From: Aequorivita sp.
Lineage (GTDB): Bacteria > Bacteroidota > Bacteroidia > Flavobacteriales > Flavobacteriaceae
DNA: 64,000 bases
Reading direction: 5' to 3'
Assembly: GCA_048270045.1 (NCBI GenBank)
Contig: JBLWTS010000003.1
Coordinates: forward strand, 10,069 to 74,068
A program made the translations under genes and the position numbers. Numbering within the stretch: position 1 is the first letter of the stretch; the number at the start of each line of letters is the position of its first letter. The notes below the pieces were generated by a model, which searched no databases, was not told the DNA's origin, and was given only the letters and a program-made list of their open reading frames with translations. Shown in pieces: positions 1-64,000 of this stretch.

Positions 1-2077
1 TTTCCCAGGAGGTGGCATTCTTATCATCTTCGTCTGCATCCTTATACATAAAGACCAATTGCGGTAATCCTAAGTGTTCATTATCTTCTTCCTCTTTTGG
101 AGCTTTTTCTTTCTTCTTTTCCTTATCTGCAATTTTCACCCAAAACAATTGTTCAAAATTTTTTCCCGGAGCGGTCAGCGTTGCCTTCATTTGTACCGCA
201 TCTCCTACCTCCAAATCTTCCTTCGGGTTTAGGCTTATTTTTATAGTTCCCTTGTTGGGGCTGCTTTTTACAATATTAAATACATCAGTTGGCTCTTTAG
301 GTTCTCCTGGTTTATCACCGCCGCCTTTCTCATTATTTTTTATGTTGAGTATGGATATTTGCAATTCACCGGGGTCATCCAATCGGTCAAAATAATCATT
401 CTCAACATCCGTAGAAAATTTAATAGTCTTTTCGCCACCCAAAGGTATTTTGGCTACTTCATTTTCACCATTATTTCTTGCATCTATTTTAAAATGAGAA
501 GGGTATCTTTCAGGCTGAAAGGGAATTTCCTCTTTCTGTTTTTTAGCTGGTTTTTTATCTCCTTGCTTCTTCTCATTTTTCTTAATGTCCAATTTAAAGG
601 TTTGACTTAACAACTTCATTAAATCGGAATCTAAAGGAAGGTCTTTAGTAAAGCTCTTTAAAAGTTCTCCTGTATTGGCTGAGGTATCAATATTAACAGC
701 TTGTTTTCTATGTTTCTCTATTTCAGCGAGTCTCCCATCGCTTTTACTCAATTGATTAGCCAAATATTTCCTAAGGTATTGAGTTTCTTCCCCCTCTTTC
801 AATCTATCACGTGAAGCCATAAAAAGCTCTTTTCTAAAGTCATAATTCATTTCCGTACAATCAACGTGAATTAGTAAATGGCTTTTTAATAAGTTGAATT
901 TTAAGGAACGTGAAATAAATTCTGAAGTATAATGTCCATGTACTTGACCGTTCAAGGTAAATAGGACAGACATAGAGTTTTTAAAATATCTTCTTTGGAT
1001 ATTTTCCTTTGTTTTTTTTAAGTCATTATCTTTAACTTTGGTTTTAAAAACAAAACAGGAAACTTTCATTTCTCCTATTGTCTCATCGTTATAAGTTTCG
1101 GAAAATCGATCAGCTAAATAATCCGACTCTTCACTACTTAATCTTCTTTTTAATCCATATAAATCTTGGGTAAGTACTTTATTGTTTGGATATCGTTCTT
1201 CAGTATCCTTTGTTAATATAGGCAAAGCGGGATTAAAAAGAAATTCATTAATGCTTTGATTAAGATCTTGTGCAAATCCTGAATAACCTTTGGGGAATTG
1301 ATAAGAATACATTTTAATAATTGTTCCGGTCGTGAATTTTCTCCCTTCCAGGCCAATATCTAATTGATCAATAGGAAAAGAAGCTATTTTCCCCTCGATT
1401 AATAAATATTCATACCAAGTCTCTTTAGCGTGGTCAGATTCTCTTTTAGGATGCTCCCGGATAAGGGTAAAACCGAAATCTCCATCACTCGAATATCTCT
1501 TGGAAGCTATTAGTTGGTATCTTTTTTTACCACAGAATACAATTGCACCACTACCGCCCATATTATATTTTCCCTGCACAAACTGAACGTCATTTTTATT
1601 GCCTCTTAAAAGAGATAAAAAAGTACTTTCAAAATCTTCGGGATGTTGTCCCTCTCCATTATCATAAACGATAACCGAAGTTGGCTGTTGGCTCCTTGGA
1701 GTTCTAGGCCCTTTGCCATCTGCAATGATCTGAATTTCCTCAGCCTGACTTTTTCTAAATTGTTGTAAATCCCAATTATGATCCGGAAAAAAAGTATCAA
1801 TGGCTTCTTCCATTGATTGCGGAGCATTCTCACCTTTTGGGTCTATACCTGCTTGATAGCATTTTTTTGTCAACAATGCATCAATGGAATTAGTAACCTT
1901 TTCTATAAGTGCCGCAATGGGATTAGATTGTTGATTTTTAACTACTCCATAATTACTTTTGTTATTTCCTAACGGTTTCCAATTATGATCCGCGAAAATG
2001 GACGGATATTTATCAAGTATAGCACCTAAGTCCTCTTCATCCTTTGCATTGAAGAGATCAAAAAAAAGTTTTTGCAT
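1..2077 (-). CDS. GHKL (HATPase_c-type) ATP-binding protein, partial; C-terminus runs off the window
   Basis: Not in the ORF track because there is no stop inside the window. I translated the minus strand codon by codon from ATG at 2077 down to about position 360 with no stop, and read the last ~360 nt to position 1 less rigorously, also seeing no stop: MQKLFFDLFNAKDEEDLGAILDKYPSIFADHNWKPLGNN... Bergerat-fold motifs are present: IEKVTNSIDA (N box), VYDNGEGQ (DxGxG, G1), GKYNMGGSGA (G2). The + strand ORFs 12..395 and 359..610 and the - strand ORF 1606..1833 are out-of-frame or antisense shadows. Confidence 0.8.
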   Translation of the reverse strand, partial: MQKLFFDLFNAKDEEDLGAILDKYPSIFADHNWKPLGNNKSNYGVVKNQQSNPIAALIEKVTNSIDALLTKKCYQAGIDPKGENAPQSMEEAIDTFFPDHNWDLQQFRKSQAEEIQIIADGKGPRTPRSQQPTSVIVYDNGEGQHPEDFESTFLSLLRGNKNDVQFVQGKYNMGGSGAIVFCGKKRYQLIASKRYSSDGDFGFTLIREHPKRESDHAKETWYEYLLIEGKIASFPIDQLDIGLEGRKFTTGTIIKMYSYQFPKGYSGFAQDLNQSINEFLFNPALPILTKDTEERYPNNKVLTQDLYGLKRRLSSEESDYLADRFSETYNDETIGEMKVSCFVFKTKVKDNDLKKTKENIQRRYFKNSMSVLFTLNGQVHGHYTSEFISRSLKFNLLKSHLLIHVDCTEMNYDFRKELFMASRDRLKEGEETQYLRKYLANQLSKSDGRLAEIEKHRKQAVNIDTSANTGELLKSFTKDLPLDSDLMKLLSQTFKLDIKKNEKKQGDKKPAKKQKEEIPFQPERYPSHFKIDARNNGENEVAKIPLGGEKTIKFSTDVENDYFDRLDDPGELQISILNIKNNEKGGGDKPGEPKEPTDVFNIVKSSPNKGTIKISLNPKEDLEVGDAVQMKATLTAPGKNFEQLFWVKIADKEKKKEKAPKEEEDNEHLGLPQLVFMYKDADEDDKNATSWE

Positions 2078-2640
2078 TGAATAATTTTTTGAGATTACTA
2101 ATATTATTTTTAAACCTTAATTAGAATACCATTCTAATATTTAAATTTCCATAAGACATAATAGAATAACAATATAAGTCACAGCATACAAAATATATTA
2201 AATTGAATTTACTCTTTGAGTAAAAACTCAATAAATACGGAGAGCTACTTTGTATATTAACTTCGACTGTTTAAGTGGGGAGATTTTAATGACATTTATA
2301 AGTGGGTTTGTAATGTATTAAATGCATTGTAAGCTAAACTAAAATAATTTTAAAGAATTAGCAAATTTATTTTAGGTGTATAATCTATTCGTGCTAATTC
2401 ACCTTTTTTATAATTATTTGTCATAGTGAAGTAGTTTCTCTAAAACTAGTATGCAGGCCTGTTTTATAGAATTTAAACTACAATCAATATCATAATCCCA
2501 GAAGATAATGTGGGGTTCTAATTTGTTATTATAAATCTTAGTGGTTTTAATGTCCCAGCCTATGCCACTAAACGATGAAGTTTAATTATTATCACTATTG
2601 CTGATTACTTGAAACACTATGCTATTACGTAATAAAATTG

Positions 2641-3060
2641 TTATTTATTTTTATCCAGAATATCTTCCAGCTCCTTTTCAGTAAGTTGAAGTTGATTAGT
2701 TAAAAGTTCAATAGCCTTTTTAATCTGGCTGCCAGATTCACTCATTATTTTATCCGCCTGCCCAAGCACCCTTAATTCATCCTCCAAATAAGCTAATTTT
2801 TTTCGTAGAATGTATGGACTTTTAGCCTCATTAACTTGAAGCTCTTTTTCCTCATCACTCATCATTGGCTCCTTTCCACACAAAAGCCAAGAAGGATTGA
2901 GTTCAGGGCATTTATTATATAGTAACTCCGCATCAAAAGAGTTCCTGCTCTTCCAGTTTGAATATACCTGTGGTGTAATTCCTAAAAACTTGGCAAAGTC
3001 TACGTCAGTTTTAAAGCTGTAGTAGTCCTTAATCTTATCTAACATTATGGCCTTATCCAT
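2641..3060 (-). CDS. HTH transcriptional regulator, phage CI-repressor/XRE-like N-terminal domain with helical C-terminus
   Basis: 139-aa ORF. The N-terminus DVDFAKFLGITPQVYSNWKSRNSFDAELLYNKCPELNPSWLLCG looks like a CI-type HTH. The gene is divergent from the sigma/Cas12f-like operon. Confidence 0.7.
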   Translation of the reverse strand: MDKAIMLDKIKDYYSFKTDVDFAKFLGITPQVYSNWKSRNSFDAELLYNKCPELNPSWLLCGKEPMMSDEEKELQVNEAKSPYILRKKLAYLEDELRVLGQADKIMSESGSQIKKAIELLTNQLQLTEKELEDILDKNK

Positions 3061-3085
3061 AACAATAAAATATTTGTGTATAAAA

Positions 3086-3117
3086 TTTGCACAATAAACA
3101 AAACGTTTATATATTTG
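3086..3117 (+). promoter_or_regulatory. Candidate Bacteroidota-type promoter for the 3183..5660 module
   Basis: TTTG at 3086-3089 and TATATTTG (matches TAnnTTTG) at 3110-3117, about 65 nt upstream of the ATG at 3183. Confidence 0.35.
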
Positions 3118-3134
3118 ATTTTCAGTATGTAAAA

Positions 3135-3155
3135 CTGTTCAATAAATGTGAACAG
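3135..3155. promoter_or_regulatory. Perfect inverted repeat CTGTTCA-N7-TGAACAG; candidate operator
   Basis: Read directly from the sequence. It sits between the candidate -7 box and the first ORF, in the divergent intergenic region shared with the CI-like repressor gene. Confidence 0.4.
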
Positions 3156-3182
3156 ATTATTTAATCTGTAAATATAGCTAAA

Positions 3183-3371
3183 ATGAAGCAAACTTATAAT
3201 GCAACCCTTGTCAAGGCGCTTGCCAAGAAGTATGAGATATCGCCGCGATATGTTAGGTACTGTCTCAAAGGAGAGCGATCCCCCTGTTTTGCAGAGAAAA
3301 TTAAAAAGGATTATACAAGATTTATAAGTAAGATAGAAAATATAATAGAAAAGGAATGTAAATCAAAATAG
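3183..3371 (+). CDS. Small (62 aa) basic protein, possible HTH
   Basis: ORF track. ALAKKYEISPRYVRYCLKG is HTH-like. The stop lies 6 nt before the sigma factor ATG, so the two are probably co-transcribed. Confidence 0.5.
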   Translation: MKQTYNATLVKALAKKYEISPRYVRYCLKGERSPCFAEKIKKDYTRFISKIENIIEKECKSK

Positions 3372-3377
3372 TGTCCC

Positions 3378-4160
3378 ATGAAACCAAGCACTTTCATACA
3401 ACTAAAAAAAGGCTGCCCAAACGCCCTTACCGCTATTTATGATGAGTACCAGAGGCGTATTTTTGGGTTGGGCAGGTACTTGCTACGCGACCACTTTGTG
3501 GTGGAATGCCTGATGCAGGACACCTTTTTAAAACTCTGGGTGCACCGCGACCGCATCGAGCGGCCTGAACACATCCTTTTCTTCCTCCTTTTCGTAATGA
3601 AAAGAGAGTGCATCTCCTATTACACCCGACCCAGAAACGACTTCAATAGAAAAATCTGCTCCCTCGATAGTTTTGATAATTATCAAAACTATATGGCGGG
3701 CTACGATCCTCTGACCGAGGCCGAAACCCTAAGGTTACAAGCCAAGGAACAACAACACTTTGAGCTCATACAAAGTGTACTGCCCCTATTAGATACCGAA
3801 GGAAAACACCTAATCGAGCTTTGCCTAAAATACGGCTTCCATTACAAGGCCATTGCTCAAGCCATGGGTAGCAGTGTTACAGACACCAGCAACAAAGTGA
3901 AAAAAGCCATTGCAGCCCTTAAGATCATTGTGGACCAAGGCGGAACGCTTAACAGCAAACAAAAGCCTGCCACCATCAAACTACAAGGTGCAATGACCCC
4001 CGAACAGGCGGAAATACTAAAACTGCGCTGTGAAAATAAATACTCCTTCGCCGACATAGCCCAAACCCTCAACCGCCCCCAAAAGGAAATCCATCGAGAA
4101 TTTATAACAGCATACAAACTCATACAACAAAAACATCACCTACAAACACAATCCGCTTAA
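3378..4160 (+). CDS. ECF-type sigma-70 family factor with an extra C-terminal sigma4-like HTH module (260 aa)
   Basis: Region-2-like DTFLKLWVHRDRIERPEHILFFLLFVMKRECISYY. Region-4-like LIELCLKYGFHYKAIAQAMGSSVTDTSNKVKKAIAALK. A second region-4-like segment follows: MTPEQAEILKLRCENKYSFADIAQTLNRPQKEIHREFITAYKLI. It is about 100 aa longer than the ordinary ECF sigma at 51876..52355. Confidence 0.85.
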   Translation: MKPSTFIQLKKGCPNALTAIYDEYQRRIFGLGRYLLRDHFVVECLMQDTFLKLWVHRDRIERPEHILFFLLFVMKRECISYYTRPRNDFNRKICSLDSFDNYQNYMAGYDPLTEAETLRLQAKEQQHFELIQSVLPLLDTEGKHLIELCLKYGFHYKAIAQAMGSSVTDTSNKVKKAIAALKIIVDQGGTLNSKQKPATIKLQGAMTPEQAEILKLRCENKYSFADIAQTLNRPQKEIHREFITAYKLIQQKHHLQTQSA

Positions 4161-4213
4161 TGTGAAAACTTTAGGACCTAAATTCGTAATTCCAAATCCG
4201 AAATACCACCAGC

Positions 4214-4340
4214 TGTGGAATTTGAAAATTGAAAATTAATAATGTAAACCCGAGGGTGCTTGTAGACACTTAAGGTGAGGCCAACCGCACTCACTAAATG
4301 CCTGGGCATATACAACGCGTGAGTACTTACTTTTTTTTAA
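4214..4340 (+). ncRNA. Candidate guide RNA copy A: conserved ~105-nt scaffold (4214-4316) plus a divergent 3' tail
   Basis: Direct repeat of 5675-5781, about 80% identical by eye. It has three hairpins (4259-4274, 4275-4294, 4298-4309). Their stems are conserved between the two copies and their loops differ. It ends in ATACAAC, followed by sequence that diverges from copy B. See findings. Confidence 0.55.
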
Positions 4341-4559
4341 ACGCTCTTTAAATTGTTTTTGTAAGCCCAAACTTTTAGCCCTCCAACCAGCGAAGCAAGA
4401 GGAAGACAATGCAAAAAGGAAAGAATAATGAACAACTGAGTTGAATAGACTCATACTATTTAAATTTTTCTAACCAACACCCAACGACTGTCACACTGAG
4501 CGCAGTCAAAGTGCATAACCAACAAACAGACATCAGACAACAGAAAACACACAACTGAA

Positions 4560-5660
4560 ATGAAAACCTCCACCCTAAAACTCACCCGAAAACTCCAGCT
4601 CATCATAGACCTGCCAGAAGGGGAGGAGCGCAACGAAGCTTTTGAAAAACTCTATCGCTGGCAGAACCGTGCTTATCGTGCGGCAAACCTGATTGTCTCC
4701 CATCACTATATTCAGGAAATGATACAGGAATTTCTATACCTCTCCGATAAAGTGCAATACAAACTAACCGACGAGATAAAGGACCCTCTGGGCATACTTA
4801 ATCGCTCCCGAAATAACACAACTTATCGTTTGGTATCAGACCGTTTCAAAGGCGAAATCCCAACCAATATCCTCTCCAACCTCAACCGTGCTCTTCTCCT
4901 ATCATTCAACAAGGAGAAGCATGGATACTGGAAAGGGGAGCGGTCGGTAAAAAACTTTAAGAGGAATATGGCCTTCCCTTTTGCCCCTGATGAATGCATC
5001 CACTGCCTGCACTACAACGAGGAAAAGAAAGCCTTTTGCTTTCGATTGTTCAAAATTCCCTTTCGAATCTATCTGGGCAGGGATTCCACCGACAAGCGAA
5101 AGCTGTTGGAAAGGGCAATAGCAGGAGAGACCAGCATCCGCACCTCCCATATTAAATTAAAAGATGGAAAAATATTTTGGCTAGCAGTCTTTCAAATAGA
5201 AAAGGAAAACCACACCCTAAGGCCAGAAGTAATTGCCGAGGCCTCCCTTTCATTGGAATTTCCTATTGTGGTAAAGGCCAATAAAACGAGGCTCACCATT
5301 GGTAGCAAAGAGGAATTCCTGCACCGAAGGCTCGCAATACAGGCAGCGCGGAAAAGAGCGCAAAGCGGTGCCACCTTTTCCCGCTCCAGCAAAGGCACCA
5401 AAAGAAAGCTAAAAGCAGTGGATAGCTTCCATGAAAAAGAGCGCAATTATGTCCACACCCGCCTCCACGTGTACAGCAGAAAGCTAATCGACTTCTGCGT
5501 AAACCAACAGGCAGGAACGCTAGTCCTTTTGAACCAAGAAGACAAAATAGGCATCGCCAAAGAAGAAGAATTCGTATTGCGAAACTGGAGCTATTATGAG
5601 TTAATGGAAAAAATAAAATACAAAGCCCAAAAAGCAGGAATAGAACTTATAGTAGATTGA
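4560..5660 (+). CDS. Cas12f/TnpB-like protein, C-terminally truncated and apparently nuclease-dead (366 aa)
   Basis: The N-terminus KLTRKLQLIIDLPEGEERNEAFEKLYRWQNRAYRAANLIV has the WED/REC-like layout of TnpB/Cas12f. The central FRLFKIPFRIYLGRDSTDKRKLLERAIAGETSIRTSHIKLKDGKIFWLAVFQIEKE resembles the Cas12f WED/RuvC junction. The C-terminus YSRKLIDFCVNQQAGTLVLLNQED...LRNWSYYELMEKIKYKAQKAGIELIVD matches the RuvC-II region and the following helix. The protein stops exactly where the TSQ/CxxC zinc ribbon and RuvC-III would begin. Confidence 0.75.
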   Translation: MKTSTLKLTRKLQLIIDLPEGEERNEAFEKLYRWQNRAYRAANLIVSHHYIQEMIQEFLYLSDKVQYKLTDEIKDPLGILNRSRNNTTYRLVSDRFKGEIPTNILSNLNRALLLSFNKEKHGYWKGERSVKNFKRNMAFPFAPDECIHCLHYNEEKKAFCFRLFKIPFRIYLGRDSTDKRKLLERAIAGETSIRTSHIKLKDGKIFWLAVFQIEKENHTLRPEVIAEASLSLEFPIVVKANKTRLTIGSKEEFLHRRLAIQAARKRAQSGATFSRSSKGTKRKLKAVDSFHEKERNYVHTRLHVYSRKLIDFCVNQQAGTLVLLNQEDKIGIAKEEEFVLRNWSYYELMEKIKYKAQKAGIELIVD

Positions 5661-5674
5661 TTTTTTGGTTTAAT

Positions 5675-5805
5675 TGTGGAATTGTTTATTGCTAATTCTT
5701 TATTGAAAATTGTAAAGAGGGTTCTTGTAAACCCACAAGGTGAGGCCTAGGCACTCACTAAATGCAAAATGCATATACAACGCGTGGGCTCTCTTACCTT
5801 ATAAA
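5675..5805 (+). ncRNA. Candidate guide RNA copy B: scaffold (5675-5781) plus a divergent 3' tail
   Basis: Second copy of the 4214-4316 element, starting 15 nt after the Cas12f-like stop codon. Hairpins at 5724-5739, 5740-5758 and 5762-5774. It ends in ATACAAC, followed by GCGTGGGCTCTCTTACC... Confidence 0.55.
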
Positions 5806-5864
5806 ACATTCCGTTCGCACAGGTCGCGGCATGTCCCCAATTCCCTTGAGTCCTGCCTCCAAAA

Positions 5865-5969
5865 GTCGTGATTCCAACCGTCGTGATTCCAACCGTCGTG
5901 ATTCCAACCGTCCTGATTCAAACCGTCCTCCCTCAAACCGTCCTGATTCCAACCGTCGGGCCCCAAACC
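5865..5969. repeat. Tandem 15-mer repeat (about 7 copies, consensus CGTCGTGATTCCAAC)
   Basis: Read directly. Same family as 13400..13676 and the degenerate copies at 63840..63990. It produces the spurious ORFs 5762..6040 (+) and 5794..5982 (-). Confidence 0.9.
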
Positions 5970-5978
5970 CTTCTTTCC

Positions 5979-6761
5979 TCAAAACACTCCCACAATCCGC
6001 ATCCCGCCACTTTTGGGAATTGCTAACATCTCAGTATTGACCTCCTTATAAAAAGTTATTCCCACCGCTACTACCAATCCAGCCTCCTGTGGCAACTGAG
6101 AAATGGGTAGCGTTATCTCCATTGTCTCCATCTCGATACCAGCTACGGTAAGGGGCAGAATTTCACCCTGCATAAACCCTCCCAAACCGATGACTTCCTT
6201 GCAAAGTGGAAGATATTTTTTATGTTTGTCATTATAGGCATAATTGCTCAAGGCAGCTACATTTATTTGCAGTGCAAAATGCGTAGCTTTCTCCGGACCG
6301 GTAATTTGGGTTTGCGGTTTTATATTGCCAACTTCCCATAGCACTCCGTTTCCGTTTTTATGGAATCGCGGCATTGCCTTTAAGCCTCCTAAACTATTTA
6401 CTAGGGGTTGGAACTTTCTAAATTCAGTTTCAATCAAGTGAGATCCATTGGTGCGCAGGTCCAATTTTCGCCCTCCTTCTGTTCCTTCTCCAAAATAAGC
6501 AATACGCCTAAGTGCCCCACTAAACCTAGCCGACACGCTGCCATCTGCCAAGGAAAGGGAATGAAGTGAAAAACTTTTCCGCAAATCGCGGGCAGCCGTA
6601 CTCCCAACTCCAAATTCAATACTCGAGAGCTTGGTGCGCTCGCTTTGTTTAATGGGGCCTTCAATTTTTTTCCTGACTCTTTGCTGTCCATTTTCATCCA
6701 TATAAAATGTCAGCTCCCCAATGTTTCCGCTTATTCCCGTTAATCCATTTACTCGTGCCAT
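5979..6761 (-). CDS. Hypothetical protein (260 aa), no recognisable domain
   Basis: Long ORF convergent with the Cas12f-like gene. I see no signal peptide and no motif I recognise. Confidence 0.6.
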   Translation of the reverse strand: MARVNGLTGISGNIGELTFYMDENGQQRVRKKIEGPIKQSERTKLSSIEFGVGSTAARDLRKSFSLHSLSLADGSVSARFSGALRRIAYFGEGTEGGRKLDLRTNGSHLIETEFRKFQPLVNSLGGLKAMPRFHKNGNGVLWEVGNIKPQTQITGPEKATHFALQINVAALSNYAYNDKHKKYLPLCKEVIGLGGFMQGEILPLTVAGIEMETMEITLPISQLPQEAGLVVAVGITFYKEVNTEMLAIPKSGGMRIVGVF

Positions 6762-6951
6762 AACTATCTAATTTATAAAGTCTTGCCGCCTTGGTCAAGA
6801 CCTTTGTTAAACTTTTATAAACTGCTTAAATAAAATATTCTAAACCATCCTTTATGGGAGTTAAAGGCCAAGTTAAGGCCACCATGCTCCATAGATGCGG
6901 CTACCTAAGTCCGGGGTAAGTCCGGGTATAATGCGGGTAAATTTTTATAAA

Positions 6952-7206
6952 TTACTTGCTACTTTGATCTTCACATTTCCCATCCGTCCAAGAAAGTAGT
7001 CCCGCCCGACCAGCGGCGCAGGGGTTCGAGTAGGTCTTTCCATCGCAACCACATACTGGTGCATATTCTAAAGTACACGGCCCATCACTTATTTTGGATG
7101 CATCGATACACGCAGTGGTGTTGGTGCTGCCACAAGAGTTGACTAATAGCAACCCGCAAATAAGAAAAATGGGAGTCCAAAAAGATAGTTTGTGCACTAC
7201 TTTCAT
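6952..7206 (-). CDS. Kazal-type serine protease inhibitor domain lipoprotein
   Basis: Start moved to the ATG at 7206 (MKVVHKLSFWTPIFLICGLLLVNSC, signal peptide plus lipobox Cys). Kazal signature CTLEYAPVCGCDGKTYSNPCAAGRAG. Confidence 0.75.
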   Translation of the reverse strand: MKVVHKLSFWTPIFLICGLLLVNSCGSTNTTACIDASKISDGPCTLEYAPVCGCDGKTYSNPCAAGRAGLLSWTDGKCEDQSSK

Positions 7207-7370
7207 TTCTTGAAATTGTACTACTAATATAAGCCCGTTTGCCTCGAATTCCAAAAATAGGGTGCAAATATATTTAAAACACTAATAATCAAATTTTTAT
7301 GTATTTATTTCTTGAATTTACTAAAGTTTTATTGTAATTCATTTTCCTTCTTTTTAAACGTTAAAAGGCT

Positions 7371-7378
7371 TAAATTTG
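7371..7378 (+). promoter_or_regulatory. TAAATTTG -7 box (TAnnTTTG) upstream of ppa
   Basis: Matches the Bacteroidota -7 consensus, 38 nt upstream of the ATG at 7416. Confidence 0.45.
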
Positions 7379-7415
7379 CACCCTCAAAAATTGGAACAAA
7401 GTAAATATCATAAAT

Positions 7416-7928
7416 ATGAGTAAGACATTCGATGTGCTAATAGAAATTCCTAAAGGCAGCCGTAACAAATATGAATACGATTTTAAACTAAAGAAAATTC
7501 GTTTCGACCGTATGCTTTTCAGCAGTATGATGTACCCGGCCGATTACGGTTTTATTCCCGAAACCTATGCCCAAGATGGCGATCCTTTGGATGTATTGGT
7601 GCTAGGCCACGAACCTACCTTCCCAATGTGCGTGATGGAAGTAAAGGCTATCGGCGTATTCCATATGGCCGATGAAAAAGGACCGGATGAAAAGATAATC
7701 TGCGTCCCTATGTCCGATCCTATCTGGAACCAGCTAAATGACCTGGAAGATCTCAACCCACACCTTATTAAGGAAATAGAACATTTCTTTAAAGTCTATA
7801 AAGACCTTGAAAAAAAACGTGTAGACGTAGGAGGCTGGGGCAACGCCGAAGAAGCCTTGGAAATCTACCGCCAATGCGTAAAACGCTACAACGAAACCCC
7901 CGAAGTACACGGACAGTTCAGTATTTAG
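7416..7928 (+). CDS. ppa: Soluble inorganic pyrophosphatase (family I)
   Basis: 170 aa. IEIPKGSRNKYEYD...YPADYGFIP...DGDPLDVLV are classic family I PPase motifs. Confidence 0.95.
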   Translation: MSKTFDVLIEIPKGSRNKYEYDFKLKKIRFDRMLFSSMMYPADYGFIPETYAQDGDPLDVLVLGHEPTFPMCVMEVKAIGVFHMADEKGPDEKIICVPMSDPIWNQLNDLEDLNPHLIKEIEHFFKVYKDLEKKRVDVGGWGNAEEALEIYRQCVKRYNETPEVHGQFSI

Positions 7929-7946
7929 AAATTAGACATAAGACTA

Positions 7947-7998
7947 AAAGACATAAGACGTAAGACTCATTTCAGTTTAAGTCTTATGTCTTTTGAAT
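7947..7998 (+). terminator. Long hairpin followed by a T-run after ppa
   Basis: AAAAGACATAAGAC (7947-7960) pairs perfectly with GTCTTATGTCTTTT (7981-7994). The stem is built from inverted copies of the AGACATAAGAC repeat. Confidence 0.6.
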
Positions 7999-8151
7999 TT
8001 ATAAAACACATCTCCAATCTCTTACAATTCAGTCTAGTCTCTAGCAGTCCCGATTTATCGGGGCGGTCCAGTCTCTCGTTTCTCGTCTCTCGTCTCCTCC
8101 ACCATTTAACATATCCTTCACTTTCCTGTTTCGTATCCCAAACCATTTCCC

Positions 8152-8159
8152 TACTTTTG
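8152..8159 (+). promoter_or_regulatory. TACTTTTG -7 box upstream of hppA
   Basis: TAnnTTTG match 41 nt upstream of the ATG at 8200. Confidence 0.45.
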
Positions 8160-8199
8160 CAGTCGCAAATTTGAAAACCAACCTTAATCTAAAATATTT

Positions 8200-10719
8200 A
8201 TGGAATCAATGATGATCTACGCGCCAATAGCAATGGCGCTATTAGGCTTAATCTTTATGGCCGTTAAACGTTCGTGGGTAATGAAACAAAACCCTGGTGA
8301 CGGTAAAATGAAAGAAATAAGCGACCACATTTATGAAGGGGCTTTGGCCTTTCTTAATGCTGAATACAGAGTGCTAGCTATTTTTGTGGTTATTGTAAGT
8401 ATAGCCTTGGCAGTGGTATCTTATATAGTTCCTACCACCCACATATTAATTGTTGTAGCGTTTATATTCGGTGCCGTTTTCTCTGCCTTGGCAGGAAATA
8501 TGGGGATGAAAATCGCAACAAAAACTAACGTTCGTACCACCCAAGCCGCTCGTACCAGCCTACCAAATGCACTAAAAGTTTCTTTTGGCGGGGGAACAGT
8601 AATGGGACTTGGTGTGGCAGGTCTTGCAGTACTTGGTTTAACTGCATTCTTTATATTCTTCTTCCATTATTTTATGGGAGGTATTTGGACCAATACAATG
8701 GATATGACCATCGTTCTTGAAACATTGGCAGGTTTCTCGCTGGGAGCCGAATCTATTGCATTGTTCGCTAGAGTAGGAGGTGGGATCTATACAAAAGCAG
8801 CCGATGTGGGTGCCGACCTTGTTGGAAAAGTAGAAGCAGGTATTCCTGAAGATGATCCACGAAACCCAGCTACTATTGCCGATAACGTTGGAGATAACGT
8901 TGGGGACGTAGCAGGTATGGGTGCCGACTTATTTGGTAGTTATGTTGCAACCGTTCTGGCAGCAATGGTTTTAGGAAATTACGTAATTAAAGATATGGGC
9001 GGAGTAATTAACGACGCATTCGGAGGTATTGGCCCAATCCTGTTGCCAATGGCAATTGCAGGTGTGGGTATCATTATTTCTATTATCGGAACCATGCTCG
9101 TAAAAATCAATAGCAACGATGCAAAAGAATCGCAAGTAATGGGGGCTTTAAATATTGGTAACTGGGTATCTATCGTTTTAGTTGCCATTTCTTGCTTTGC
9201 GCTTGTAAAATGGATGCTTCCCGAAACAATGAATATGAGCTTCTTCGGCGAAGGCCTTCAGGAAATATCTTCGATGAGAGTATTCTATGCTACCCTAGTA
9301 GGTTTGGTTGTAGGTGCGGGAATTTCATCGGTAACAGAATATTACACTGGATTGGGTAAAAAACCAATTCTTAAAATAGTTCAGCAATCGTCAACAGGGG
9401 CTGGAACAAACATTATTGCCGGTTTGGCAACAGGGATGATTTCTACTTTCCCTTCTATCTTACTTTTCGCAGGTGCTATCTGGGCATCATACGCCTTTGC
9501 AGGATTCTACGGAGTTGCCCTCGCTGCTTCTGCTATGATGGCAACTACAGCTATGCAACTTGCAATCGATGCTTTCGGACCTATTAGCGATAACGCAGGG
9601 GGTATTGCCGAAATGAGCGAGCAGGAACCAATAGTACGTGAGCGTACCGATATTCTGGATGCCGTAGGAAATACTACCGCTGCTACAGGTAAAGGATTTG
9701 CTATCGCCTCTGCTGCATTGACTTCCTTAGCTCTTTTTGCAGCTTACGTAACCTTTACAGGTATCGACGGAATCAACATCTTTAAAGCTCCTGTATTGGC
9801 GATGCTTTTTGTAGGTGGAATGGTGCCGGTAGTATTTTCAGCATTGGCAATGAACGCCGTTGGAAAAGCTGCTATGGAAATGGTAAATGAGGTGAGAAGA
9901 CAGTTCCGCGAAATTCCAGGAATTATGGAAGGAACCGGAAAACCAGAATACGACAAGTGTGTGGCTATTTCAACCCAAGCGTCTTTAAGAGAAATGGTGT
10001 TGCCAGGAGTTCTTACAATCGGTTTCCCAATAGTAATTGCTTTCGCTCCCATGCTTTTTGGAATGGATAATATGTCTATCGCCGAAATGCTTGGTGGTTA
10101 TATGGCCGGAGTTACCGTAAGTGGTGTACTTTGGGCTATTTTCCAAAACAATGCTGGTGGGGCCTGGGATAACGCAAAGAAATCCTTTGAAGCCGGAGTT
10201 CTTATCGATGGCGAAATGACATACAAAGGAAGCGAAGCCCACAAAGCCGCAGTTACGGGAGATACTGTAGGAGATCCATTTAAGGATACTTCAGGGCCTT
10301 CGATGAACATCTTGATTAAACTTACCTGTTTGATCGGACTCGTAATCGCGCCTATTCTTGGAAATCACGATGGGGTTGTGTTGGCAAATGAAACTACTTT
10401 AAATGAAACCACTACGAATGAAGTTTATATGATCGATGCAGAAGGTAATAAGGTGCCATTGACCGAAAAGCAAATTCAGTTTATCGAAACAGGTAGAGCC
10501 GTTACTCCCATTCAAAATGGAGAAGACCGCACCCAAACTTTGGTTGAAATGATTAAAAATGACAATAACGATCAAGTTAAAGCCAACGTAACCATTATAC
10601 GAACCATTAACGGGGAACAATCTACCGAAACCCTAACCTTCGCTGGTACCGAAGAAGAGGTTCGCAGCCAAATGAAGGATGTAAAGGGAATGAAAATCAA
10701 GATAAAGGATAAAGAGTAA
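8200..10719 (+). CDS. hppA: Membrane-bound ion-translocating pyrophosphatase with a ~100-aa soluble C-terminal extension
   Basis: 839 aa and multi-TM. Motifs [53 protein letters not shown]. The tail after ...LGNHDG is hydrophilic ([20 protein letters not shown]...KIKDKE). Confidence 0.95.
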
Positions 10720-10766
10720 TTCTTAATCTATGTCGCCAAATAAACAAAGGCGTTCAATAAAATTCC

Positions 10767-10806
10767 AAAACCTGCAAAATCCCACCGATTTTGCAGGTTT
10801 TTTTAT
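10767..10806 (+). terminator. Rho-independent terminator after hppA
   Basis: AAAACCTGCAAAATC / GATTTTGCAGGTTTT stem followed by a T-run. Confidence 0.8.
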
Positions 10807-10825
10807 TGGTTAAAAAAGTCGATAG

Positions 10826-10912
10826 ACTTCGACTTCAATTTCAATTTCAACCTCAACTTCAAATTCAATTTCAACTTCAATTTCAATTTCAACTTCAATT
10901 TCAACCCCAAAT
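10826..10912. repeat. Tandem repeat tract of TTCAAT/TTCAAC units (CAATTTCAACTTCAA type)
   Basis: Read directly. Same family as 27027..27087 and 36771..36818. Confidence 0.9.
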
Positions 10913-10963
10913 TAACATTTCCAAAATAATCCTACATTAAAATTTACATATCTTAGCCTGACT

Positions 10964-12226
10964 ATGGATTACAACGACCTCGTAACACTGGGAATTTCAT
11001 TTGGACTGGGCCTTCTGGTAGGGTTACAGCGTGAAAAAACCAATCATGAAACAGCGGGAGTTCGTACCTTTACCCTTATTGCAATCCTAGGAACAATCGC
11101 CGGATTCTTAACCCGCGAATACGACAATCCCTTTATACTTCCCATTTTCGGAATTGCCGTAACAGCCTTAATGATTACCGCCAATATTATAATTGCGAGA
11201 AGAGATGAAGATACTTCCGCCGGACAAACCACTGAAGTTGCCGTATTATTGATGTTTGCACTGGGTGCCTATTTGGTTTTGGGCGATCACGTAATTGGAG
11301 TAATCATAGGCGGAGCTCTTGCTATTCTACTATATATAAAAGAATCACTTCATAATTTTATCGATAAGCTTAAGGATAAAGACCTCGGTGCAATTATGAC
11401 TTTTGTTGGCATTTCATTGGTCATTCTCCCAATTCTCCCAGATGAAACCTATGGTCCATTAAACGTACTTAACCCACGCGATATATGGTTAATGGTTACG
11501 CTTATAGTCGGTATTAGCGTTCTGGGCTATTTTGTATATAAATGGGTAGGGAAGAAGGCCGGAATGATATCCAACGGCATCTTGGGAGGAATTATCAGCA
11601 GTACTGCCACCACGGTGAGTTATGCCCGGAATGCTTCGAAAAACGCCAGCATAAGTAAGGTTTCGGCATTTGTTATTATGGCTTCGGTCACGGTTTCAAT
11701 TATTCGCGTAATTATTGAGATTGGAATAGTCGTACCCGAAAAGCTTCCTGCCTTAATAACCCCCTTTGCCATTCTATTTTTATTTATGGCTGTTCTATCT
11801 GTAATTCTTTTCTATACGGTGTCGAAAGATAAATCGGTTGAAGACATGCCAGAACCAAAGAATCCTGCGCAGTTTAAGAGTGCGTTTGTTTTTGGATTGT
11901 TGTACGGACTTATTCTCTTGGCTGTAGCATTTACAGAAAGGGAATTTGGAAACGAAGGACTTTACATCGTTTCTATCATTGGAGGATTGGCAAAAAAAGA
12001 TGCCATTACTTTATCATTGGCACATTCCATAAGTGGAGGATTGGCAACCGAATTGGGCTGGCGACTCATAATGACAGGAGTGCTAGCTAATTTTGCATTT
12101 AAAATCGTTTTGGTAGCTGTGTTGGGGAATAAAAAACTTGTAACTTGGGTAGGTGGCGCAATGTTTCTTTCAATCGTCGCTGGCTTATTACTGATGTGGC
12201 TTTGGCCTGAAGGATGGCATTTTTAA
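10964..12226 (+). CDS. MgtC/SapB-family plus DUF4010 integral membrane protein
   Basis: 420 aa, polytopic. The N-terminus LGLLVGLQREKTNHETAGVRTFTLIAILG is typical of the MgtC family. Confidence 0.7.
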   Translation: MDYNDLVTLGISFGLGLLVGLQREKTNHETAGVRTFTLIAILGTIAGFLTREYDNPFILPIFGIAVTALMITANIIIARRDEDTSAGQTTEVAVLLMFALGAYLVLGDHVIGVIIGGALAILLYIKESLHNFIDKLKDKDLGAIMTFVGISLVILPILPDETYGPLNVLNPRDIWLMVTLIVGISVLGYFVYKWVGKKAGMISNGILGGIISSTATTVSYARNASKNASISKVSAFVIMASVTVSIIRVIIEIGIVVPEKLPALITPFAILFLFMAVLSVILFYTVSKDKSVEDMPEPKNPAQFKSAFVFGLLYGLILLAVAFTEREFGNEGLYIVSIIGGLAKKDAITLSLAHSISGGLATELGWRLIMTGVLANFAFKIVLVAVLGNKKLVTWVGGAMFLSIVAGLLLMWLWPEGWHF

Positions 12227-12275
12227 TTTGAATAGCCTCCTTTTTATCAACCCCATTTTCAAAAACATAGTCAAT

Positions 12276-13298
12276 ATGAATTTCTTTAAAAAAGACCCTC
12301 TACATATAGTTCCATTTAGAAGCTATGGCACTTCAAGCCATCTCTATGCTAAAGGAAGAGCTTTGGAAGATGAAAGCATCGATTTAACCAAAAAGGGGTT
12401 TTTTAATATGCTGTGGATTGCATACAAACGCTTTGGGACCGACCTTGTCAAAAATACCCAAGTGCTGCTTAAGCTTTCGGATGGCAGGAAATTAAAAACC
12501 AAAACCAGCGACCAAGGATATTACCTCATTGATGAAACCGTAGAGGATATGACCCCTTTAGTTGATAAAGAAGGTATTCTGAAGTATCAAATTTCTTTTT
12601 TGGAACCTATGTCAGGACGAAAAATCCAACGGGAGAATATGTTTAAAGGAGAGATAATTATTCCTTCGCAAACTGCCAAATTCGGAGTAATAAGCGATAT
12701 TGATGACACTATTATCCATACAGGATTAACCTCGCGACTTAAATGGCAAGTAGTAAAAAACACCATTTTTAAACGCGCCGAAAATAGAATTCCTTTAGAA
12801 GGAGCTCCAGAGTTCTATACAAAACTTCAGCACGGAAAATCAGGTAACGATTGCAATCCCATTTTTTACGTTAGCCACAGTCCTTGGAACTTGTATGAAT
12901 ATCTCGAACTGTTTTTAAGGGCAAACAACTTTCCAAAAGGCCCCATATTGTTACGTGATTTTGTGAGTCCGCTTAAAACCATGTTTCAGCCAAAAGAAAA
13001 AGGGGAGAAGCCCGAAAAACAAAAGGAAATTTTAAATATTCTGAAGACATATCCAGAATTGCCTTTTATCCTGATTGGAGATAGTGGCGAACGCGATCCC
13101 GACATCTATATAGAAATAGCCGAAGCCCATCCCGAACGCATTCTCGCTATCTATATGCGAAGCGTAAACCATAGAAAAAAGATGATTCGCGTAGAAGGAC
13201 TTTTTAAAGAATATGAAACCGTCCCCGTCCTGCTTGTAGAAAACAGCAAAGCAGCCGTAGAACACGCCCGCCAAATGGGATTCATTTCAGAAACATAA
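12276..13298 (+). CDS. App1-family (DUF2183) phosphatidate phosphatase-like protein
   Basis: GVISDIDDTIIHTG (DxDxT) motif. I prefer the ATG at 12276 to the TTG at 12228 used by the ORF track. Confidence 0.7.
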   Translation: MNFFKKDPLHIVPFRSYGTSSHLYAKGRALEDESIDLTKKGFFNMLWIAYKRFGTDLVKNTQVLLKLSDGRKLKTKTSDQGYYLIDETVEDMTPLVDKEGILKYQISFLEPMSGRKIQRENMFKGEIIIPSQTAKFGVISDIDDTIIHTGLTSRLKWQVVKNTIFKRAENRIPLEGAPEFYTKLQHGKSGNDCNPIFYVSHSPWNLYEYLELFLRANNFPKGPILLRDFVSPLKTMFQPKEKGEKPEKQKEILNILKTYPELPFILIGDSGERDPDIYIEIAEAHPERILAIYMRSVNHRKKMIRVEGLFKEYETVPVLLVENSKAAVEHARQMGFISET

Positions 13299-13399
13299 AA
13301 GATATAAGAATCAAGACCGCTCCGCTACAAGGATCTAGGCAATACTAGAAAAACTCTTGGCTCAAAACCTTCCCAATGAAAAATCGGAACAGACTCTAA

Positions 13400-13676
13400 T
13401 TCCACTCCTCGTAATTCAAAAAGTCCTGATTCAAAAAGTCCTGATTCAAAAAGTCGTGACTCCAACTGTCCTGATTCAAAAAGTCGTGACACCAACCGTC
13501 CTGATTCAAAACGTCGTAATTCAAAAAGTCCTGATTCCAACTGTCGTGATTCAAAACGTCGTGATTCCACCCGTCGTGATTCCAAATGTCGTGATTCAAA
13601 ACGTCGTGATTCAAAACGTCGTGATTCAAAAAGTCCTGATTCCAAAAGTCCTGATTCAAAACGTCCTGATTCCCCC
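13400..13676. repeat. Tandem 15-mer array (about 18 copies, GTCCTGATTCAAAAA / GTCGTGATTCAAAAC variants)
   Basis: Read directly. It produces three overlapping spurious ORFs (13325..13780 -, 13357..13716 +, 13396..13692 -). Confidence 0.95.
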
Positions 13677-13688
13677 TCCGTCCAAACC

Positions 13689-15746
13689 TCACCCCATCCT
13701 CTCAAAATACCTGTAAATCTCCACCTGCGATTGAAGTTCCTCCTCTGAATTGCGATCGTATTCATTCTTTTGATCGGCATCTATAATTCTGGCTTTTACA
13801 TTATCGGCAAGTTCCAAGTTAATCACATCTCTCACAACTTTCTTATGCTCTGGGTCCAAAATAGGAGCTACAACTTCAATTCGATGGGTGAGGTTTCGCG
13901 TCATCCAATCTGCCGACCCGATAAATATTTTCTCGTCACCCCCATTTCCAAAGATGTATATGCGACCGTGTTCCAGAAACCGGTCCACTACACTGGTAAT
14001 CGTTATATTTTCACTCTGACCTTTTATGCCCGGAATTAAACAGCAAATACCTCGAATCAATAATCGGATTTTCACCCCAGCATTACTGGCTTTATACAAT
14101 TCCTTTATCATATCCTTATCCTCCAAACTGTTCATCTTAAGGATAATCAGACCCTCTTTCCCTGCGTGAGCCAATTCTATTTCTTTTTCTACCAACTCCG
14201 TAAAACGAAGGCGAGCGGAAAAAGGAGCCACAATTAGTTGCTTGGTCTTTGGCACCAATACCGTGCGTTCCAATACCATAAAGACCTTTTTAACGTCCGC
14301 AGCTATCTTTTTGTGCGCGGTCATCAATCCAAAATCGGTGTATAATTTCGCGGTGTTTTCGTTGAAATTGCCAGTTCCTATATATGCGTAACCTTTCGCC
14401 TCGCCTTCTATTTCCCTTTCTATGTAAAGTATTTTTGAATGTACCTTAATATCAGGATAACTGTAAATTACCTTCGCTCCATTTTCACGGAATTTCTCAC
14501 CCCATTTTAAGTTGTTTTCTTCATCAAAACGAGCTTTTACTTCCATAAAAACAGTAACATCCTTACCCTTTTTTGCAGCAAGTGCTATGGCATCATTAAG
14601 AGGCGACTCTTCCGCTGAGCGATAGATTGTCAACTTAATCTGAGTGGTAAAAGAATCGTTTGCAGCCTCTTCCATCAACTTGATAACCGGATCAAAATTC
14701 TGATACGGAAAGTGCATCAGCTGATCTTTCTTTTCAATCTCTTCAAAAACAGATTCACATTCCCCAAGAATAGGATGAGGTAACGGAGGTAACTTTTTGT
14801 TGGATAAATCCTTATCCGCCGGATTCGGAAAATCCATAAAATCCCTAAAGTTGTGGTACCGCCCGCCCAAGATTACGTCTATGTGAGAAAGATCCAACGC
14901 CTTCTTTAATCCTTCCTGCAAGTCCGTAGCCATTTCAGGATCGATTAAAATCCGGGTGGCTTGACCTGTATCCCTTTTCGGAAGGGCAGCTTTAATCTTT
15001 TCCATTAAATTTCCTGAGAATTCATCCTCGATGTACAATTCCGCATCACGCGAAATCTTGATGGAGTAGAACTTGATTTGATTTGTTTCTGAAAACTCTT
15101 TTTCGAGATTGAATTTTAAAATATCATCAATAAAAGTGATATAATGCTTTGGTTCCTTTTTGCTGGAAACTCTTTCTGTAGTATTGGGAAATACAAAAAA
15201 TCTCGGTTTGGATTGCGGAATCTCCACCAATGCAAATTCCTCCTTGGAAAGAGCGGCAGTTAAATAAAGGGTTTCGTTTTTTACAAATACCTTATTATTT
15301 TTTGAGTAACTATTTTGCTCTATTTGTAATATGGGCTTTAAAGTATCCCGATAATACCGAGTTGCAACTTCCTTTTGTGCCTCAGAAAAATCTTCGTGAC
15401 GGAGCAGGTGAATCCCTTCAGAAGCTAACTGCGGAATGATTTCCTTTTTAAATACTTGGCCAAACTCCTCTTGTTGACGGTCTAATTGTATTTTGATTTC
15501 CTTTAAAACCCTGTTTGGTTTAGTAACAAGCTTTTTTCTAAGCGGTTTGTCCAGTTGCTTGATCTGCCGTATATCCGAAACCCGAACACGAAAAAACTCA
15601 TCGAGATTGGAAGAGAAAATAGCCAAAAATTTAATCCGTTCATACAACGGATTCCGCTTATCTGCTGCTTCCTGCAACACACGATGATTAAATCGCAACC
15701 AAGAAAGATCGCGATGATAAAATTTATTATTATATAGTGAAGCCAT
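13689..15746 (-). CDS. ppk1: Polyphosphate kinase 1
   Basis: 685 aa. The N-terminus YHRDLSWLRFNHRVLQEAADKRNPLYERIKFLAIFSSNLDEFFRVRV and two PLD-like HxK regions (KVHSKI...). Confidence 0.95.
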   Translation of the reverse strand: MASLYNNKFYHRDLSWLRFNHRVLQEAADKRNPLYERIKFLAIFSSNLDEFFRVRVSDIRQIKQLDKPLRKKLVTKPNRVLKEIKIQLDRQQEEFGQVFKKEIIPQLASEGIHLLRHEDFSEAQKEVATRYYRDTLKPILQIEQNSYSKNNKVFVKNETLYLTAALSKEEFALVEIPQSKPRFFVFPNTTERVSSKKEPKHYITFIDDILKFNLEKEFSETNQIKFYSIKISRDAELYIEDEFSGNLMEKIKAALPKRDTGQATRILIDPEMATDLQEGLKKALDLSHIDVILGGRYHNFRDFMDFPNPADKDLSNKKLPPLPHPILGECESVFEEIEKKDQLMHFPYQNFDPVIKLMEEAANDSFTTQIKLTIYRSAEESPLNDAIALAAKKGKDVTVFMEVKARFDEENNLKWGEKFRENGAKVIYSYPDIKVHSKILYIEREIEGEAKGYAYIGTGNFNENTAKLYTDFGLMTAHKKIAADVKKVFMVLERTVLVPKTKQLIVAPFSARLRFTELVEKEIELAHAGKEGLIILKMNSLEDKDMIKELYKASNAGVKIRLLIRGICCLIPGIKGQSENITITSVVDRFLEHGRIYIFGNGGDEKIFIGSADWMTRNLTHRIEVVAPILDPEHKKVVRDVINLELADNVKARIIDADQKNEYDRNSEEELQSQVEIYRYFERMG

Positions 15747-15851
15747 AAATGCCCAAGAAGTCGGGTATCTTTTTAGAATTAATCCTGATTTCCAAAGGAA
15801 ACGATTTATGTCGAAATGGACTGTTTTAGAAATGTTAAGGTTTATATATCA

Positions 15852-15885
15852 AAAGACCCCAAAGTTTTTAAGCCTTTGGGGTCTT
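15852..15885. terminator. Hairpin AAAGACCCCAAAG-N8-CTTTGGGGTCTTT; probable terminator downstream of the dNK operon
   Basis: Perfect 13-bp stem flanked by A/T runs, between 16041 (dNK stop, - strand) and 15746 (ppk1 start). Confidence 0.6.
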
Positions 15886-16040
15886 TCCATATATTATAAT
15901 ATAACTGTATTTAAACCGTCTCACATCTCAAATCTCCCGTCTCACATCTCAATTTTTTAAGGTCCTTCAATATATTATAACTTCACTGTATTTAAACCGT
16001 CTCAAATCTCAAATCTCAAATCTCCCGTCTCACATCTCAA
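15886..16040. repeat. Two tandem ~75-bp units ending in TCTCAAA/TCTCACA heptamer runs
   Basis: ATATATTATAA..CTGTATTTAAACCGTCTCA[CA]ATCTCAAATCTC... occurs twice (about 15886-15952 and 15966-16040). Confidence 0.85.
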
Positions 16041-16655
16041 CTAAAACAGCCCGTGCAACTCCGCATCAATCTTGTTGATCACCTCTCCCAAATGCTCGGG
16101 ATCATCTACAAAATTAATATTGTCCACATCAAGGATAATTAGATTTCCTTTGTCGTAACCGTGGATCCAGGCTTCATAACGTTCGTTTAAGCGGCTGAGG
16201 TAGTCAATGCTGATTGAGTTTTCGTACTCACGTCCACGTTTGTGGATTTGACTGACCAAATTTGGAATACTGCTTCTTAAATAGATTAGTAAATCGGGTC
16301 CTTCGGTTACACTTTCCATTAACTCAAATAAGGAACGGTAGTTTTCAAAATCGCGATTGGTCATAAGTCCCATCGCATGTAGGTTGGGCGCAAAGATGTA
16401 GGCATCTTCATAAATTGTTCTATCCTGAATTACACTCTTCCCCTTTTCTCTGATTTCTAGAATCTGCCGAAAACGACTGTTCAAAAAATAGATCTGAAGA
16501 TTGAAAGACCAACGTTCCATCTGATTGTAAAAGTCGTCTAAATACGGATTGTCATCAACTTCTTCAAAATGAGGCTGCCATTTGTAATGTTTTGCCAATA
16601 AACGGGTAAGAGTAGTTTTTCCGGAACCAATGTTTCCTGCAATCGCAACGTGCAT
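16041..16655 (-). CDS. Deoxynucleoside kinase
   Basis: 204 aa. P-loop IAGNIGSGKTTL, and ERS/DR(T)IYED motifs typical of the dNK family. Confidence 0.9.
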   Translation of the reverse strand: MHVAIAGNIGSGKTTLTRLLAKHYKWQPHFEEVDDNPYLDDFYNQMERWSFNLQIYFLNSRFRQILEIREKGKSVIQDRTIYEDAYIFAPNLHAMGLMTNRDFENYRSLFELMESVTEGPDLLIYLRSSIPNLVSQIHKRGREYENSISIDYLSRLNERYEAWIHGYDKGNLIILDVDNINFVDDPEHLGEVINKIDAELHGLF

Positions 16656-16656
16656 A

Positions 16657-17460
16657 TTATTCTTTCTTTGGGAAGGTTAGTGTAAAAGTGTGCAAATTTT
16701 TGCCGTCATAAATATACAGGAAATCATTGTTAAGCTGCAAATCCTTTATGTTGATTTCAGGAAGTTCTAACTTTACGGTTTCCTTTAACGCTTCTCCTTT
16801 TCGTCTGGCAAAATCTGGGATAAAGTACAATGAGTTCCCCTTCAGTGCTACCAAGTTTTCGTTTTGCTGCACTATTTTTTCATATTCTTCGCTTGGCACT
16901 TCATTCAAAATACTTCCATAAACATTGAAAGCTCTAAGATACTTTTCAGATAGAGTAAAACAATAGTTGAAATTGCTGGCCTGGGATAATAATTTTCCGG
17001 GGAAAGGCTGCGAAACCACGGTCTGTATTTTAGCGCGGTAATTGTATAGTTCCAGCTGTTGGGTATCGATGTTGAAAATCCACAAGCTATTGCTGCCGGC
17101 ACTTGTGGCCGTGCCCACGTTTAAAAATTGTCGTAAATTGTTAAAGCTGATGCGCTCTATCTCATTGAGTTTATTGTCGAGTAAAACAACGGTGTTCGTG
17201 TCCTGAAAAAAAACGACTACCTGTAAGGGATTGATAATATCAACAGAGGTAATCCGTCCCAATTGCAATGCATTATAGACAAAATTACCGTCTTCTCCTT
17301 GTTTATGGAGTACTCGATCTTTTAAAAAGTAAATGTTTTTGTAATTATCTATTCCTATAAATCGGTCCGCCAACAACGAATTGGAGCTCTTCAAAACAAT
17401 CGTTTGCCCAAAAGCGATTTGAACGCTGAAAAAGAAAAAAAGATAATAAATAGGTTTCAT
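16657..17460 (-). CDS. Secreted hypothetical protein
   Basis: 267 aa with N-terminal signal peptide MKPIYYLFFFFSVQIAFGQ. Its stop abuts the dNK start. Confidence 0.6.
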   Translation of the reverse strand: MKPIYYLFFFFSVQIAFGQTIVLKSSNSLLADRFIGIDNYKNIYFLKDRVLHKQGEDGNFVYNALQLGRITSVDIINPLQVVVFFQDTNTVVLLDNKLNEIERISFNNLRQFLNVGTATSAGSNSLWIFNIDTQQLELYNYRAKIQTVVSQPFPGKLLSQASNFNYCFTLSEKYLRAFNVYGSILNEVPSEEYEKIVQQNENLVALKGNSLYFIPDFARRKGEALKETVKLELPEINIKDLQLNNDFLYIYDGKNLHTFTLTFPKKE

Positions 17461-17801
17461 AATTTTATAAAAAGTCGCTTAAAGCGAAGATACTTTAAAC
17501 GGATTAAGTAGGGGAATGTTTCGTTTGAATTTAAAGCTCTGTTTTTATCAGAAACTGATTTGGTTAAATTTTGGGTAAAATATTTTAATATAAAGGAGAG
17601 ACGTTTAAAGATTTCTCATCTGGTTTGAAAATGCATTGTAACAATGTTTGTTTACAATCGTCTTAACCAATAGGACGGTCTTTATTTAGAAATGAACACC
17701 TTCTGTTTCCTCCTTTTTTTAATCCTTTTAGTTTTTATAAAGTGTTATAAACAGGAATTAACTAATTTCAATAAAATTTAATAATCTTAAATACTTTTTA
17801 A

Positions 17802-18671
17802 ATGAAAATATTCTTATCCACATTCTTGCTGGTTTTTTCCCTTCATTGTTTCGGCCAAAATATTAGCGGCCAAGCCTATTACGAATCCAAAACAACTGTC
17901 GATCTCGACGCTTTTGACAGTAACCAACAGATGACCGAGGACATGAAAAAGATGATTGCCGAGCGCATGAAAAGCATGCTCGAGAAAACTTTCATTCTTA
18001 CTTTTAACAAAGAGGAATCTATTTATAAGGAAGAAGTAAAATTAGATGCAAACCCCGGAAACGCTGGTTTTAAAATGATGATGGGCAGTTTTGTTCCAGG
18101 GCCACAGTATAAAAACCTGAAGACGGGTGAAACTGTGGAAGAAAATGAATTCTTTGGAAAACAATTCTTAGTTACCGATCATATTGAACCTCTGGACTGG
18201 AAATTGGGCAAAGAGTCAAAGCAAATTGGTCAGTATGTTGTTTTTAAAGCTACTGCTACGAAAAAGGTAGATCCTAATGATTTTCAAATGGCGCGTCCCA
18301 AAAGGAAAAACGACAATACAAACGAAAAGACAGATGCCAAAAAAGATGAATCACAGGATCCGATGGATATGATTGAAATTCCAGAAGAAGTTGAAGTAAC
18401 GGCTTGGTACACTCCACAAATACCAGTGGGTAATGGTCCTGGAGAATATGGAGGACTTCCAGGTTTAATTATGGAGCTGAACTTTTATAAAACGACACTT
18501 TTGTGTTCAAAAATTGTAATGAATCCTAAAAACCCTGAAAAAATTGAACGTCCAAAGAAGGGAAAAGTGGTAACTCGTGAAGAATACACCAAAATCGTTA
18601 AGGATAAGGTTGAAGAGATGCAAGAGAACTTTAGAAATAGTGGTGGCCGACGAGGTTCTGGAGGATTTTAA
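17802..18671 (+). CDS. GLPGLI family protein
   Basis: Signal peptide and the diagnostic GGLPGLIMEL motif. Confidence 0.85.
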   Translation: MKIFLSTFLLVFSLHCFGQNISGQAYYESKTTVDLDAFDSNQQMTEDMKKMIAERMKSMLEKTFILTFNKEESIYKEEVKLDANPGNAGFKMMMGSFVPGPQYKNLKTGETVEENEFFGKQFLVTDHIEPLDWKLGKESKQIGQYVVFKATATKKVDPNDFQMARPKRKNDNTNEKTDAKKDESQDPMDMIEIPEEVEVTAWYTPQIPVGNGPGEYGGLPGLIMELNFYKTTLLCSKIVMNPKNPEKIERPKKGKVVTREEYTKIVKDKVEEMQENFRNSGGRRGSGGF

Positions 18672-18783
18672 AAGTTATCTGTCTACAAAATCAAACCGCA
18701 AAGACGCGAAGCGCGCAAAGAAATCTAATCTGACTGTTTAATTCTCCCCGTTCTCTGCGACTTTGCGGTAAAAAAGTATTTCA

Positions 18784-21519
18784 ATGAATAAAATTCTTAT
18801 ATTTCTTCTTTTATTTTTCTCTCTCTCCCTCTCCGCCCAAAGCATCAAGGTAAAAGGAACCATAAAAGATTCCATAGGCAATCCTTTGGAATTTGCCAAT
18901 GTGATAGCTAGCATAAAATCTTCTGGTGAAACGGAAACGTATGGAATAACCAATTACGAAGGCCGTTTTCAACTCGATCTTCCAAAAGGAAATACTTATA
19001 TTTTAAGAGCCAGTTTTTTAGGGTTTCAAAATAATGAAAAGACTATAGAGGTTCCTGCCGATGCCCAAAATATGCAAATCGATTTTATTCTCAAGGAACA
19101 AGAAAATCAGCTGGATGGCGTGGAATTGGTCTATGAAATGCCCGTATCCATAAAAGGAGATACTATTATTTATAATGCCGATAGTTTTAAATCTGGTACC
19201 GAACGTAAACTGGGCGACGTGCTAAAAAAACTCCCGGGAATTGAGGTGAATTCTGATGGCGAAATACAAGTAGAAGGCAAAACCGTTCAAAAAGTAATGG
19301 TAGAGGGAAAAGACTTCTTTGATGGAGACAGCAAGCTCGCCACAAAAAATATCCCTGCAGATGCCGTTGATAAAGTTGAAGTGCTTCGCAACTACAACGA
19401 AGTGAGCCAGATGCGAGGTCTTGGAAATGATCAAGATAATATTGCCATCAACATAAAACTCAAAGAAGGAAAAAAGAACTTCTGGTTTGGCGAAGTGACC
19501 GCTGGTGCTGGAATTGCTGATACTTATGGTGATGAAAATGGTCGCTATCTGGCGCATCCTAAACTTTTCTACTATAGCCCAAAATACAGTATCAACTTAA
19601 TTACCGATTTCAACAATATTGGTGAAGTTCCATTTACGTTTAGGGATTATTTCAATTTTACGGGTGGGTTTAAGAATTTTAATCGCGGTGGCGGAACCAA
19701 TTTTAGAATTAGCGACAGCGATCTCGGTTTTGCTGTTTCGCAAAATGACCGCGCAAAAAGGATTGATGCGAAATTTATTGCAGGCAATTTTAGTTATGCG
19801 GTAAATAAAAAACTAGACATCAGCGGTTTCGGAATTTTGAGTGATAATAAAACTGATATAGTCAATAACAGTTACCGCCAATACACAACCACAGGAGATA
19901 TTGAAGCCACAAATAGCCTGAACAACCAACGAAATCAACTCGGAATGTTGAAATTAAGTACCAGTTACAAACCGAGTACAAACTTTCAGTTGGACTACGA
20001 TGCCTTGATTAAAACATCAAATCAGACAGAAAATGATAAAACACTTTCACAATTTGCAGGATTTGATAATAATATTCAAGAGGTCAAAGAAAATAAACCT
20101 TTCAGCATAAATCAAAATGCAAATGTTTATTACACTTTGAATGATAAAAACATCTTTGCTGCTCAAATTCAATACTTGTATCAAGATGAAGATCCGTTTT
20201 ATACGGCCATTACCGATTTGCTTCCTTTTCCAGAAATTCTGCCGTTAGACGTTCCTCAAAATAGATATAATATCAATCAAGAAAAGAATATTAAAACTAA
20301 TAAGGTTGACGCCAAAGTCGATTATTACTATGTGTTGAACAACATCAGCAATCTTAATTTTACTTTGGGAACTACCTACAGCAATCAAAGATTCAACAGT
20401 AATATTTTTCAAATTTTGGACAATACAGACCGTCTGGATTTTGATATTTCAAAGGAAATAGAAGAGGAAACCTTTCCCTTGGTCAACGACGTTGCCTATA
20501 GCTTCAGGGATGCATTTTTTGGACTTCATTATAAAGTGAAAAAAGGAAAATTCATATTCACACCCGGAGTTACACTTCACAATTACAATCTCAAAAATGA
20601 ACAACTAGGAACAACTTCTACCCAAAATGACTGGATGGTTTTGCCCGATGTAAATATTATTTGGGAAATGAAAAAGAGTGAAAATCTGCGTTTCAACTAC
20701 GCAATTTCATCTGAATATAGCGATGTGAATAATTATGCCGAAGCATACGTCTTTAATAATTACAACCGTCTGTTTCGGGGAAATCGCGATTTGGAAAATT
20801 CACTTTCCCACAGTTATAATCTCACTTATTTCAGTTTCAATCTGTTCAACTATACCAATATTGGCGGGAGTTTAGGCTACACCCGACGTATTGACGCTAT
20901 TAGAGCAAATACCGAATTGGTGGGAATCAGCCAAGTTAGCAGTCCAATAAATTTTGACAGCAATTTTCCAGATGAAACTTTTTCGGCAGTAGGTAGGTTT
21001 AGTAAAACCATTAAAAAAGTCCAGTTCAAACTAGATGCTGCTGTGTTTTTATCAAAAACAACAAATACAATTAATGATCAATTCCGCGAAAGTCAAAGCT
21101 TAACACAAAATTACAACGCAAGTGTTTTGAGTAATTTCAAATCTTTTCCAAATTTTGAAGTAGGCTATCGTTTCATTAAAAACGATTACGATAACGGTGG
21201 TTCAGAACAGATTTTTTTTACAAATCGTCCGTATGCGAACGTAAATATTCGTTTTTTGAAGGATTTTAATCTGCTAGCTGATTGGGAGTATTATAATTAT
21301 TCAAATGAAGAAAAAACAGTTAAAAATGATTATTCATTTTTCAATGCGACCCTTTACTACAAACAAGGAGAAAGTCCTTGGGAGTTTTCAGTCCAAGCGA
21401 CTAATATTCTCAACACGAAGTCTATAAATAATGATAGTTTTAATGAGCAGTTTACAATTACTAGTGAGTATTTCGTGATGCCAAGGATTGTAATGTTCGT
21501 AATGAAATATGATTTGTAA
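18784..21519 (+). CDS. Outer-membrane beta-barrel, TonB-dependent-receptor-like, with N-terminal carboxypeptidase-regulatory-like domain
   Basis: 911 aa with a signal peptide. KVKGTIKDSIGNPLEFANV (CarbopepD_reg-like), a plug-like segment, and a C-terminal aromatic residue pattern (...VMKYDL). Confidence 0.8.
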   Translation: MNKILIFLLLFFSLSLSAQSIKVKGTIKDSIGNPLEFANVIASIKSSGETETYGITNYEGRFQLDLPKGNTYILRASFLGFQNNEKTIEVPADAQNMQIDFILKEQENQLDGVELVYEMPVSIKGDTIIYNADSFKSGTERKLGDVLKKLPGIEVNSDGEIQVEGKTVQKVMVEGKDFFDGDSKLATKNIPADAVDKVEVLRNYNEVSQMRGLGNDQDNIAINIKLKEGKKNFWFGEVTAGAGIADTYGDENGRYLAHPKLFYYSPKYSINLITDFNNIGEVPFTFRDYFNFTGGFKNFNRGGGTNFRISDSDLGFAVSQNDRAKRIDAKFIAGNFSYAVNKKLDISGFGILSDNKTDIVNNSYRQYTTTGDIEATNSLNNQRNQLGMLKLSTSYKPSTNFQLDYDALIKTSNQTENDKTLSQFAGFDNNIQEVKENKPFSINQNANVYYTLNDKNIFAAQIQYLYQDEDPFYTAITDLLPFPEILPLDVPQNRYNINQEKNIKTNKVDAKVDYYYVLNNISNLNFTLGTTYSNQRFNSNIFQILDNTDRLDFDISKEIEEETFPLVNDVAYSFRDAFFGLHYKVKKGKFIFTPGVTLHNYNLKNEQLGTTSTQNDWMVLPDVNIIWEMKKSENLRFNYAISSEYSDVNNYAEAYVFNNYNRLFRGNRDLENSLSHSYNLTYFSFNLFNYTNIGGSLGYTRRIDAIRANTELVGISQVSSPINFDSNFPDETFSAVGRFSKTIKKVQFKLDAAVFLSKTTNTINDQFRESQSLTQNYNASVLSNFKSFPNFEVGYRFIKNDYDNGGSEQIFFTNRPYANVNIRFLKDFNLLADWEYYNYSNEEKTVKNDYSFFNATLYYKQGESPWEFSVQATNILNTKSINNDSFNEQFTITSEYFVMPRIVMFVMKYDL

Positions 21520-21592
21520 GAAAGTATATTTTATATTTTCAACTCTTCATTCCTGTAGAATACTTAAATTTCGAGGTTGAAATAAATTTAAT

Positions 21593-22099
21593 ATGGATCC
21601 ACTATTTAGAAAAGCTGAATCTGCTGATATTCCAAGGATTTGGGAAATTCTTCAGTTTGCCATTGCGCGTCGTAAAAGTGATGGCAGCAATCAGTGGCAA
21701 GATGGATATCCTAACCCTGAGGTTATTGCAAACGATATTGAACAAGGTAACGGTTACCTGTTGTTGAAAAATGATGAGGTTGTCGGGTATGTAGCTATTC
21801 TTATAAATGATGAACCTGAATATGCCAATCTTGAAGGGAAATGGCTGTCTAATGAAGATTTTGTGGTTTTCCATCGATTGGCGATTTCTCAAAAATGGCT
21901 GGGACAAGGGCTCGCAAAGGAATTGTTTTTTCACATAGAAAATTTTGCTCGTAGCAAAGGAATTAGCAGTATTAAAGCTGACACAAATTTTGATAATAAG
22001 CCTATGCTCAGGCTATTCGAGAAATTGGGATACAAATATTGTGGCGAGGTTCATTTTAGAGGTAGTCCGCGGAAGGCTTATGAGAAAAAGCTGGAATAA
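21593..22099 (+). CDS. GNAT family N-acetyltransferase
   Basis: 168 aa. VFHRLAISQKWLGQGLAKELF matches the acetyl-CoA binding motif A (Q/RxxGxG/A). Confidence 0.85.
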   Translation: MDPLFRKAESADIPRIWEILQFAIARRKSDGSNQWQDGYPNPEVIANDIEQGNGYLLLKNDEVVGYVAILINDEPEYANLEGKWLSNEDFVVFHRLAISQKWLGQGLAKELFFHIENFARSKGISSIKADTNFDNKPMLRLFEKLGYKYCGEVHFRGSPRKAYEKKLE

Positions 22100-22302
22100 A
22101 ACATTATATAAAACGATTATAACCGTTTATGCTTTCTCTTTTTGGTTCTCGGAGGCTGGACTTACCTTAAATCTTTCTCAAAATCCAATACCTTCCTATA
22201 TTCTGTTTAAATAATCCTTATTTTTGGAAGACATACACTCAGAATCGAAAGTGAGGAGTCCAACATTTAGTGTCCTTTAAAACATACCTAACTCATATTT
22301 AT

Positions 22303-22917
22303 ATGCGAAAAATTTTTCTCGGAATTGTAATCGCCTTCGTTATCGTTTTTGGTTTGCGGTATTGCGAAAATAAAAAGGACAATCGCGAGCAATTAGAAGC
22401 AAATACTGCATTGATACAAAAAGAATTGAAAAATGTAGGGAAACTCATTGTTACCGAAGGAACCTACGCACAAGTTTTTAGTTTTAGTGCGAGTAGGGAT
22501 TTGCTTTTGGGCCTTACCTATGCTAAAAAAAGAGCGTTGGTGGTCGTCAATGCTACGGCAACTATAGCATACGATTTAAGTAAAGTAGAAACAGAAATTG
22601 ACGAAACATCCAAAACTGTCACCATCACCCAAATTCCCGAACCCGAGCTCAGCATTAATCCCAACATCCAATATTATGACATACAGCAGGATTATTTAAA
22701 CAAGTTTGATGCTGCAGATTACAATAAAATTAAACAACGAATAGAAAAGTCACTCCGAAAGAAAATTGAAGAATCAGAGTTGCGCACCAATGCCGAAAAC
22801 CGCTTAATCACAGAGCTTTCCAAGATTTATATCCTTACCAATTCAATGGGATGGACTTTGAAGTACAACCAGACAATAGTTGAAAAAGAAGAGGATCTGC
22901 AAGAAATCAAACTCTAA
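22303..22917 (+). CDS. DUF4230-like membrane-anchored protein
   Basis: I prefer the ATG at 22303 (MRKIFLGIVIAFVIVFG, TM anchor) to the GTG at 22270. Confidence 0.6.
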   Translation: MRKIFLGIVIAFVIVFGLRYCENKKDNREQLEANTALIQKELKNVGKLIVTEGTYAQVFSFSASRDLLLGLTYAKKRALVVVNATATIAYDLSKVETEIDETSKTVTITQIPEPELSINPNIQYYDIQQDYLNKFDAADYNKIKQRIEKSLRKKIEESELRTNAENRLITELSKIYILTNSMGWTLKYNQTIVEKEEDLQEIKL

Positions 22918-22968
22918 GCAAAACGAAAACGAAGGTTATAAGGTTTGGTATATAATTTAGTTATCGCC

Positions 22969-23037
22969 GTAATCCCTAATCCCTAATCCCCAATCCCTCA
23001 TTGAACATTGAACATTGACAATTGAGAATTAAGAATT
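22969..23037. repeat. Heptamer tandem repeats (TAATCCC x4, then TTGAACA variants)
   Basis: Read directly, in a convergent intergenic region. Confidence 0.85.
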
Positions 23038-23343
23038 CTAAAGCTTCCTACTCAAACTAAACCACCCCCCACCGTTAATAGCCTCCACACCCTGACTCCT
23101 TAAAATCCCCGCCGCACTCGCGCTTCGCATCCCACTGGCGCAACAGCATATTACGGGTTTGTCCCATTTCTTTATTGTAGATATTTTGGAATTCAGACTT
23201 TGAAGCGGAATGTTCTTCGATCCAGGAATAGCGCCCCCATCGTATTCACCTTTACTGCGAACATCTAAAATGATTGCACCCCGACTTTTAAAATCTTCGA
23301 TTTTTTTGTTTTTGTTTCCGAATAAAAAGTCCAATAAGCCCAT
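23038..23343 (-). CDS. Rhodanese-like single-domain sulfurtransferase
   Basis: ILDVRSKGEYDGGAIPGSKNIP and the active-site loop CCCASGMRS. I prefer the start at ATG 23343 (MGLLDFLFG). Confidence 0.85.
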   Translation of the reverse strand: MGLLDFLFGNKNKKIEDFKSRGAIILDVRSKGEYDGGAIPGSKNIPLQSLNSKISTIKKWDKPVICCCASGMRSASAAGILRSQGVEAINGGGWFSLSRKL

Positions 23344-23420
23344 AAGTTGTAGTGTTTTTACAAGTACAAAATTACATGATTTCAACAAGACCTATTTATG
23401 ATATTGATTATATTGCATCA

Positions 23421-23990
23421 ATGGAAAACCTTTCTCGAAAAGAAGAAATAATTCAGGTAGCCGCCACCCTTTTTAGAAATAAAGGGTATAATGCTGTTAC
23501 GATGCGCGACATAGCTGCGGATATGCAAATAAAGGCTTCAAGTCTCTACAATCACATCAGCGGTAAACAAGAAATTCTCGCAGCCATTATCTTAAAAGTC
23601 GCAGAGGAATTCACCTTGGGAATGCAAGATGTTGTTTCACAGAATTCGACTTCCCTGAAAAAAATAGAAAATTTAATCGAACTTCATATCGATATAACCT
23701 TAAATCATTCCGAAGCACTGGCCTCACTGAATAATGATTGGATGCATTTAGAAGGTGAAAATTTGAATGCTTTTATTAAAATGCGGGATGGTTATGAAAA
23801 TCATTTTAGACAAATTATCAAAGACGGAATTGATTCAAATGAAATAAAACCACATCATCCCGAAGTAATCCTATTTTCCATTCTCTCAACCTTGCGAACC
23901 CTTTATTTATGGCAGGAGAAACGTGGGAAGTTGGATATTAATGTATTGAAGAAAGATATGGTTTCAGTTTTGTTGAGTGGAATCGTATAA
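23421..23990 (+). CDS. TetR/AcrR family transcriptional regulator (likely paa cluster regulator)
   Basis: IIQVAATLFRNKGYNAVTMRDIAADMQIKASSLYNHI is a TetR HTH. I prefer the start at ATG 23421. Confidence 0.85.
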   Translation: MENLSRKEEIIQVAATLFRNKGYNAVTMRDIAADMQIKASSLYNHISGKQEILAAIILKVAEEFTLGMQDVVSQNSTSLKKIENLIELHIDITLNHSEALASLNNDWMHLEGENLNAFIKMRDGYENHFRQIIKDGIDSNEIKPHHPEVILFSILSTLRTLYLWQEKRGKLDINVLKKDMVSVLLSGIV

Positions 23991-24013
23991 TTTTACTCTA
24001 AACTTGCAATTCT

Positions 24014-24034
24014 AACTAACAACTGTTAGTTTTG
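24014..24034. promoter_or_regulatory. 18-bp palindrome AACTAACA-AC-TGTTAGTT overlapping a TAGTTTTG -7 box; candidate TetR operator and paa promoter
   Basis: The palindrome at 24014-24031 was read directly. The TAnnTTTG match lies at 24027-24034, 24 nt upstream of the paaE start. Confidence 0.5.
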
Positions 24035-24057
24035 CTTCTAATAAACGACAAAAACAA

Positions 24058-25131
24058 GTGGCTAAATTTCATAATTTAAAAGTTAAAGATATTCAGAAGG
24101 AAACCAAGGATTGCTCGGTTATTACTTTTGAAGTGCCAGAACACTTAGCAGCGGACTTTCATTTTCGTCAAGGTCAGCACCTCACCTTGAGAACCATATT
24201 GGAAGGAGAAGATACACGCAGATCATATAGCCTATGCTCAAGTCCCGTGGATAATGAGTGGCAAGTTGCAGTAAAAACAATTCCCGAGGGAAAGTTTTCC
24301 AATTTTGTGAATTCCCAACTTAAGGCGGGTGATTCCATAGATGTAATGATTCCTAGTGGAACTTTTGGAGTAGATGTAAATCCTGATAATCCTAAAAATT
24401 ACTTGTTTTTTGCTGCCGGCAGTGGAATAACGCCCGTTCTTTCAATGATAAAAACGCATTTGGCACTCGAACCAAATTCCACTTGCAAACTGTTTTATGT
24501 CAACAGGACAGCAAAATCTATTATCTTTAAGGAAGCGTTGGAGCAACTCAGAAATAAGTATTTCGGACGCTTGGAGATTTATTATTTTCTAACAAAAGAA
24601 CGCCGTGATATCGAACTGTTCAACGGTCGTTTTGATGATGAGAAAATGGATATCTTAACAAAGAACTTTATAGATATTCCAGATACCAGTGAAGTGTTTT
24701 TGTGCGGTCCAGAAAAAATGGTAAATTATGTCAGCGAATATCTCATAAAAGCAGGTTTGCCAATGGAATTGATTCATTTTGAACTCTTTGTTACAGGTCT
24801 TTCTGAAGAAGATATCGCAAGAGCTGAACGTTTGGCAAAACAAAATGTGGAAGGTGTGGAAGTGACCATTGTTGATGGTGGAAAAGAATTTCAGTTCACA
24901 ATGACTCAGGACTACGACAATATTTTAGATGCCGCCCTTGCCGCTGGTGCCGATTTGCCTTTCGCGTGTAAAGGAGGAGTTTGTAGCACTTGCAAATGTC
25001 AAATTATTGAAGGTGAGGTAGAAATGAAAGTAAATTACGCATTAGATGAAAAAGAAGTCGGACAGCATTTGGTGCTCAGTTGCCAATCTGTGCCCATAAC
25101 CAAGAAAGTAAAAGTGGATTTTGATGTTTAG
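24058..25131 (+). CDS. paaE: Phenylacetyl-CoA epoxidase reductase subunit (FNR-like plus 2Fe-2S ferredoxin)
   Basis: 357 aa with a GTG start. RSYSLCS (FAD binding), the GSGITP NAD(P) motif, and a C-terminal CKGGVCSTCKC...C plant-type ferredoxin. Confidence 0.9.
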   Translation: MAKFHNLKVKDIQKETKDCSVITFEVPEHLAADFHFRQGQHLTLRTILEGEDTRRSYSLCSSPVDNEWQVAVKTIPEGKFSNFVNSQLKAGDSIDVMIPSGTFGVDVNPDNPKNYLFFAAGSGITPVLSMIKTHLALEPNSTCKLFYVNRTAKSIIFKEALEQLRNKYFGRLEIYYFLTKERRDIELFNGRFDDEKMDILTKNFIDIPDTSEVFLCGPEKMVNYVSEYLIKAGLPMELIHFELFVTGLSEEDIARAERLAKQNVEGVEVTIVDGGKEFQFTMTQDYDNILDAALAAGADLPFACKGGVCSTCKCQIIEGEVEMKVNYALDEKEVGQHLVLSCQSVPITKKVKVDFDV

Positions 25132-25206
25132 AAACTGATTAACAAAATCTCCTGCAAGGTGTTGCCGAGGCACGAGGCCTCCTTGTAGGTATAATATGAA
25201 GAAATT

Positions 25207-26163
25207 ATGAGCGAAAAAGAAATAATGAACCTAGAAGAAATCTTCGAAGCCCGCATTGCGCGCGACGAAAAGATAGAGCCAAAAGACTGGATGCCGGAAA
25301 AATACCGACAAACACATATTCGGCAAATAAGTCAACATGCCCATTCCGAAATCGTGGGAATGTTACCAGAAGGAAATTGGATAACCCGAGCTCCTTCCTT
25401 GCGAAGAAAAGTTGCGCTCTTGGCAAAAGTTCAGGACGAAGCAGGGCATGGATTATATCTTTATTCAGCATGTGAAACCTTGGGCATTTCCCGCGAAGAA
25501 ATGTACGAACAACTTCACAGCGGAAAAGCGAAATATTCCTCCATATTCAATTATCCTACTATCACTTGGGCAGATATTGGAGCCATAGGTTGGTTGGTCG
25601 ATGGCGCGGCGATTATAAATCAAGTGCCGTTATGCAACACCTCTTTCGGCCCGTATGCACGAGCTATGGTACGCGTTTGCAAGGAAGAAAGCTTCCATCA
25701 ACGTCAGGGATTCGAAATTATGCTCACACTTTGCCGCGGTAACGAAGAGCAGAAAGCCATGGCGCAAGATGCGCTTAACCGTTGGTGGTGGCCAGCTTTA
25801 ATGATGTTGGGTCCAACCGATGCTGAATCAATTCACACGGAACAATCCATGAAGTGGAAATTGAAAAGAAAATCAAACGACGAATTACGTCAACAATTTA
25901 TAGACCAAACCGTACCACAAGCCGATATTTTGGGAATTACCATGCCCGATCCCGATCTAAAATGGAATGAGGAAACAGGTCACTACGACTTCGGAGAAAT
26001 CGATTGGGATGAATTCTGGCAGGTAGTAAAAGGCCACGGCCCAATGAACAAAGAAAGAATGAAAGCTCGAGTAGGTGCATGGGAAAGAGGCGAGTGGGTG
26101 CGTGATGCTGCAATGGCGTATGCCGAGAAGAGCGAAGAAAGAAAAATAGCGAAATCAAGTTAA
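25207..26163 (+). CDS. paaA: 1,2-phenylacetyl-CoA epoxidase catalytic subunit A
   Basis: 318 aa. Di-iron ligand regions QDEAGHG and EESFHQRQG. Its position is followed by paaB. Confidence 0.92.
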
Positions 26164-26174
26164 AAATAGATGTT

Positions 26175-26234
26175 AGACTTGAGATTTGAGACGTGACATC
26201 CATCTTAAATCTCTAGTCTCAAATCTCAAATCTT
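26175..26234 (+). other. Intra-operon 18-bp-stem hairpin between paaA and paaB
   Basis: AGACTTGAGATTTGAGAC (26175-26192) pairs 17/18 with GTCTCAAATCTCAAATCT (26217-26234). It is built from inverted TCTCAAA heptamer repeats. Confidence 0.7.
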
Positions 26235-26241
26235 AAATCTC

Positions 26242-26535
26242 ATGTCTGAAAACAAAAAAAACTGGCCTCTTTGGGAAGTCTTTGTCCGTAGTAAAAACGG
26301 ATTGGAACACCGACATTTTGGTAGCCTCCATGCTGCAGATGCCGATATGGCCCTTGAAAATGCCCGCGACGTTTACACCCGCCGAAACGAAGGCGTAAGC
26401 ATCTGGGTAGTTGAATCAAAAAATATAACCGCCTCAAACCCCGAGCACAACGCCGAAATGTTTGAACCCGCAAAAGATAAAATCTACCGCCATCCCACGT
26501 TTTACGACTTGCCGGATGAGGTGAAACATATGTGA
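26242..26535 (+). CDS. paaB: 1,2-phenylacetyl-CoA epoxidase subunit B
   Basis: 97 aa. WPLWEVFVRSKNGLEHRHFGSLHAADADMALENARDVYTRR is highly characteristic of PaaB. Confidence 0.92.
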   Translation: MSENKKNWPLWEVFVRSKNGLEHRHFGSLHAADADMALENARDVYTRRNEGVSIWVVESKNITASNPEHNAEMFEPAKDKIYRHPTFYDLPDEVKHM

Positions 26536-26609
26536 AAAAGAAATCGAAATAGAAGCTGAAATTGAACTTGAATGGGCTCGAATTAGTCTTTTGAAAATAC
26601 GATTAGGAA

Positions 26610-26966
26610 ATGGAATACTCAGGTAATCCTAAATATGATTTGAGTGAACGATTGGAAGATTTTGCGGCTTCGATAATTTCGTTATATGATAAAAAACCAC
26701 TTTCATTCGCAGGGGAATATTTGGCTAGACAACTAATAAGATCTTCTTGTTCTGCGGCATTAAATTATGGTGAAGTTTTAGGTGCAGGTACTGACAAAGA
26801 TAAAATTAATAAGTTAAGAATATGTCTGAAAGAACTTAGAGAGAGTATCCGAAATCTGAACATTCAAACTAAGGCGAAGTTGTTTTCTGATGAAAGTTTG
26901 ATCAACCTGAAGGATGAAAATGATCAATTAATACGAATTATAGTAACAAGAATTAAAAACATATAA
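26610..26966 (+). CDS. Four-helix-bundle protein (23S rRNA intervening-sequence protein / Avd-like family)
   Basis: 118 aa. LARQLIRSSCSAALNYGEVLGAGTDKDKINKLRICLKELRES is the family signature. It is inserted between paaB and paaC. Confidence 0.85.
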   Translation: MEYSGNPKYDLSERLEDFAASIISLYDKKPLSFAGEYLARQLIRSSCSAALNYGEVLGAGTDKDKINKLRICLKELRESIRNLNIQTKAKLFSDESLINLKDENDQLIRIIVTRIKNI

Positions 26967-27026
26967 ATCCAATCACGGATTTGGTTTCGATTTCTCTCAA
27001 TTATTATTGGACAGGAATTCGATGTC

Positions 27027-27087
27027 AAGTTCAATTTCAATTTCAACTTCAATTTCAATTTCAATTTCAACTTCAACTTCAATTTCA
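27027..27087. repeat. TTCAAT/TTCAAC tandem repeat tract
   Basis: Read directly. It creates the false SSSISISTSISISIS N-terminal extension of paaC and the KLKLKL ORF on the - strand. Confidence 0.9.
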
Positions 27088-27840
27088 ATGAATTTACACT
27101 TATACAACTACATCCTAACAATCGCCGACAACTCCCTCATCCTCGGCCAACGAATGGGCGAGCTGTGCGGACATGGGCCTAGCTTGGAAACAGATATCGC
27201 TTGCACAAATATTTCCTTGGATTTATTGGGGCAAGTGCGGAGTTATTATCAGTACGCCGCAAAAATTGCCGGAGATGGCAGAACGGAAGACGATATCGCG
27301 ATGCTTCGAACAGAACGCGAATATGTGAACGTGCTATTGGTAGAACAACCAAATACGGATTTTGCATATACAATGGCGCGTCATTTTTTGTTTGACGTGT
27401 ATCATTTCTTGCTCCTAAAAGAATTGGAAAAAAGCAAGGATCTGACTTTGGACGCAATCGCAACAAAATCCTTAAAAGAAGTAAGTTATCATGAACGATT
27501 TACTTCAGATTGGATAAGGAGACTTGGCGATGGCACTGAAGAAAGTCACAAACGTATGCAAGCCGCTATTGATGAGCTATGGATGTATACGGACGAGTTA
27601 TTTAATCCAACCCCCACTGAAATAGCAATGGCAGAGGAAGGAATTGGAGTTGATATTACAAAATTGAAGCCCAAATACTACGAAACCGTAAGTGAAGTTT
27701 TAGAAGAAGCCACACTAAAAGTTCCAGATTCAAAATACTTCCACAAAGGTGGAAAACAAGGTGTTCATACAGAGCATATGGGCTTCCTTTTGGCGGAATT
27801 GCAATATATGCAGCGGACGTATCCGGGGATGGAATGGTAA
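27088..27840 (+). CDS. paaC: 1,2-phenylacetyl-CoA epoxidase subunit C
   Basis: I prefer the start at ATG 27088 (MNLHLYNYILTIADNSLILGQRMGELCGHGPSLETDIA, a typical PaaC N-terminus). Confidence 0.9.
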   Translation: MNLHLYNYILTIADNSLILGQRMGELCGHGPSLETDIACTNISLDLLGQVRSYYQYAAKIAGDGRTEDDIAMLRTEREYVNVLLVEQPNTDFAYTMARHFLFDVYHFLLLKELEKSKDLTLDAIATKSLKEVSYHERFTSDWIRRLGDGTEESHKRMQAAIDELWMYTDELFNPTPTEIAMAEEGIGVDITKLKPKYYETVSEVLEEATLKVPDSKYFHKGGKQGVHTEHMGFLLAELQYMQRTYPGMEW

Positions 27841-27892
27841 ATAATATTCAATTTTCAATGATCAACTAACAATATTCAATAACAAATATTTT

Positions 27893-28261
27893 ATGGATAG
27901 AAAATTTGATCTAGAGGATAGGCTTATAGATTTTGCAGTATTATGTATTAAACTTTTTAAGAAGATTGAATATAATTACGCGTTGGACCATTTATCAAAG
28001 CAACTAATTCGTTCGTCGACCGGAGCTGCTTTAAATTATGGAGAAGTCCAAGGAGCTGAATCGGCTAAGGATTTTGTTCATAAAATGGGGATAGTACTTA
28101 AAGAGTTGAAAGAGTCTAGGGTTAATTTAAAAATTCAATTAGGAGCCGACCTATTAAAGGACTTAAAGAATGCCGAAATCAGTTTAAAGGAGTGCGAAGA
28201 ATTGATCGCTATTTTCGCTAAAAGTCTTCAAACGGCTAAAACTAAGAACAAAAAACAATAA
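27893..28261 (+). CDS. Four-helix-bundle protein (second copy, same family as 26610..26966)
   Basis: 122 aa. LSKQLIRSSTGAALNYGEVQGAESAKDFVHKMGIVLKELKESR. It is inserted between paaC and paaD. Confidence 0.85.
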   Translation: MDRKFDLEDRLIDFAVLCIKLFKKIEYNYALDHLSKQLIRSSTGAALNYGEVQGAESAKDFVHKMGIVLKELKESRVNLKIQLGADLLKDLKNAEISLKECEELIAIFAKSLQTAKTKNKKQ

Positions 28262-28270
28262 CTTATTTTA

Positions 28271-28386
28271 ACATTGAACATTGAACATTGAATATTGAAC
28301 ATTGAATATTGAACATTGAATATTGAACATTGAATATTGAACATTGAACATTGAAAATTGAACATTGAACATTGAAAATTGAACAT
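28271..28386. repeat. Tandem heptamer repeat (ACATTGA / ATATTGA)
   Basis: Read directly. It runs into the annotated TTG start of paaD and generates the ORF 28263..28526 on the - strand. Confidence 0.95.
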
Positions 28387-28872
28387 TTAAATATCGCCCC
28401 TTCTCTAAAGGATATCCTTTCCTCCGTGCCCGATCCCGAAATTCCCGTAATTTCTTTATTGGATCTTGGTGTCATTCGTGAGGCTTTGGAAATTGATGGA
28501 GTAGTAAAAATAAAAATGACTCCCACCTACTCAGGTTGCCCCGCAACAGATGTGATGTCCGATGATATAAAAGCTGCATTCGCCAATGAAGGTAAAACTG
28601 CTGAGGTCGAACTTATCCTTTCTCCAGCTTGGACCACCGATTGGATTTCGGAAGAAGGTTTAATAAAATTGGAGAAATATGGCATTGCCCGTCCGCTATC
28701 GGAATCCCATGACAAAGACGTTTTGCTGGGAGGTAAAAAATTAGTGAAATGCCCACAATGCGGCAGTACCCAAACTCATTTAGTAAGCCAATTCGGATCC
28801 ACCCCTTGCAAGGCGCTTTTCAAATGCGACGACTGTCACGAGCCCTTTGATTATTTTAAATGCTTGAAATAA
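28372..28872 (+). CDS. paaD: Phenylacetate-CoA oxygenase subunit PaaD (PaaJ-type, Fe-S assembly-like domain plus C-terminal Cys cluster)
   Basis: VPDPEIPVISLLDLGVIR and the C-terminal CPQCGS...CKALFKCDDCHEPFDYFKC. The start codon is uncertain: the TTG at 28372 lies inside the repeat. Confidence 0.85.
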   Translation: MKIEHLNIAPSLKDILSSVPDPEIPVISLLDLGVIREALEIDGVVKIKMTPTYSGCPATDVMSDDIKAAFANEGKTAEVELILSPAWTTDWISEEGLIKLEKYGIARPLSESHDKDVLLGGKKLVKCPQCGSTQTHLVSQFGSTPCKALFKCDDCHEPFDYFKCLK

Positions 28873-28980
28873 ATTCCCGCGGAGGCGGGAATCTCATCTT
28901 CCGCTTTTCGAAATGGTGCTGATTTTTAACCAAATCTTCAAAGAGAGTTTTAAAACGATAAACAAGTAAAATTTTTACGC

Positions 28981-29066
28981 TATAATCGGAAAATATCCGA
29001 TTATGTATTTTAAATAATACAAAAAAGAGTATCTTTGTGAAGGTATAATCGGATTGAATCCGATTA
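28981..29066. promoter_or_regulatory. Two related palindromes, TATAATCGGAAAATATCCGATTAT and TATAATCGGATTGAATCCGATTA; candidate AbiEi operators
   Basis: Read directly at 28981-29004 and 29044-29066, immediately upstream of the AbiEi ATG at 29086. Confidence 0.55.
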
Positions 29067-29085
29067 AGCTAGTTAAAAAACACAA

Positions 29086-29724
29086 ATGACCTTTAGAAGA
29101 ACCATACAGGATTATGTAAATGCACCTTTAACCCATCAGCTTGTTTCCGATGTGTTGGCAGAATACAGGCGTCCGAATGACAAAATCAATGAGTTGGTAC
29201 GGAGCGGGTTTTTAATTTCCTTAAGAAGAGGGCTATACGTTCCTGGGCCAGAGTTAGATTTGCCGCTTCCACATCTTTTTGTGATTGCGAATCACCTGCG
29301 GGGGCCTAGTTATGTTTCCCTTGAAACGGCACTTGCACATTGGGGTATGATTCCTGAACGGGTTTATGAAATCAATTCCATCACTCTAAAAACTTCACAG
29401 GTTTATGACACGCCTATTGGTAGTTTCACCTATCGCCATCTCGATGCGCCTTATTATACTTTTGGTCTTCAGCGTGTTGAGATGGGAGACGATCAGTTTG
29501 CTTTGGTGGCATCTCCAGAAAAAGCCATTTGCGACAAAATAATCACCACGGCAGGGGTTACGTTGCGTAGCCAATCTCAAACCATGGCTTTTTTATTGGA
29601 AGATTTACGTATGGACGAGGAGGTTTTGGCAAGTTTAAGTTTAAACACCATCTCTAGTTGGATAGTAGATGCCCCAAAAGCATCCAGTCTGCAAATGTTG
29701 GTCAATACCCTCCAAAACTTATGA
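29086..29724 (+). CDS. Type IV toxin-antitoxin AbiEi-family antitoxin / transcriptional regulator
   Basis: 212 aa. It shares a 4-bp ATGA overlap with the downstream nucleotidyltransferase gene, which is the classic AbiEi/AbiEii arrangement. Confidence 0.75.
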   Translation: MTFRRTIQDYVNAPLTHQLVSDVLAEYRRPNDKINELVRSGFLISLRRGLYVPGPELDLPLPHLFVIANHLRGPSYVSLETALAHWGMIPERVYEINSITLKTSQVYDTPIGSFTYRHLDAPYYTFGLQRVEMGDDQFALVASPEKAICDKIITTAGVTLRSQSQTMAFLLEDLRMDEEVLASLSLNTISSWIVDAPKASSLQMLVNTLQNL

Positions 29725-30575
29725 TAAAAGAATGGATTGAAACGTACGAGCCAGCGAATGAGGAAGAAGCACTTTCCGCTTTGCGCGAGATTATGCAGGA
29801 AATCGCTCTCGCCGGTTTATCGCGCACCGATTTTTTCAAGAAGGCTGCTTTTTATGGAGGAACGGCTCTAAGGATTTTTTATGGACTGGACCGATATTCG
29901 GAAGATTTGGATTTTTCCCTGCTTTCAGTAGATAAAAAGTTTTCCTTGGATCCGTATTTTCAGGCCATACAGAATGAGTTCAACAGTATGGGGATGAATG
30001 TGAGCCTGCGCACAAAGAGTAAAATTCATAAAACTCCAATCGAGTCGGCATTCCTTAAATCTGAAACTCTTTGGAAGGAATTAGTTTTGGAGGATGTGGT
30101 GGAACAGCTAGGAATACGGTCCAATAAAAATATTAAAATCAAGATTGAAGTGGACCGGATTCCGCCAATGCACTTTCAAACGGAGGAGAAATTGTCACTT
30201 CGACCTTTTTCATTTTATGTGAAATGTTTTGATCTGCCCAGTTTATTCGCAGGGAAAATGCACGCCCTGCTTTTTCGAAAGTGGCAAGACCGCGTAAAAG
30301 GCCGTGATTGGTTTGATATGGAATGGTATATCCGTAAGGGTGTTTCTCTAAACCTAGCCCATTTTCTGCAACGTGCCCAAGATTCTGGCGATTGGCAAGA
30401 ATCTACCATTTCAAAGGAACAATTTCTTGCTTTATTGAGAGATAAAATCCAAAACACTTCAATAGATAAGGTAAAAGCAGATGTTAGACCGTTTGTTCGA
30501 AATATTAATCAGCTAGAAATATGGAGTCCACAGTATTTTCAAGATTTGGTGAGTTTGTTGAAGATGGAAAAATAA
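29721..30575 (+). CDS. AbiEii/AbiGii-family nucleotidyltransferase toxin (DUF1814)
   Basis: I prefer the start at ATG 29721 (MIKEWIETY...). FYGGTALRIFYGLDRYSEDLDFSL is the DUF1814 signature. Confidence 0.85.
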   Translation: MIKEWIETYEPANEEEALSALREIMQEIALAGLSRTDFFKKAAFYGGTALRIFYGLDRYSEDLDFSLLSVDKKFSLDPYFQAIQNEFNSMGMNVSLRTKSKIHKTPIESAFLKSETLWKELVLEDVVEQLGIRSNKNIKIKIEVDRIPPMHFQTEEKLSLRPFSFYVKCFDLPSLFAGKMHALLFRKWQDRVKGRDWFDMEWYIRKGVSLNLAHFLQRAQDSGDWQESTISKEQFLALLRDKIQNTSIDKVKADVRPFVRNINQLEIWSPQYFQDLVSLLKMEK

Positions 30576-30801
30576 TTATGTTGTTCAAAAATGAAACCGC
30601 AATTCGCAATTTACCGAACTTTAAATTTTAAGAAATGTTAGTCTCCTTTATTATTTTAGTCTTAGCTCCCACCACGGCGGGCAGGCTTGGTTCTTGTAGT
30701 CCCGATTTATCGGCACGGTCTTGTCTCTTTCCCCAGAGTATCGATTCTTTCAAAAAACTTCTTCCTTCGCAAATCCCATAGAAACGGTGTACAAGATTTT
30801 G

Positions 30802-30809
30802 TAGTTTTG
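30802..30809 (+). promoter_or_regulatory. TAGTTTTG -7 box
   Basis: TAnnTTTG match 14 nt upstream of the ATG at 30823. Confidence 0.4.
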
Positions 30810-30822
30810 CTCCCAAAAAACT

Positions 30823-31626
30823 ATGGGATTCTATTACGAGTTACTTCATCGGGAAATTAAGTCAGACGGCACCCAAGTGGCGCATTATCGTCCAACTATA
30901 AACACCCAAGGCGCTTGGAATGAAAAGGAACAGCATATGGCGCCGGCCACGGGCGTTATCTGTGCCGAGCTCGAAAAATTCCACCCTAAAGATCATATGC
31001 AGATTGGCCGTATTAGCCTTGATATATGGGGAATGATTTATTTGGATGATTTCAGTATCACCACACGCTGCATCCGTCCCGGAAGAACCATCGAGCTTCT
31101 GGAATCGGTTTTTGAGGCCAAGGGAAGAACTTGTATCGTTGCGAGGATTTGGAGAATGATAACTGAAGACACCTCGGAAATAGCTGGATTGGAAGACACC
31201 TCCATTCCTTCATATAAAACCTTGCCCAATTGGGAAGGAATGTCACTGTGGGATGGTGGATATATTCGTTCGGTTTCAAAAAATATTAAAGTAGTTGAAC
31301 GCCGTCCCGGAAAAGGATGCGTGTGGATTACGAATGATTTGGAAATGATAGGCGGTGAAACAACAAGCTCCTTCGTAAAGTTAATGGGAATGGTAGATAC
31401 CATGAATGGAGTAGTAGTGCGACAGGACAATCCTTTTTCGCATATGTTTCCCAATGTAGATTTGCAGATTCATCTTTATCGACTTCCCGAAGGAAAACAT
31501 TTAGGACTGGACGTGGAGCAACAATATGGAAAGAACGGTATTGGTCTAACCACCGCGGTGCTTCATGATAAAAAAGGTCCATTTGGTCACGCGGAACAAA
31601 TATTGACAATTCGAAAATTCGCTTGA
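30823..31626 (+). CDS. Thioesterase-like (double hotdog, TesB-like) protein; tentative
   Basis: 267-aa ORF in the paa cluster. The assignment rests on size and general resemblance only. Confidence 0.35.
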   Translation: MGFYYELLHREIKSDGTQVAHYRPTINTQGAWNEKEQHMAPATGVICAELEKFHPKDHMQIGRISLDIWGMIYLDDFSITTRCIRPGRTIELLESVFEAKGRTCIVARIWRMITEDTSEIAGLEDTSIPSYKTLPNWEGMSLWDGGYIRSVSKNIKVVERRPGKGCVWITNDLEMIGGETTSSFVKLMGMVDTMNGVVVRQDNPFSHMFPNVDLQIHLYRLPEGKHLGLDVEQQYGKNGIGLTTAVLHDKKGPFGHAEQILTIRKFA

Positions 31627-31793
31627 TTCAGACAGTTTATTGGATTTTCGATAGATACTATCTAAAAGGGAAAGTCTCTTTCCTATCAATTTTGTAACAA
31701 GTTCCCACAACTCTTTCTATTTTTGTAAAAAGGCCTTTGGCAAAACAGTATCTTTCTACCACAAATCTGAAAATCATCATTTAAACAAACTAT

Positions 31794-32573
31794 ATGGCTT
31801 CTATAACCAAGGAAATAAAAGATAAAATCGCGTACCTCACTCTCAATCGTCCTGAAGTTTTCAATAGCTTTAATCGCGAGATGGCGTTGCTGCTTCAAAG
31901 TGAATTAGATGATGCTGAAAAAAGTTCTGAGATTCGAGCCATTGTAATCATGGGAAACGGAAAAGCATTTTGTGCAGGACAGGATTTAAAAGAAGTAACT
32001 TCACCTGAATTAAATCCGGGGTTTAAGAAAATTCTGGAAGAACATTACAACCCAATTATTTCTCGAATTCGAAATATCGAAAAACCAATAATTGCAGCGG
32101 TTAACGGAGTTGCGGCAGGAGCGGGAGCGAACATTGCATTAGCATGCGATGTGGTCGTAGCTTCAGAAAACGCAAGTTTCATCCAAGCATTTAGCAAAAT
32201 TGGTTTGGTTCCAGATAGTGCAGGGACTTTCTTTCTACCAAGATTAATCGGTTTTCAAAAAGCATCTGCCCTTATGATGTTAGGTGATAAAGTTTCTGCT
32301 GAAGCAGCCGAAAAATTAGGAATGGTTTACAAAGTATTTTCTTCAGAAAACTTTATGGAAGAAGTAAATAATATCGCCAGAATCCTTGCTAATATGCCGA
32401 CAAAAGCTCTAGGGCTAACAAAACGTTTATTGAATAATTCAGTGCAAAATTCTTTAGATGAACAGTTAATTTTGGAAAGTAAACTTCAAATTGAATCCGC
32501 TCAAAGTGAAGATTACGCCGAAGGAGTTGATGCCTTTGTGAATAAAAGAAAACCGGAGTTTAAAGGTATATAA
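31794..32573 (+). CDS. paaG: Enoyl-CoA hydratase/isomerase, PaaG-like (1,2-epoxyphenylacetyl-CoA isomerase)
   Basis: LTLNRPEVFNSFNREM...GNGKAFCAGQDLKE parallels the E. coli PaaG N-terminus. Crotonase fold. Confidence 0.8.
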   Translation: MASITKEIKDKIAYLTLNRPEVFNSFNREMALLLQSELDDAEKSSEIRAIVIMGNGKAFCAGQDLKEVTSPELNPGFKKILEEHYNPIISRIRNIEKPIIAAVNGVAAGAGANIALACDVVVASENASFIQAFSKIGLVPDSAGTFFLPRLIGFQKASALMMLGDKVSAEAAEKLGMVYKVFSSENFMEEVNNIARILANMPTKALGLTKRLLNNSVQNSLDEQLILESKLQIESAQSEDYAEGVDAFVNKRKPEFKGI

Positions 32574-32668
32574 TCAGATCCATGCGCCACTTATTGAAAA
32601 CAAAGATTTAATTTCAGTATTTGTAGCATGTATAAAAACTGCCTCTAACTAAAATAAATTATAATAAT

Positions 32669-33853
32669 TTGGAAAATCAGAAATCAAAAATTGTTAACAT
32701 TGGAATTATAGGCGCAGGAACAATGGGCGCGGGAATAGCACAAGTAGCTGCAACAGCGGGGTGCAAAGTAAAAATTTACGATACAAAAACGGACGCTTTG
32801 GAAACTTCTAAAGCCGATTTAGAAAAAATATTGGATCGGTTAATTGAAAAAAATAAAATCGATTCCAAAGAAAAAGAACGAATCCAAAGCAATATAAAAT
32901 ATGTCAATACCTTAAAAGAATTGAAGGATTCTGATTTGACAATTGAAGCGATTGTTGAAAATCTAGACGTTAAAAAAAATGTCTTTTCAACACTTGAAAA
33001 ATTTGTCAAGGAAGATTGTATCCTAGCTTCCAACACATCTTCACTTTCAATAGCATCAATTGCCTCTTCCCTTGAAAATCCAGAACGCTGTATCGGAATT
33101 CACTTTTTCAACCCTGCACCATTGATGAAATTGGTTGAGGTTATTCCTGCAATTCAGACTTCCCAAGAGACATTAAATATTTCCGTTAAAGCCATTAAAG
33201 ATTGGGGGAAAACGGTTGCGGTTGCAAAAGATACTCCTGGATTTATTGTAAATCGCGTTGCACGCCCTTTTTACGGGGAAGCACTTAGAATTTATGAAGA
33301 AGGAATTGCCGATTTTGCAACGATAGATTGGACTATGAAAAACTTTGGAAACTTTAAAATGGGACCATTTGAACTCATGGATTTTATAGGAAATGATGTA
33401 AATTACACCGTCACCGAAACAGTTTTTAAGGAATTCTATTTTGACCCACGCTATAAGCCCTCTTTCACCCAAAAACGATTTGCGGAAGCTGGGTATTTGG
33501 GAAGGAAATCTGGAAGAGGATATTACTCTTATGCTGAAAATGCCGTAAAACCCGAACCCAATTTTAAGGACGGATTAAATGTAGAAGTTCTTATTTTTGA
33601 GAGAATCCTTGTAATGCTTATTAACGAGGCTGCAGATGCATTGTTTCTCAATATAGCGAGTGCAGAAGATATAGATAACGCAATGACCAAAGGGGTAAAT
33701 TACCCCTCGGGTCTATTAAAGTGGGCGGATGATAGAGGTATAGACTGGTGCGTAAACAAAATGGATGAGTTGTATAATATGTATCATGAAGACCGTTATC
33801 GTTGTTCACCCTTACTGCGAAAAATGAAAAATGAAAATATAACGTTCTTTTAA
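32669..33853 (+). CDS. paaH: 3-hydroxyacyl-CoA dehydrogenase (3-hydroxyadipyl-CoA dehydrogenase)
   Basis: 394 aa with a TTG start. Rossmann motif IGIIGAGTMGAGIA, plus the HFFNPAP motif. Confidence 0.85.
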   Translation: MENQKSKIVNIGIIGAGTMGAGIAQVAATAGCKVKIYDTKTDALETSKADLEKILDRLIEKNKIDSKEKERIQSNIKYVNTLKELKDSDLTIEAIVENLDVKKNVFSTLEKFVKEDCILASNTSSLSIASIASSLENPERCIGIHFFNPAPLMKLVEVIPAIQTSQETLNISVKAIKDWGKTVAVAKDTPGFIVNRVARPFYGEALRIYEEGIADFATIDWTMKNFGNFKMGPFELMDFIGNDVNYTVTETVFKEFYFDPRYKPSFTQKRFAEAGYLGRKSGRGYYSYAENAVKPEPNFKDGLNVEVLIFERILVMLINEAADALFLNIASAEDIDNAMTKGVNYPSGLLKWADDRGIDWCVNKMDELYNMYHEDRYRCSPLLRKMKNENITFF

Positions 33854-33854
33854 A

Positions 33855-34259
33855 ATGCTTGAACCAGAAAAAATTCCAGTAAAAATGTTAAGTCTAGATG
33901 CTTTCAGCTCTTGGCTTGGGATTAAAATTTTGGACGTAGAAAAAGGCCGTTGTAAGGTGGCAATGACCGTTCGTAAAGAAATGTTGAATAGTATGAATAA
34001 GGCTCACGGTGGCATAAGTTATAGCCTAGCGGATACAGCCTTCGGGTTTGCAGCAAATACCCACGGAAAGTACGCAGTTTCAATTGAAACATCTATAAAT
34101 CACATTGAAGCACTCAATGAAGGAGATTATTTAACCGCCGAATCGGTTATTGAAAAAGTCGGCAACAAACTAGGGTTTAATATTGTTGAAGTAAAGCGCG
34201 GAGATGATTTGGTTGCGCTTTTTAAAGGAGTGGTTTATAGAACATCAAAACAATGGTAG
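33855..34259 (+). CDS. paaI: Hydroxyphenylacetyl-CoA thioesterase (hotdog)
   Basis: 134 aa. NSMNKAHGGISYSLADTAFGFA is typical of PaaI. Confidence 0.85.
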   Translation: MLEPEKIPVKMLSLDAFSSWLGIKILDVEKGRCKVAMTVRKEMLNSMNKAHGGISYSLADTAFGFAANTHGKYAVSIETSINHIEALNEGDYLTAESVIEKVGNKLGFNIVEVKRGDDLVALFKGVVYRTSKQW

Positions 34260-34473
34260 TAATAATTGAGAATGGTAACAACCAATTTTAAAACTCTTTA
34301 AATTCCTTTTAATCTAGAAGCTGCCATGTCTTCTTTTAGCGGCTTCATAGTATTGATTTTTTAAAAAAAGGTTTCTGAAGTAAGGTATTCTTATATCTTT
34401 TAAAAAACTTAACGTTTTAAAAATACGCTTTTCGATAGTTTTGCCAGAGATGTAAAATCTAGAATTAAAAATA

Positions 34474-35796
34474 ATGCCTATGAAGATATACCCGATAGAC
34501 AGAATTACAAAGCCTTTTAGAAAGATGATGCAGGAAGAGAAATCTGGATCATTAGTGTTGGGCGTCAGTATTCTTGTGGCATTTATTTTGGCCAATTCTC
34601 CCTGGCACGAGCAGTATCATCTTTTCTTTGAACACAAATTTGGTTTTCAATTTGACGGAAATCCTTATTTGGAATACTCAATTTCTGAATGGATAAATGA
34701 TGGGCTGATGGGCATGTTCTTTTTTGTTGTGGGACTTGAACTCAAACGAGAAATTGTTGCAGGAGAACTCTCAGATATTCGAAAGGCAATGTTGCCAATT
34801 GCAGCTGCCGTTGGTGGAATGGTAATTCCAGCATTTATTTATTTTATTTTGAATCCAACCGGAGATGTAAACAGTGGATGGGGAATCCCAATGGCTACGG
34901 ATATAGCTTTAGCACTCGGTGTAGTGTACCTTTTGGGCAATAGGGTTCCCTTGGTCTTTAAAGTGTTTTTGACAGCTTTGGCAATTGTTGATGATATTGG
35001 AGCTGTATTGGTAATTGCATTTTTCTACACTTCCAGTATTTCATTCTTAAATCTTGCGGTAGGTTTTGGATTTCTTCTACTAATGTTTATAGGTAATAGA
35101 ATGGGCGTGAGAAGTCTTTTCTATTATGCCATAATTGGAATTGTTGGGGTCTGGACTGCATTTTTACTTTCGGGCATCCACGCCACAATCGCTGCAGTAT
35201 TGGCCGCATTTATGATTCCTGCGGAAGTGAGAATTAAAGAAAGCATTTATATTGCTAGAATTAAAAAACATTTAATCCGATTTATTCGAACGGATCCTGA
35301 TGACGATATTCCAACATTAACCAATGACCAACTAAAGATATTGGAACAGGTGAATTCAGATACGAGGAAAGCCATGCCACCGTTACAAAGGTTGGAACAC
35401 GCAATGACTCCTTTCGTTAATTTTATTGTCCTACCCGTTTTTGCATTGGCCAATGCTGGAGTTACGGTGTTTGATATTGAAATTGAAAAACTGTTCAATA
35501 CCAATGTGGCAATAGGCGTGGCTCTCGGATTATTAATTGGAAAAGTATCAGGGATCGTAGGTTTTACTTGGTTGGCAGTGAAAATGAAGATTTCATCTTT
35601 CCCAAGAGGAATGAATCTGAGAAATCTTTCGGGATTAGCCCTCTTGGCGTCTATCGGGTTTACAATGTCTTTGTTTATTACACAATTAGCCTTCACAAAC
35701 GAAGATTACAAAACGCAGGCAAAGATCGGCATCTTTGTGGCCTCTATACTGGGAGGTGTGTTAGGCTATTTAATCTTAAGAAAACAGTCTAAATAA
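34474..35796 (+). CDS. nhaA: Na+/H+ antiporter NhaA
   Basis: 440 aa, polytopic. ANSPW, FFFVVGLELKRE and ALAIVDDIGAVLVIAFFYT motifs. Confidence 0.92.
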   Translation: MPMKIYPIDRITKPFRKMMQEEKSGSLVLGVSILVAFILANSPWHEQYHLFFEHKFGFQFDGNPYLEYSISEWINDGLMGMFFFVVGLELKREIVAGELSDIRKAMLPIAAAVGGMVIPAFIYFILNPTGDVNSGWGIPMATDIALALGVVYLLGNRVPLVFKVFLTALAIVDDIGAVLVIAFFYTSSISFLNLAVGFGFLLLMFIGNRMGVRSLFYYAIIGIVGVWTAFLLSGIHATIAAVLAAFMIPAEVRIKESIYIARIKKHLIRFIRTDPDDDIPTLTNDQLKILEQVNSDTRKAMPPLQRLEHAMTPFVNFIVLPVFALANAGVTVFDIEIEKLFNTNVAIGVALGLLIGKVSGIVGFTWLAVKMKISSFPRGMNLRNLSGLALLASIGFTMSLFITQLAFTNEDYKTQAKIGIFVASILGGVLGYLILRKQSK

Positions 35797-35870
35797 TTCC
35801 CAAATTTTCTATTTAACAGATTTCAATTCATAACTTTACCTACTAATCAATCCTTAATTTATTAAAAATT

Positions 35871-36719
35871 ATGAAATGGAAAGGCAGAAGAGAAAGCAGT
35901 AACCTCGACGATAGAAGAGGAATGAGTACCAAAGGCAAATTTGCCGCCGGTGGAGGTGTGATTGCTTTAATTGTGTTAGCACTCCAGTTTTTTGGAGGAG
36001 AAACTGGACAACAGCTCGCGCCAATACTCAACCAACTGGGCAATGGATCGTCCCAGCAGACAGAACAACGTGAGCTTACCTCCCAAGAAAAGGAAATGGG
36101 AAGTTTTATGGCAACAGTTTTAGCCGATACAGAAGATGTATGGAGTCAGATATTTGCGCAAAATAATTTAGGGCGTTACCAAGAACCGACTATGGTTTTA
36201 TTTACTGATGCCGTGAATACAGGCTGTGGAAATGCTACGTCGGCATCAGGTCCTTTCTATTGTCCTGCGGATCAAAAATTATATATGGATTTGGCATTTT
36301 TCAATGAATTGAAAACACGTTTTGGCGCAAAAGGTGGAGATTTTGCTATTGCCTATGTCACTGCCCACGAAATTGGTCATCACGTTCAAACATTGTTAGG
36401 AACTTCCCAAAAAGTAAACAGTTTACAGCGACAAAACAGGAACGAAGCTAATAGATTGTCCGTCGCTTTGGAGCTTCAAGCCGATTTTTATGCAGGCGTT
36501 TGGGCTCATTATAACAAAAAATATTTGGAAGAAGGCGATATAGAAGAAGCTCTAAGTGCTGCGAATGCCGTTGGGGACGATGCAATCCAAAAAAGAACAC
36601 AAGGAAGCGTTCGGCCCGATAGTTTTACGCACGGAACTTCGGAACAAAGGATGAGATGGTTTATGAAAGGATATAAAACGGGCGATATCAATCAAAACGA
36701 TACTTTCTCAGAGATGTAA
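35871..36719 (+). CDS. YpfJ-family neutral zinc metallopeptidase
   Basis: MKWKGRRESSNLDDRRG N-terminus, a TM anchor and HEIGHH. Confidence 0.88.
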   Translation: MKWKGRRESSNLDDRRGMSTKGKFAAGGGVIALIVLALQFFGGETGQQLAPILNQLGNGSSQQTEQRELTSQEKEMGSFMATVLADTEDVWSQIFAQNNLGRYQEPTMVLFTDAVNTGCGNATSASGPFYCPADQKLYMDLAFFNELKTRFGAKGGDFAIAYVTAHEIGHHVQTLLGTSQKVNSLQRQNRNEANRLSVALELQADFYAGVWAHYNKKYLEEGDIEEALSAANAVGDDAIQKRTQGSVRPDSFTHGTSEQRMRWFMKGYKTGDINQNDTFSEM

Positions 36720-36770
36720 TATTTTTAAAAAACTTAATTTAAACATTTAATCTAATAGCTGAAATTCATT

Positions 36771-36818
36771 TTTTGATTTTGATTTCGATTTCAACTTCAA
36801 TTTCAGTTTCAATTTCAT
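36771..36818. repeat. TTCAAT/TTCGAT-type tandem repeat tract
   Basis: Read directly, just upstream of paaJ. Confidence 0.8.
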
Positions 36819-36821
36819 TTT

Positions 36822-38033
36822 ATGGAAGCATATATTATTGACGGAATAAGAACACCAATAGGTAATTATCAAGGCGGTTTATCAGATGTGAGAACGGATG
36901 ATTTAGCCGCCTTGGTCATTAAAGAAATAGTAAAAAGAAACCCAAATATCCCCAAAGAAGCATATGACGACGTAATCCTTGGTTGCGCAAATCAAGCTGG
37001 CGAGGACAATCGTAATGTTGCCCGAATGGCTTCACTTTTAGCCGGTTTGCCCTATTCCGTACCTGGAGAAACGGTCAACCGACTTTGTAGTAGCGGACTT
37101 TCGGCAATCATCCATGCCAATCGAGCAATCAAAGCTGGCGATGGTGATTTGTTTATCGCAGGAGGAGTGGAGCACATGACGCGAGGGCCTTATGTTATTG
37201 CAAAACCATCCTCTGCGTATGGAACAGATGCAAAAATGTACGATTCCAGTTTCGGATGGCGATTTGTAAATCCAAAAATGCACGAAATGTATGGCACGGA
37301 TGGAATGGGAAATACAGCTGAAAATCTCGTAGAGAAGTATAATATTTCTCGGGAAGATCAAGACAAATTTGCCTATTGGAGTCAAATGAAAGCTACCAAA
37401 GCACAAGAGAATGGCCGATTGGCAAAGGAAATTGTTACTGTTGAAATTCCACAACGCAAGAAGGATCCGATTCAGTTTTCAAAAGACGAGTTCATAAAAC
37501 CGAATACAACTTTAGAAGTTCTTGGAAAATTGCGTCCTGCCTTTAAAAGAGAGGGAGGAAGCGTAACCGCAGGAAATTCCTCAGGGTTAAATGACGGGGC
37601 GGCAGCAACAATTATAGCTTCGGAAGAAGCTGTGAAAAAATATAATCTAAAGCCATTAGCTCGAATTGTCAGTTCTGCTGTCGTTGGTGTGGAACCCAGA
37701 ATTATGGGAATTGGACCTGTGGAAGCATCTAATAAAGCACTCGAAAAAGCTGGATTGACAATGGATGATATGGATATCATCGAACTCAATGAAGCTTTTG
37801 CCGCTCAAGCACTTGCCTGTACTCGTGCTTGGGGCTTGGCAGATGATGATGCAAGACTTAACCCTAACGGAGGCGCAATAGCTATCGGACATCCACTTGG
37901 CGTTACTGGTGCAAGACTCGCATATTCTGCTGCTTTGGAACTGAAAGAACAGAATAAAAGATATGCGTTGATTACCATGTGTATTGGCGTCGGACAGGGT
38001 TATGCTGCTGTGATTGAACGAATTCCTGCGTAG
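36822..38033 (+). CDS. paaJ: 3-oxoadipyl-CoA / 3-oxo-5,6-dehydrosuberyl-CoA thiolase
   Basis: 403 aa. Thiolase motifs [16 protein letters not shown] and [11 protein letters not shown]. Confidence 0.9.
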
Positions 38034-38235
38034 GCAGGAATCTCTGAGAGTGACTGCTTGATTAGATTTTGGATATTCTAAAAATAAGGCTGTTCGATGT
38101 ATCATTGTTTTTTGTGATGGCAAAAAGAACATCTTTTCTGTGAAGTGTCATTTTCTTTTTGCGATAGTGAAAAAGAAAACCTCCTTGTAGGTTTAAATCC
38201 CAATATGTATTATATTTACAAAAAATAAATATAAA

Positions 38236-38481
38236 ATGGCAACATTCACTTCTAGTTTACCGGATGAGCTTCTTGAAAATCTTTCGAAAATGGCTAAAGA
38301 GCTTAAAATGCCTAAAAATAAAATTTTAGAAAAGGCGCTTAAAATCTATTTGGAGCAATTGGATAAGGCGGCATATTTAAAAAGCTATAAGCAAATGGCA
38401 AATGATCCAGACATGCTTGCTATGGCCGAAGAGGGTATGGCTGATTATTTTAAACAGTTGGAAGATTTAGAATCAGAATGA
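38236..38481 (+). CDS. Ribbon-helix-helix type II antitoxin
   Basis: 81 aa with an acidic C-terminus. It shares a 4-bp ATGA overlap with the MazF-like gene. Confidence 0.7.
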   Translation: MATFTSSLPDELLENLSKMAKELKMPKNKILEKALKIYLEQLDKAAYLKSYKQMANDPDMLAMAEEGMADYFKQLEDLESE

Positions 38482-38810
38482 AACAAGGAGAGATTTGGAA
38501 TGTATATTTTGATCCTGTTTTGGGAAGTGAACAAGGCGGACGCCGTCTAGCTCTAATAATTTCAGGGAACTTAGCAAACAATAACCTGAACACAATAATA
38601 GTTTGTCCTTTAACATCAAAGCTAAAAAATTATCACGGTAACTTAATCCTGAAACCATCGGCCAATAACGGATTATCAAAAACATCAGAAGTTATGATAA
38701 TTCATATTCGTTCCTTGTCAAAAGAACGATTTTTGAAAAAGATGGGTTCTATTTCAAAATCTGATTTTGATATAGTAAAAGAAGGACTTGACAAAATAAT
38801 AAAATATTGA
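38478..38810 (+). CDS. PemK/MazF-family endoribonuclease toxin
   Basis: 110 aa. MKQGEIWNVYFDPVLGSEQGGRRLALIIS is the MazF/PemK signature. Confidence 0.88.
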   Translation: MKQGEIWNVYFDPVLGSEQGGRRLALIISGNLANNNLNTIIVCPLTSKLKNYHGNLILKPSANNGLSKTSEVMIIHIRSLSKERFLKKMGSISKSDFDIVKEGLDKIIKY

Positions 38811-38816
38811 TTATCA

Positions 38817-41315
38817 ATGAAAAAACTACATAATTACGTTACAGGACAATGGAGAACCGGGAATGGAGAAGGTGTCCCAATGCACGACGCCATTACGGGT
38901 GAAGTGATTGCTCTGTCAGATACCGAAGGTATGGATTTTGCCGAAGTCCTTCAATATGGAAGAACAAAAGGAGGCGAAGTTCTTCGAAAAATGACCTTTC
39001 AGGAAAGAGGAAATATGCTGAAATCTTTAGCGCTTCACTTGGTAAAAAAGAAAGCCGATTTTTATGAAATTAGTTATCGTACCGGAGCAACAAAAGTTGA
39101 TAGCTGGATCGATATTGAAGGAGGTTTTGGAAATCTTTTTGCCAATGCTTCACTTAGAAAATTATTTCCAAATCAATCATATCACGTTGAAGGGGATCCA
39201 ATAGATCTGTCTCGTGGCGGACGTTTTATGGCACATCATATTATGGTGCCCAAACGCGGCGTCGCGATTCATATAAACGCCTTTAACTTTCCGGTTTGGG
39301 GAATGCTGGAAAAGTGTGCTGTAAACTGGATGGCGGGAGTGCCAGCAGTTGTAAAACCTGCAACAAACACTTCGTTTTTGACTGAGGCCGTAGTACGGGA
39401 AATTATCGCTTCTGGCATTTTACCAGAAGGTGCTTTGCAGTTAATTAATGGTTCGGCTCGTACCATTTTGGATTCTGTGGAATCCCAAGATGTGGTAACT
39501 TTTACAGGTTCGGCAACTACTGGGAGAATGCTTAAAGCACATCCAAGAATTATAGAGGAAGCGGTTCCGTTCACAATGGAAGCGGATTCTTTAAATGCTT
39601 CAATTTTGGGAGAAGATGCCGTTCCCGGAACTCCAGAATTCGATCTGTTTATCAAGGAAGTGCGTACCGAAATGACAGTTAAATGTGGACAGAAATGTAC
39701 GGCCATCCGCCGGGTTATTGTGCCAGAAAATTTAATTGAAGATGTTCAGATTGCTCTTGGACAAGCTCTATCAAAAGTAACAATAGGTGACCCGCGGTTA
39801 AAAGAAGTCCGAATGGGGTCATTAGTAAGTTTAGATCAAGTGAAGGAAGTAAGAGAACGCGTTCAGGAATTATCTAAAACTGCGAGTATCGTTTATGGCG
39901 ATTTAGATAAAATTGAAGTAATTGGTGCCGATGCTAAAAAAGGTGCTTTCCTAGCTCCAATATTACTTCGTGAAGATAAACCATTCGAAAACCTAGCTGT
40001 TCATGAAACAGAAGCTTTTGGACCTGTGAGTACGATAATGCCATATAAAAACTTAGATGAAGCTATCGAATTGGCCAAAATGGGCAAAGGTTCTTTGGTT
40101 TCTTCGATTGCAACAAATGATGATAAAATAGCCAAGGATTATGTTGTTAATGCCGCTTCACATCACGGAAGGATTTTGGTTTTAAACCGGGAAAGCGCCA
40201 AAGAAAGTACCGGTCACGGTTCTCCATTACCCTATTTGGTTCACGGAGGTCCAGGAAGAGCAGGAGGAGGAGAGGAAATGGGAGGATTGCGTGGAATAAA
40301 ACATTATCTACAGCGCACCGCTATTCAAGGTTCTCCTACTACTTTGACAGAGATCACAGGTATTTACCAACAAAATGCGAAATATAAGGAAGCCGAAGAG
40401 CATCCATTTAAATATCATTGGGAGGATATTGAGCCTGGAATGTCCTTAAAAACACATAAGCGAACCCTTTCTGATAGCGATATTATCAACTTTGCGAATT
40501 TGACTTGGGATCACTTTTATGCTCACACCGATATAACTTCTTTAGATGGAAGTATTTTTGAAAAACGCACTGCTCACGGATATTTTATAATTGCAGCAGC
40601 AGCAGGATTATTCGTTTATCCAAATAAAGGTCCAGTTGCAGCGAATTACGGATTGGAAGACTGTCGTTTTTTGCGACCGATGTATCACAACGACACTATT
40701 TATGTGCGTTTAACTTGTAAACAAAAAGTGGAGAGGGATGTTGCTGGAGCGGAACACCCAAGTGGAATTGTCAAGTGGTTTGTCGAAGTATTTGATCAGG
40801 AAGATGAATTGGTAGCAGTTGCCACCATTCTTACTATGGTTCAAAAGAAGCAAGAAGTTTTTATTGAAATGACCGATGAAAAAATTCGAGAAGCACTCAG
40901 CAACTTAACCGAAAACTCCAAACCGAAATGGGGTATTATGACGCCTCAGCATTTGGTCGAACATTTAGAGGAGTCTTATAGAATTCTTTCTGGAGAGATT
41001 CAGGATTTTGAGATAGCTACGCCGGAGAAGATTTTGGAAAAGGTTCATAATAGCTTGTATAATTATGATAAATTCCCTCATCACACTCAGTTTCCTACTA
41101 TGAAAAAGGGGGAGTTGGAAGACTTAAAACATCCCGATCTAGCCACAGCGAAAGAAAAACTTTTGGAAGCTCGTGGAGAATATATAACCTTTTTTAAAGA
41201 AAATCCTGATGCTGTTTTGAAGAATATGGTCTTTGGGGAATTGAATAGATATGAATCATACCTATTGGAAAGGAAGCATTTAAATCATCATTTTGAGCAG
41301 TTTGGGTTGGTTTAA
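38817..41315 (+). CDS. paaZ: PaaZ: aldehyde dehydrogenase plus MaoC-like hydratase, with an additional C-terminal DinB/DUF1569-like domain
   Basis: 832 aa. The ALDH region includes EADSLN and GQKCTAIRR. The MaoC hotdog region includes FANLTWDHFYAHTD. The extra ~140-aa tail is KWGIMTPQHLVEHLEESYR...LERKHLNHHFEQFGL. Confidence 0.88.
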   Translation: MKKLHNYVTGQWRTGNGEGVPMHDAITGEVIALSDTEGMDFAEVLQYGRTKGGEVLRKMTFQERGNMLKSLALHLVKKKADFYEISYRTGATKVDSWIDIEGGFGNLFANASLRKLFPNQSYHVEGDPIDLSRGGRFMAHHIMVPKRGVAIHINAFNFPVWGMLEKCAVNWMAGVPAVVKPATNTSFLTEAVVREIIASGILPEGALQLINGSARTILDSVESQDVVTFTGSATTGRMLKAHPRIIEEAVPFTMEADSLNASILGEDAVPGTPEFDLFIKEVRTEMTVKCGQKCTAIRRVIVPENLIEDVQIALGQALSKVTIGDPRLKEVRMGSLVSLDQVKEVRERVQELSKTASIVYGDLDKIEVIGADAKKGAFLAPILLREDKPFENLAVHETEAFGPVSTIMPYKNLDEAIELAKMGKGSLVSSIATNDDKIAKDYVVNAASHHGRILVLNRESAKESTGHGSPLPYLVHGGPGRAGGGEEMGGLRGIKHYLQRTAIQGSPTTLTEITGIYQQNAKYKEAEEHPFKYHWEDIEPGMSLKTHKRTLSDSDIINFANLTWDHFYAHTDITSLDGSIFEKRTAHGYFIIAAAAGLFVYPNKGPVAANYGLEDCRFLRPMYHNDTIYVRLTCKQKVERDVAGAEHPSGIVKWFVEVFDQEDELVAVATILTMVQKKQEVFIEMTDEKIREALSNLTENSKPKWGIMTPQHLVEHLEESYRILSGEIQDFEIATPEKILEKVHNSLYNYDKFPHHTQFPTMKKGELEDLKHPDLATAKEKLLEARGEYITFFKENPDAVLKNMVFGELNRYESYLLERKHLNHHFEQFGLV

Positions 41316-41422
41316 GAGTTTAGAAGTTGAAAAGTTTATGAGTGATAATACTGTAGGTAGAAATAATTCTTTCAGCTGAGATACTGACTATACGTCCATT
41401 CCAGATTTGCCTTAAGAGGGTT

Positions 41423-42004
41423 TTATTGGGTCAAATTTGCTATACACTTTTCTCTTATTTCCCAGATTTTATCGAAATCGAAATTTGAGTTGGTGGTTTT
41501 TAGCCAGTTTTTGATAAAATTTTTGTGATAGTTCACTTTAAATTCTTCGACTTGTTCTGGTTCAATTTCGAGTTCTTGAATGATATCACTTTTTATCATT
41601 TCAAAATTTGATTCAATTGTTGTTATGTCAGTTCTTACGTTGTTTATTTTTAAATAACAGTGTGCTTCGGGAATAAAGTCAATTGGATTTTCTTTAAATA
41701 CATCACCAATATTTGGAGTGTTCTTTTTGTTCATTCTGTAAATTCCTAAAACTAGTTTTACGTTATCTATTTTATTCAGATCGGCTACTTTTTTTAAGAG
41801 TGCGTGTTTTGAACTACAACTTCCTTTCTTTTCGAGAATGACTAACTCGAGTTCGCTTCGGCTTGAATTTCGTCCATAAGGTAATTTCGCTGTGAATTCG
41901 ATAAGTTCATTCCAGATGGTAATTCCGTTGTTTTTTATGATTGTAGTAAGCTCATCCTTGGAATTCAATTTATAATTTTTCGTCACTGATTTCTGAGTAT
42001 TCAT
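41423..42004 (-). CDS. Hypothetical protein
   Basis: 193-aa ORF. I recognise no domain. Confidence 0.5.
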   Translation of the reverse strand: MNTQKSVTKNYKLNSKDELTTIIKNNGITIWNELIEFTAKLPYGRNSSRSELELVILEKKGSCSSKHALLKKVADLNKIDNVKLVLGIYRMNKKNTPNIGDVFKENPIDFIPEAHCYLKINNVRTDITTIESNFEMIKSDIIQELEIEPEQVEEFKVNYHKNFIKNWLKTTNSNFDFDKIWEIREKCIANLTQ

Positions 42005-42026
42005 TTCTGTGCGGTCTCAAATAATT

Positions 42027-42665
42027 TTAGTTCCATTTCTTCTTCGCGGTTACTATGGTGTGGATCTCCATTTGAGATGCTGTTCTTTTATAATTGACCT
42101 CAAATTTGTTTAGTTCGACAAAATTATTTTGAATAAGGAGTTTTTTTAGTTCCTTCAAAGTATGGAAATAGAAGTAACTTCGGTCGCCAGTACTACCAAT
42201 TTGAAAACCTGATTTATTCGGCTCGCCTTCTACAAAACTTATATAGAGGATTCCATTTTTGTTTAGCAAATTGAAGCAATCGGCGATAAATTTTATGCTG
42301 TCAGACGGAGATAAATAGGGCAAGCAGAATCCGCAAACTATGCCGTCATATTTGGTTTGGAGGAGGTTTATTTCTCTGCAATCCATCACTTTGAAACTTG
42401 CTGTAAAATTGTTTTTGGTTGCAAGTTCTACCATATTAGGAGCAATGTCAATTCCGAAAATATTAAAGTCATCTCGTTTTGATAAAAGATACTTTGTAAT
42501 GTTTCCAGGGCCGCAGCCAATATCTAATATGTTTGATTTTCCGTCAGGAATTGAATTACAAAAAAAGTCATAAGAGTCATTGTATAGGTCAAGAGCCATA
42601 AACTTATCTTGGTATTGTGAGGCGATTTTGTTCCAAGTTTCAAAGGTTTCTTTGTAGTTGTCCAT
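42027..42665 (-). CDS. Class I SAM-dependent methyltransferase
   Basis: ILDIGCGPGNITKYL motif I. Confidence 0.85.
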   Translation of the reverse strand: MDNYKETFETWNKIASQYQDKFMALDLYNDSYDFFCNSIPDGKSNILDIGCGPGNITKYLLSKRDDFNIFGIDIAPNMVELATKNNFTASFKVMDCREINLLQTKYDGIVCGFCLPYLSPSDSIKFIADCFNLLNKNGILYISFVEGEPNKSGFQIGSTGDRSYFYFHTLKELKKLLIQNNFVELNKFEVNYKRTASQMEIHTIVTAKKKWN

Positions 42666-42759
42666 TGTATAGTGGGTTTTTATTAGAAGTTAAGCCTCTT
42701 CAGAAAACAGCACTAACTGCTATTTTTAATGATGTTTAAGGGATTAAAACGTTAATGGT

Positions 42760-43206
42760 TTAATCCGCTAATGTGATTTCAATTAATTGTTTTTTTTCTG
42801 GTGGGGTTTTAATTCTGATTTGGATTTTTGTGTAGTGCCACCCTTCCTTTATTCGATTTGCAGCAATATCTAGCATCGCTTTTCCTTTGGTTACTACTAC
42901 GCGAATTGAGGAATTCACAGCCTTGTTGTTGTTTGAATACTCCACATGGCCTTCCAAAATGGCAAGCTTGTCAATGGGTTTTAATTCTCCCAACAACTCT
43001 TTTACTTGTTTGTTGGAATTTGCTTTTTGCAAAGCATTTTCATAAAGTTCGGGGTTGCTATAGGCTTGGGCTAAATCGGTTGCAACGACGTCCATTCCAG
43101 AAGTGAAGAAAATAGTAATCGAAATTAAAATTGTGCCAACCATAGGTATGAGCCATTTCCAACTATTTTTCCACCAACTTGGCTGTGCCGTCAATTCGGT
43201 ATTCAT
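42760..43206 (-). CDS. Membrane-anchored protein of unknown function
   Basis: 148 aa with a single N-terminal TM segment (WKWLIPMVGTILISITIFF). Confidence 0.55.
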   Translation of the reverse strand: MNTELTAQPSWWKNSWKWLIPMVGTILISITIFFTSGMDVVATDLAQAYSNPELYENALQKANSNKQVKELLGELKPIDKLAILEGHVEYSNNNKAVNSSIRVVVTKGKAMLDIAANRIKEGWHYTKIQIRIKTPPEKKQLIEITLAD

Positions 43207-43221
43207 TTTTTGTTTTTTTTT

Positions 43222-44028
43222 TTAGCTATTTTTCTTTGTCGCAACTATCGAATAAACCATAGGTATTTTATTGTCTAGATGTTCTATTCTGTATTTTTTT
43301 GCTTCGAATTCTATAGTCTTGTTAAAACAATTATATGGGGAATAATCATACTCATCAAGGGAATTTATCTCAAGACCGTTTTTGATGAGGCTGTTAATTA
43401 CTTCGCTTAATCCGTGATTCCACATTACATATTCCTGAGTTATAGCTGCTGTTTTGTCTGCATAAGTCCCACTTTCAGTTTCCACAATTGCTCCCGAGTT
43501 GAAATAGCGATACTTGATTTTTTCGAAATTATCGTCAAACATCCAAACCACAGGATGGAATTCAACAAATATAAATTGTCCGTCTGGTTTTAGAAATCTG
43601 GAAATGATTTTTGCCCATTTGTCTAAATCAGGTAACCAACCGATTATACCGTAACTTGTATAAACGATGTCGAATTGTTTGTCTAGACGGGTTGGCAAAT
43701 CATAAATATCACAACAGATGAAATTTGTATTTGAATTCGTTTCTTTCGCAATGCTTTTTGCACTTTCAATTGCTTTGTCCGACAAATCTACACCTGTAAC
43801 TTCGGCTCCAAGTCTGCTTAACGAAATTGAATCTTGCCCAAAATGACATTGCAAATGCAAAATACTTTTGCCTTTAATATCACCTAATAAACGTAGTTCA
43901 ATGTCATTTAAAGAAGTTTTTCCTTTTATGAAGTTGGCAAGATCATAAAACTCCGACTTTAAGTGAGTTTCGGTTTTGTTATTCCAAGATTGTCTGTTTA
44001 TAGCTATGTAGTTTTCTTCGGAATTCAT
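43222..44028 (-). CDS. Class I SAM-dependent methyltransferase
   Basis: ILHLQCHFGQDSISLSRLGAEVTGVDLS motif I/II region. Confidence 0.8.
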   Translation of the reverse strand: MNSEENYIAINRQSWNNKTETHLKSEFYDLANFIKGKTSLNDIELRLLGDIKGKSILHLQCHFGQDSISLSRLGAEVTGVDLSDKAIESAKSIAKETNSNTNFICCDIYDLPTRLDKQFDIVYTSYGIIGWLPDLDKWAKIISRFLKPDGQFIFVEFHPVVWMFDDNFEKIKYRYFNSGAIVETESGTYADKTAAITQEYVMWNHGLSEVINSLIKNGLEINSLDEYDYSPYNCFNKTIEFEAKKYRIEHLDNKIPMVYSIVATKKNS

Positions 44029-44077
44029 TTTTAGGGTGGTTGGGGTTGATTCAGGGCATGCCCTAAAATTAGAGGCA

Positions 44078-45334
44078 TTATTTTTTTATTATTTTTTCTG
44101 CGTAAAAAGCTTCATCAGCAATTATATTTAATAAGTAAATTCCTTTGCTTAGAGTTGAAATGTCTATGGTTAATTCGGTTAGATTATTTGCTGACGTAGT
44201 AAGAAGTCTTTTTCCTGAAAGATCTGAAATAACGATGCTCATTTCCTTATAACTTTTATCAAATTGCAAGTTTAGGTTTCCAGTTGTTGGATTGGGAAAT
44301 ACTCGTAGTGTTTTTAGGTTAAAGGTTGGAGTACTTAAAACAGTAATGTTTAAAACTTTAGTTTGAGTGTCTGATTTTTCACATTTAGTGGTTGTGAGAG
44401 AAACAGTATATGTTCCGTTTTCTGCATAAGTGTGAATAGGGTTTGTTTCGATTGAAGTACTTGAGTCGCCGAAATCCCACAATAAACTATAATAACTGCT
44501 ACTTGTATTTGTGAACGATACTTCGCCGCCATTAATGACTTCAGAAAAATCTGCTACGGGGTTTTCGGTAAAATCCCAAGTGGAAATTTCGTCAAAAACG
44601 CTTGTTTTTGCCGCCAACTTTATGAGATTGGCTTCGGTTTCACTTAAGGTGAAATTCCAAGGAATTGAAGTTGGATCTTTTTTATAAATCATTGTGTAAA
44701 AAGCACAGGCCACCGCATACGAACCCGCTATGGATGGATGGGAGCCGTCACTAGAATACAAATCTATGTTTGGATGATTTTCCCGAAGATATCTCCAAAC
44801 GGCTCCAGCAGGTGCTAATTCGGCTTCATTGGTATCCGCCATATTGATGTAGGTAGCTCTAATTACATCATCCATTTCTTCATAAGTACAGACCCAGGGC
44901 AGGAATGCACAGTTGGCAGAGTCGCCATTCTCGCGGCCCCAAGTCATATAAAATAGGGGTTGTGAACATTCATTGTTTGTTCTAATGGCACTGCTCAATG
45001 ATTCAGCATAAGGGTAAAGTTCTACTTGCATTTGTGCTTCACTAAATGATGTCTCTTGACTTTGTGCTTGAAGTGCTACATAATCCCAGTTGTCGGAATT
45101 TATTTTAGCAAGAGATGTTGCATCAGAGGCGTGATTCATAAATCGATAACCTCCTGGTGTGTATGAGTCAAATATTAAAATATCTCCAGTGCTGTCGGCC
45201 ATGTTTTTTACCAGTAGTGGTAGGTTATTTACAGCAGTGTAACTATTGCCAAGAAATAGAACCTTTTTTGTGGTTTGGCAGTAACTGGAAAATGCGGCAA
45301 CAAAAAGTGATATTAAAAGTAATAGGTGTTTCAT
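44078..45334 (-). CDS. Secreted SGNH-like hydrolase domain plus PKD domain plus T9SS C-terminal sorting domain
   Basis: Signal peptide. VLFLGNSYT near the N-terminus, a PKD-like WDFGDSSTSIETNPIHTYAENGTYTVSL, and a C-terminal FPNPTTGNLNLQF...GIYLLNI. Confidence 0.75.
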   Translation of the reverse strand: MKHLLLLISLFVAAFSSYCQTTKKVLFLGNSYTAVNNLPLLVKNMADSTGDILIFDSYTPGGYRFMNHASDATSLAKINSDNWDYVALQAQSQETSFSEAQMQVELYPYAESLSSAIRTNNECSQPLFYMTWGRENGDSANCAFLPWVCTYEEMDDVIRATYINMADTNEAELAPAGAVWRYLRENHPNIDLYSSDGSHPSIAGSYAVACAFYTMIYKKDPTSIPWNFTLSETEANLIKLAAKTSVFDEISTWDFTENPVADFSEVINGGEVSFTNTSSSYYSLLWDFGDSSTSIETNPIHTYAENGTYTVSLTTTKCEKSDTQTKVLNITVLSTPTFNLKTLRVFPNPTTGNLNLQFDKSYKEMSIVISDLSGKRLLTTSANNLTELTIDISTLSKGIYLLNIIADEAFYAEKIIKK

Positions 45335-45537
45335 TATGTTATGGGGATTTTGACTTTTTGTGAGTGTAGTTATACCTTTCGTTTTTAAAATTGTTAAAAT
45401 GAAAATATTGTATTTTTTTCTTCAATTCAATGGATGATTGATAGAAAGGCATTTTGTCTTACAATCAAATATATTAAAATCTTTAAGGCTGTCGTTTTTC
45501 ACACTTGATATAATTCGATTTAATCGAGTTAATACGA

Positions 45538-46380
45538 TTAATAAAACAGTTTCCGAATAGCAATAAAAACGAAAACCAGAAAAGTATATACTAAAAAGAA
45601 AGGTAGAATAAAGTCTTCTAATCGAAATACAAGCAATGTTGCTATAATGAGTAATTGAAACCCCAAACCAAAGGTAGAAATGCTAGTCATAAACCAATTT
45701 GGAAATGTTTTGCTCTCGTTCGCTTTAGGATCTAGGGCATAAATAGTTTTATCAAAAGCACCGTAAAGCAGTTTATACAAACCGAAAAGGATATTAACAT
45801 GATTTTGTTTTTCGCCTTTTAAAGCAATTGGGGTTGTGTTTTCAAACACACGGCTCGTAGTGTCACCATCAAATTTATATCGTAGAATAACATAGTAGTA
45901 ATTGTAAAGTGTGCCTTGTAACTGAAGTCCTAAAAATGCTAGAAGACAGATCCAAATGGACGTGCTGCTAATGTACCATATTGAAATAAAAATGAGTGCA
46001 TTTAATATAATGTCGGCCACCGAATCTAAAAAACGACCCGTATAGGAGGGGGTTTGTTTTATGCGGGCTAGTTCGCCGTCTGCAGCATCGAGAATTGATT
46101 TGAGAATTAAAAAGAATGCCGACAGCCAAAAATATCCTTCAATAATGCAATAGACTGCAATAAGCCCAGAAATTATAAACCCAATAGAAATGTGAATAGG
46201 ACTGAAAGCAGTATTTTTCAGTGAGTTCGCGATCACTCTCGCAACAGGTCTTCCATAGTCTGATAGGTCAAGGAATTTATGCTGTTTTGGTAATTTGGAC
46301 ATACAATATTGCAGAAAATTTTTAAGTGGAACCCCTGTAAAGGTATCATTGTTGTCTGAGAAAATAAAGAGATACCTCAT
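45538..46380 (-). CDS. CDP-alcohol phosphatidyltransferase family protein
   Basis: DAADGELARIKQTPSYTGRFLDSVADIILN fits D(x)2DG(x)2AR...G(x)3D(x)3D. The start could be the internal Met at 46302. Confidence 0.8.
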   Translation of the reverse strand: MRYLFIFSDNNDTFTGVPLKNFLQYCMSKLPKQHKFLDLSDYGRPVARVIANSLKNTAFSPIHISIGFIISGLIAVYCIIEGYFWLSAFFLILKSILDAADGELARIKQTPSYTGRFLDSVADIILNALIFISIWYISSTSIWICLLAFLGLQLQGTLYNYYYVILRYKFDGDTTSRVFENTTPIALKGEKQNHVNILFGLYKLLYGAFDKTIYALDPKANESKTFPNWFMTSISTFGLGFQLLIIATLLVFRLEDFILPFFLVYTFLVFVFIAIRKLFY

Positions 46381-46525
46381 TACTTCAATTGCTCCATAAA
46401 CTCTGTTTAATCATTATGGATTTACTCTGATGAATAAGATCCTTTTAAATGATAAATTGGTATTATTTTTTTATATCCTTTTGATATCCCTATATTAGTA
46501 AGAATATTAACCTAAATCTTTTAAT

Positions 46526-47260
46526 ATGAAAAAAATTTTACTTTTAGTAACTGTACTTTTAAGTACAATGACTTACGCACAAGGACATGAAACCTTTGAC
46601 AATTTAGAACTTACAGGCAATTCCTACGCCAGCGGAACTTTTGTGGGCCAAGATGGAATTACATGGACTTTTGGGGAAGCCCGTGGTGATATAGAAATTA
46701 ACGGCAAGGCAATTACCTTGGGGCGGAACAGAGCTAACCCAATGTTTCTTGAGTCTGAAACTATATCAACTGGAATCGGAAATTTGGAGTTTTCATATTC
46801 TCAAGCCTTTTCAACTAATGTTGGTTTGGAAGTATTCGTGAATGATGTATTGGTTTATACCGCTACCAGCGATGATGAGATGGAAGAAATAAAGTCTTCT
46901 GGATTGATTTCAGTTGAGGTTGGAGGAGATGTGACAATTAGGTTTAACAACCCTGAGACTTTTGGTCAAGTTGCTATTGATGATATTATTTGGACTGAAT
47001 ATGAAACCGCAGGAATCAATGATAATAATGATATTGGATTTAATTATTTTCCTAATCCAGTAAACACTATTTTAAATATCCATGCTAAAATAGGAATTGA
47101 AAGTGTTGAAGCTTATAATGTTTTGGGACAGAAGGTAATTAATAATAGTTATTTTAATAATGGTCAAGTTGATGTATCCAATCTACCTGCAGGGTCTTAT
47201 ATTTTCAAGGTGAAATTTGAAGATGGTTCTCAAGAGAGCATTAATGTATTGAAGCAATAA
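46526..47260 (+). CDS. T9SS C-terminal-domain secreted protein
   Basis: Signal peptide and a C-terminal YFPNPVNTILNIHA...GSYIFKVKFEDG sorting domain. Confidence 0.75.
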   Translation: MKKILLLVTVLLSTMTYAQGHETFDNLELTGNSYASGTFVGQDGITWTFGEARGDIEINGKAITLGRNRANPMFLESETISTGIGNLEFSYSQAFSTNVGLEVFVNDVLVYTATSDDEMEEIKSSGLISVEVGGDVTIRFNNPETFGQVAIDDIIWTEYETAGINDNNDIGFNYFPNPVNTILNIHAKIGIESVEAYNVLGQKVINNSYFNNGQVDVSNLPAGSYIFKVKFEDGSQESINVLKQ

Positions 47261-47293
47261 AATAAGGAAACTTTCTTAAATTATGATTTTTAG

Positions 47294-47323
47294 AAAGCTG
47301 TCTGGTTTCAGGCAGCTTTTTTG
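47294..47323 (+). terminator. Rho-independent terminator
   Basis: AGCTGTCT-GGTTTC-AGGCAGCT stem (one G-U pair) followed by TTTTTT. Confidence 0.7.
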
Positions 47324-47340
47324 AATTTTTAAATATTTTT

Positions 47341-47814
47341 TTAGGAATCCAAATATTGAAGGTCTGTTTTCATCCTTGTTTCGGAGGGTATTAAATAGAT
47401 CATATAGATGATTATGAAGATTCCAAAGAGCAGATATTCAGGAGCCATTAATAAAATTATAAAAGCAGCACCTTCCAAAATTGCCAATCGGATAATGGAA
47501 GCAGTTTGGTAAATCCCAAGGTTTTCTTCTAAGCTCTTGTTTCTATCAGCTCTTTTTAATTGTGATTTGAATAAAAAATTTCCCAACACGAAAGCTATTA
47601 ATGGAACCGCTAAAAAATAATTGGATGCAGAATCCATAGATGGGATGATAAGTGTGTCTCTGGAAATGTTTCCTAAAACTATATAAAATAGTATTGTGCC
47701 TCCGCAAATGGCGAGATGAATAAATTTTAGAGCTTTTATTTTTTCTTTCATGGGGTTGGAGTTTGAAATACTATAAGGTGTTTTCCAATTTTTGAACTTC
47801 CAAATATCGTTCAT
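47341..47814 (-). CDS. Integral membrane protein, unknown function
   Basis: 157 aa with 3-4 predicted TM segments. Confidence 0.5.
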   Translation of the reverse strand: MNDIWKFKNWKTPYSISNSNPMKEKIKALKFIHLAICGGTILFYIVLGNISRDTLIIPSMDSASNYFLAVPLIAFVLGNFLFKSQLKRADRNKSLEENLGIYQTASIIRLAILEGAAFIILLMAPEYLLFGIFIIIYMIYLIPSETRMKTDLQYLDS

Positions 47815-47874
47815 TTTCTAACCTTATCAAAAAGTGAAGTCTAGTAAACATCGACTGAAGATTACGGAATCGGT

Positions 47875-49389
47875 CTATTCAAATACCCGATTCTTAAATA
47901 ATTCCTTGAGTTTGTCAAATGATTGTTTCGGTCTTTTGCAGATATAAATGTGCTGGTGCAATTCCTCTTCATTTTCTGAATAGGGATTGTAAATGGTTCT
48001 TACTTCAATAACTTCCTCAAAATATTCCTGAAAAAAGTCGCCAACATCGTAACTCAAAGTTATGGTAACTGGAGTCATTTCTCCTTTAGGAACCCAATTG
48101 TAAAAACTTCCGTGTAATGAAAATGCCTTAGGCAATTCATATTCTTGACGGAACAGATTGACTGCTCCTGCTTGTCCATAATGCTTTCCCCAAATCAAGG
48201 TGTTTTCTCTTTCCGCTTTGGGAAGGCTATCATAAACTTGTTGCAATACCATTAATGTAATTGCCCATTTCTCCTTTGAGTAGCGTTCGTCAAATTTAAC
48301 GGCATACTTTCCACCTGCAATTTCCTTTTTCTCGTATGGGTAGCCGTGCGCTAAGTAGCTTTCCAACGAAAATATAGGCATCCCAAAAGGAATCAAGACA
48401 CTCCCAATTAAAAGTAAAACAGTTAATGGATAAAGTAACCATTTTCTTTTCATCAAAATCGTATTTTCCCAAAACACGGCACCAAAAGTTAGAAGCGAAA
48501 GGACTAGTGGATAAAAGTAATACCCTTTTCCCTCACTAAAAGCCAATAGGATTGCGGAGAGCAGAATAGATACTGATATAGGTCTGTACGCCCTCATTGA
48601 ATGATGAAAGAAGGCAACAATGGCGGCAATAGAAATAAACATCGTCATGGGGTTTAATGCTATAATGAGATTTCCAAAAACCTCTAGCGGGGTTTGCTTG
48701 TCCAATTGGGTTTCATAAAGTCGGTCGAACATCTGGAACACTGGAAAATCGTTCACAAATTGCCAAACAATATTTGGACTTATAAGCAGGATAAAAACGA
48801 TCCCATTCCACCAAAATTTGTGTTTAATCAACGCCAAACGTGTTTTTTTAAAAAACAATAAGGAGGCCACTCCGAATATGAAAAACACGGCATCATATTT
48901 AGTTAAAAATGCAAGTACTGCCCCGAGAGTCAACAACCATAAATACTTTTTGTCCAGATATTTGACATATTTGGTAAGCCAGTAGAAATTTAGCATCCAA
49001 AATAATTGACTGAAAACCACAGGTTGAAAGAGCTGTTGTGACCTGCCGAATGCCGGGGCAATGATAATGCATATCAATACTAAAAAAACAGCCTTTGATT
49101 TTCCACCTAATTCGATAGTTATTTTAGCAACTAGTATCAGAATTAGAATTGAAGCAAGATGAGAGAAAATATGATTTACGTAAACAGAGTGGGAGTGAAA
49201 AAGATTTTGAATAAATGCCAAAACTCCAATCATTGGAGGAAACTCCATAAACCCAAATGCAAGGTGATTTCCAGTTTCAATGTGTAACAGTTCGTCGCCT
49301 TGGAATCCAGAATTGCTGTCGGCAATGAGATGAAGTGCTAACTTGATGCTACAAAAAGTTACCAGAATAAGTTTTATTTGCTTAGTCAT
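47875..49389 (-). CDS. ArnT/PMT-like (GT-C fold) membrane glycosyltransferase
   Basis: 504 aa, polytopic. The first-loop GDELLH (DE motif) and the overall topology resemble GT39/GT83 enzymes. Confidence 0.65.
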   Translation of the reverse strand: MTKQIKLILVTFCSIKLALHLIADSNSGFQGDELLHIETGNHLAFGFMEFPPMIGVLAFIQNLFHSHSVYVNHIFSHLASILILILVAKITIELGGKSKAVFLVLICIIIAPAFGRSQQLFQPVVFSQLFWMLNFYWLTKYVKYLDKKYLWLLTLGAVLAFLTKYDAVFFIFGVASLLFFKKTRLALIKHKFWWNGIVFILLISPNIVWQFVNDFPVFQMFDRLYETQLDKQTPLEVFGNLIIALNPMTMFISIAAIVAFFHHSMRAYRPISVSILLSAILLAFSEGKGYYFYPLVLSLLTFGAVFWENTILMKRKWLLYPLTVLLLIGSVLIPFGMPIFSLESYLAHGYPYEKKEIAGGKYAVKFDERYSKEKWAITLMVLQQVYDSLPKAERENTLIWGKHYGQAGAVNLFRQEYELPKAFSLHGSFYNWVPKGEMTPVTITLSYDVGDFFQEYFEEVIEVRTIYNPYSENEEELHQHIYICKRPKQSFDKLKELFKNRVFE

Positions 49390-49442
49390 TTATATTGGTT
49401 GATAATTCAATTTCTCTCAAAGGAAAGCAAGCTTGATGTATT

Positions 49443-49652
49443 TCATTCGCCTTTCGAGTATTCCAAAATATCTCCAGGCTGACATTCCAGCGCTTCACAA
49501 ATGGCTTCTAAAGTGGTAAACCGCATCGCTTTTGCCTTTCCCGTTTTCAAAATTGAAAGATTGGAGAGGGTAACGCCCACCTTATCCGAGAGTTCATTTA
49601 GAGACATTTTTCGCCTGGCCATCATCACATCTAAGTTTACAATTATCGCCAT
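49443..49652 (-). CDS. XRE-family HTH regulator (YozG-like)
   Basis: 69 aa. MARRKMSLNELSDKVGVTLSNLSILKTGKAKAMRFTTLEAICEALECQPGDIL. Confidence 0.88.
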   Translation of the reverse strand: MAIIVNLDVMMARRKMSLNELSDKVGVTLSNLSILKTGKAKAMRFTTLEAICEALECQPGDILEYSKGE

Positions 49653-49655
49653 TTT

Positions 49656-50192
49656 TTACACCGTTAATTCGTTTTCATTCTGAATTTCAAGTCCCTTTTT
49701 GAAAATAGCTGCAATTATATAGACTACGGCCGCCATTAGAATATATGCTTGGCTGTCTACCCAAAACTGACTTAGTTGGTCGATTTCGTAACCCTTATGA
49801 AGGAACCCCTTAGCTGAATCTCTGGCTAAGTAGCTCAATAACCCTATGGAAAATGTGAAATAACTAATTTGTGAAATTTGATTTAACACAAAATTGTTGA
49901 ATGGGTTTGACAAATTGAGCTTGCTTATTAGTTTGATAACTACATAAAACAAGTAGGCTTTCAAAATCGCGATAACCAGTATGAATGAATACATGCAGAA
50001 AAAAGCCCATTTACTGCGATTATACATTTCACTTAAGTCCAACGTTTGATATAAATTTGAAACAATTTCAGGTTTGTATAGGCTGAATACAAAGTTGACT
50101 AGTAAGCCTCCAGCTTCAATACATAAGCCAACGAAAATCACCCAAGCCACAATACTTAGGACTTTAAATACGAAGTTATTTTGTTTAGACAT
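49656..50192 (-). CDS. DUF2975-like membrane protein paired with the YozG-like regulator
   Basis: I prefer the start at ATG 50192 (MSKQNNFVFKVLSIVAWVIFVGL). There are 4 TM segments and the stop lies 3 nt before the XRE gene. Confidence 0.6.
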   Translation of the reverse strand: MSKQNNFVFKVLSIVAWVIFVGLCIEAGGLLVNFVFSLYKPEIVSNLYQTLDLSEMYNRSKWAFFCMYSFILVIAILKAYLFYVVIKLISKLNLSNPFNNFVLNQISQISYFTFSIGLLSYLARDSAKGFLHKGYEIDQLSQFWVDSQAYILMAAVVYIIAAIFKKGLEIQNENELTV

Positions 50193-50407
50193 CACTATTA
50201 AATTTAAATTGATGTCACAAATATAATTTGTTTTTATTGATAAACAATAAAAAAACATCTTTTATCGAAAAATATTTTTTGTACCTCGTTGCAAATCTGA
50301 AGATCACTTCTCAAAGAGCAATTCATTATATTATTTTATTCAATCATATTGTGGTTCCTCAAGAAATGGTGTAGTGATTCTACAATAATTCAAGCGGTGA
50401 TGTATGG

Positions 50408-51064
50408 CTATGCAAGTGTTGAAGGCAACTTTTTTCCTATTAATAAAGTATTAGTATTTTCAACCTTTTCAAACTTCTGGAAGTCATAGTTAAGTTTGAA
50501 ATCTTCCATAATCTCATCGATTTTTTTAATATCCGTTTGGTTGAATCCAGCGTTAAAAATCACATATCCTCCCGCTTCAACCAAAGGCGTGAGTGTTTTC
50601 CAAAAATCAAAAGAAAAACATTGCGTCTGCACATCCTTGTCGATGAATAAATCTATTATGATGATGCCAAAGATTTTTTTAGCATTCTTTACATACGAAA
50701 ATGCATCACAGGCAACAATTTCAAGATTTTCATTATTCGATAAATTGAACTCATTTTCAGCAATAGCAATTATTACCTTGTCAATTTCAATGGCAGTAAT
50801 ATTTTCACTGTAGTCTAAATCCTTTCTAAGAGTTTGTATAACACTTCCAGCTCCAAGCCCTAATACGAGTATTTCGGAAACATGAGAGACATCAGTCTTT
50901 AAGAGTGCGAATTTCAGGATACGTTGTAAGGAACCGTACGAAAAATTAGTGTTCTTTGTGTCCAGGATTTTTTTACCGTTTATCCAAGTTATTTCTAAGG
51001 TACCATTTATTGCAGACTCAATATACTTTGTAATTGGCCATAAATAACTTAAAACTCGTTTCAT
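50408..51064 (-). CDS. Spermidine-synthase-like SAM-dependent methyltransferase
   Basis: ILVLGLGAGSVIQTL...ITAIEIDKVII...IIIDLF pattern. Confidence 0.65.
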   Translation of the reverse strand: MKRVLSYLWPITKYIESAINGTLEITWINGKKILDTKNTNFSYGSLQRILKFALLKTDVSHVSEILVLGLGAGSVIQTLRKDLDYSENITAIEIDKVIIAIAENEFNLSNNENLEIVACDAFSYVKNAKKIFGIIIIDLFIDKDVQTQCFSFDFWKTLTPLVEAGGYVIFNAGFNQTDIKKIDEIMEDFKLNYDFQKFEKVENTNTLLIGKKLPSTLA

Positions 51065-51325
51065 TTAATTAGTATTGGAGGTCATATAGTTGAAATTGAG
51101 CGAGAAATCACCGTTTTTTCAGTTAGGGGAAAGATATTAATTATACCAGAATTTTTAGGTCGAAATTTCTGTCTATTATTTTGTTTTATACTAAGAAGTA
51201 TAGTGGTTCACACCTTTATTTCATTCGGTTTTGGAGTTTTATTTGTCTGAGGTTTTAAAGCTGCATTTTTAATTTTTTTGGTTTTTTATTAAATATTCCC
51301 CCGAATGTTGAGTTTGAGAAAAGGA

Positions 51326-51883
51326 TTATTCCTGCATTAGTGTCTGTAGTAATTTTAATTCCTTCCAGATTTGATATGCAATCAGAATCGCCAAGGCAAT
51401 AAAGATTGTGGTAGAGGAAATGAGGATATATGTGTAAAACCCACCAGAAAACTCTAGTTTAAAAGAGGGTAATAACATTGAAAAGCCTATAATATAGGTT
51501 AAAAACAAAATCGGGGTAATTATGAAGTGTATGTATTTTCTCCGATTGTAAAATAATATAAGCTTGTTGGTGTAACTTTTCATATCCCAACCTGCTGGGA
51601 AATGATTTTTTTTAATCATAGCCAGAAACTCGATTCCTATTCTGAGAAGTAAACTGCCAATCATAATGCCCAAACCTAAAAACACCGTGTTGTTCTTAAA
51701 CGCCGAAATATAGAAGAAGAACGCAATTAGAATTATAACGGTTATGCCCAAAACCCATTGCCCGATTATTTGCTTTTTACGAATGCTTTTTGACTTCTCA
51801 ATAATTCCAGAGAAGTCTTTTTCAGCATACTGCGGAATATTTCGTTCGGACCATTGCTGTTTTATATTTTCAAAATTATTCAT
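51326..51883 (-). CDS. Membrane protein, possible anti-sigma factor
   Basis: 185 aa and multi-TM. It overlaps the ECF sigma gene stop by 8 nt. Confidence 0.5.
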   Translation of the reverse strand: MNNFENIKQQWSERNIPQYAEKDFSGIIEKSKSIRKKQIIGQWVLGITVIILIAFFFYISAFKNNTVFLGLGIMIGSLLLRIGIEFLAMIKKNHFPAGWDMKSYTNKLILFYNRRKYIHFIITPILFLTYIIGFSMLLPSFKLEFSGGFYTYILISSTTIFIALAILIAYQIWKELKLLQTLMQE

Positions 51884-52355
51884 GTTTTACACAGTTTGAA
51901 AGTTGTTCTTTGATTCGGTGGATTCTAGTTCGAATTGCAGCGTGGGTTATTCCAATGATTTCCGCTATTTCATTTTGTGGCACTTCTTCTAATTCCAAAA
52001 GAATAATACTTCTGTTTTCCACGCTTAACGAGTTTATGCATTTGTACATACTCTCAAAACGGTTTTCTGTTTCTATCGGATTTGGAACGCTGTCATTAGT
52101 GATATCTATTTTTAACTCGATATATTTTTTCTTTCGTAGTTCCTGAAGGCAAGTGTTTACCGTTATTCTATAAATCCAGGTAGAAATTTTGGATTGTTCG
52201 CGAAAATGGGAAAGGTTTTGCCAAACTTTCACGAAAACCTCTTGGGCAAGGTCTTTAGCCAGAAATTCGTTGCCTTTCACATAACCCAAACACAAGCCTA
52301 TGACTCTTGGATAATTCTCCTTATATATTTGTTGAAATTCCAATTCGTTACTCAT
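51876..52355 (-). CDS. ECF (group 4) sigma-70 factor, ordinary size
   Basis: 159 aa. DLAQEVFVKVWQNLSHFREQSKISTWIYRITVNTCLQELRKK (region 2) and EIAEIIGITHAAIRTRIHRIKEQL (region 4). Confidence 0.9.
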   Translation of the reverse strand: MSNELEFQQIYKENYPRVIGLCLGYVKGNEFLAKDLAQEVFVKVWQNLSHFREQSKISTWIYRITVNTCLQELRKKKYIELKIDITNDSVPNPIETENRFESMYKCINSLSVENRSIILLELEEVPQNEIAEIIGITHAAIRTRIHRIKEQLSNCVKHE

Positions 52356-53190
52356 TGCTTTTAAGCACTGTTTGAATTTGAATCTTCAGCCATTCTGGTT
52401 GGTCGTACATTATAAAATGACCAGAACCTTCAGCAAATTTAAGGCTATAATCCTTAAGGTTTTCGTACTGCTTTCTGTAATTAGTCTCCGCGGCCTGCTT
52501 CCCATAGGGTTCGGTTGCCGCCAAAATATAAACGGGAGTTGTTATATCGCCTAAGGATTCGCGTAAATCCAGTTTTAATAAATCAGTGTAGCCATAGACA
52601 TAGGTTTTTCTGTCGCTTTTAATAATCCAATTGGCTATTACTTGTTGCTTCTCGGTATTACTGGTCATATAAGTAGCACTTTGGAGTGCCATATTGCGAA
52701 AAGATTCGTCGTCCATAGCCAATACTTGATCATTATATGGATTATCATAAACAATTGTTTCACTGTTATAATCTGCCATCATTAATGCGCCCATTGCTGG
52801 CAAGGCATCAATAACGATAAGTTTAGAATATGCGTCAGAATCCGATAATATCCAAAGTCCGAGCGTTCCTCCCAAACTATGTCCGATAATAATTGGGTTC
52901 TTTAAGTTGTTTGTTTTTATATAATTTTCAATATCTGTTTTAATTTGTGGCAACCACGGAAAAGAGATAGGAGGGACGTCACCGAAACCAGCAAAAGTAA
53001 AAGCGTGAACTTCATAGTTTTTGGACAACTCATCTTTTAAGTTGTCAAACACATCGGAAGTACAAGCAAACCCTGGAAATAATAAAATTGGCTGACCTTT
53101 TCCTGTTTTTTCGATCCCAAAACTGTTTTGCCCAAAGGATGTGAAACCTGAAACAAGTAAAATGACAATGAGTAAATTTATTTTTTTCAT
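52348..53190 (-). CDS. Secreted alpha/beta hydrolase
   Basis: Signal peptide and the nucleophile elbow GHSLGG. Confidence 0.85.
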   Translation of the reverse strand: MKKINLLIVILLVSGFTSFGQNSFGIEKTGKGQPILLFPGFACTSDVFDNLKDELSKNYEVHAFTFAGFGDVPPISFPWLPQIKTDIENYIKTNNLKNPIIIGHSLGGTLGLWILSDSDAYSKLIVIDALPAMGALMMADYNSETIVYDNPYNDQVLAMDDESFRNMALQSATYMTSNTEKQQVIANWIIKSDRKTYVYGYTDLLKLDLRESLGDITTPVYILAATEPYGKQAAETNYRKQYENLKDYSLKFAEGSGHFIMYDQPEWLKIQIQTVLKSNE

Positions 53191-53542
53191 GACTAAGAAT
53201 TTATGTTTTGCCCTTTAGATACATTATTTTTAAAATGTTACATGGACTCTTAAATATTTTTAATTATTTGGAATGTCATTTTAATGAAAGGAAGAATCTT
53301 GTGACGAAATTCATGTATACGACAAGCTAGATATTCAGGATAATTTATAGTCGAAGTTTAATTTAACAATAGAAATAATAATATAGCGGTAATACTATCT
53401 TCACAAATTAGAATCTTGATAAATAATTTGTAATTTGCAACCAGTAATCGAAATCTACTAACGCTTGATTATCAATAATTCATGTTTTAAATGGGCTATT
53501 TAATTCTTTTGAACATAGTCTGAAATGCAATAAAATTCTATT

Positions 53543-55150
53543 ATGCGTACTAACTTCTATATTATATCGAGCATATCGCTCGTGATAACCTTTGCATTAG
53601 CTTTTTTCCTAAGTGCAAACTGGTATGTGCTTTTTGCAATAGTTTTAGCCCTGACTATTTTGGGGTATTATGATGTTTTTCAAACCCGGCATACCGTTAT
53701 GCGGAATTATCCCGTACTGGGCAGATTGCGTTATGTTCTTGAAGATCTTCGTCCAAAAATGTATCAATATTTTATTGAATCTGATATTGATGGTCGTCCA
53801 TTCAATAGAGTGGATCGTTCCACGGTTTACCAAAGAGCGAAATCAGTGCGTGATACAATTCCTTTTGGAACACAGCACGACGTATATGCCGAAGGTTACG
53901 AATGGATTTGCCATTCCATCGCCCCAAAGGCTTTTGACACCTTGAATAGCGACCCTCGGATTGAGATAGGGAACAAGGATTGTAAACAACCTTATTCTGC
54001 CAGTATATTGAATATTTCTGCAATGAGTTTTGGATCTCTGAGTGCCGCGGCTGTAGAGGCATTAAATGGCGGTGCAAAAATTGGAAATTTTGCCCATAAT
54101 ACAGGAGAGGGTGGTTTGAGTGATTACCATTTAAAACATGGTGGCGATATAATTTGGCAAATTGGAACAGGATATTTTGGATGCCGAACAGAAGAAGGGA
54201 AATTTAACCCTGAACTTTTTGCAGAAAAGTCGAAACATCCAAACGTAAAAATGATTGAGCTCAAAATTTCACAAGGAGCAAAACCAGGACATGGTGGAAT
54301 CCTACCCGCTGAAAAGAACTCTGAGGAAATTGCTAGAATTCGACATATTGAACCATTTACCAAAGTAGTTTCGCCTCCGTATCATTCTGCTTTTGATACC
54401 CCTTTGGAGATGGTGAAATTCATTCAGAAATTAAGAGATTTATCCGGAGGAAAACCTGTTGGATTTAAATTGTGTATTGGTTATAAAAGTGAATTTATAT
54501 CCATTTGTCAAGCTATGGTTGAGCTGGATATCTATCCAGATTATATTGCCGTTGATGGAGGTGAAGGAGGAACGGGTGCTGCGCCCCCAGAGTTCAGCAA
54601 TTATGTGGGGGCTCCACTAATAGACGGTCTTGATTTTGTTCATAATATTCTGAGAGGGATGGGAATCAGGCAACACATTAAAATTATGGCTGCAGGCAAA
54701 ATTAGTTCTGCTTTTCATGTGGCTCGTGCTATTGCTTTGGGAGCAGATGCATGTTATCAGGCTCGGGCAATGATGTTGGCATTGGGATGTATTCAAGCAT
54801 TAATATGTAACACAAATAAGTGCCCTACAGGTATTACTACACAAGATCCAAAGTTGACTAAAGGCTTGGTTCCTAAAGACAAAATGACACGAGTTGCTAA
54901 TTATCATCAAAAAACTATTGAAAATTTTGTAGAACTTCTCGGGGCTACTGGTCTAGATGAAACGACAAACTTAACACGTTCACACATTTATCGTCGTATT
55001 TCATTTAATGATATGATTACTTATGAGGAGCTTTTCCCATCTATAAAACCAGGATCAATGCTCAACGGCGAGATTCCTGAGAAATATAAATTGGACTTTG
55101 CTTTTGCCGATAGAACACGTTGGGGTATCCATCCGGACGTAAAATTTTAA
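53543..55150 (+). CDS. FMN-binding glutamate synthase family protein (GltB domain 2-like) with N-terminal TM segments
   Basis: 535 aa. ISAMSFGSLS, GEGG, KISQGAKPGHGG and VDGGEGGTGAAP motifs. Confidence 0.88.
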   Translation: MRTNFYIISSISLVITFALAFFLSANWYVLFAIVLALTILGYYDVFQTRHTVMRNYPVLGRLRYVLEDLRPKMYQYFIESDIDGRPFNRVDRSTVYQRAKSVRDTIPFGTQHDVYAEGYEWICHSIAPKAFDTLNSDPRIEIGNKDCKQPYSASILNISAMSFGSLSAAAVEALNGGAKIGNFAHNTGEGGLSDYHLKHGGDIIWQIGTGYFGCRTEEGKFNPELFAEKSKHPNVKMIELKISQGAKPGHGGILPAEKNSEEIARIRHIEPFTKVVSPPYHSAFDTPLEMVKFIQKLRDLSGGKPVGFKLCIGYKSEFISICQAMVELDIYPDYIAVDGGEGGTGAAPPEFSNYVGAPLIDGLDFVHNILRGMGIRQHIKIMAAGKISSAFHVARAIALGADACYQARAMMLALGCIQALICNTNKCPTGITTQDPKLTKGLVPKDKMTRVANYHQKTIENFVELLGATGLDETTNLTRSHIYRRISFNDMITYEELFPSIKPGSMLNGEIPEKYKLDFAFADRTRWGIHPDVKF

Positions 55151-55178
55151 AACGATAAATCTTTATCAGTCAAAAAAT

Positions 55179-55224
55179 AACGCTAAACCTAAAGTTTGAT
55201 TTTCACTTAGGTTTAGCGTTTGGC
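55179..55224. terminator. Bidirectional hairpin between convergent genes
   Basis: AACGCTAAACCTAA (55179-55192) pairs perfectly with TTAGGTTTAGCGTT (55207-55220). Confidence 0.7.
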
Positions 55225-55243
55225 TTTGATTTCGATTTCTGAT

Positions 55244-56062
55244 TTAGTTTTTGATAATCTTCTTTGTTTGAACTCCCTTGGCACTGATTATTTTTAGAAA
55301 ATAAACTCCATTTGAAAAAGCGGATAAATCTATCTCGTGAAGGTTTGAGGCTTCTATTTTTTTCATTCTTCCCAAAGAATCATAAATTTCTAAGCGATCA
55401 ATTTTGGAATTATTCGATTTGATGTATAAGACGTCTTTGGTCGGGACGGGGTATATACTCACAAGTTGGTTTTTAAAATCACCAGCGTCTAATAGATATA
55501 ATGTTCCTACGGTATCAATTTCAAGATTTCCGTTTTCGTATGCGCCATTGAATGAAATGTCTGGATTGTGGATTATCGACAACTCAAATGCTTGGGATAA
55601 AACCTCCGTGATTGAGTTAGTGCCTTTAATTAAAGTAAAGACTCCTGGCCAAATTGGAAACTCGATCCATGAATCCCATGTGTCTGTGTTTGCTGGAACT
55701 ATTACAGGCTCGGTAGTCACGATTTTTGAACCTTCATAATTTGCAAACCCCAGACGAAGATGGATGTCAAATGGATTATTGTTCTTTACTTCCATGTATA
55801 TTGTAGCCGCATCATCACTCACATAGTTATCCTGAAAATAAGAGAGGTTCCTAATGGACATTTCGCCATTCACGGTATTACTGCCGTCACAGCTCTTTTT
55901 AAAACTATAAGGGTTTCGATCCTCTAATGATAAATTTGTAATTGATCCATCTGAGTTTGTCCATTCCTCAAAAGTTCCAGAATCAAAATAAGTGTATCCA
56001 TGGGTCTGACTATAGCCGAAGGAAACCGACAAGAGTAAAATATAAATGTATAAGTTTTTCAT
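55244..56062 (-). CDS. T9SS C-terminal-domain secreted protein
   Basis: Signal peptide and a C-terminal IYPVPTKDVLYIKS...GVYFLKIISAKG. Confidence 0.7.
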   Translation of the reverse strand: MKNLYIYILLLSVSFGYSQTHGYTYFDSGTFEEWTNSDGSITNLSLEDRNPYSFKKSCDGSNTVNGEMSIRNLSYFQDNYVSDDAATIYMEVKNNNPFDIHLRLGFANYEGSKIVTTEPVIVPANTDTWDSWIEFPIWPGVFTLIKGTNSITEVLSQAFELSIIHNPDISFNGAYENGNLEIDTVGTLYLLDAGDFKNQLVSIYPVPTKDVLYIKSNNSKIDRLEIYDSLGRMKKIEASNLHEIDLSAFSNGVYFLKIISAKGVQTKKIIKN

Positions 56063-56361
56063 GGTTTCTAGTGTTTATGGGCTGTTGGTTGTTAGAGTTT
56101 TCAGTGTTCTCTCATCTTATTTTTCATTACAAGATTTCAGTATTTTTATTGTGTATTTCACCTTAAATTTTGTTTTTTCACAAATGATTGAAGGGGTATA
56201 TCAAGATAGGAATTAATTTTCATTCTACCCAATATTGTAAAAATTAACGTCTTACGACAATAGTTTTAGAAAGATAGAATGTGCTTTTGTAATAAAAACT
56301 CACAAATCCGCAAGATTAAAAAGTGGTTCGGTGAGTGCAATGATTGAAGTTTTTAATGGCA

Positions 56362-56943
56362 CTAATTATTGAGGTCGATATCAATATTATATTTCTCCAA
56401 CAATCCTGAAATGCCAGAAAGGGAAAATTTTGCGTTTTTAATTCGGTTTATTTCAGGGTTTAAAGAGTAATTGAATGAAGTTCTAATATCCGATTTTTCA
56501 AGATTTGTATTGTTGAAAGTTGCGGCTGCCAAATCGCAATTATCAAAAACAGACGCACTCAAATCACATTCTGCAAAATCTACTTCGCGAAGTTGTGAGT
56601 TTTTAAATCTTGTCTTTTTAATTTTTAATTTATAAAATGAAGAGTGGTTTAAAGTGCAATTCTCAAAGCTAAATGCAAGTCCAAATTCATTACACTGGTC
56701 AAAACGCAATCCCAGCATTTTACAATCTTTGAATTGAACATCTTTAAAAGCGGTGCCTGCAAGTTTGGTCAAACTTAAATTGCAACCAAGAAATTCGCAG
56801 TCGGTAAAGCTAAAATTGAATAGGTTGTAATTTGAAAAATCACAATCCACAAAACGACAATTGTCATACTCTCCTTTTGCCAAAGGGTTATGGTTGAAGT
56901 CTATTTTGGTAAACGTCTTTTCTTCAAAATATGATTGTTCCAT
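56362..56943 (-). CDS. Pentapeptide-repeat protein
   Basis: 193 aa with repeated A(D/N)LxX quintets (CDFSNYNLFNFSFTDCEFLGCNLSLTKLAG...). Confidence 0.85.
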   Translation of the reverse strand: MEQSYFEEKTFTKIDFNHNPLAKGEYDNCRFVDCDFSNYNLFNFSFTDCEFLGCNLSLTKLAGTAFKDVQFKDCKMLGLRFDQCNEFGLAFSFENCTLNHSSFYKLKIKKTRFKNSQLREVDFAECDLSASVFDNCDLAAATFNNTNLEKSDIRTSFNYSLNPEINRIKNAKFSLSGISGLLEKYNIDIDLNN

Positions 56944-57147
56944 TTGTTGTTTTTGATGATTACAAAATTGAGAAGAAAATTTTTCAAAACTGTGTTTTCC
57001 TTCCCGAGTTGCCGTTTTTCCTTTTTCTAGTTGTCCTAGAAGTGCGTCATATATCGCAGAGGTGGAAGAGTTAAGACTTGAAAAATGAAGGACGACTCGA
57101 TACAGGAAGTTCAGAACCTCTCACGAAGTAGTTTTCAATTCCGATTT

Positions 57148-57942
57148 CTACAGATCTTCCCCAAAGGCCTCTATATCGGAGAGATAGATTTCATTTAAAT
57201 ATTCATTATAATGGTCCTCTCGTTTATAGGCGAAATTCTCTTTGGCTTTTATTATGTATTTCCTCGCTTGTGGAAGGCTGTCCATTGCTTTATACACTTT
57301 GGCTAGATAAAAATAGGCCTCTGGTGTTTTGTCTGATTGAGCCAATGTTCTGTTCAATTCTATTATTGCTTTTTGGTAGTTTCCGAGTTCATATTCACAC
57401 ATCCCGAGATAAACAAAGGAATGGATATCTGCCCATTCTTCCGATTGATTTTTGATATTCAGATTGAAACGATCAATTGCTTTTTGGTATTCTTTTTTGC
57501 CATAATAATATTCACCCCGTAGGAAATCTATGTTTTCGCCCCATGGCGCATCGTTAAAGTTTGGGGTTAGACTATCCAGCTGGTCGAAATCTGCCAGTGC
57601 GCCGTCAAAATCCCTTAAAAATCGGAGCTTCATATAACCTCGATATCCCAAATGTTTTTTTGGCTCTAACGCCACCGCTTGATCTAAAAGTTCAAAACCT
57701 TTGTCGTGATGGCCGTATTTATTAAAAGCGATGGATTGCGAAAAGTAAATATCTGAATCATCAGGATTTTGAAACTTAAGAATTTCAAATAACGTTTCAG
57801 ACAATTCCGAGCCTTGCAAATGTCCAGCCGTCTTATATCGCTGCTCTTTATTTTGAAACAAAAGAAAAAATGCCAGTAATGATATATAAAGGAACAGTAC
57901 GAAGGAAATAAATATCTTCAGGATTTTTAAAAATAACTTCAT
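57148..57942 (-). CDS. TPR-repeat protein with N-terminal TM anchor
   Basis: 264 aa with several TPR-like units (YYYGKKEYQKAIDRFN, ELGNYQKAIIELNRTL, FYLAKVYKAMDSLPQARKY). Confidence 0.75.
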   Translation of the reverse strand: MKLFLKILKIFISFVLFLYISLLAFFLLFQNKEQRYKTAGHLQGSELSETLFEILKFQNPDDSDIYFSQSIAFNKYGHHDKGFELLDQAVALEPKKHLGYRGYMKLRFLRDFDGALADFDQLDSLTPNFNDAPWGENIDFLRGEYYYGKKEYQKAIDRFNLNIKNQSEEWADIHSFVYLGMCEYELGNYQKAIIELNRTLAQSDKTPEAYFYLAKVYKAMDSLPQARKYIIKAKENFAYKREDHYNEYLNEIYLSDIEAFGEDL

Positions 57943-57945
57943 AGC

Positions 57946-58446
57946 TTAAAAAATGTCAGTGATTTGTCCTTCTTCAATTTTGAAGTTTATAAAGTAATAG
58001 CTGTCATATTTATTACCATTATGGGGTTTTATCTCCCAGTTATTCAGCGTGCTGACAATATTTGTAAGCTCATTAATAGTTGCGCTGGAATAATTTGCGG
58101 CTTTCATCTCGGCATCAATCTCATTGGCTCTGAACAAACCGATTTCGCCATTACAGTTAACAATAAATCTGATAGTGACATAGCCGTTTTTAGAATCGAA
58201 TTGAATATTTTTTTCATTTATTAATGGGAGTAATTCCTTTTTTATCGCTTTTTTGCTCTCTACATAATCGGTCAAGGAGTGATAATGAGAAAGTATGTTT
58301 TTATTGCAAATGTTTAGTTCCTTGTGGTCCACACTGGCTTCATATTTTATGGGCAAAATATTATTGCTAATATTATACATCCAAACCGTCAAAGCCGTTG
58401 CAATAATCACGGTTGACAGCAGAAAAATATTCCAAAACTTTTTCAC
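57946..58446 (-). CDS. Membrane-anchored hypothetical protein
   Basis: 166 aa with an N-terminal TM segment. The stop lies 3 nt before the TPR gene start. Confidence 0.5.
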   Translation of the reverse strand: MKKFWNIFLLSTVIIATALTVWMYNISNNILPIKYEASVDHKELNICNKNILSHYHSLTDYVESKKAIKKELLPLINEKNIQFDSKNGYVTIRFIVNCNGEIGLFRANEIDAEMKAANYSSATINELTNIVSTLNNWEIKPHNGNKYDSYYFINFKIEEGQITDIF

Positions 58447-58749
58447 TTTAATGGGGGGTTAATATTGGTTAGTGATATCCGATTTCTCGATTTTCAAATA
58501 TAGATAATATAAAACACCTTGGTTGGTATCCAATAGTCATCGGTTGTGAGAAGATTGAAACACGAAAACGGAGCTTATTCATATAGATATCATCTCAGAA
58601 CAACTTCATTTTTGATTTCAATAGCGAAACGAATTTGAGTCTCGTAAGTCACATAACTATTAAATGATTTAAACTTTTCTAAAAACGGCAATATTTCAAA
58701 AAAGTTGGTTTATTTTGTAGAACACAATCCCAGTAAATATTGATAATAA

Positions 58750-59502
58750 ATGAGCGAATCTTATGTAACTTCAACGATCGAAAAAGGAATTACAACCATC
58801 GAATTCTTCCATCCAGCACAAAATAGTCTGCCAGGAGATCTTTTGGCAAAACTTGCAAATACGATTACCGAAGCGGGAAATGACGCTAAAGTAAAAGTAA
58901 TAATATTAAAAAGTGGTGGCGACCGAACTTTTTGTGCAGGCGCCAGTTTCACCGAATTAATAAACATCAACGATGCCGAAACCGGAAAAATATTTTTCAG
59001 CGGATTTGCAAATGTTATAAACGCCATGCGCAAATGTCCAAAATTTATCATTGGAAGAATCCAGGGAAAAGCTGTTGGTGGCGGGGTGGGAGTTGCATCG
59101 GCTACGGATTTTTGTATGGCAACAAAATTCGCAGCAATCAAGTTGAGTGAGTTGAATGTTGGAATAGGTCCATTTGTTGTCGGTCCAGCAGTTGAAAGAA
59201 AATTAGGCACTAGCGGTTACAGCCAAATCGCCATTGATGCGAACAGTTTTTACGACGCCGAATGGGCAAAACAAAAAGGATTGTACAATCATGTTTATGA
59301 TTCTTTGGAAGAGTTGGATGAGGCAGTTCAGAAGTTTGCTGAGAACCTTTGCAATTACAATCCTGAGGCAATGAAAGAAATGAAAAAGGTTTTTTGGAAC
59401 GGCACCGAGGATTGGGATGAATTGCTTGCTGAAAGAGCAGTGATTTCAGGAAGATTGGTATTGAGTGATTTTACGAAGGAAACTTTGAAGAGGTTTGAAT
59501 AG
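58750..59502 (+). CDS. Enoyl-CoA hydratase/isomerase family protein
   Basis: 250 aa. Crotonase motifs KSGGDRTFCAGASF and GKAVGGGVGVA. Confidence 0.85.
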   Translation: MSESYVTSTIEKGITTIEFFHPAQNSLPGDLLAKLANTITEAGNDAKVKVIILKSGGDRTFCAGASFTELININDAETGKIFFSGFANVINAMRKCPKFIIGRIQGKAVGGGVGVASATDFCMATKFAAIKLSELNVGIGPFVVGPAVERKLGTSGYSQIAIDANSFYDAEWAKQKGLYNHVYDSLEELDEAVQKFAENLCNYNPEAMKEMKKVFWNGTEDWDELLAERAVISGRLVLSDFTKETLKRFE

Positions 59503-59587
59503 TTGCTTGAGAATGGTTTTTGAACCAATCAAATGGAAATATATTCTGCAGGGAATTGACTAACTTTAGATTTTTAAAACGAGTGCT

Positions 59588-59893
59588 ATGGAAAGTGCCA
59601 CTAAGGATAAGATACTGGAGTTTCTGAAAGAACAAAAACCTTATTTATACAAAACGTTTAGCCTAACAAAGATTGGTCTATTTGGTTCTTTTGCTAATGA
59701 AAATGCCACATCAGAAAGTGACATAGACCTGATAGTTGAATTTGAAGAGGGAACTTCTGATATTTATGGAAAAAAGGAGTCTTTGCGTAATTTGCTTTTC
59801 AATAAATTCAATCGTTCTGTAGATGTTGCCTCTGAAAAATATTTAAAGCCTTATTATAAGCAAGAGATATTAAAAGAAGTGATTTATGTATAA
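59588..59893 (+). CDS. MNT-type nucleotidyltransferase antitoxin (type VII TA)
   Basis: GLFGSFANENATSESDIDLIVEF (GSxxR/N...DxD). It overlaps the DUF86 gene by 8 nt. Confidence 0.85.
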   Translation: MESATKDKILEFLKEQKPYLYKTFSLTKIGLFGSFANENATSESDIDLIVEFEEGTSDIYGKKESLRNLLFNKFNRSVDVASEKYLKPYYKQEILKEVIYV

Positions 59894-60233
59894 AAAGGAT
59901 AAGGCGAATCTGATGGCAATTCAAGATTCTTGTGCAAAAATAGTCGATTTTACACAAGGCATCTTTTCTGCGGAAGCGTTTTATCAAGATCAAAAAGTAT
60001 TTGATGCTGTGTTGATGAATTTTATCGTTTTAGGAGAGGCTGTTTCAAAAATCTCGACAGAATTTAAATCGAAATTTGCAACTGTTGAATGGAATAAGAT
60101 AAAATCATTTAGAAACATCGTAGCACATAATTATTTTGGTGTGGATGCGGAGGAGGTTTGGCAAATAATTGATCTTGACATTCCAATTCTTAATAAATCC
60201 GTTCAGGAAATAATTCAAGATTTGGAAGCATGA
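59886..60233 (+). CDS. HepT/DUF86-family RNase toxin
   Basis: 115 aa. FRNIVAHNYFGVD contains the Rx4HxY motif. It shares a 4-bp ATGA overlap with paaY. Confidence 0.85.
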   Translation: MYKKDKANLMAIQDSCAKIVDFTQGIFSAEAFYQDQKVFDAVLMNFIVLGEAVSKISTEFKSKFATVEWNKIKSFRNIVAHNYFGVDAEEVWQIIDLDIPILNKSVQEIIQDLEA

Positions 60234-60826
60234 TTTATTCTTTCAAAGGCCACATCCCCGTAATCCACGAATCAAGTTTCGTTCATCCACTAGCGGCTGT
60301 AACAGGCAATGTGCTAATAGGAAAAAATTGTTATATCGGCCCAGGAGCAGCAATTCGGGGCGATTGGGGCGAAATTATTTTGGAAGACGGAGTAAATGTG
60401 CAAGAAAATTGTACAGTGCACATGTTTCCAGGGAAAAGCATTATACTGAAAGAAGGCGCTCACGTAGGCCACGGAGCAATAATTCACGGTGCAAATTTGG
60501 GTAGAAATTGTTTGATAGGAATGAACAGCGTGATAATGGACGATGCTGAAATTGGCGATGAATGTATTGTTGGTGCCATGAGTTTTGTAAAAGCCGAAGA
60601 AAAATTTCCGAAGCGTAAGTTGATTGTCGGTAATCCTGCAAAAGCAATCAAAGATATTTCAGATGAAATGATTGCTTGGAAAACAGCGGGAACGAGATTG
60701 TATCAGCAATTACCAGCTGATTGTCATGAAAGTTTGAGGGAAGTAGAACCTTTGCTTGAAATACCTAAGAACAGGCCAATTCAAGAGGATTTTTATAAAA
60801 CCTTGGAAGAGTTTAGAAAGAAATAA
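60230..60826 (+). CDS. paaY: PaaY-like hexapeptide-repeat (gamma-carbonic-anhydrase fold) protein
   Basis: 198 aa. MIYSFKGHIPVIHESSFVHPLAAVTGNVLIGKNCYIGPGAAIRGDWG with a left-handed beta-helix repeat pattern. Confidence 0.8.
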   Translation: MIYSFKGHIPVIHESSFVHPLAAVTGNVLIGKNCYIGPGAAIRGDWGEIILEDGVNVQENCTVHMFPGKSIILKEGAHVGHGAIIHGANLGRNCLIGMNSVIMDDAEIGDECIVGAMSFVKAEEKFPKRKLIVGNPAKAIKDISDEMIAWKTAGTRLYQQLPADCHESLREVEPLLEIPKNRPIQEDFYKTLEEFRKK

Positions 60827-60976
60827 TGCTTCGATACAATCCTAATAATCCCGATAGCTTTCAGGACGGAATCACTCAGCAACCTTATTAAATTGATAAT
60901 TTTAATTGAGAAAAATGAACTTGACCTGCAAGGTATTGCCGCAGGCTACCTTTTAGGTCTTTCACAATTAACGCTC

Positions 60977-62176
60977 CTAATACATAAATCCGAACAGCCA
61001 TAAGGGAATGATATTCGGCGTACCAAATTCGATGTCGTCCCTCGCCACATAAGCTCTTGGAACATTCAAGATTTGTTTTCCCGATTTGTTTTTTCCACCT
61101 ATTTCAAAAGTGTAGGTGTTGTTTACTATAAAATCTCCTTTTTCAGCCAAATGTAAGATTTCACTCCTCCCGACTTGATTGGCAAAAAAAGTTTCCCGTA
61201 TTGCTCCTTTATCAGAGTTTTTACTGTCGAGTGCAAAAATTATATTGGCGTTGTGCAAGTATAGTTTCTCTGGCTTGGTAAAAGCTCCGATTCCTTTATT
61301 GGGTTTGAAGAGTTCAATGATCAAATCCGCTCTAGCTAATAATCGTAGCGCGTTGAGGAGATTTTTTCGGTTCATACCCAATCGCTCACTCAGTTTTGAA
61401 ATATTTGGGGTAAACGGAGTGCTTTGCGCAATGGCTACTAATAGCTTTTTGATTTTTCGGGTTTCGTCGAAACTAATATTTTCCACTGCATTCATATCGT
61501 TTTCGATAATTAGCATAATGGTTTGAAGCAGCTTTTGAGGATAAGTATTCCTGTTTTCTTTATAATATGGGTATGCCCCAAAAGAAAGGTAATCCTGAAA
61601 ATGCTTCAGAGGAAACTCTAGTTCTTTTTTAAGACTATCGGAAATATCTCGGTGGTTTTCCAAAATTTCTCCAAAGGTAAAAGTCGGTAATTCCTTTTCG
61701 AGTTCCAATTCGAGAAATTCTCGATATGACAATTCCTGAAGGGTGTAAGAAACTGCCCTTCTGCTCAAATCTGACTCCCCACTCAAAATATCCAGCATAG
61801 AAGATGATGTAAAAACAACCTTGAGTTCGGGAAATTGATCGTAAATCAACTTCAATTCCCTGGACCATCGCGGATATTTGTGAACTTCATCCAAAAAAAG
61901 AAATTTCCCACCAGAAAGTTGGAAATCTTTAGCCAAATCGACTATGGTGTTTTCTAAGAAATATAAATCATCCAAGGTGGCATATAGCGCCCGATTCTTA
62001 TCTTCTTCGTTTAAATCCAATTTAATACGTTGAAGCAAAAGTGTTGTTTTTCCTGTGCCACGCGTTCCCTTGACAGCTATCAGCCGATCGCTCCAATCGA
62101 TTTCTAGCGAAAGATATCTGCGGAAAGGAGACAGATGTTTTAATAGTGTTTCCTGAACAAGTCGTAATGAATCCAT
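60977..62176 (-). CDS. AAA+ ATPase (AAA_14 plus DUF4143 type)
   Basis: Walker A GTRGTGKTT and Walker B FLFLDEVH. I prefer the start at ATG 62176 (MDSLRLVQE). Confidence 0.8.
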   Translation of the reverse strand: MDSLRLVQETLLKHLSPFRRYLSLEIDWSDRLIAVKGTRGTGKTTLLLQRIKLDLNEEDKNRALYATLDDLYFLENTIVDLAKDFQLSGGKFLFLDEVHKYPRWSRELKLIYDQFPELKVVFTSSSMLDILSGESDLSRRAVSYTLQELSYREFLELELEKELPTFTFGEILENHRDISDSLKKELEFPLKHFQDYLSFGAYPYYKENRNTYPQKLLQTIMLIIENDMNAVENISFDETRKIKKLLVAIAQSTPFTPNISKLSERLGMNRKNLLNALRLLARADLIIELFKPNKGIGAFTKPEKLYLHNANIIFALDSKNSDKGAIRETFFANQVGRSEILHLAEKGDFIVNNTYTFEIGGKNKSGKQILNVPRAYVARDDIEFGTPNIIPLWLFGFMY

Positions 62177-62513
62177 TTCTATTGTGATAGAATTCAAAAA
62201 CAAATATACTTAGAATTGTTCTAATATGGAACATAAAATAGGAAAAATTGTTCTTTATAAGAACGATTATAGCTGATTTTGTTGTCAGATGGAACAAAAA
62301 AATCCTCTGTTTTAAATTGAAAGTGCGATCTGAAACTTAGGTTAGCTATCATAGAAAACTGGATTTCTGAAAAAGAATTACGTATTTTCGCATTGGAACT
62401 TTTTAACAAATTGGAATCAGCCAAAAGCCAATGATAGGTTTACAGATAACTAAACTCTCTGCGTTCTTTGCGGTAAATCATTCAACGCTGAGTTACCTAG
62501 GTCGCAAAGGAAT

Positions 62514-63818
62514 ATGAAAATAATGAACAAAACAGAATTCAAAATGCCCAAAATGGGCGAAAGCATTACCGAAGGCACCATCATTGAATGGCGTGTTAAT
62601 GAAGGCGATTCTTTTGAAGAAGGCGATATACTACTTGAGGTTGCTACGGATAAAGTGGACAATGAAGTCCCGGCACCCGTCTCAGGAAAAATGATAACGC
62701 ATAAGTTCAATAATGGAGATATAGTCCCGATAGGAGAAGTGATTGCAATTTTGGAACTTTCAGAAAATGGAGAATTAGTGAAAACTACTTCAAAAACGAA
62801 AGGGAAATCGAAGACTTCATCTTCATCTTCAAAAGATAAGGTTACTGAGCGGAGTCGAAGTACGACTTCATCTTCTTTCAAGGTAAACGAAAACATCTTT
62901 ATTTCACCTTTAGTTGATAGCATTGCAAGAAAAAATCATATCAGTTACGAAGAGCTTGCTAGAATTCCTGGAACTGGAAAAGACGGCCGTTTGCGAAAAA
63001 GTGATGTTTCAGAATATATAGAAAACGGACGTCCGTTTAAATTTGCGCAAAATACCCACGAAGGCGGGAATCCCACTTTTCAAGTTCCCGATTTAAAATT
63101 CGACAAAGGCAAAGGCAAGATTGTCGAAATGGATCGTATGCGGCAAATGATTGCCGACCATATGGTTTTTTCAAAACATACTTCTCCTCACGTAACTGCT
63201 TATGTAGAAGCGGATTTAACCGAAATGGTTAATTGGAGAAATATAAATAAGGAAGTCTTTCAGAAAAAATATGGCGAGCGATTGACGTTTACACCTTTAT
63301 TTGTAGAAGCTGTAGCGAAAGCAATCAAAGATTTCCCAATGATAAATTCTTCCTTAGATGGAAAAAATGTCATTGTAAAAGATGAAATAAATATCGGGAT
63401 GGCAACGGCACTACCTTCAGGAAACCTAATTGTTCCTGTTGTGCGAAATGCCGATAAAAAGAATTTAAAGGAATTGGCGGCAGCGACCAACGAACTTGCG
63501 GGAAAAGCTCGTGACAACAAATTGAAAGCAGATGACACCAGTGGCAGCACTTTTACAATCAGTAATGTAGGTACCTTCGGAAGTTTGATGGGCACGCCTA
63601 TTATCAACCAACCAGAAGCGGCAATTTTAGCCGTCGGAGTCATCAAAAAGCGCGCGGAGGTAATGGAACGTGAAAATGGAGATACCATTGAAATCCGTCA
63701 AATGATGTACCTTTCACTCTCTTTCGATCATAGAATAGTAGATGGGTTTTTAGCAGGTTCTTTTTTAAGAAGAATTGCTGAATATATGGAAGAATTTGAT
63801 GTGAAAAGGACGTTTTAG
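62514..63818 (+). CDS. 2-oxoacid dehydrogenase E2 component (dihydrolipoamide acyltransferase)
   Basis: Lipoyl domain LEVATDKVDNEVPAP, an S/T/K-rich linker, the E3-binding segment SPLVDSIARKNHISYEELARIPGTGKDGRLRKSD, and the catalytic LSLSFDHRIVDG. Confidence 0.92.
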   Translation: MKIMNKTEFKMPKMGESITEGTIIEWRVNEGDSFEEGDILLEVATDKVDNEVPAPVSGKMITHKFNNGDIVPIGEVIAILELSENGELVKTTSKTKGKSKTSSSSSKDKVTERSRSTTSSSFKVNENIFISPLVDSIARKNHISYEELARIPGTGKDGRLRKSDVSEYIENGRPFKFAQNTHEGGNPTFQVPDLKFDKGKGKIVEMDRMRQMIADHMVFSKHTSPHVTAYVEADLTEMVNWRNINKEVFQKKYGERLTFTPLFVEAVAKAIKDFPMINSSLDGKNVIVKDEINIGMATALPSGNLIVPVVRNADKKNLKELAAATNELAGKARDNKLKADDTSGSTFTISNVGTFGSLMGTPIINQPEAAILAVGVIKKRAEVMERENGDTIEIRQMMYLSLSFDHRIVDGFLAGSFLRRIAEYMEEFDVKRTF

Positions 63819-63839
63819 TGTGAAAGGAACGTTTTGAAT

Positions 63840-63990
63840 CACGACCGTTCGCTTTGCTTACTGCACGAACCAGGACAGGGATAGCCGTGAATCAAATCGT
63901 CAAATTTTGAAAAGTCGTGAATCGTGTAGTCCAGCTAGCGGGATGATCGTGGTTCAAACCGTCCAACAATAAGCCAATGGTAAATAAAAT
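63840..63990. repeat. Degenerate copies of the GTCGTGATTC-type repeat family in both orientations
   Basis: GAATCACGACCG, AGTCGTGAATCG and GATCGTGGTTCAAACCGTCCAAC were read directly. They are related to 5865..5969 and 13400..13676. Confidence 0.6.
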
Positions 63991-64000
63991 GAATAAAAAG

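Follow-up and report, generated by a model that had tools for sequence, protein, structure and literature searches.

A probable dCas12f-sigma-E locus with two guide RNAs in Aequorivita sp.

The 64,000-nt stretch of Aequorivita sp. DNA analyzed here, referred to as the window, very probably contains an RNA-guided transcription locus of the dCas12f-sigma-E type (positions 2641 to 5795), with two guide RNAs (gRNAs) that would act on guide-identical sites next to a G TAM. The order of its parts is hth, small ORF, rpoE, gRNA A, dcas12f, and gRNA B (Table 1). The system to which we compare it is that of Flagellimonas taeanensis (Fta), described by Hoffmann et al. (Nature 2026; PMC13472631) and Xiao et al. 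(bioRxiv 2025; PMC12259091), with structures deposited as PDB 9N9C, 9N9M, 9N9O, and 9N9Q. In Fta, the 14 nt that immediately follow ...ACAAC form the guide, the TAM is 5'-G, and transcription starts ~46 bp downstream (PMC13472631, PMC12259091). At the Aequorivita locus, the tails that follow two homologous scaffolds appear to be the 14-nt guide segments of two dCas12f-sigma-E gRNAs, a reading supported by their homology to this experimentally defined system.

Table 1. Positions of the features of the locus within the window
Feature	Position	Strand	Description
hth	2641..3060	-	139 aa, CI-repressor-type helix-turn-helix; divergent from rpoE; Pfam Phage_CI_repr, E 1.4e-5
Inverted repeat AAACTGTTCA / TGAACAGATT	3132..3158		hth-rpoE intergenic; 72-98 bp from hth start
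Small conserved ORF	3183..3371	+	62 aa; directly 5' of rpoE
rpoE	3378..4160	+	dCas12f-associated sigma-E, extra C-terminal domain; Pfam Sigma70_r2 and r4
gRNA A scaffold	4252..4316	+	covariance-model score 75.5 bits, E 2.5e-15; ends ATACAAC
Guide A GCGTGAGTACTTAC	4317..4330	+	14 nt; register from Fta gRNA
T8 run	4331..4338	+	ends gRNA A; within rpoE-dcas12f interval
dcas12f	4560..5660	+	366 aa; C-terminally truncated Cas12f, nuclease-dead by alignment
gRNA B scaffold	5717..5781	+	covariance-model score 88.7 bits, E 2.3e-18; ends ATACAAC
Guide B GCGTGGGCTCTCTT	5782..5795	+	14 nt directly after ATACAAC
15-nt tandem repeat GTCGTGATTCCAACC	5850..5958		~6-7 copies; 3' of gRNA B

Judged by alignment, rpoE and dcas12f are end-to-end orthologues of the F. 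taeanensis genes for sigma-E and dCas12f. Residues 4-260 of the rpoE product align to residues 4-261 of RpoE in PDB 9N9Q (chain C; E 1.4e-85) with the C-terminal domain included, and the gene is adjacent to dcas12f on the same strand, as for the ECF-type sigma factors of these systems. The dCas12f protein is ~70% identical to that of F. taeanensis over its full length, residues 3-365 aligning to residues 3-364 of 9N9C chain A, "Nuclease-deactivated Cas12f" (E 2.1e-167). Alignment with the active 506-aa Cas12f nuclease 9NZO chain B stops at chain residue 414, so that the C-terminus of the nuclease has no counterpart in this dCas12f; from the extent of these two alignments, we regard the protein as nuclease dead. 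PMC12259091 names several residues that contact the TAM duplex; in the alignment with 9N9C, our protein retains S106, Y89, and R90, while M85 is replaced by N and H110 by R.

Given the ancestry of the protein, the locus could be read as a transposon of the TnpB/IS605 type or as what is left of a CRISPR-Cas12f array. The repeats would then be omega-RNA, transposon ends, or CRISPR repeats, and transposon-flank or spacer sequence serving DNA cleavage or immunity would make up the tails. The dcas12f homologues are labelled "hypothetical," "transposase," or "IS605 OrfB" in databases, dCas12f aligns to both TnpB and Cas12f nucleases (E 1e-16 to 1e-43), and the descent of such gRNAs from CRISPR repeat-spacer units has been proposed (PMC13472631). 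The protein fold, the 3' guide, and the 5' TAM/PAM are indeed shared with type V-F CRISPR-Cas12f (Cas14) and TnpB omega-RNA systems. We nevertheless consider this reading extremely improbable. dCas12f stops where the nucleases run ~90 residues further, leaving RuvC without its C-terminus, and nothing like tnpA, cas1, or cas2 was found in the hth-rpoE interval or in the 0.3 kb from gRNA B to the next gene. In place of the array, tracrRNA, and active RuvC nuclease of type V-F there are only two ~65-nt units, with the gene for a truncated effector between them, and the scaffolds, unlike the RNAs of IS200/IS605 TnpB elements, do not overlap the effector ORF. Furthermore, what the guides match are conserved regulatory sites on chromosomes, not mobile elements, and the guides themselves are fixed and conserved, unlike the acquired spacers of type V-F.

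The hth component of dCas12f-sigma-E systems is represented by the Phage_CI_repr gene; in the published system, linkage of hth is loose and hth types are diverse (PMC13472631). The hth product here is of a 139-aa CI type, compared to the 73-97-aa type of F. taeanensis-type loci, and the 62-aa ORF, for which neither Pfam nor NCBIfam gave a match, is an extra feature. The inverted repeat between hth and rpoE is a candidate HTH operator by analogy with the published system, in which inverted-repeat operators lie <50 bp from hth (PMC13472631). An hth-associated ncRNA is frequent in such systems but not universal; its core, GGTATACCAGTACC, is absent from this locus, and the hth-rpoE intergenic region did not align with the ncRNA regions of two relatives (L001 and L002). 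Aequorivita viscosa has an unannotated syntenic orthologue of the locus (L006; GCA_027213845.1, JAPWGU010000001), with the same 139-aa hth gene in the same position, a near-identical small ORF, rpoE, gRNAs, a dcas12f of the same 90% cluster, and further gRNAs, in the order seen here. It differs in having four gRNAs rather than two and a type II cas9-cas1-cas2 cluster upstream. The ORF at 1-2077(-) of the window was considered as a cas9 by comparison with A. viscosa and rejected, as it gave a weak HATPase_c_3 match only.

The two scaffolds are homologous to each other, with the exact blocks GCATATACAACGCGTG and GCACTCACTAAATGC in common plus a 31-nt block at 84% identity, and to the Fta gRNA and nine other gRNAs adjoining dcas12f genes, as seen in an alignment of these 10 related gRNAs. 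The consensus structure consists of three hairpins in which compensatory double changes keep 5 base pairs, and the covariance model recognizes exactly two copies in the whole 64 kb, A and B. By homology, both are multi-stem scaffolds of single-guide RNAs, of the kind that carries a 14-16-nt 3' guide and needs no tracrRNA. The RNA 5' ends are likely near 4246 for gRNA A, by analogy with the Fta gRNA, and near 5711 for gRNA B, whose scaffold is 95% identical to that of gRNA 2 in a related locus (L007). A search of the region 3000-7500 against Rfam matched no family. As with the tandem repeat 3' of gRNA B, gRNAs in relatives' loci are flanked by simple repeats, which are unrelated in sequence to it.

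After ATACAAC, copy A continues with GCGTGAGTACTTACTTTTTTTTAAACGC and copy B with GCGTGGGCTCTCTTACCTTATAAAACATTCC, which reads exactly as in a preliminary description of this DNA, including the GCGTG and CTTAC shared by the two tails before they diverge. That description took the tails to be candidate, spacer-like guides, a suggestion now supported by the orthologous rpoE and dcas12f, the scaffold homology, the Fta register, and the recovery of a control target. As a positive control, the register of 14 nt after ACAAC recovered in F. taeanensis JCM 17757 the site G-TTGTGGGATACCCG (the hyphen separates the TAM from the guide-matching sequence), with 12 of 14 positions matching, ~260 bp upstream of susC, in agreement with the published description of the Fta target (PMC13472631). 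The seeds of the two guides differ, being GCGTGAG for A and GCGTGGG for B. The T8 run is probably the transcription stop of gRNA A; several related gRNAs have T6-T9 runs directly 3' of the 14-nt guide. The GTGA/TTAC hairpin that had been proposed to act with T8 as a terminator is present, but with 4 pairs it is too weak for a standard intrinsic-terminator scan. A generic sigma-70 promoter and terminator scan, which is uninformative for this Bacteroidota sequence, did not call the T8 of gRNA A.

In dCas12f-sigma-E systems, the guide is expected to match an intergenic site that has a 5'-G TAM and precedes a gene in the right orientation, be it susCD, a two-component system, or rpoE-dcas12f. A scan of genome contigs for the general site pattern yielded at least 119 loci, with no Aequorivita contig among the matches listed. 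Guide B is the commonest allele of the ncRNA 5' end, identical at all 14 positions to 30 of 119 sites among the matches listed; at these perfect, G-flanked sites, susC lies within 2.5 kb downstream in at least 13 and rpoE in 2. Position -1 is G in 131 of 141 sites among the matches listed, and the genes downstream of these 141 include susC at 53 and rpoE at 8, the SusC identity of downstream genes being confirmed with TIGR04056. Guide A corresponds to a rarer form of the same ncRNA-type site, G-GCGTGAGTACTCAC, matching it at 13 of 14 positions in metagenome contigs L143-L145 and at 12 of 14 in L042 and L140. susC follows the site in L145, L140, and L042, and in L145 it encodes a 991-aa SusC, with a SusD-sized ORF after it. 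The earlier proposal that the two guides are aimed at related target sites was right. The predicted sites resemble those of F. taeanensis in having a G TAM and in preceding susC/susD. Viral-contig scans returned one site with the general pattern and none with the A-type pattern, and searches for homologues of the target-linked SusC and of the ncRNA-linked 73-aa HTH listed 120 proteins, with no Aequorivita protein among them. Two loci that carry the ncRNA and gRNAs together (L090 and L091) show imperfect guide-target pairs in cis, with seed mismatches or a 1-nt shift due to an extra G after ACAAC.

These matches bear on whether the tails could be structural or terminator sequence only, with conservation that reflects RNA folding into a P5-like hairpin and not DNA targeting. 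This is highly unlikely, since pairing of the orthologous 14 nt of Fta with target DNA has been demonstrated with ChIP-seq, reporter assays, and cryo-EM (PMC13472631, PMC12259091), and since perfect matches of tail B to TAM-flanked sites in 30 genomes among the matches listed, at least 13 of them upstream of susC, are not predicted by a purely structural element. The tails also vary more than the scaffolds overall (mean pairwise identity, 0.60 versus 0.84). In favor of the structural explanation, tail B and its orthologues share 93% identity, the guide region of Fta adopts a P5 stem-loop in the binary complex (PMC12259091), and tail A can form its 4-bp hairpin ahead of T8. The conservation of tail B among orthologues, however, follows from that of its target, and the Fta guide, termed an "inflexible guide," also folds into the P5 hairpin (PMC12259091), so conservation does not mark the tails as structural, contrary to the criterion set in the preliminary description.

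Whether both guides serve is a separate question. gRNA A is the more divergent of the two copies and could be decaying: the first stem has disrupted pairs and is either shifted or broken in part, the covariance-model score is below that of B, and folding as a single sequence gives it no stability beyond that of shuffles (z = 0.28). No site matching guide A at all 14 positions was among the matches listed in two large scans, and its closest orthologue, the A-like guide GCGTGAGTTCTTGA between rpoE and dcas12f in A. viscosa, departs from it beyond position 8 and has an indel relative to it. One might suppose that only gRNA B is functional, copy A being a duplicate in decay with a tail that now acts mainly as a stop signal between the two genes. 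We think this unlikely, as the A scaffold still scores well and keeps all invariant positions, exactly 14 nt of guide separate it from the T-run, a spacing seen in other gRNAs, and a gRNA occupies the same place in A. viscosa. Moreover, the first 11 nt of guide A match TAM-flanked sites upstream of susC, and the published assay detected activity with guides of >10 nt (PMC13472631).

The preliminary description reported that, in the part of the window that it covered, neither tail had a convincing match of at least 12 nt, and this holds for the whole 64 kb on both strands in an exact search at >=10 nt. We also searched 16-nt windows in 11 registers with mismatches allowed, listed every GCGTG seed, and ran a shuffle control. 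Over 14 nt, the window matches guide A at 11 positions and guide B at 10 at best, which is chance level, dinucleotide shuffles giving an average best of 11. The best-looking site, G-GCGGGACTACTTTC at 6990-7005(-), was rejected for a seed mismatch at position 4 and a location inside an ORF. No susC was found in the window: a 911-aa ORF has CarboxypepD_reg domains only, and an 832-aa ORF is an aldehyde dehydrogenase fusion. The target sites of guides A and B in the source organism, whose presence and identity we infer, would lie outside the window.

By analogy with F. taeanensis, each gRNA would be ~85 nt, with a scaffold of ~71 nt ending in ATACAAC and the 14-nt guide at its 3' end, and we infer that both are expressed and loaded. 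gRNA-loaded dCas12f would bind double-stranded DNA at a 5'-G TAM followed by guide-identical sequence, predicted to be G-GCGTGGGCTCTCTT for guide B and about G-GCGTGAGTACTYAC for guide A. An R-loop would form, the co-encoded sigma-E would be recruited through its sigma-4 and C-terminal domains, bringing RNA polymerase with it, and transcription would start ~46 bp downstream of the TAM with no conventional promoter. Activation, as opposed to some other outcome at these sites, is likewise presumed from the Fta system. TldR (Wiegand et al., Nature 2024, as cited in PMC13472631) is similarly a nuclease-dead protein of the TnpB/Cas12 lineage with a 3'-guide RNA directed to a conserved chromosomal promoter region, but as described there it represses by blocking RNA polymerase and works without a dedicated sigma factor; the sigma-E with a dCas12f-binding domain that is co-encoded here points to activation instead.

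The arrangement of the locus differs from that of F. taeanensis-type loci: rpoE and dcas12f are separated by 399 bp, an interval that holds a gRNA together with its T8, whereas in L001, L002, and L007-L010 a single nucleotide separates the genes and the gRNAs are downstream. The locus also differs in having two gRNAs with different seeds and no self-target. Tentatively, and with the odds against it, a gRNA with a promoter-like TTTG motif and a T8 stop may have been inserted between the genes in an Aequorivita-type sub-lineage, breaking their usual 1-nt coupling, so that one dCas12f-sigma-E pair serves two guides with different seeds for two alleles of ncRNA-marked susCD promoters. Were this true, the regulon would be RNA programmed in two branches, and the internal terminator would set the ratio of sigma-E to dCas12f.

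The locus reveals no new mechanism. It is an unannotated new example of a recently described system, RNA-guided activation by dCas12f and sigma-E having been described only in 2025-2026, with two guides and an unusual place for a gRNA inside the operon, and its guide segments were recognizable from the raw sequence alone. The predicted sites of guides A and B provide handles for finding the regulated susCD nutrient-uptake operons in the source organism.

The two gRNA scaffolds of the window flank an open reading frame (ORF) of 366 aa with no Pfam match. It matches PDB 9N9C chain A, the Flagellimonas taeanensis protein named "Nuclease-deactivated Cas12f", from end to end (E 2.1e-167); its alignments to active Cas12f/TnpB nucleases stop where these run on for ~90 further residues. 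The sigma factor encoded upstream matches the RpoE chain of 9N9Q over its whole length, C-terminal extension included (E 1.4e-85). The gene set is that of the dCas12f-sigma-E RNA-guided transcription system, in which gRNAs of 85 to 105 nt carry the guide at the 3' end, the TAM is a 5'-G before the target, and transcription starts ~46 bp downstream of the TAM (PMC13472631, PMC12259091). The F. taeanensis (Fta) guide has 14 nt and is partly folded into the P5 hairpin (PMC12259091). The orthology of dCas12f and sigma-E, the scaffold homology, the Fta register and TAM-flanked sites in other genomes support the proposal of the preliminary description that the diverging tails after ATACAAC are guide segments, here of two predicted dCas12f gRNAs.

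Features of the dCas12f-sigma-E locus in the window
Feature	Position	Strand	Remarks
hth gene, CI-type	2641-3060		divergent
Small ORF, 62 aa	3183-3371	+	conserved; directly upstream of rpoE
Sigma factor (rpoE), 260 aa	3378-4160		upstream of dcas12f
Scaffold A	4252-4316		covariance model 75.5 bits; ends ...GCATATACAAC (last base 4316), then GCGTGAGTACTTAC, then T8
Putative guide A	4317-4330		GCGTGAGTACTTAC; Fta register; ends exactly at T8 run
dcas12f ORF, 366 aa	4560-5660		between scaffold copies
Scaffold B	5717-5781		covariance model 88.7 bits; last base 5781, then GCGTGGGCTCTCTTACCTTAT...
Putative guide B	5782-5795		GCGTGGGCTCTCTT; Fta register
ORF, 260 aa	5979-6761	-	convergent with dcas12f; no Pfam or NCBIfam match

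Both scaffolds and their tails read as first described. Pairwise alignment reveals long exact blocks common to the two scaffolds, and a covariance model derived from 11 related scaffolds detects these two copies and no more in the 64 kb. Three hairpins make up the consensus gRNA structure, in which 5 pairs show compensatory changes. Of the two copies, gRNA A is the weaker: its first stem is shifted, its fold is no better than those of shuffles, and no perfect site for its guide was found in the genome (matches listed) and metagenome scans. A hairpin plus T8 had been suggested as a stop after copy A; the T8 run is typical of related gRNAs, whereas the hairpin lacks the strength that a generic terminator call requires. 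In several non-first gRNAs, B included, a ATTTGAAAATT-like motif lies 10 to 15 nt upstream of GAGGGT; it looks like the TTTG portion of the -7 promoter element of Bacteroidota and may belong to a promoter. Just past gRNA B there is a 15-nt tandem repeat (GTCGTGATTCCAACC, ~6 copies, 87% matches, window 5850-5958). Unrelated short tandem repeats of period ~7 lie between the gRNAs of the Aequorivita viscosa locus L006 (9650-9690 and 11240-11330) and in comparison locus L001 (11270-11300).

The guide register follows from Flagellimonas locus L002, where a homologous scaffold ends in ...CACATACAAC and is followed by TTGTGGGATACACG. As a positive control, the 14 nt following ACAAC in F. taeanensis JCM 17757 were used as guide and led to TTGTGGGATACCCG, preceded by G (12/14), ~260 bp upstream of susC and in the same intergenic region as the hth-associated ncRNA, which fits the Fta target as published. 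Some gRNAs, in L006 (9557-9571) and in two further loci, L090 (2228-2241, minus strand) and L091 (1132-1145, minus strand), have one additional G between ...ACAAC and a GCGTGGG/GCATGGG guide; this G is the counterpart of the target's TAM G, as though guide and TAM had been copied together from the target.

Neither tail is matched exactly over 12 nt or more on either strand of the 64-kb window, which extends to the whole window the earlier by-eye result; the best 14-nt matches (11/14 for A, 10/14 for B) are at the level of dinucleotide shuffles. The window also contains no hth-associated ncRNA and no susC gene. In L001 and L002 the published ncRNA lies between hth and rpoE, starts with GGCG(T/C)GA..., contains GGTATACCAGTACC and ends in ...CACGCC. 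Because guide seeds resemble the ncRNA 5' end and targets overlap the ncRNA (PMC13472631), we searched genomes, one per species, for GCGTGRG-N13-23-GGTATACCAGTAC, obtaining at least 119 loci, and metagenomes for GCGTGAGT-N10-24-GGTATACCAGTAC, obtaining 21. Guide B is the commonest site allele among the matches listed, identical (14/14) at 30 of 119 sites and matching 13/14 at a further 39 of the 119 loci listed. The 30 perfect sites listed stand before susC (13), rpoE (2) or other ORFs (11), or are cut by locus ends (4). When the genome sites listed, a viral hit and the metagenome sites are taken together, the preceding base is G at 131 of the 141 matches listed; among these same matches, 53/141 are followed on the same strand by susC within 2.5 kb and 8/141 by a dCas12f-type rpoE. 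A TIGR04056 match confirmed the SusC identity.

For guide A, the genome matches listed include one 12/14 site (GCGTGAGTACTCTC, upstream of susC in the Gillisia MAG locus L042). Three metagenome contigs carry GCGTGAGTACTCAC preceded by cccggG, a 13/14 match with its lone mismatch at position 12, and one more metagenome site matches 12/14. The site on one contig (L145) adjoins a divergent hth, with a 991-aa SusC and a SusD-sized ORF ~0.5-0.6 kb past it. The first 11 nt of guide A are identical to real sites, and guides longer than 10 nt were active in the published assay (PMC13472631). Guide-target pairs were sought in A. viscosa and not found among the matches listed in SusC and HTH homologue searches. 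The ends of the ncRNA are complementary, so that every module has a second, reverse-oriented seed match: on the opposite strand of its 3' arm, GCGTGAATACTTAA preceded by aagagG points toward hth (L002 ~9060-9073, minus strand; same site in L003-L005), a TAM-flanked-looking 12/14 match to guide A in which all 6 nt of the seed agree.

Homologues of the dCas12f protein (1052 hits) are abundant in Flavobacteriia, the closest named ones being from A. viscosa. The A. viscosa locus L006 is the syntenic orthologue: the hth, the small ORF and rpoE are the same, and after them comes dcas12f with two gRNAs on each side. One of the pair between rpoE and dcas12f bears an A-like guide, GCGTGAGTTCTTGA. Among the loci compared, only the window and L006 (574-bp gap, two gRNAs) have rpoE split from dcas12f; in L001, L002-L005 and L007-L010 the spacing is 1 nt, compared to 399 bp in the window, and in L001, L007-L010 and Flagellimonas all gRNAs lie downstream. 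The window gap (4161-4559) contains gRNA A and its T8 run, so dcas12f may need its own promoter here. The guides of these loci vary a common theme (GCGTGGGTTCTCTT, GCGTGGGTTCTCTC, GCGCGGGCTCTCTT, GCATGGCCTCTCTT, ACTTGAGTGATCTC), with a mean pairwise identity of 0.60, compared to 0.84 for scaffolds; guide B and its closest orthologues share 93% identity.

The 62-aa ORF, which has no family match, is nearly identical in L006 (~8446-8634) and occupies the position of the hth-associated ncRNA in other loci. Two inverted repeats between hth and rpoE, AAACTGTTCA/TGAACAGATT (3132-3158) and, by eye, TTGTG-N11-CACAA (~3074-3094), may serve as operators of the HTH repressor. The convergent 260-aa ORF is 22% identical (E 1e-7) to a 248-aa ORF at the same dcas12f-adjoining position in L007-L010 and, from this similarity, may be a conserved neighbour. 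Beyond it, a 100-aa ORF (6952-7254, minus strand) has a Kazal-type serine protease inhibitor domain (E 1e-6), unusual for bacteria. The other flank is variable, since a large ORF running past the window start (1-2077, minus strand; weak HATPase_c_3 match only) is at the position syntenic to a cas9-cas1-cas2 cluster in L006. Farther away, at 38236-38810 (plus strand), in a gap that previously looked intergenic, two small overlapping ORFs appear toxin-antitoxin-like by eye.

The neighbours of the Flagellimonas locus include a tyrosine integrase and genes for conjugative transfer (TraM, TraG-like; L002 11717-12967, L003 8483-17700), suggesting that the locus belongs to an integrative conjugative element. 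The window locus differs from the known system in minor architectural respects: rpoE and dcas12f are separated by a gRNA and T-run, the two guides differ in their seeds, and a cis ncRNA or self-target is lacking. Since the dCas12f-sigma-E system is already known, this locus is an additional, unannotated member of it.

Follow-up and report, generated by a model that had tools for sequence, protein, structure and literature searches.

The window analysed here, i.e., the whole 64-kb stretch of DNA (64,000 nucleotides), contains a locus in which a divergent regulator gene, a short conserved ORF, the gene of an ECF sigma factor, and the gene of a truncated Cas12f homologue are accompanied by two guide-RNA units. 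The regulator gene, hth (2641..3060, minus strand), encodes a helix-turn-helix protein of 139 aa that matches the Pfam Phage_CI_repr HTH model at aa 6-65 (E=1.4e-5) and has orthologues 85-97% identical at the same position in the related loci L001, L004, and L008; the association with hth is a published feature of dCas12f–sigma-E loci (PMC13472631). The intergenic region that follows (3061..3182) shows ~90% nucleotide identity to L004 and L008 and includes two palindromes, at 3135-3155 and 3152-3169, the first of which has its symmetry preserved by a double change with respect to these loci, and both could represent a candidate operator or RNA hairpin. Directly 5' of the sigma factor gene, orf62 (3183..3371, plus strand) is a conserved ORF of 62 aa with 92-94% aa identity in L001, L004, and L008, whose substitutions are mostly synonymous, including AGG to CGT, and which has no Pfam or NCBIfam match. 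The sigma factor gene, rpoE (3378..4160, plus strand), and dcas12f (4560..5660, plus strand) are co-oriented and separated by ~400 bp, with rpoE upstream. The locus lacks an anti-sigma (FecR) gene and has no tRNA nearby, and an apparent ~2-kb gene-free stretch 5' of hth was rejected as such, being occupied by a long minus-strand ORF that runs past the window edge.

The product of dcas12f, which begins at an ATG and comprises 366 aa, is a nuclease-dead, C-terminally truncated Cas12f homologue. A phmmer search of the PDB aligns its residues 3-365 with residues 3-364 of 'Nuclease-deactivated Cas12f' (9n9c_A; E=2.1e-167, 68% identity) and also retrieves three further nuclease-deactivated Cas12f entries, whereas active Cas12f nucleases are matched more weakly (E=5e-43 to 9e-7). 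A Foldseek search with the AF2 model likewise places 9n9m and 9n9c at the top, followed by active Cas12f structures, the latter with a probability of 1.0. With a probability of about 0.9, the ORF is read here as dcas12f from a dCas12f–sigma-E system for RNA-guided transcription that belongs to an Aequorivita-like flavobacterium and is orthologous to the characterised one of Flagellimonas taeanensis (Fta). In this system, described by Hoffmann et al. (Nature 2026, PMC13472631) and Xiao et al. (2025, PMC12259091), RNA polymerase is guided by an RNA to a DNA site, and genes are thereby activated without a promoter (PMC13472631); both papers cite Altae-Tran et al. for an earlier bioinformatic report of the truncation, the inactivating mutations, and the link to a sigma factor. 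The striking dead and truncated Cas12f, which the initial annotation had treated as novel, is fully explained in function and structure by this family published in 2025-2026, and the finding is a correct rediscovery; the present locus is itself uncharacterised. The locus would nevertheless be a clean case from nature of activation that is RNA-guided and independent of a promoter, in a genus (Aequorivita-like) absent from the experimentally characterised systems.

The closest named relative is Aequorivita viscosa (94% in L001), and public records label the protein 'transposase' or 'hypothetical'. Pfam, NCBIfam, and Rfam alone fail to identify the system, and it was the PDB sequence search that made the identification. 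An identity as TnpB of an IS200/IS605 element is contradicted by the sub-threshold TnpB score, the loss of the catalytic residues, and the closest solved relatives, which are Cas12f proteins, and no tnpA is found among the neighbouring genes. As for the type V-F nucleases, the protein has neither an intact RuvC D-E-D triad nor a zinc-ribbon/TNB domain, positions 1-12000 contain no interspaced repeat family that could form an adjacent CRISPR array besides the two guide-RNA units, and the neighbours (hth, orf62, rpoE, and a 260-aa ORF without assignment) include no tracrRNA or adaptation genes of this type.

The initial annotation had noticed two copies of an RNA element at the locus, and both are recovered as dCas12f guide-RNA scaffold units by a covariance model. 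Exactly two scaffolds were detected in the window by nhmmer and, subsequently, by this model (R1), which was derived from 17 scaffold copies. Unit B (5717..5800, plus strand), located 57 bp past the dcas12f stop codon, is composed of a scaffold at 5717-5786 and a putative 14-nt guide, GGCTCTCTTACCTT, at 5787-5800; it scores 88.9 bits (E=1.1e-23) and its minimum free energy is -28.5 kcal/mol (z=-3.7). Unit A (4252..4335, plus strand), located between rpoE and dcas12f, is composed of a scaffold at 4252-4321 and a putative 14-nt guide, AGTACTTACTTTTT, at 4322-4335; it scores 81.2 bits (E=1.8e-21) over the full length of the model and aligns with the 16 other copies, with a single mismatch in the first stem. 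At 27362-27380, 17 nt matching the scaffold 3' end were attributed to chance (7.3 bits, E=4). The scaffold forms three conserved hairpins (GGGU/ACCC, GGUGAG/CUCACU, and AUGC/GCAU), in which covariation is minimal because the scaffold is so conserved, and Rfam has no match for the guide RNA.

The start of the guide was taken as the base following ...ACAACGCGTG, where conservation ends, and the next 14 nt as the putative guide. Unit B is 88-95% identical to elements lying directly 3' of dcas12f in loci of Aequorivita, Flagellimonas, and Maribacter, and in 11 related assembly loci (Aequorivita, Galbibacter, Leeuwenhoekiella, Flagellimonas, and Maribacter) the scaffold occupies this same position. 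The homology of the scaffold to these elements flanking dcas12f in relatives suggests that units A and B are guide RNAs of dCas12f. Moreover, the guide of unit B shares a conserved GGCTCTCTTA... and its first ten bases are the same as in the Flagellimonas and Maribacter guides, a conservation across genera that fits the published description of a conserved guide directed to a site, also conserved, upstream of susCD (PMC13472631, PMC12259091). The guide of unit A is similar to those of GGTACTCTC type carried by the upstream units in L004. Like the present locus, L004 and L008 have units between rpoE and dcas12f (two and three, respectively), and the rpoE-dcas12f spacer is otherwise hypervariable and full of simple repeats.

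A target of a dCas12f–sigma-E system is taken to be a guide match with a TAM upstream of susCD, of a two-component system, or of the system's own operon. Sites for guides A and B were searched in the window with the guide start shifted by +/-1, a seed of 5-6 nt, and at least 9-10 matches out of 14. For guide B, no site with up to three mismatches exists in the 64 kb besides the guide-RNA genes themselves, while guide A gives 17 matches against 15.8 expected, a chance-level number, the best ones being intragenic or lacking the G motif. Two sites were considered and discarded: that at 17309 (G + AGTACTCGATCTTT, 10/14) is placed inside the coding region of a secreted protein, 494 bp from the next plus-strand gene, and that at 48919 (12/14) is intragenic and without G motif. 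Within the window, no guide-matching site combines a 5'-G motif with a promoter-like position, and a susCD operon is lacking. Comparison of all guides with all related loci yielded only noise, and a metagenome scan for a non-scaffold base followed by TAM and guide (VGGGCTCTCTTAYCTT) gave 120 matches that were essentially random or terminator hairpins; matches in L123 and L119 were dropped as intragenic, and that in L023 because the sequence is not bacterial-looking. By analogy with the published systems, the target would most likely be situated upstream of a susCD-type transporter operon outside the window. The TAM of the present orthologue is uncertain, because three TAM-region residues differ from those of Fta (M85 to N, H110 to R, and Q144 to E145) and are variable in the family; judging from these residues, it may not be 5'-G.

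The partner of dCas12f is the ECF sigma factor encoded by rpoE, located 400 bp upstream, to which the initial annotation, in this finding, had drawn no link, although it is the source of dCas12f's function. The 260-aa protein aligns at 4-260 with residues 4-261 of PDB 9n9q_C RpoE (phmmer E=1.4e-85, 52% identity) and carries a C-terminal extension at about aa 186-260: the NCBIfam ECF model covers aa 16-182 only, the canonical sigma-2/sigma-4 part ending at ~aa 182, and a second region-4-like HTH (Pfam sigma70_r4) is matched at aa 205-241, inside the extension. Eight residues of the Fta protein that contact dCas12f or bridge DNA according to mutagenesis or structure (PMC12259091), namely L137, H144, Y152, I184, R218, F225, H240, and F243, are all identical here (8/8). 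In addition, rpoE is linked to dcas12f in each of the nine related loci with DNA spanning the whole upstream gene, and in L002 and L003 the linkage is seen as partial genes at the contig edge.

By analogy with the published homologue, the protein would bind RNA, target DNA, recruit the sigma factor, and activate transcription in the following manner. An asymmetric dimer of the truncated, nuclease-dead Cas12f would bind one single guide RNA of ~85 nt encoded beside its gene, and the 14-nt guide at the 3' end of this RNA would pair with a chromosomal site adjacent to a minimal TAM (5'-G in Fta) with formation of an R-loop. Through its lid motif and the surface bared by the truncation, the dead RuvC domain would then bind sigma-4 and the extra C-terminal domain of the ECF sigma factor, which would bring core RNA polymerase, so that transcription could start ~46 bp downstream of the TAM without -35/-10 elements; in the Fta system, the start lies 45-48 bp downstream of the 5'-G TAM and such elements are likewise dispensed with (PMC13472631, PMC12259091).

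An RNA-guided repressor that blocks a promoter, either in the manner of TldR or as in CRISPR-linked clades of dead Cas12f, with the sigma factor being an unrelated neighbour, is very improbable. Nuclease-dead relatives of TnpB and Cas12 that repress transcription do exist, a CRISPR-linked dCas12f cluster has been suggested to repress efflux genes (PMC13472631), and the 64-kb window holds no target to show the direction of regulation. However, the sigma factor possesses the family-specific C-terminal domain with all of the published dCas12f-contact residues and remains next to dcas12f in all informative loci, the homologue with 68% identity activates transcription (PMC13472631), and the locus has no CRISPR array. 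That the protein would act purely as a repressor is unlikely, because it has a dedicated sigma factor with a conserved interface.

The RNA-guided activation proposed for dCas12f and RpoE also agrees with the manner in which the nuclease domain has been lost. The product of dcas12f ends with ...GIELIVD (terminal stretch ...LRNWSYYELMEKIKYKAQKAGIELIVD, that is, ...NWSYYELMEKIKYKAQKAGIELIVD, each followed by the stop), thus stopping at the last RuvC beta-strand preceding the zinc ribbon (strand ELIV, aa 362-365). The absence of zinc ribbon and RuvC-III claimed in the initial annotation is confirmed by several profiles and alignments: the Pfam Cas12f1-like TNB (zinc-ribbon) model matches with only the first 20 of its 60 positions (aa 345-364, E=0.18), the NCBIfam guided_TnpB model scores 56.9 bits, where the cutoff is 100, and is matched only to profile position 338 of 389, and the alignments with active Cas12f proteins end at residue ~414 of 506 in Al3Cas12f (9nzo), 426 of 497 in CnCas12f (8hr5), and 361 of 422 in AsCas12f (7wju), leaving 60-90 C-terminal residues of these nucleases without counterpart. 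It had also been stated that no CxxC-coding remnant is present 3' of the gene and that the DNA there holds only the RNA element and tandem repeats, and both statements agree with the present data: no CxxC motif occurs in the three forward frames of 5561-6100, where unit B and a tandem repeat (5850-5958) are located.

With regard to the catalytic positions, the translation does contain AEASLSL at aa 226-232 and TLVLLNQED at aa 320-328, the two stretches that the initial annotation took for mutated RuvC-I and RuvC-II motifs. In the alignment to Al3Cas12f (9nzo), IVGVDLGI pairs with IAEASLSL and, therefore, the RuvC-I Asp is replaced by Ser229; the substitution is a family feature, since position 229 is Ser in 30 of 32 homologues. 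The claim thus holds for RuvC-I, whereas for RuvC-II it depends on the alignment. In that with Al3Cas12f, AGAIQMERL pairs with AGTLVLLNQ, so that Leu324 occupies the Glu position, which is Leu, Val, Ile, or Met in all 32 homologues, but when AsCas12f and CnCas12f are aligned by HMMER, a gap of 3 residues is introduced and E327 falls opposite the catalytic Glu, making RuvC-II ambiguous by sequence alone. The AF2 model has pLDDT values of 76-91 for aa ~215-330 and 350-366, and only this RuvC half was used because confidence is low at aa 1-14 and poor at aa 32-144. In it, strand 221-229 finishes with Ser229 and strand 318-324 with Leu324, the lid helix that comes next starts at E327, and strand 362-365 is directly followed by the end of the protein. 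The lid boundary published for the Fta protein (325-346, with numbering one less than here; PMC12259091) agrees with E327 as the start of this helix. The placement of Leu324 at the Glu position would consequently be a structural reading and not an unambiguous one. The earlier proposal of a disabled triad combined with a retained RNA/DNA-binding core gains support from the 68% identity to a solved nuclease-dead homologue.

It is very improbable that the protein still cuts DNA, with E227/E233 and E327/D328 rebuilding the active site and the C-terminal domain of the sigma factor supplying the third motif in trans. Besides the HMMER placement of E327, this explanation, whose trans-supplied third motif had been raised in the initial annotation, could draw on the conservation of E227, E233, and E327 in the alignment of 32 homologues and on the description of the sigma C-terminal domain as one that physically 'complements' the truncated RuvC domain (PMC12259091). 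Nevertheless, the RuvC-I Asp is replaced by Ser in nearly all of these sequences, E327 belongs to the lid helix in the model and is itself Gln in 3 of the 32, the published interface consists of a hydrophobic core (F225/F243) and hydrogen bonds (R218/H240) without a metal site (PMC12259091), and the target DNA is intact in the cryo-EM complexes (PMC12259091) and transcribed in vivo (PMC13472631).

The dead form of the protein is maintained in the family. A total of 1052 homologues were found at E<=1e-5, the best 120 of which are almost all of 360-366 aa, and the 32 that were aligned are all of 364-366 aa, so the truncation is common to all of them. The substituted motif AEASLSLE is itself nearly invariant in this alignment, and the lid tyrosines Y345/Y346 and the TAM-duplex contacts Y89/R90, whose roles have been described for the Fta protein (PMC12259091), are invariant or nearly so. 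Moreover, dN/dS is 0.04-0.09 with respect to three relatives, which supports that dcas12f is under purifying selection and would be a working gene. The feature is far beyond chance in view of the number of homologues, the near-constant length of the best 120, and the dN/dS values. A functionless, decaying TnpB/Cas12f remnant, i.e., a pseudogene of an IS200/IS605 element or of a degraded CRISPR locus, as the truncated C-terminus, the sub-threshold scores to TnpB/Cas12f family models, and the labels in public records might suggest, is excluded by these conservation data, with the stop at the same position in all 32 aligned sequences and no CxxC remnant downstream.

The dCas12f–sigma-E assignment can be further appraised by comparison with known systems. 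The Fta system (PDB 9n9c, 9n9m, 9n9o, and 9n9q) shares with the present locus the gene pair and its order, a nearby hth gene, and the lack of a CRISPR array, and its proteins share a dCas12f of almost the same length (365 aa, versus 366 aa here) with an identical truncation point and the substituted RuvC motifs AEASLSLE and GTL(V/I)L(L/M)NQED, as well as the C-terminal domain and all of the named interface residues of RpoE. The scaffold family can be likened to that of Fta through the Flagellimonas loci of the same genus, where the scaffold is directly 3' of dcas12f and the guide has GGCTCTCTTA at its 5' end. However, identity is only 68% for dCas12f and 52% for the sigma factor, and N85, R110, and E145 replace the Fta residues in the TAM region. 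Furthermore, the rpoE-dcas12f gap is of 7 bp in Flagellimonas loci, in contrast to the 400-bp spacer with a second unit of divergent guide found here, and the Fta locus has an hth-associated ncRNA where the present one has the 62-aa ORF between hth and rpoE.

Type V-F Cas12f nucleases (Al3Cas12f 9nzo, CnCas12f 8hr5, AsCas12f 7wju/8j12, and Un1Cas12f 7l48) share the WED/REC/RuvC core, the lid motif W-S-Y-Y, and the YKA...GI strand, but dCas12f lacks the ~60-90 C-terminal residues, carries substitutions at both the Asp of motif I and the Glu of motif II, is encoded without CRISPR array and tracrRNA, and would use a single short guide RNA and recruit a sigma factor instead of cutting. TldR proteins (Wiegand et al., PMC10705468) are also nuclease-dead, domesticated proteins of the TnpB lineage with a fixed chromosomal guide that regulate host genes by binding DNA in an RNA-guided manner. 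However, they derive directly from TnpB and repress by occlusion, acting alone at loci of the fliC/oppF type, whereas the present protein is closest to Cas12f, has a dedicated and obligate sigma-factor partner, and would activate, as judged by homology. Finally, Cas12k of type V-K CRISPR-associated transposons, which appears among the structural matches, is naturally nuclease-dead as well and uses its R-loop to recruit other machinery, but it is much larger, is associated with a CRISPR array, and recruits TniQ/TnsC, not RNA polymerase.

The points of interest that remain are unit A inside the operon, the TAM-base G before each guide, and the conserved orf62. The last scaffold base is G in the 19 guide-RNA scaffold copies examined (19/19), which is the same as the published 5'-G TAM and, therefore, each guide-RNA gene is formally a perfect target of its own RNA. 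It is conceivable, albeit rather doubtful, that unit A is more than a spare guide and takes part in a self-priming loop or, alternatively, serves a second regulon through guide A (the AGTACTTAC.../GGTACTCTC... family). In the former case, a complex of dCas12f and guide RNA A on the unit's own gene would direct a start ~46 bp downstream (~4367) and read-through of dcas12f and guide RNA B, establishing a promoter-less positive-feedback loop that would become a cascade in relatives with two or three tandem units; in the latter, guide A would lead dCas12f and RpoE to a further regulon that has gone unrecognised. Self-targeting is not mentioned in the papers on the system, and guide-overlapping hits were filtered out in the published target search (PMC13472631). 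Unit A, the hypervariable rpoE–dcas12f spacer, and orf62 could refine the picture of the wiring of such systems with regard to multiplexing, autoregulation, and self-targeting.

In the convergent intergenic region, TRF and a repeat search identified the tandem repeat at 5850..5958 as ~6-7 copies of the 15-bp unit GTCGTGATTCCAACC. It is not conserved in L001, which has other simple repeats at this place, and is probably not part of the system.

The guide-RNA genes of this locus carry at their scaffold boundary the base of the published target-adjacent motif. The final scaffold base ahead of the guide is G in all 19 scaffold copies compared, namely those of unit A (4252-4335, scaffold end at 4321) and unit B (5717-5800, scaffold end at 5786) and every copy in the related dcas12f loci L001-L010, and the published target-adjacent motif of dCas12f is an identical 5'-G. 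Thus, every guide-RNA gene formally constitutes a perfect target for its own RNA. In the minimum-free-energy fold of 5712-5805 (z = -3.7), the guide of unit B (CUCUUACCUU) is paired with AAGGUGAG of the scaffold, in competition with the second hairpin. In the guide RNA of Flagellimonas taeanensis, guide sequestration (P5) has been described, and this predicted pairing may be related to it.

The spacer between rpoE and dcas12f (4161-4559) is hypervariable between close relatives when compared with its equivalents in L001-L008. It measures 400 bp and holds one guide unit in the window. Two units are found in a spacer of 677 bp and three units in one of 764 bp, and other spacers measure 4 bp, 120 bp, and 440 bp, the last made of simple repeats. 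This hypervariability suggests that guide units are gained and lost through duplication and loss by repeat-mediated recombination.

Between hth and rpoE lies orf62 (3183-3371, + strand), a 62-aa ORF, which is 92-94% identical to its counterparts in the Aequorivita viscosa, Galbibacter, and Leeuwenhoekiella loci. Since the changes among these relatives are mostly synonymous, AGG to CGT among them, orf62 is a genuine small gene, and it has no match in Pfam or NCBIfam. In the Flagellimonas model locus, an hth-associated ncRNA occupies this place. The hth-orf62 intergenic region (3061-3182), with a nucleotide-level conservation of about 90%, contains the palindrome CTGTTCA-N7-TGAACAG (3135-3155), which in L004 and L008 has a double change that retains the symmetry (TGTTCC...GGAACA), and a second one, ACAGATTA-TT-TAATCTGT (3152-3169). 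An operator bound by the HTH protein or, alternatively, a hairpin in RNA is conceivable here.

On the downstream side, a convergent 260-aa ORF (5979-6761, - strand) has no match in Pfam or NCBIfam. At the corresponding position beside L001, the A. viscosa locus, lies a homologue with 38% identity, and L003 carries a weaker homologue. On the other side, a long ORF (1-2077, - strand) that extends past the left edge of the window shows, by eye, GHKL-ATPase-like motifs (E..N..DA and DNGEG) and shares no homology with the regions flanking related dcas12f loci; thus, the context of the hth-to-gRNA cassette differs from genome to genome. Further downstream, a phosphate and pyrophosphate metabolism cluster (7416-15746) is unremarkable gene content, comprising a putative soluble inorganic pyrophosphatase (7416-7928) and a putative membrane H+-pyrophosphatase (8200-10719), both assigned by eye only, and, from Pfam, an APP1-like phosphatase (12228-13298) and a polyphosphate kinase (13689-15746, - strand).

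Two 15-bp tandem arrays, GTCGTGATTCCAACC repeated 6-7 times (5850-5958) and TCGTGATTCAAAAAG repeated 17.6 times (13409-13672), have a common TCGTGATTC core and are both sited between convergent genes. The simple repeats flanking guide RNAs in relatives are unrelated to those of the window, where intergenic 6-7-bp arrays are also numerous (e.g., 10826-10905, 27025-27089, and 28270-28387).
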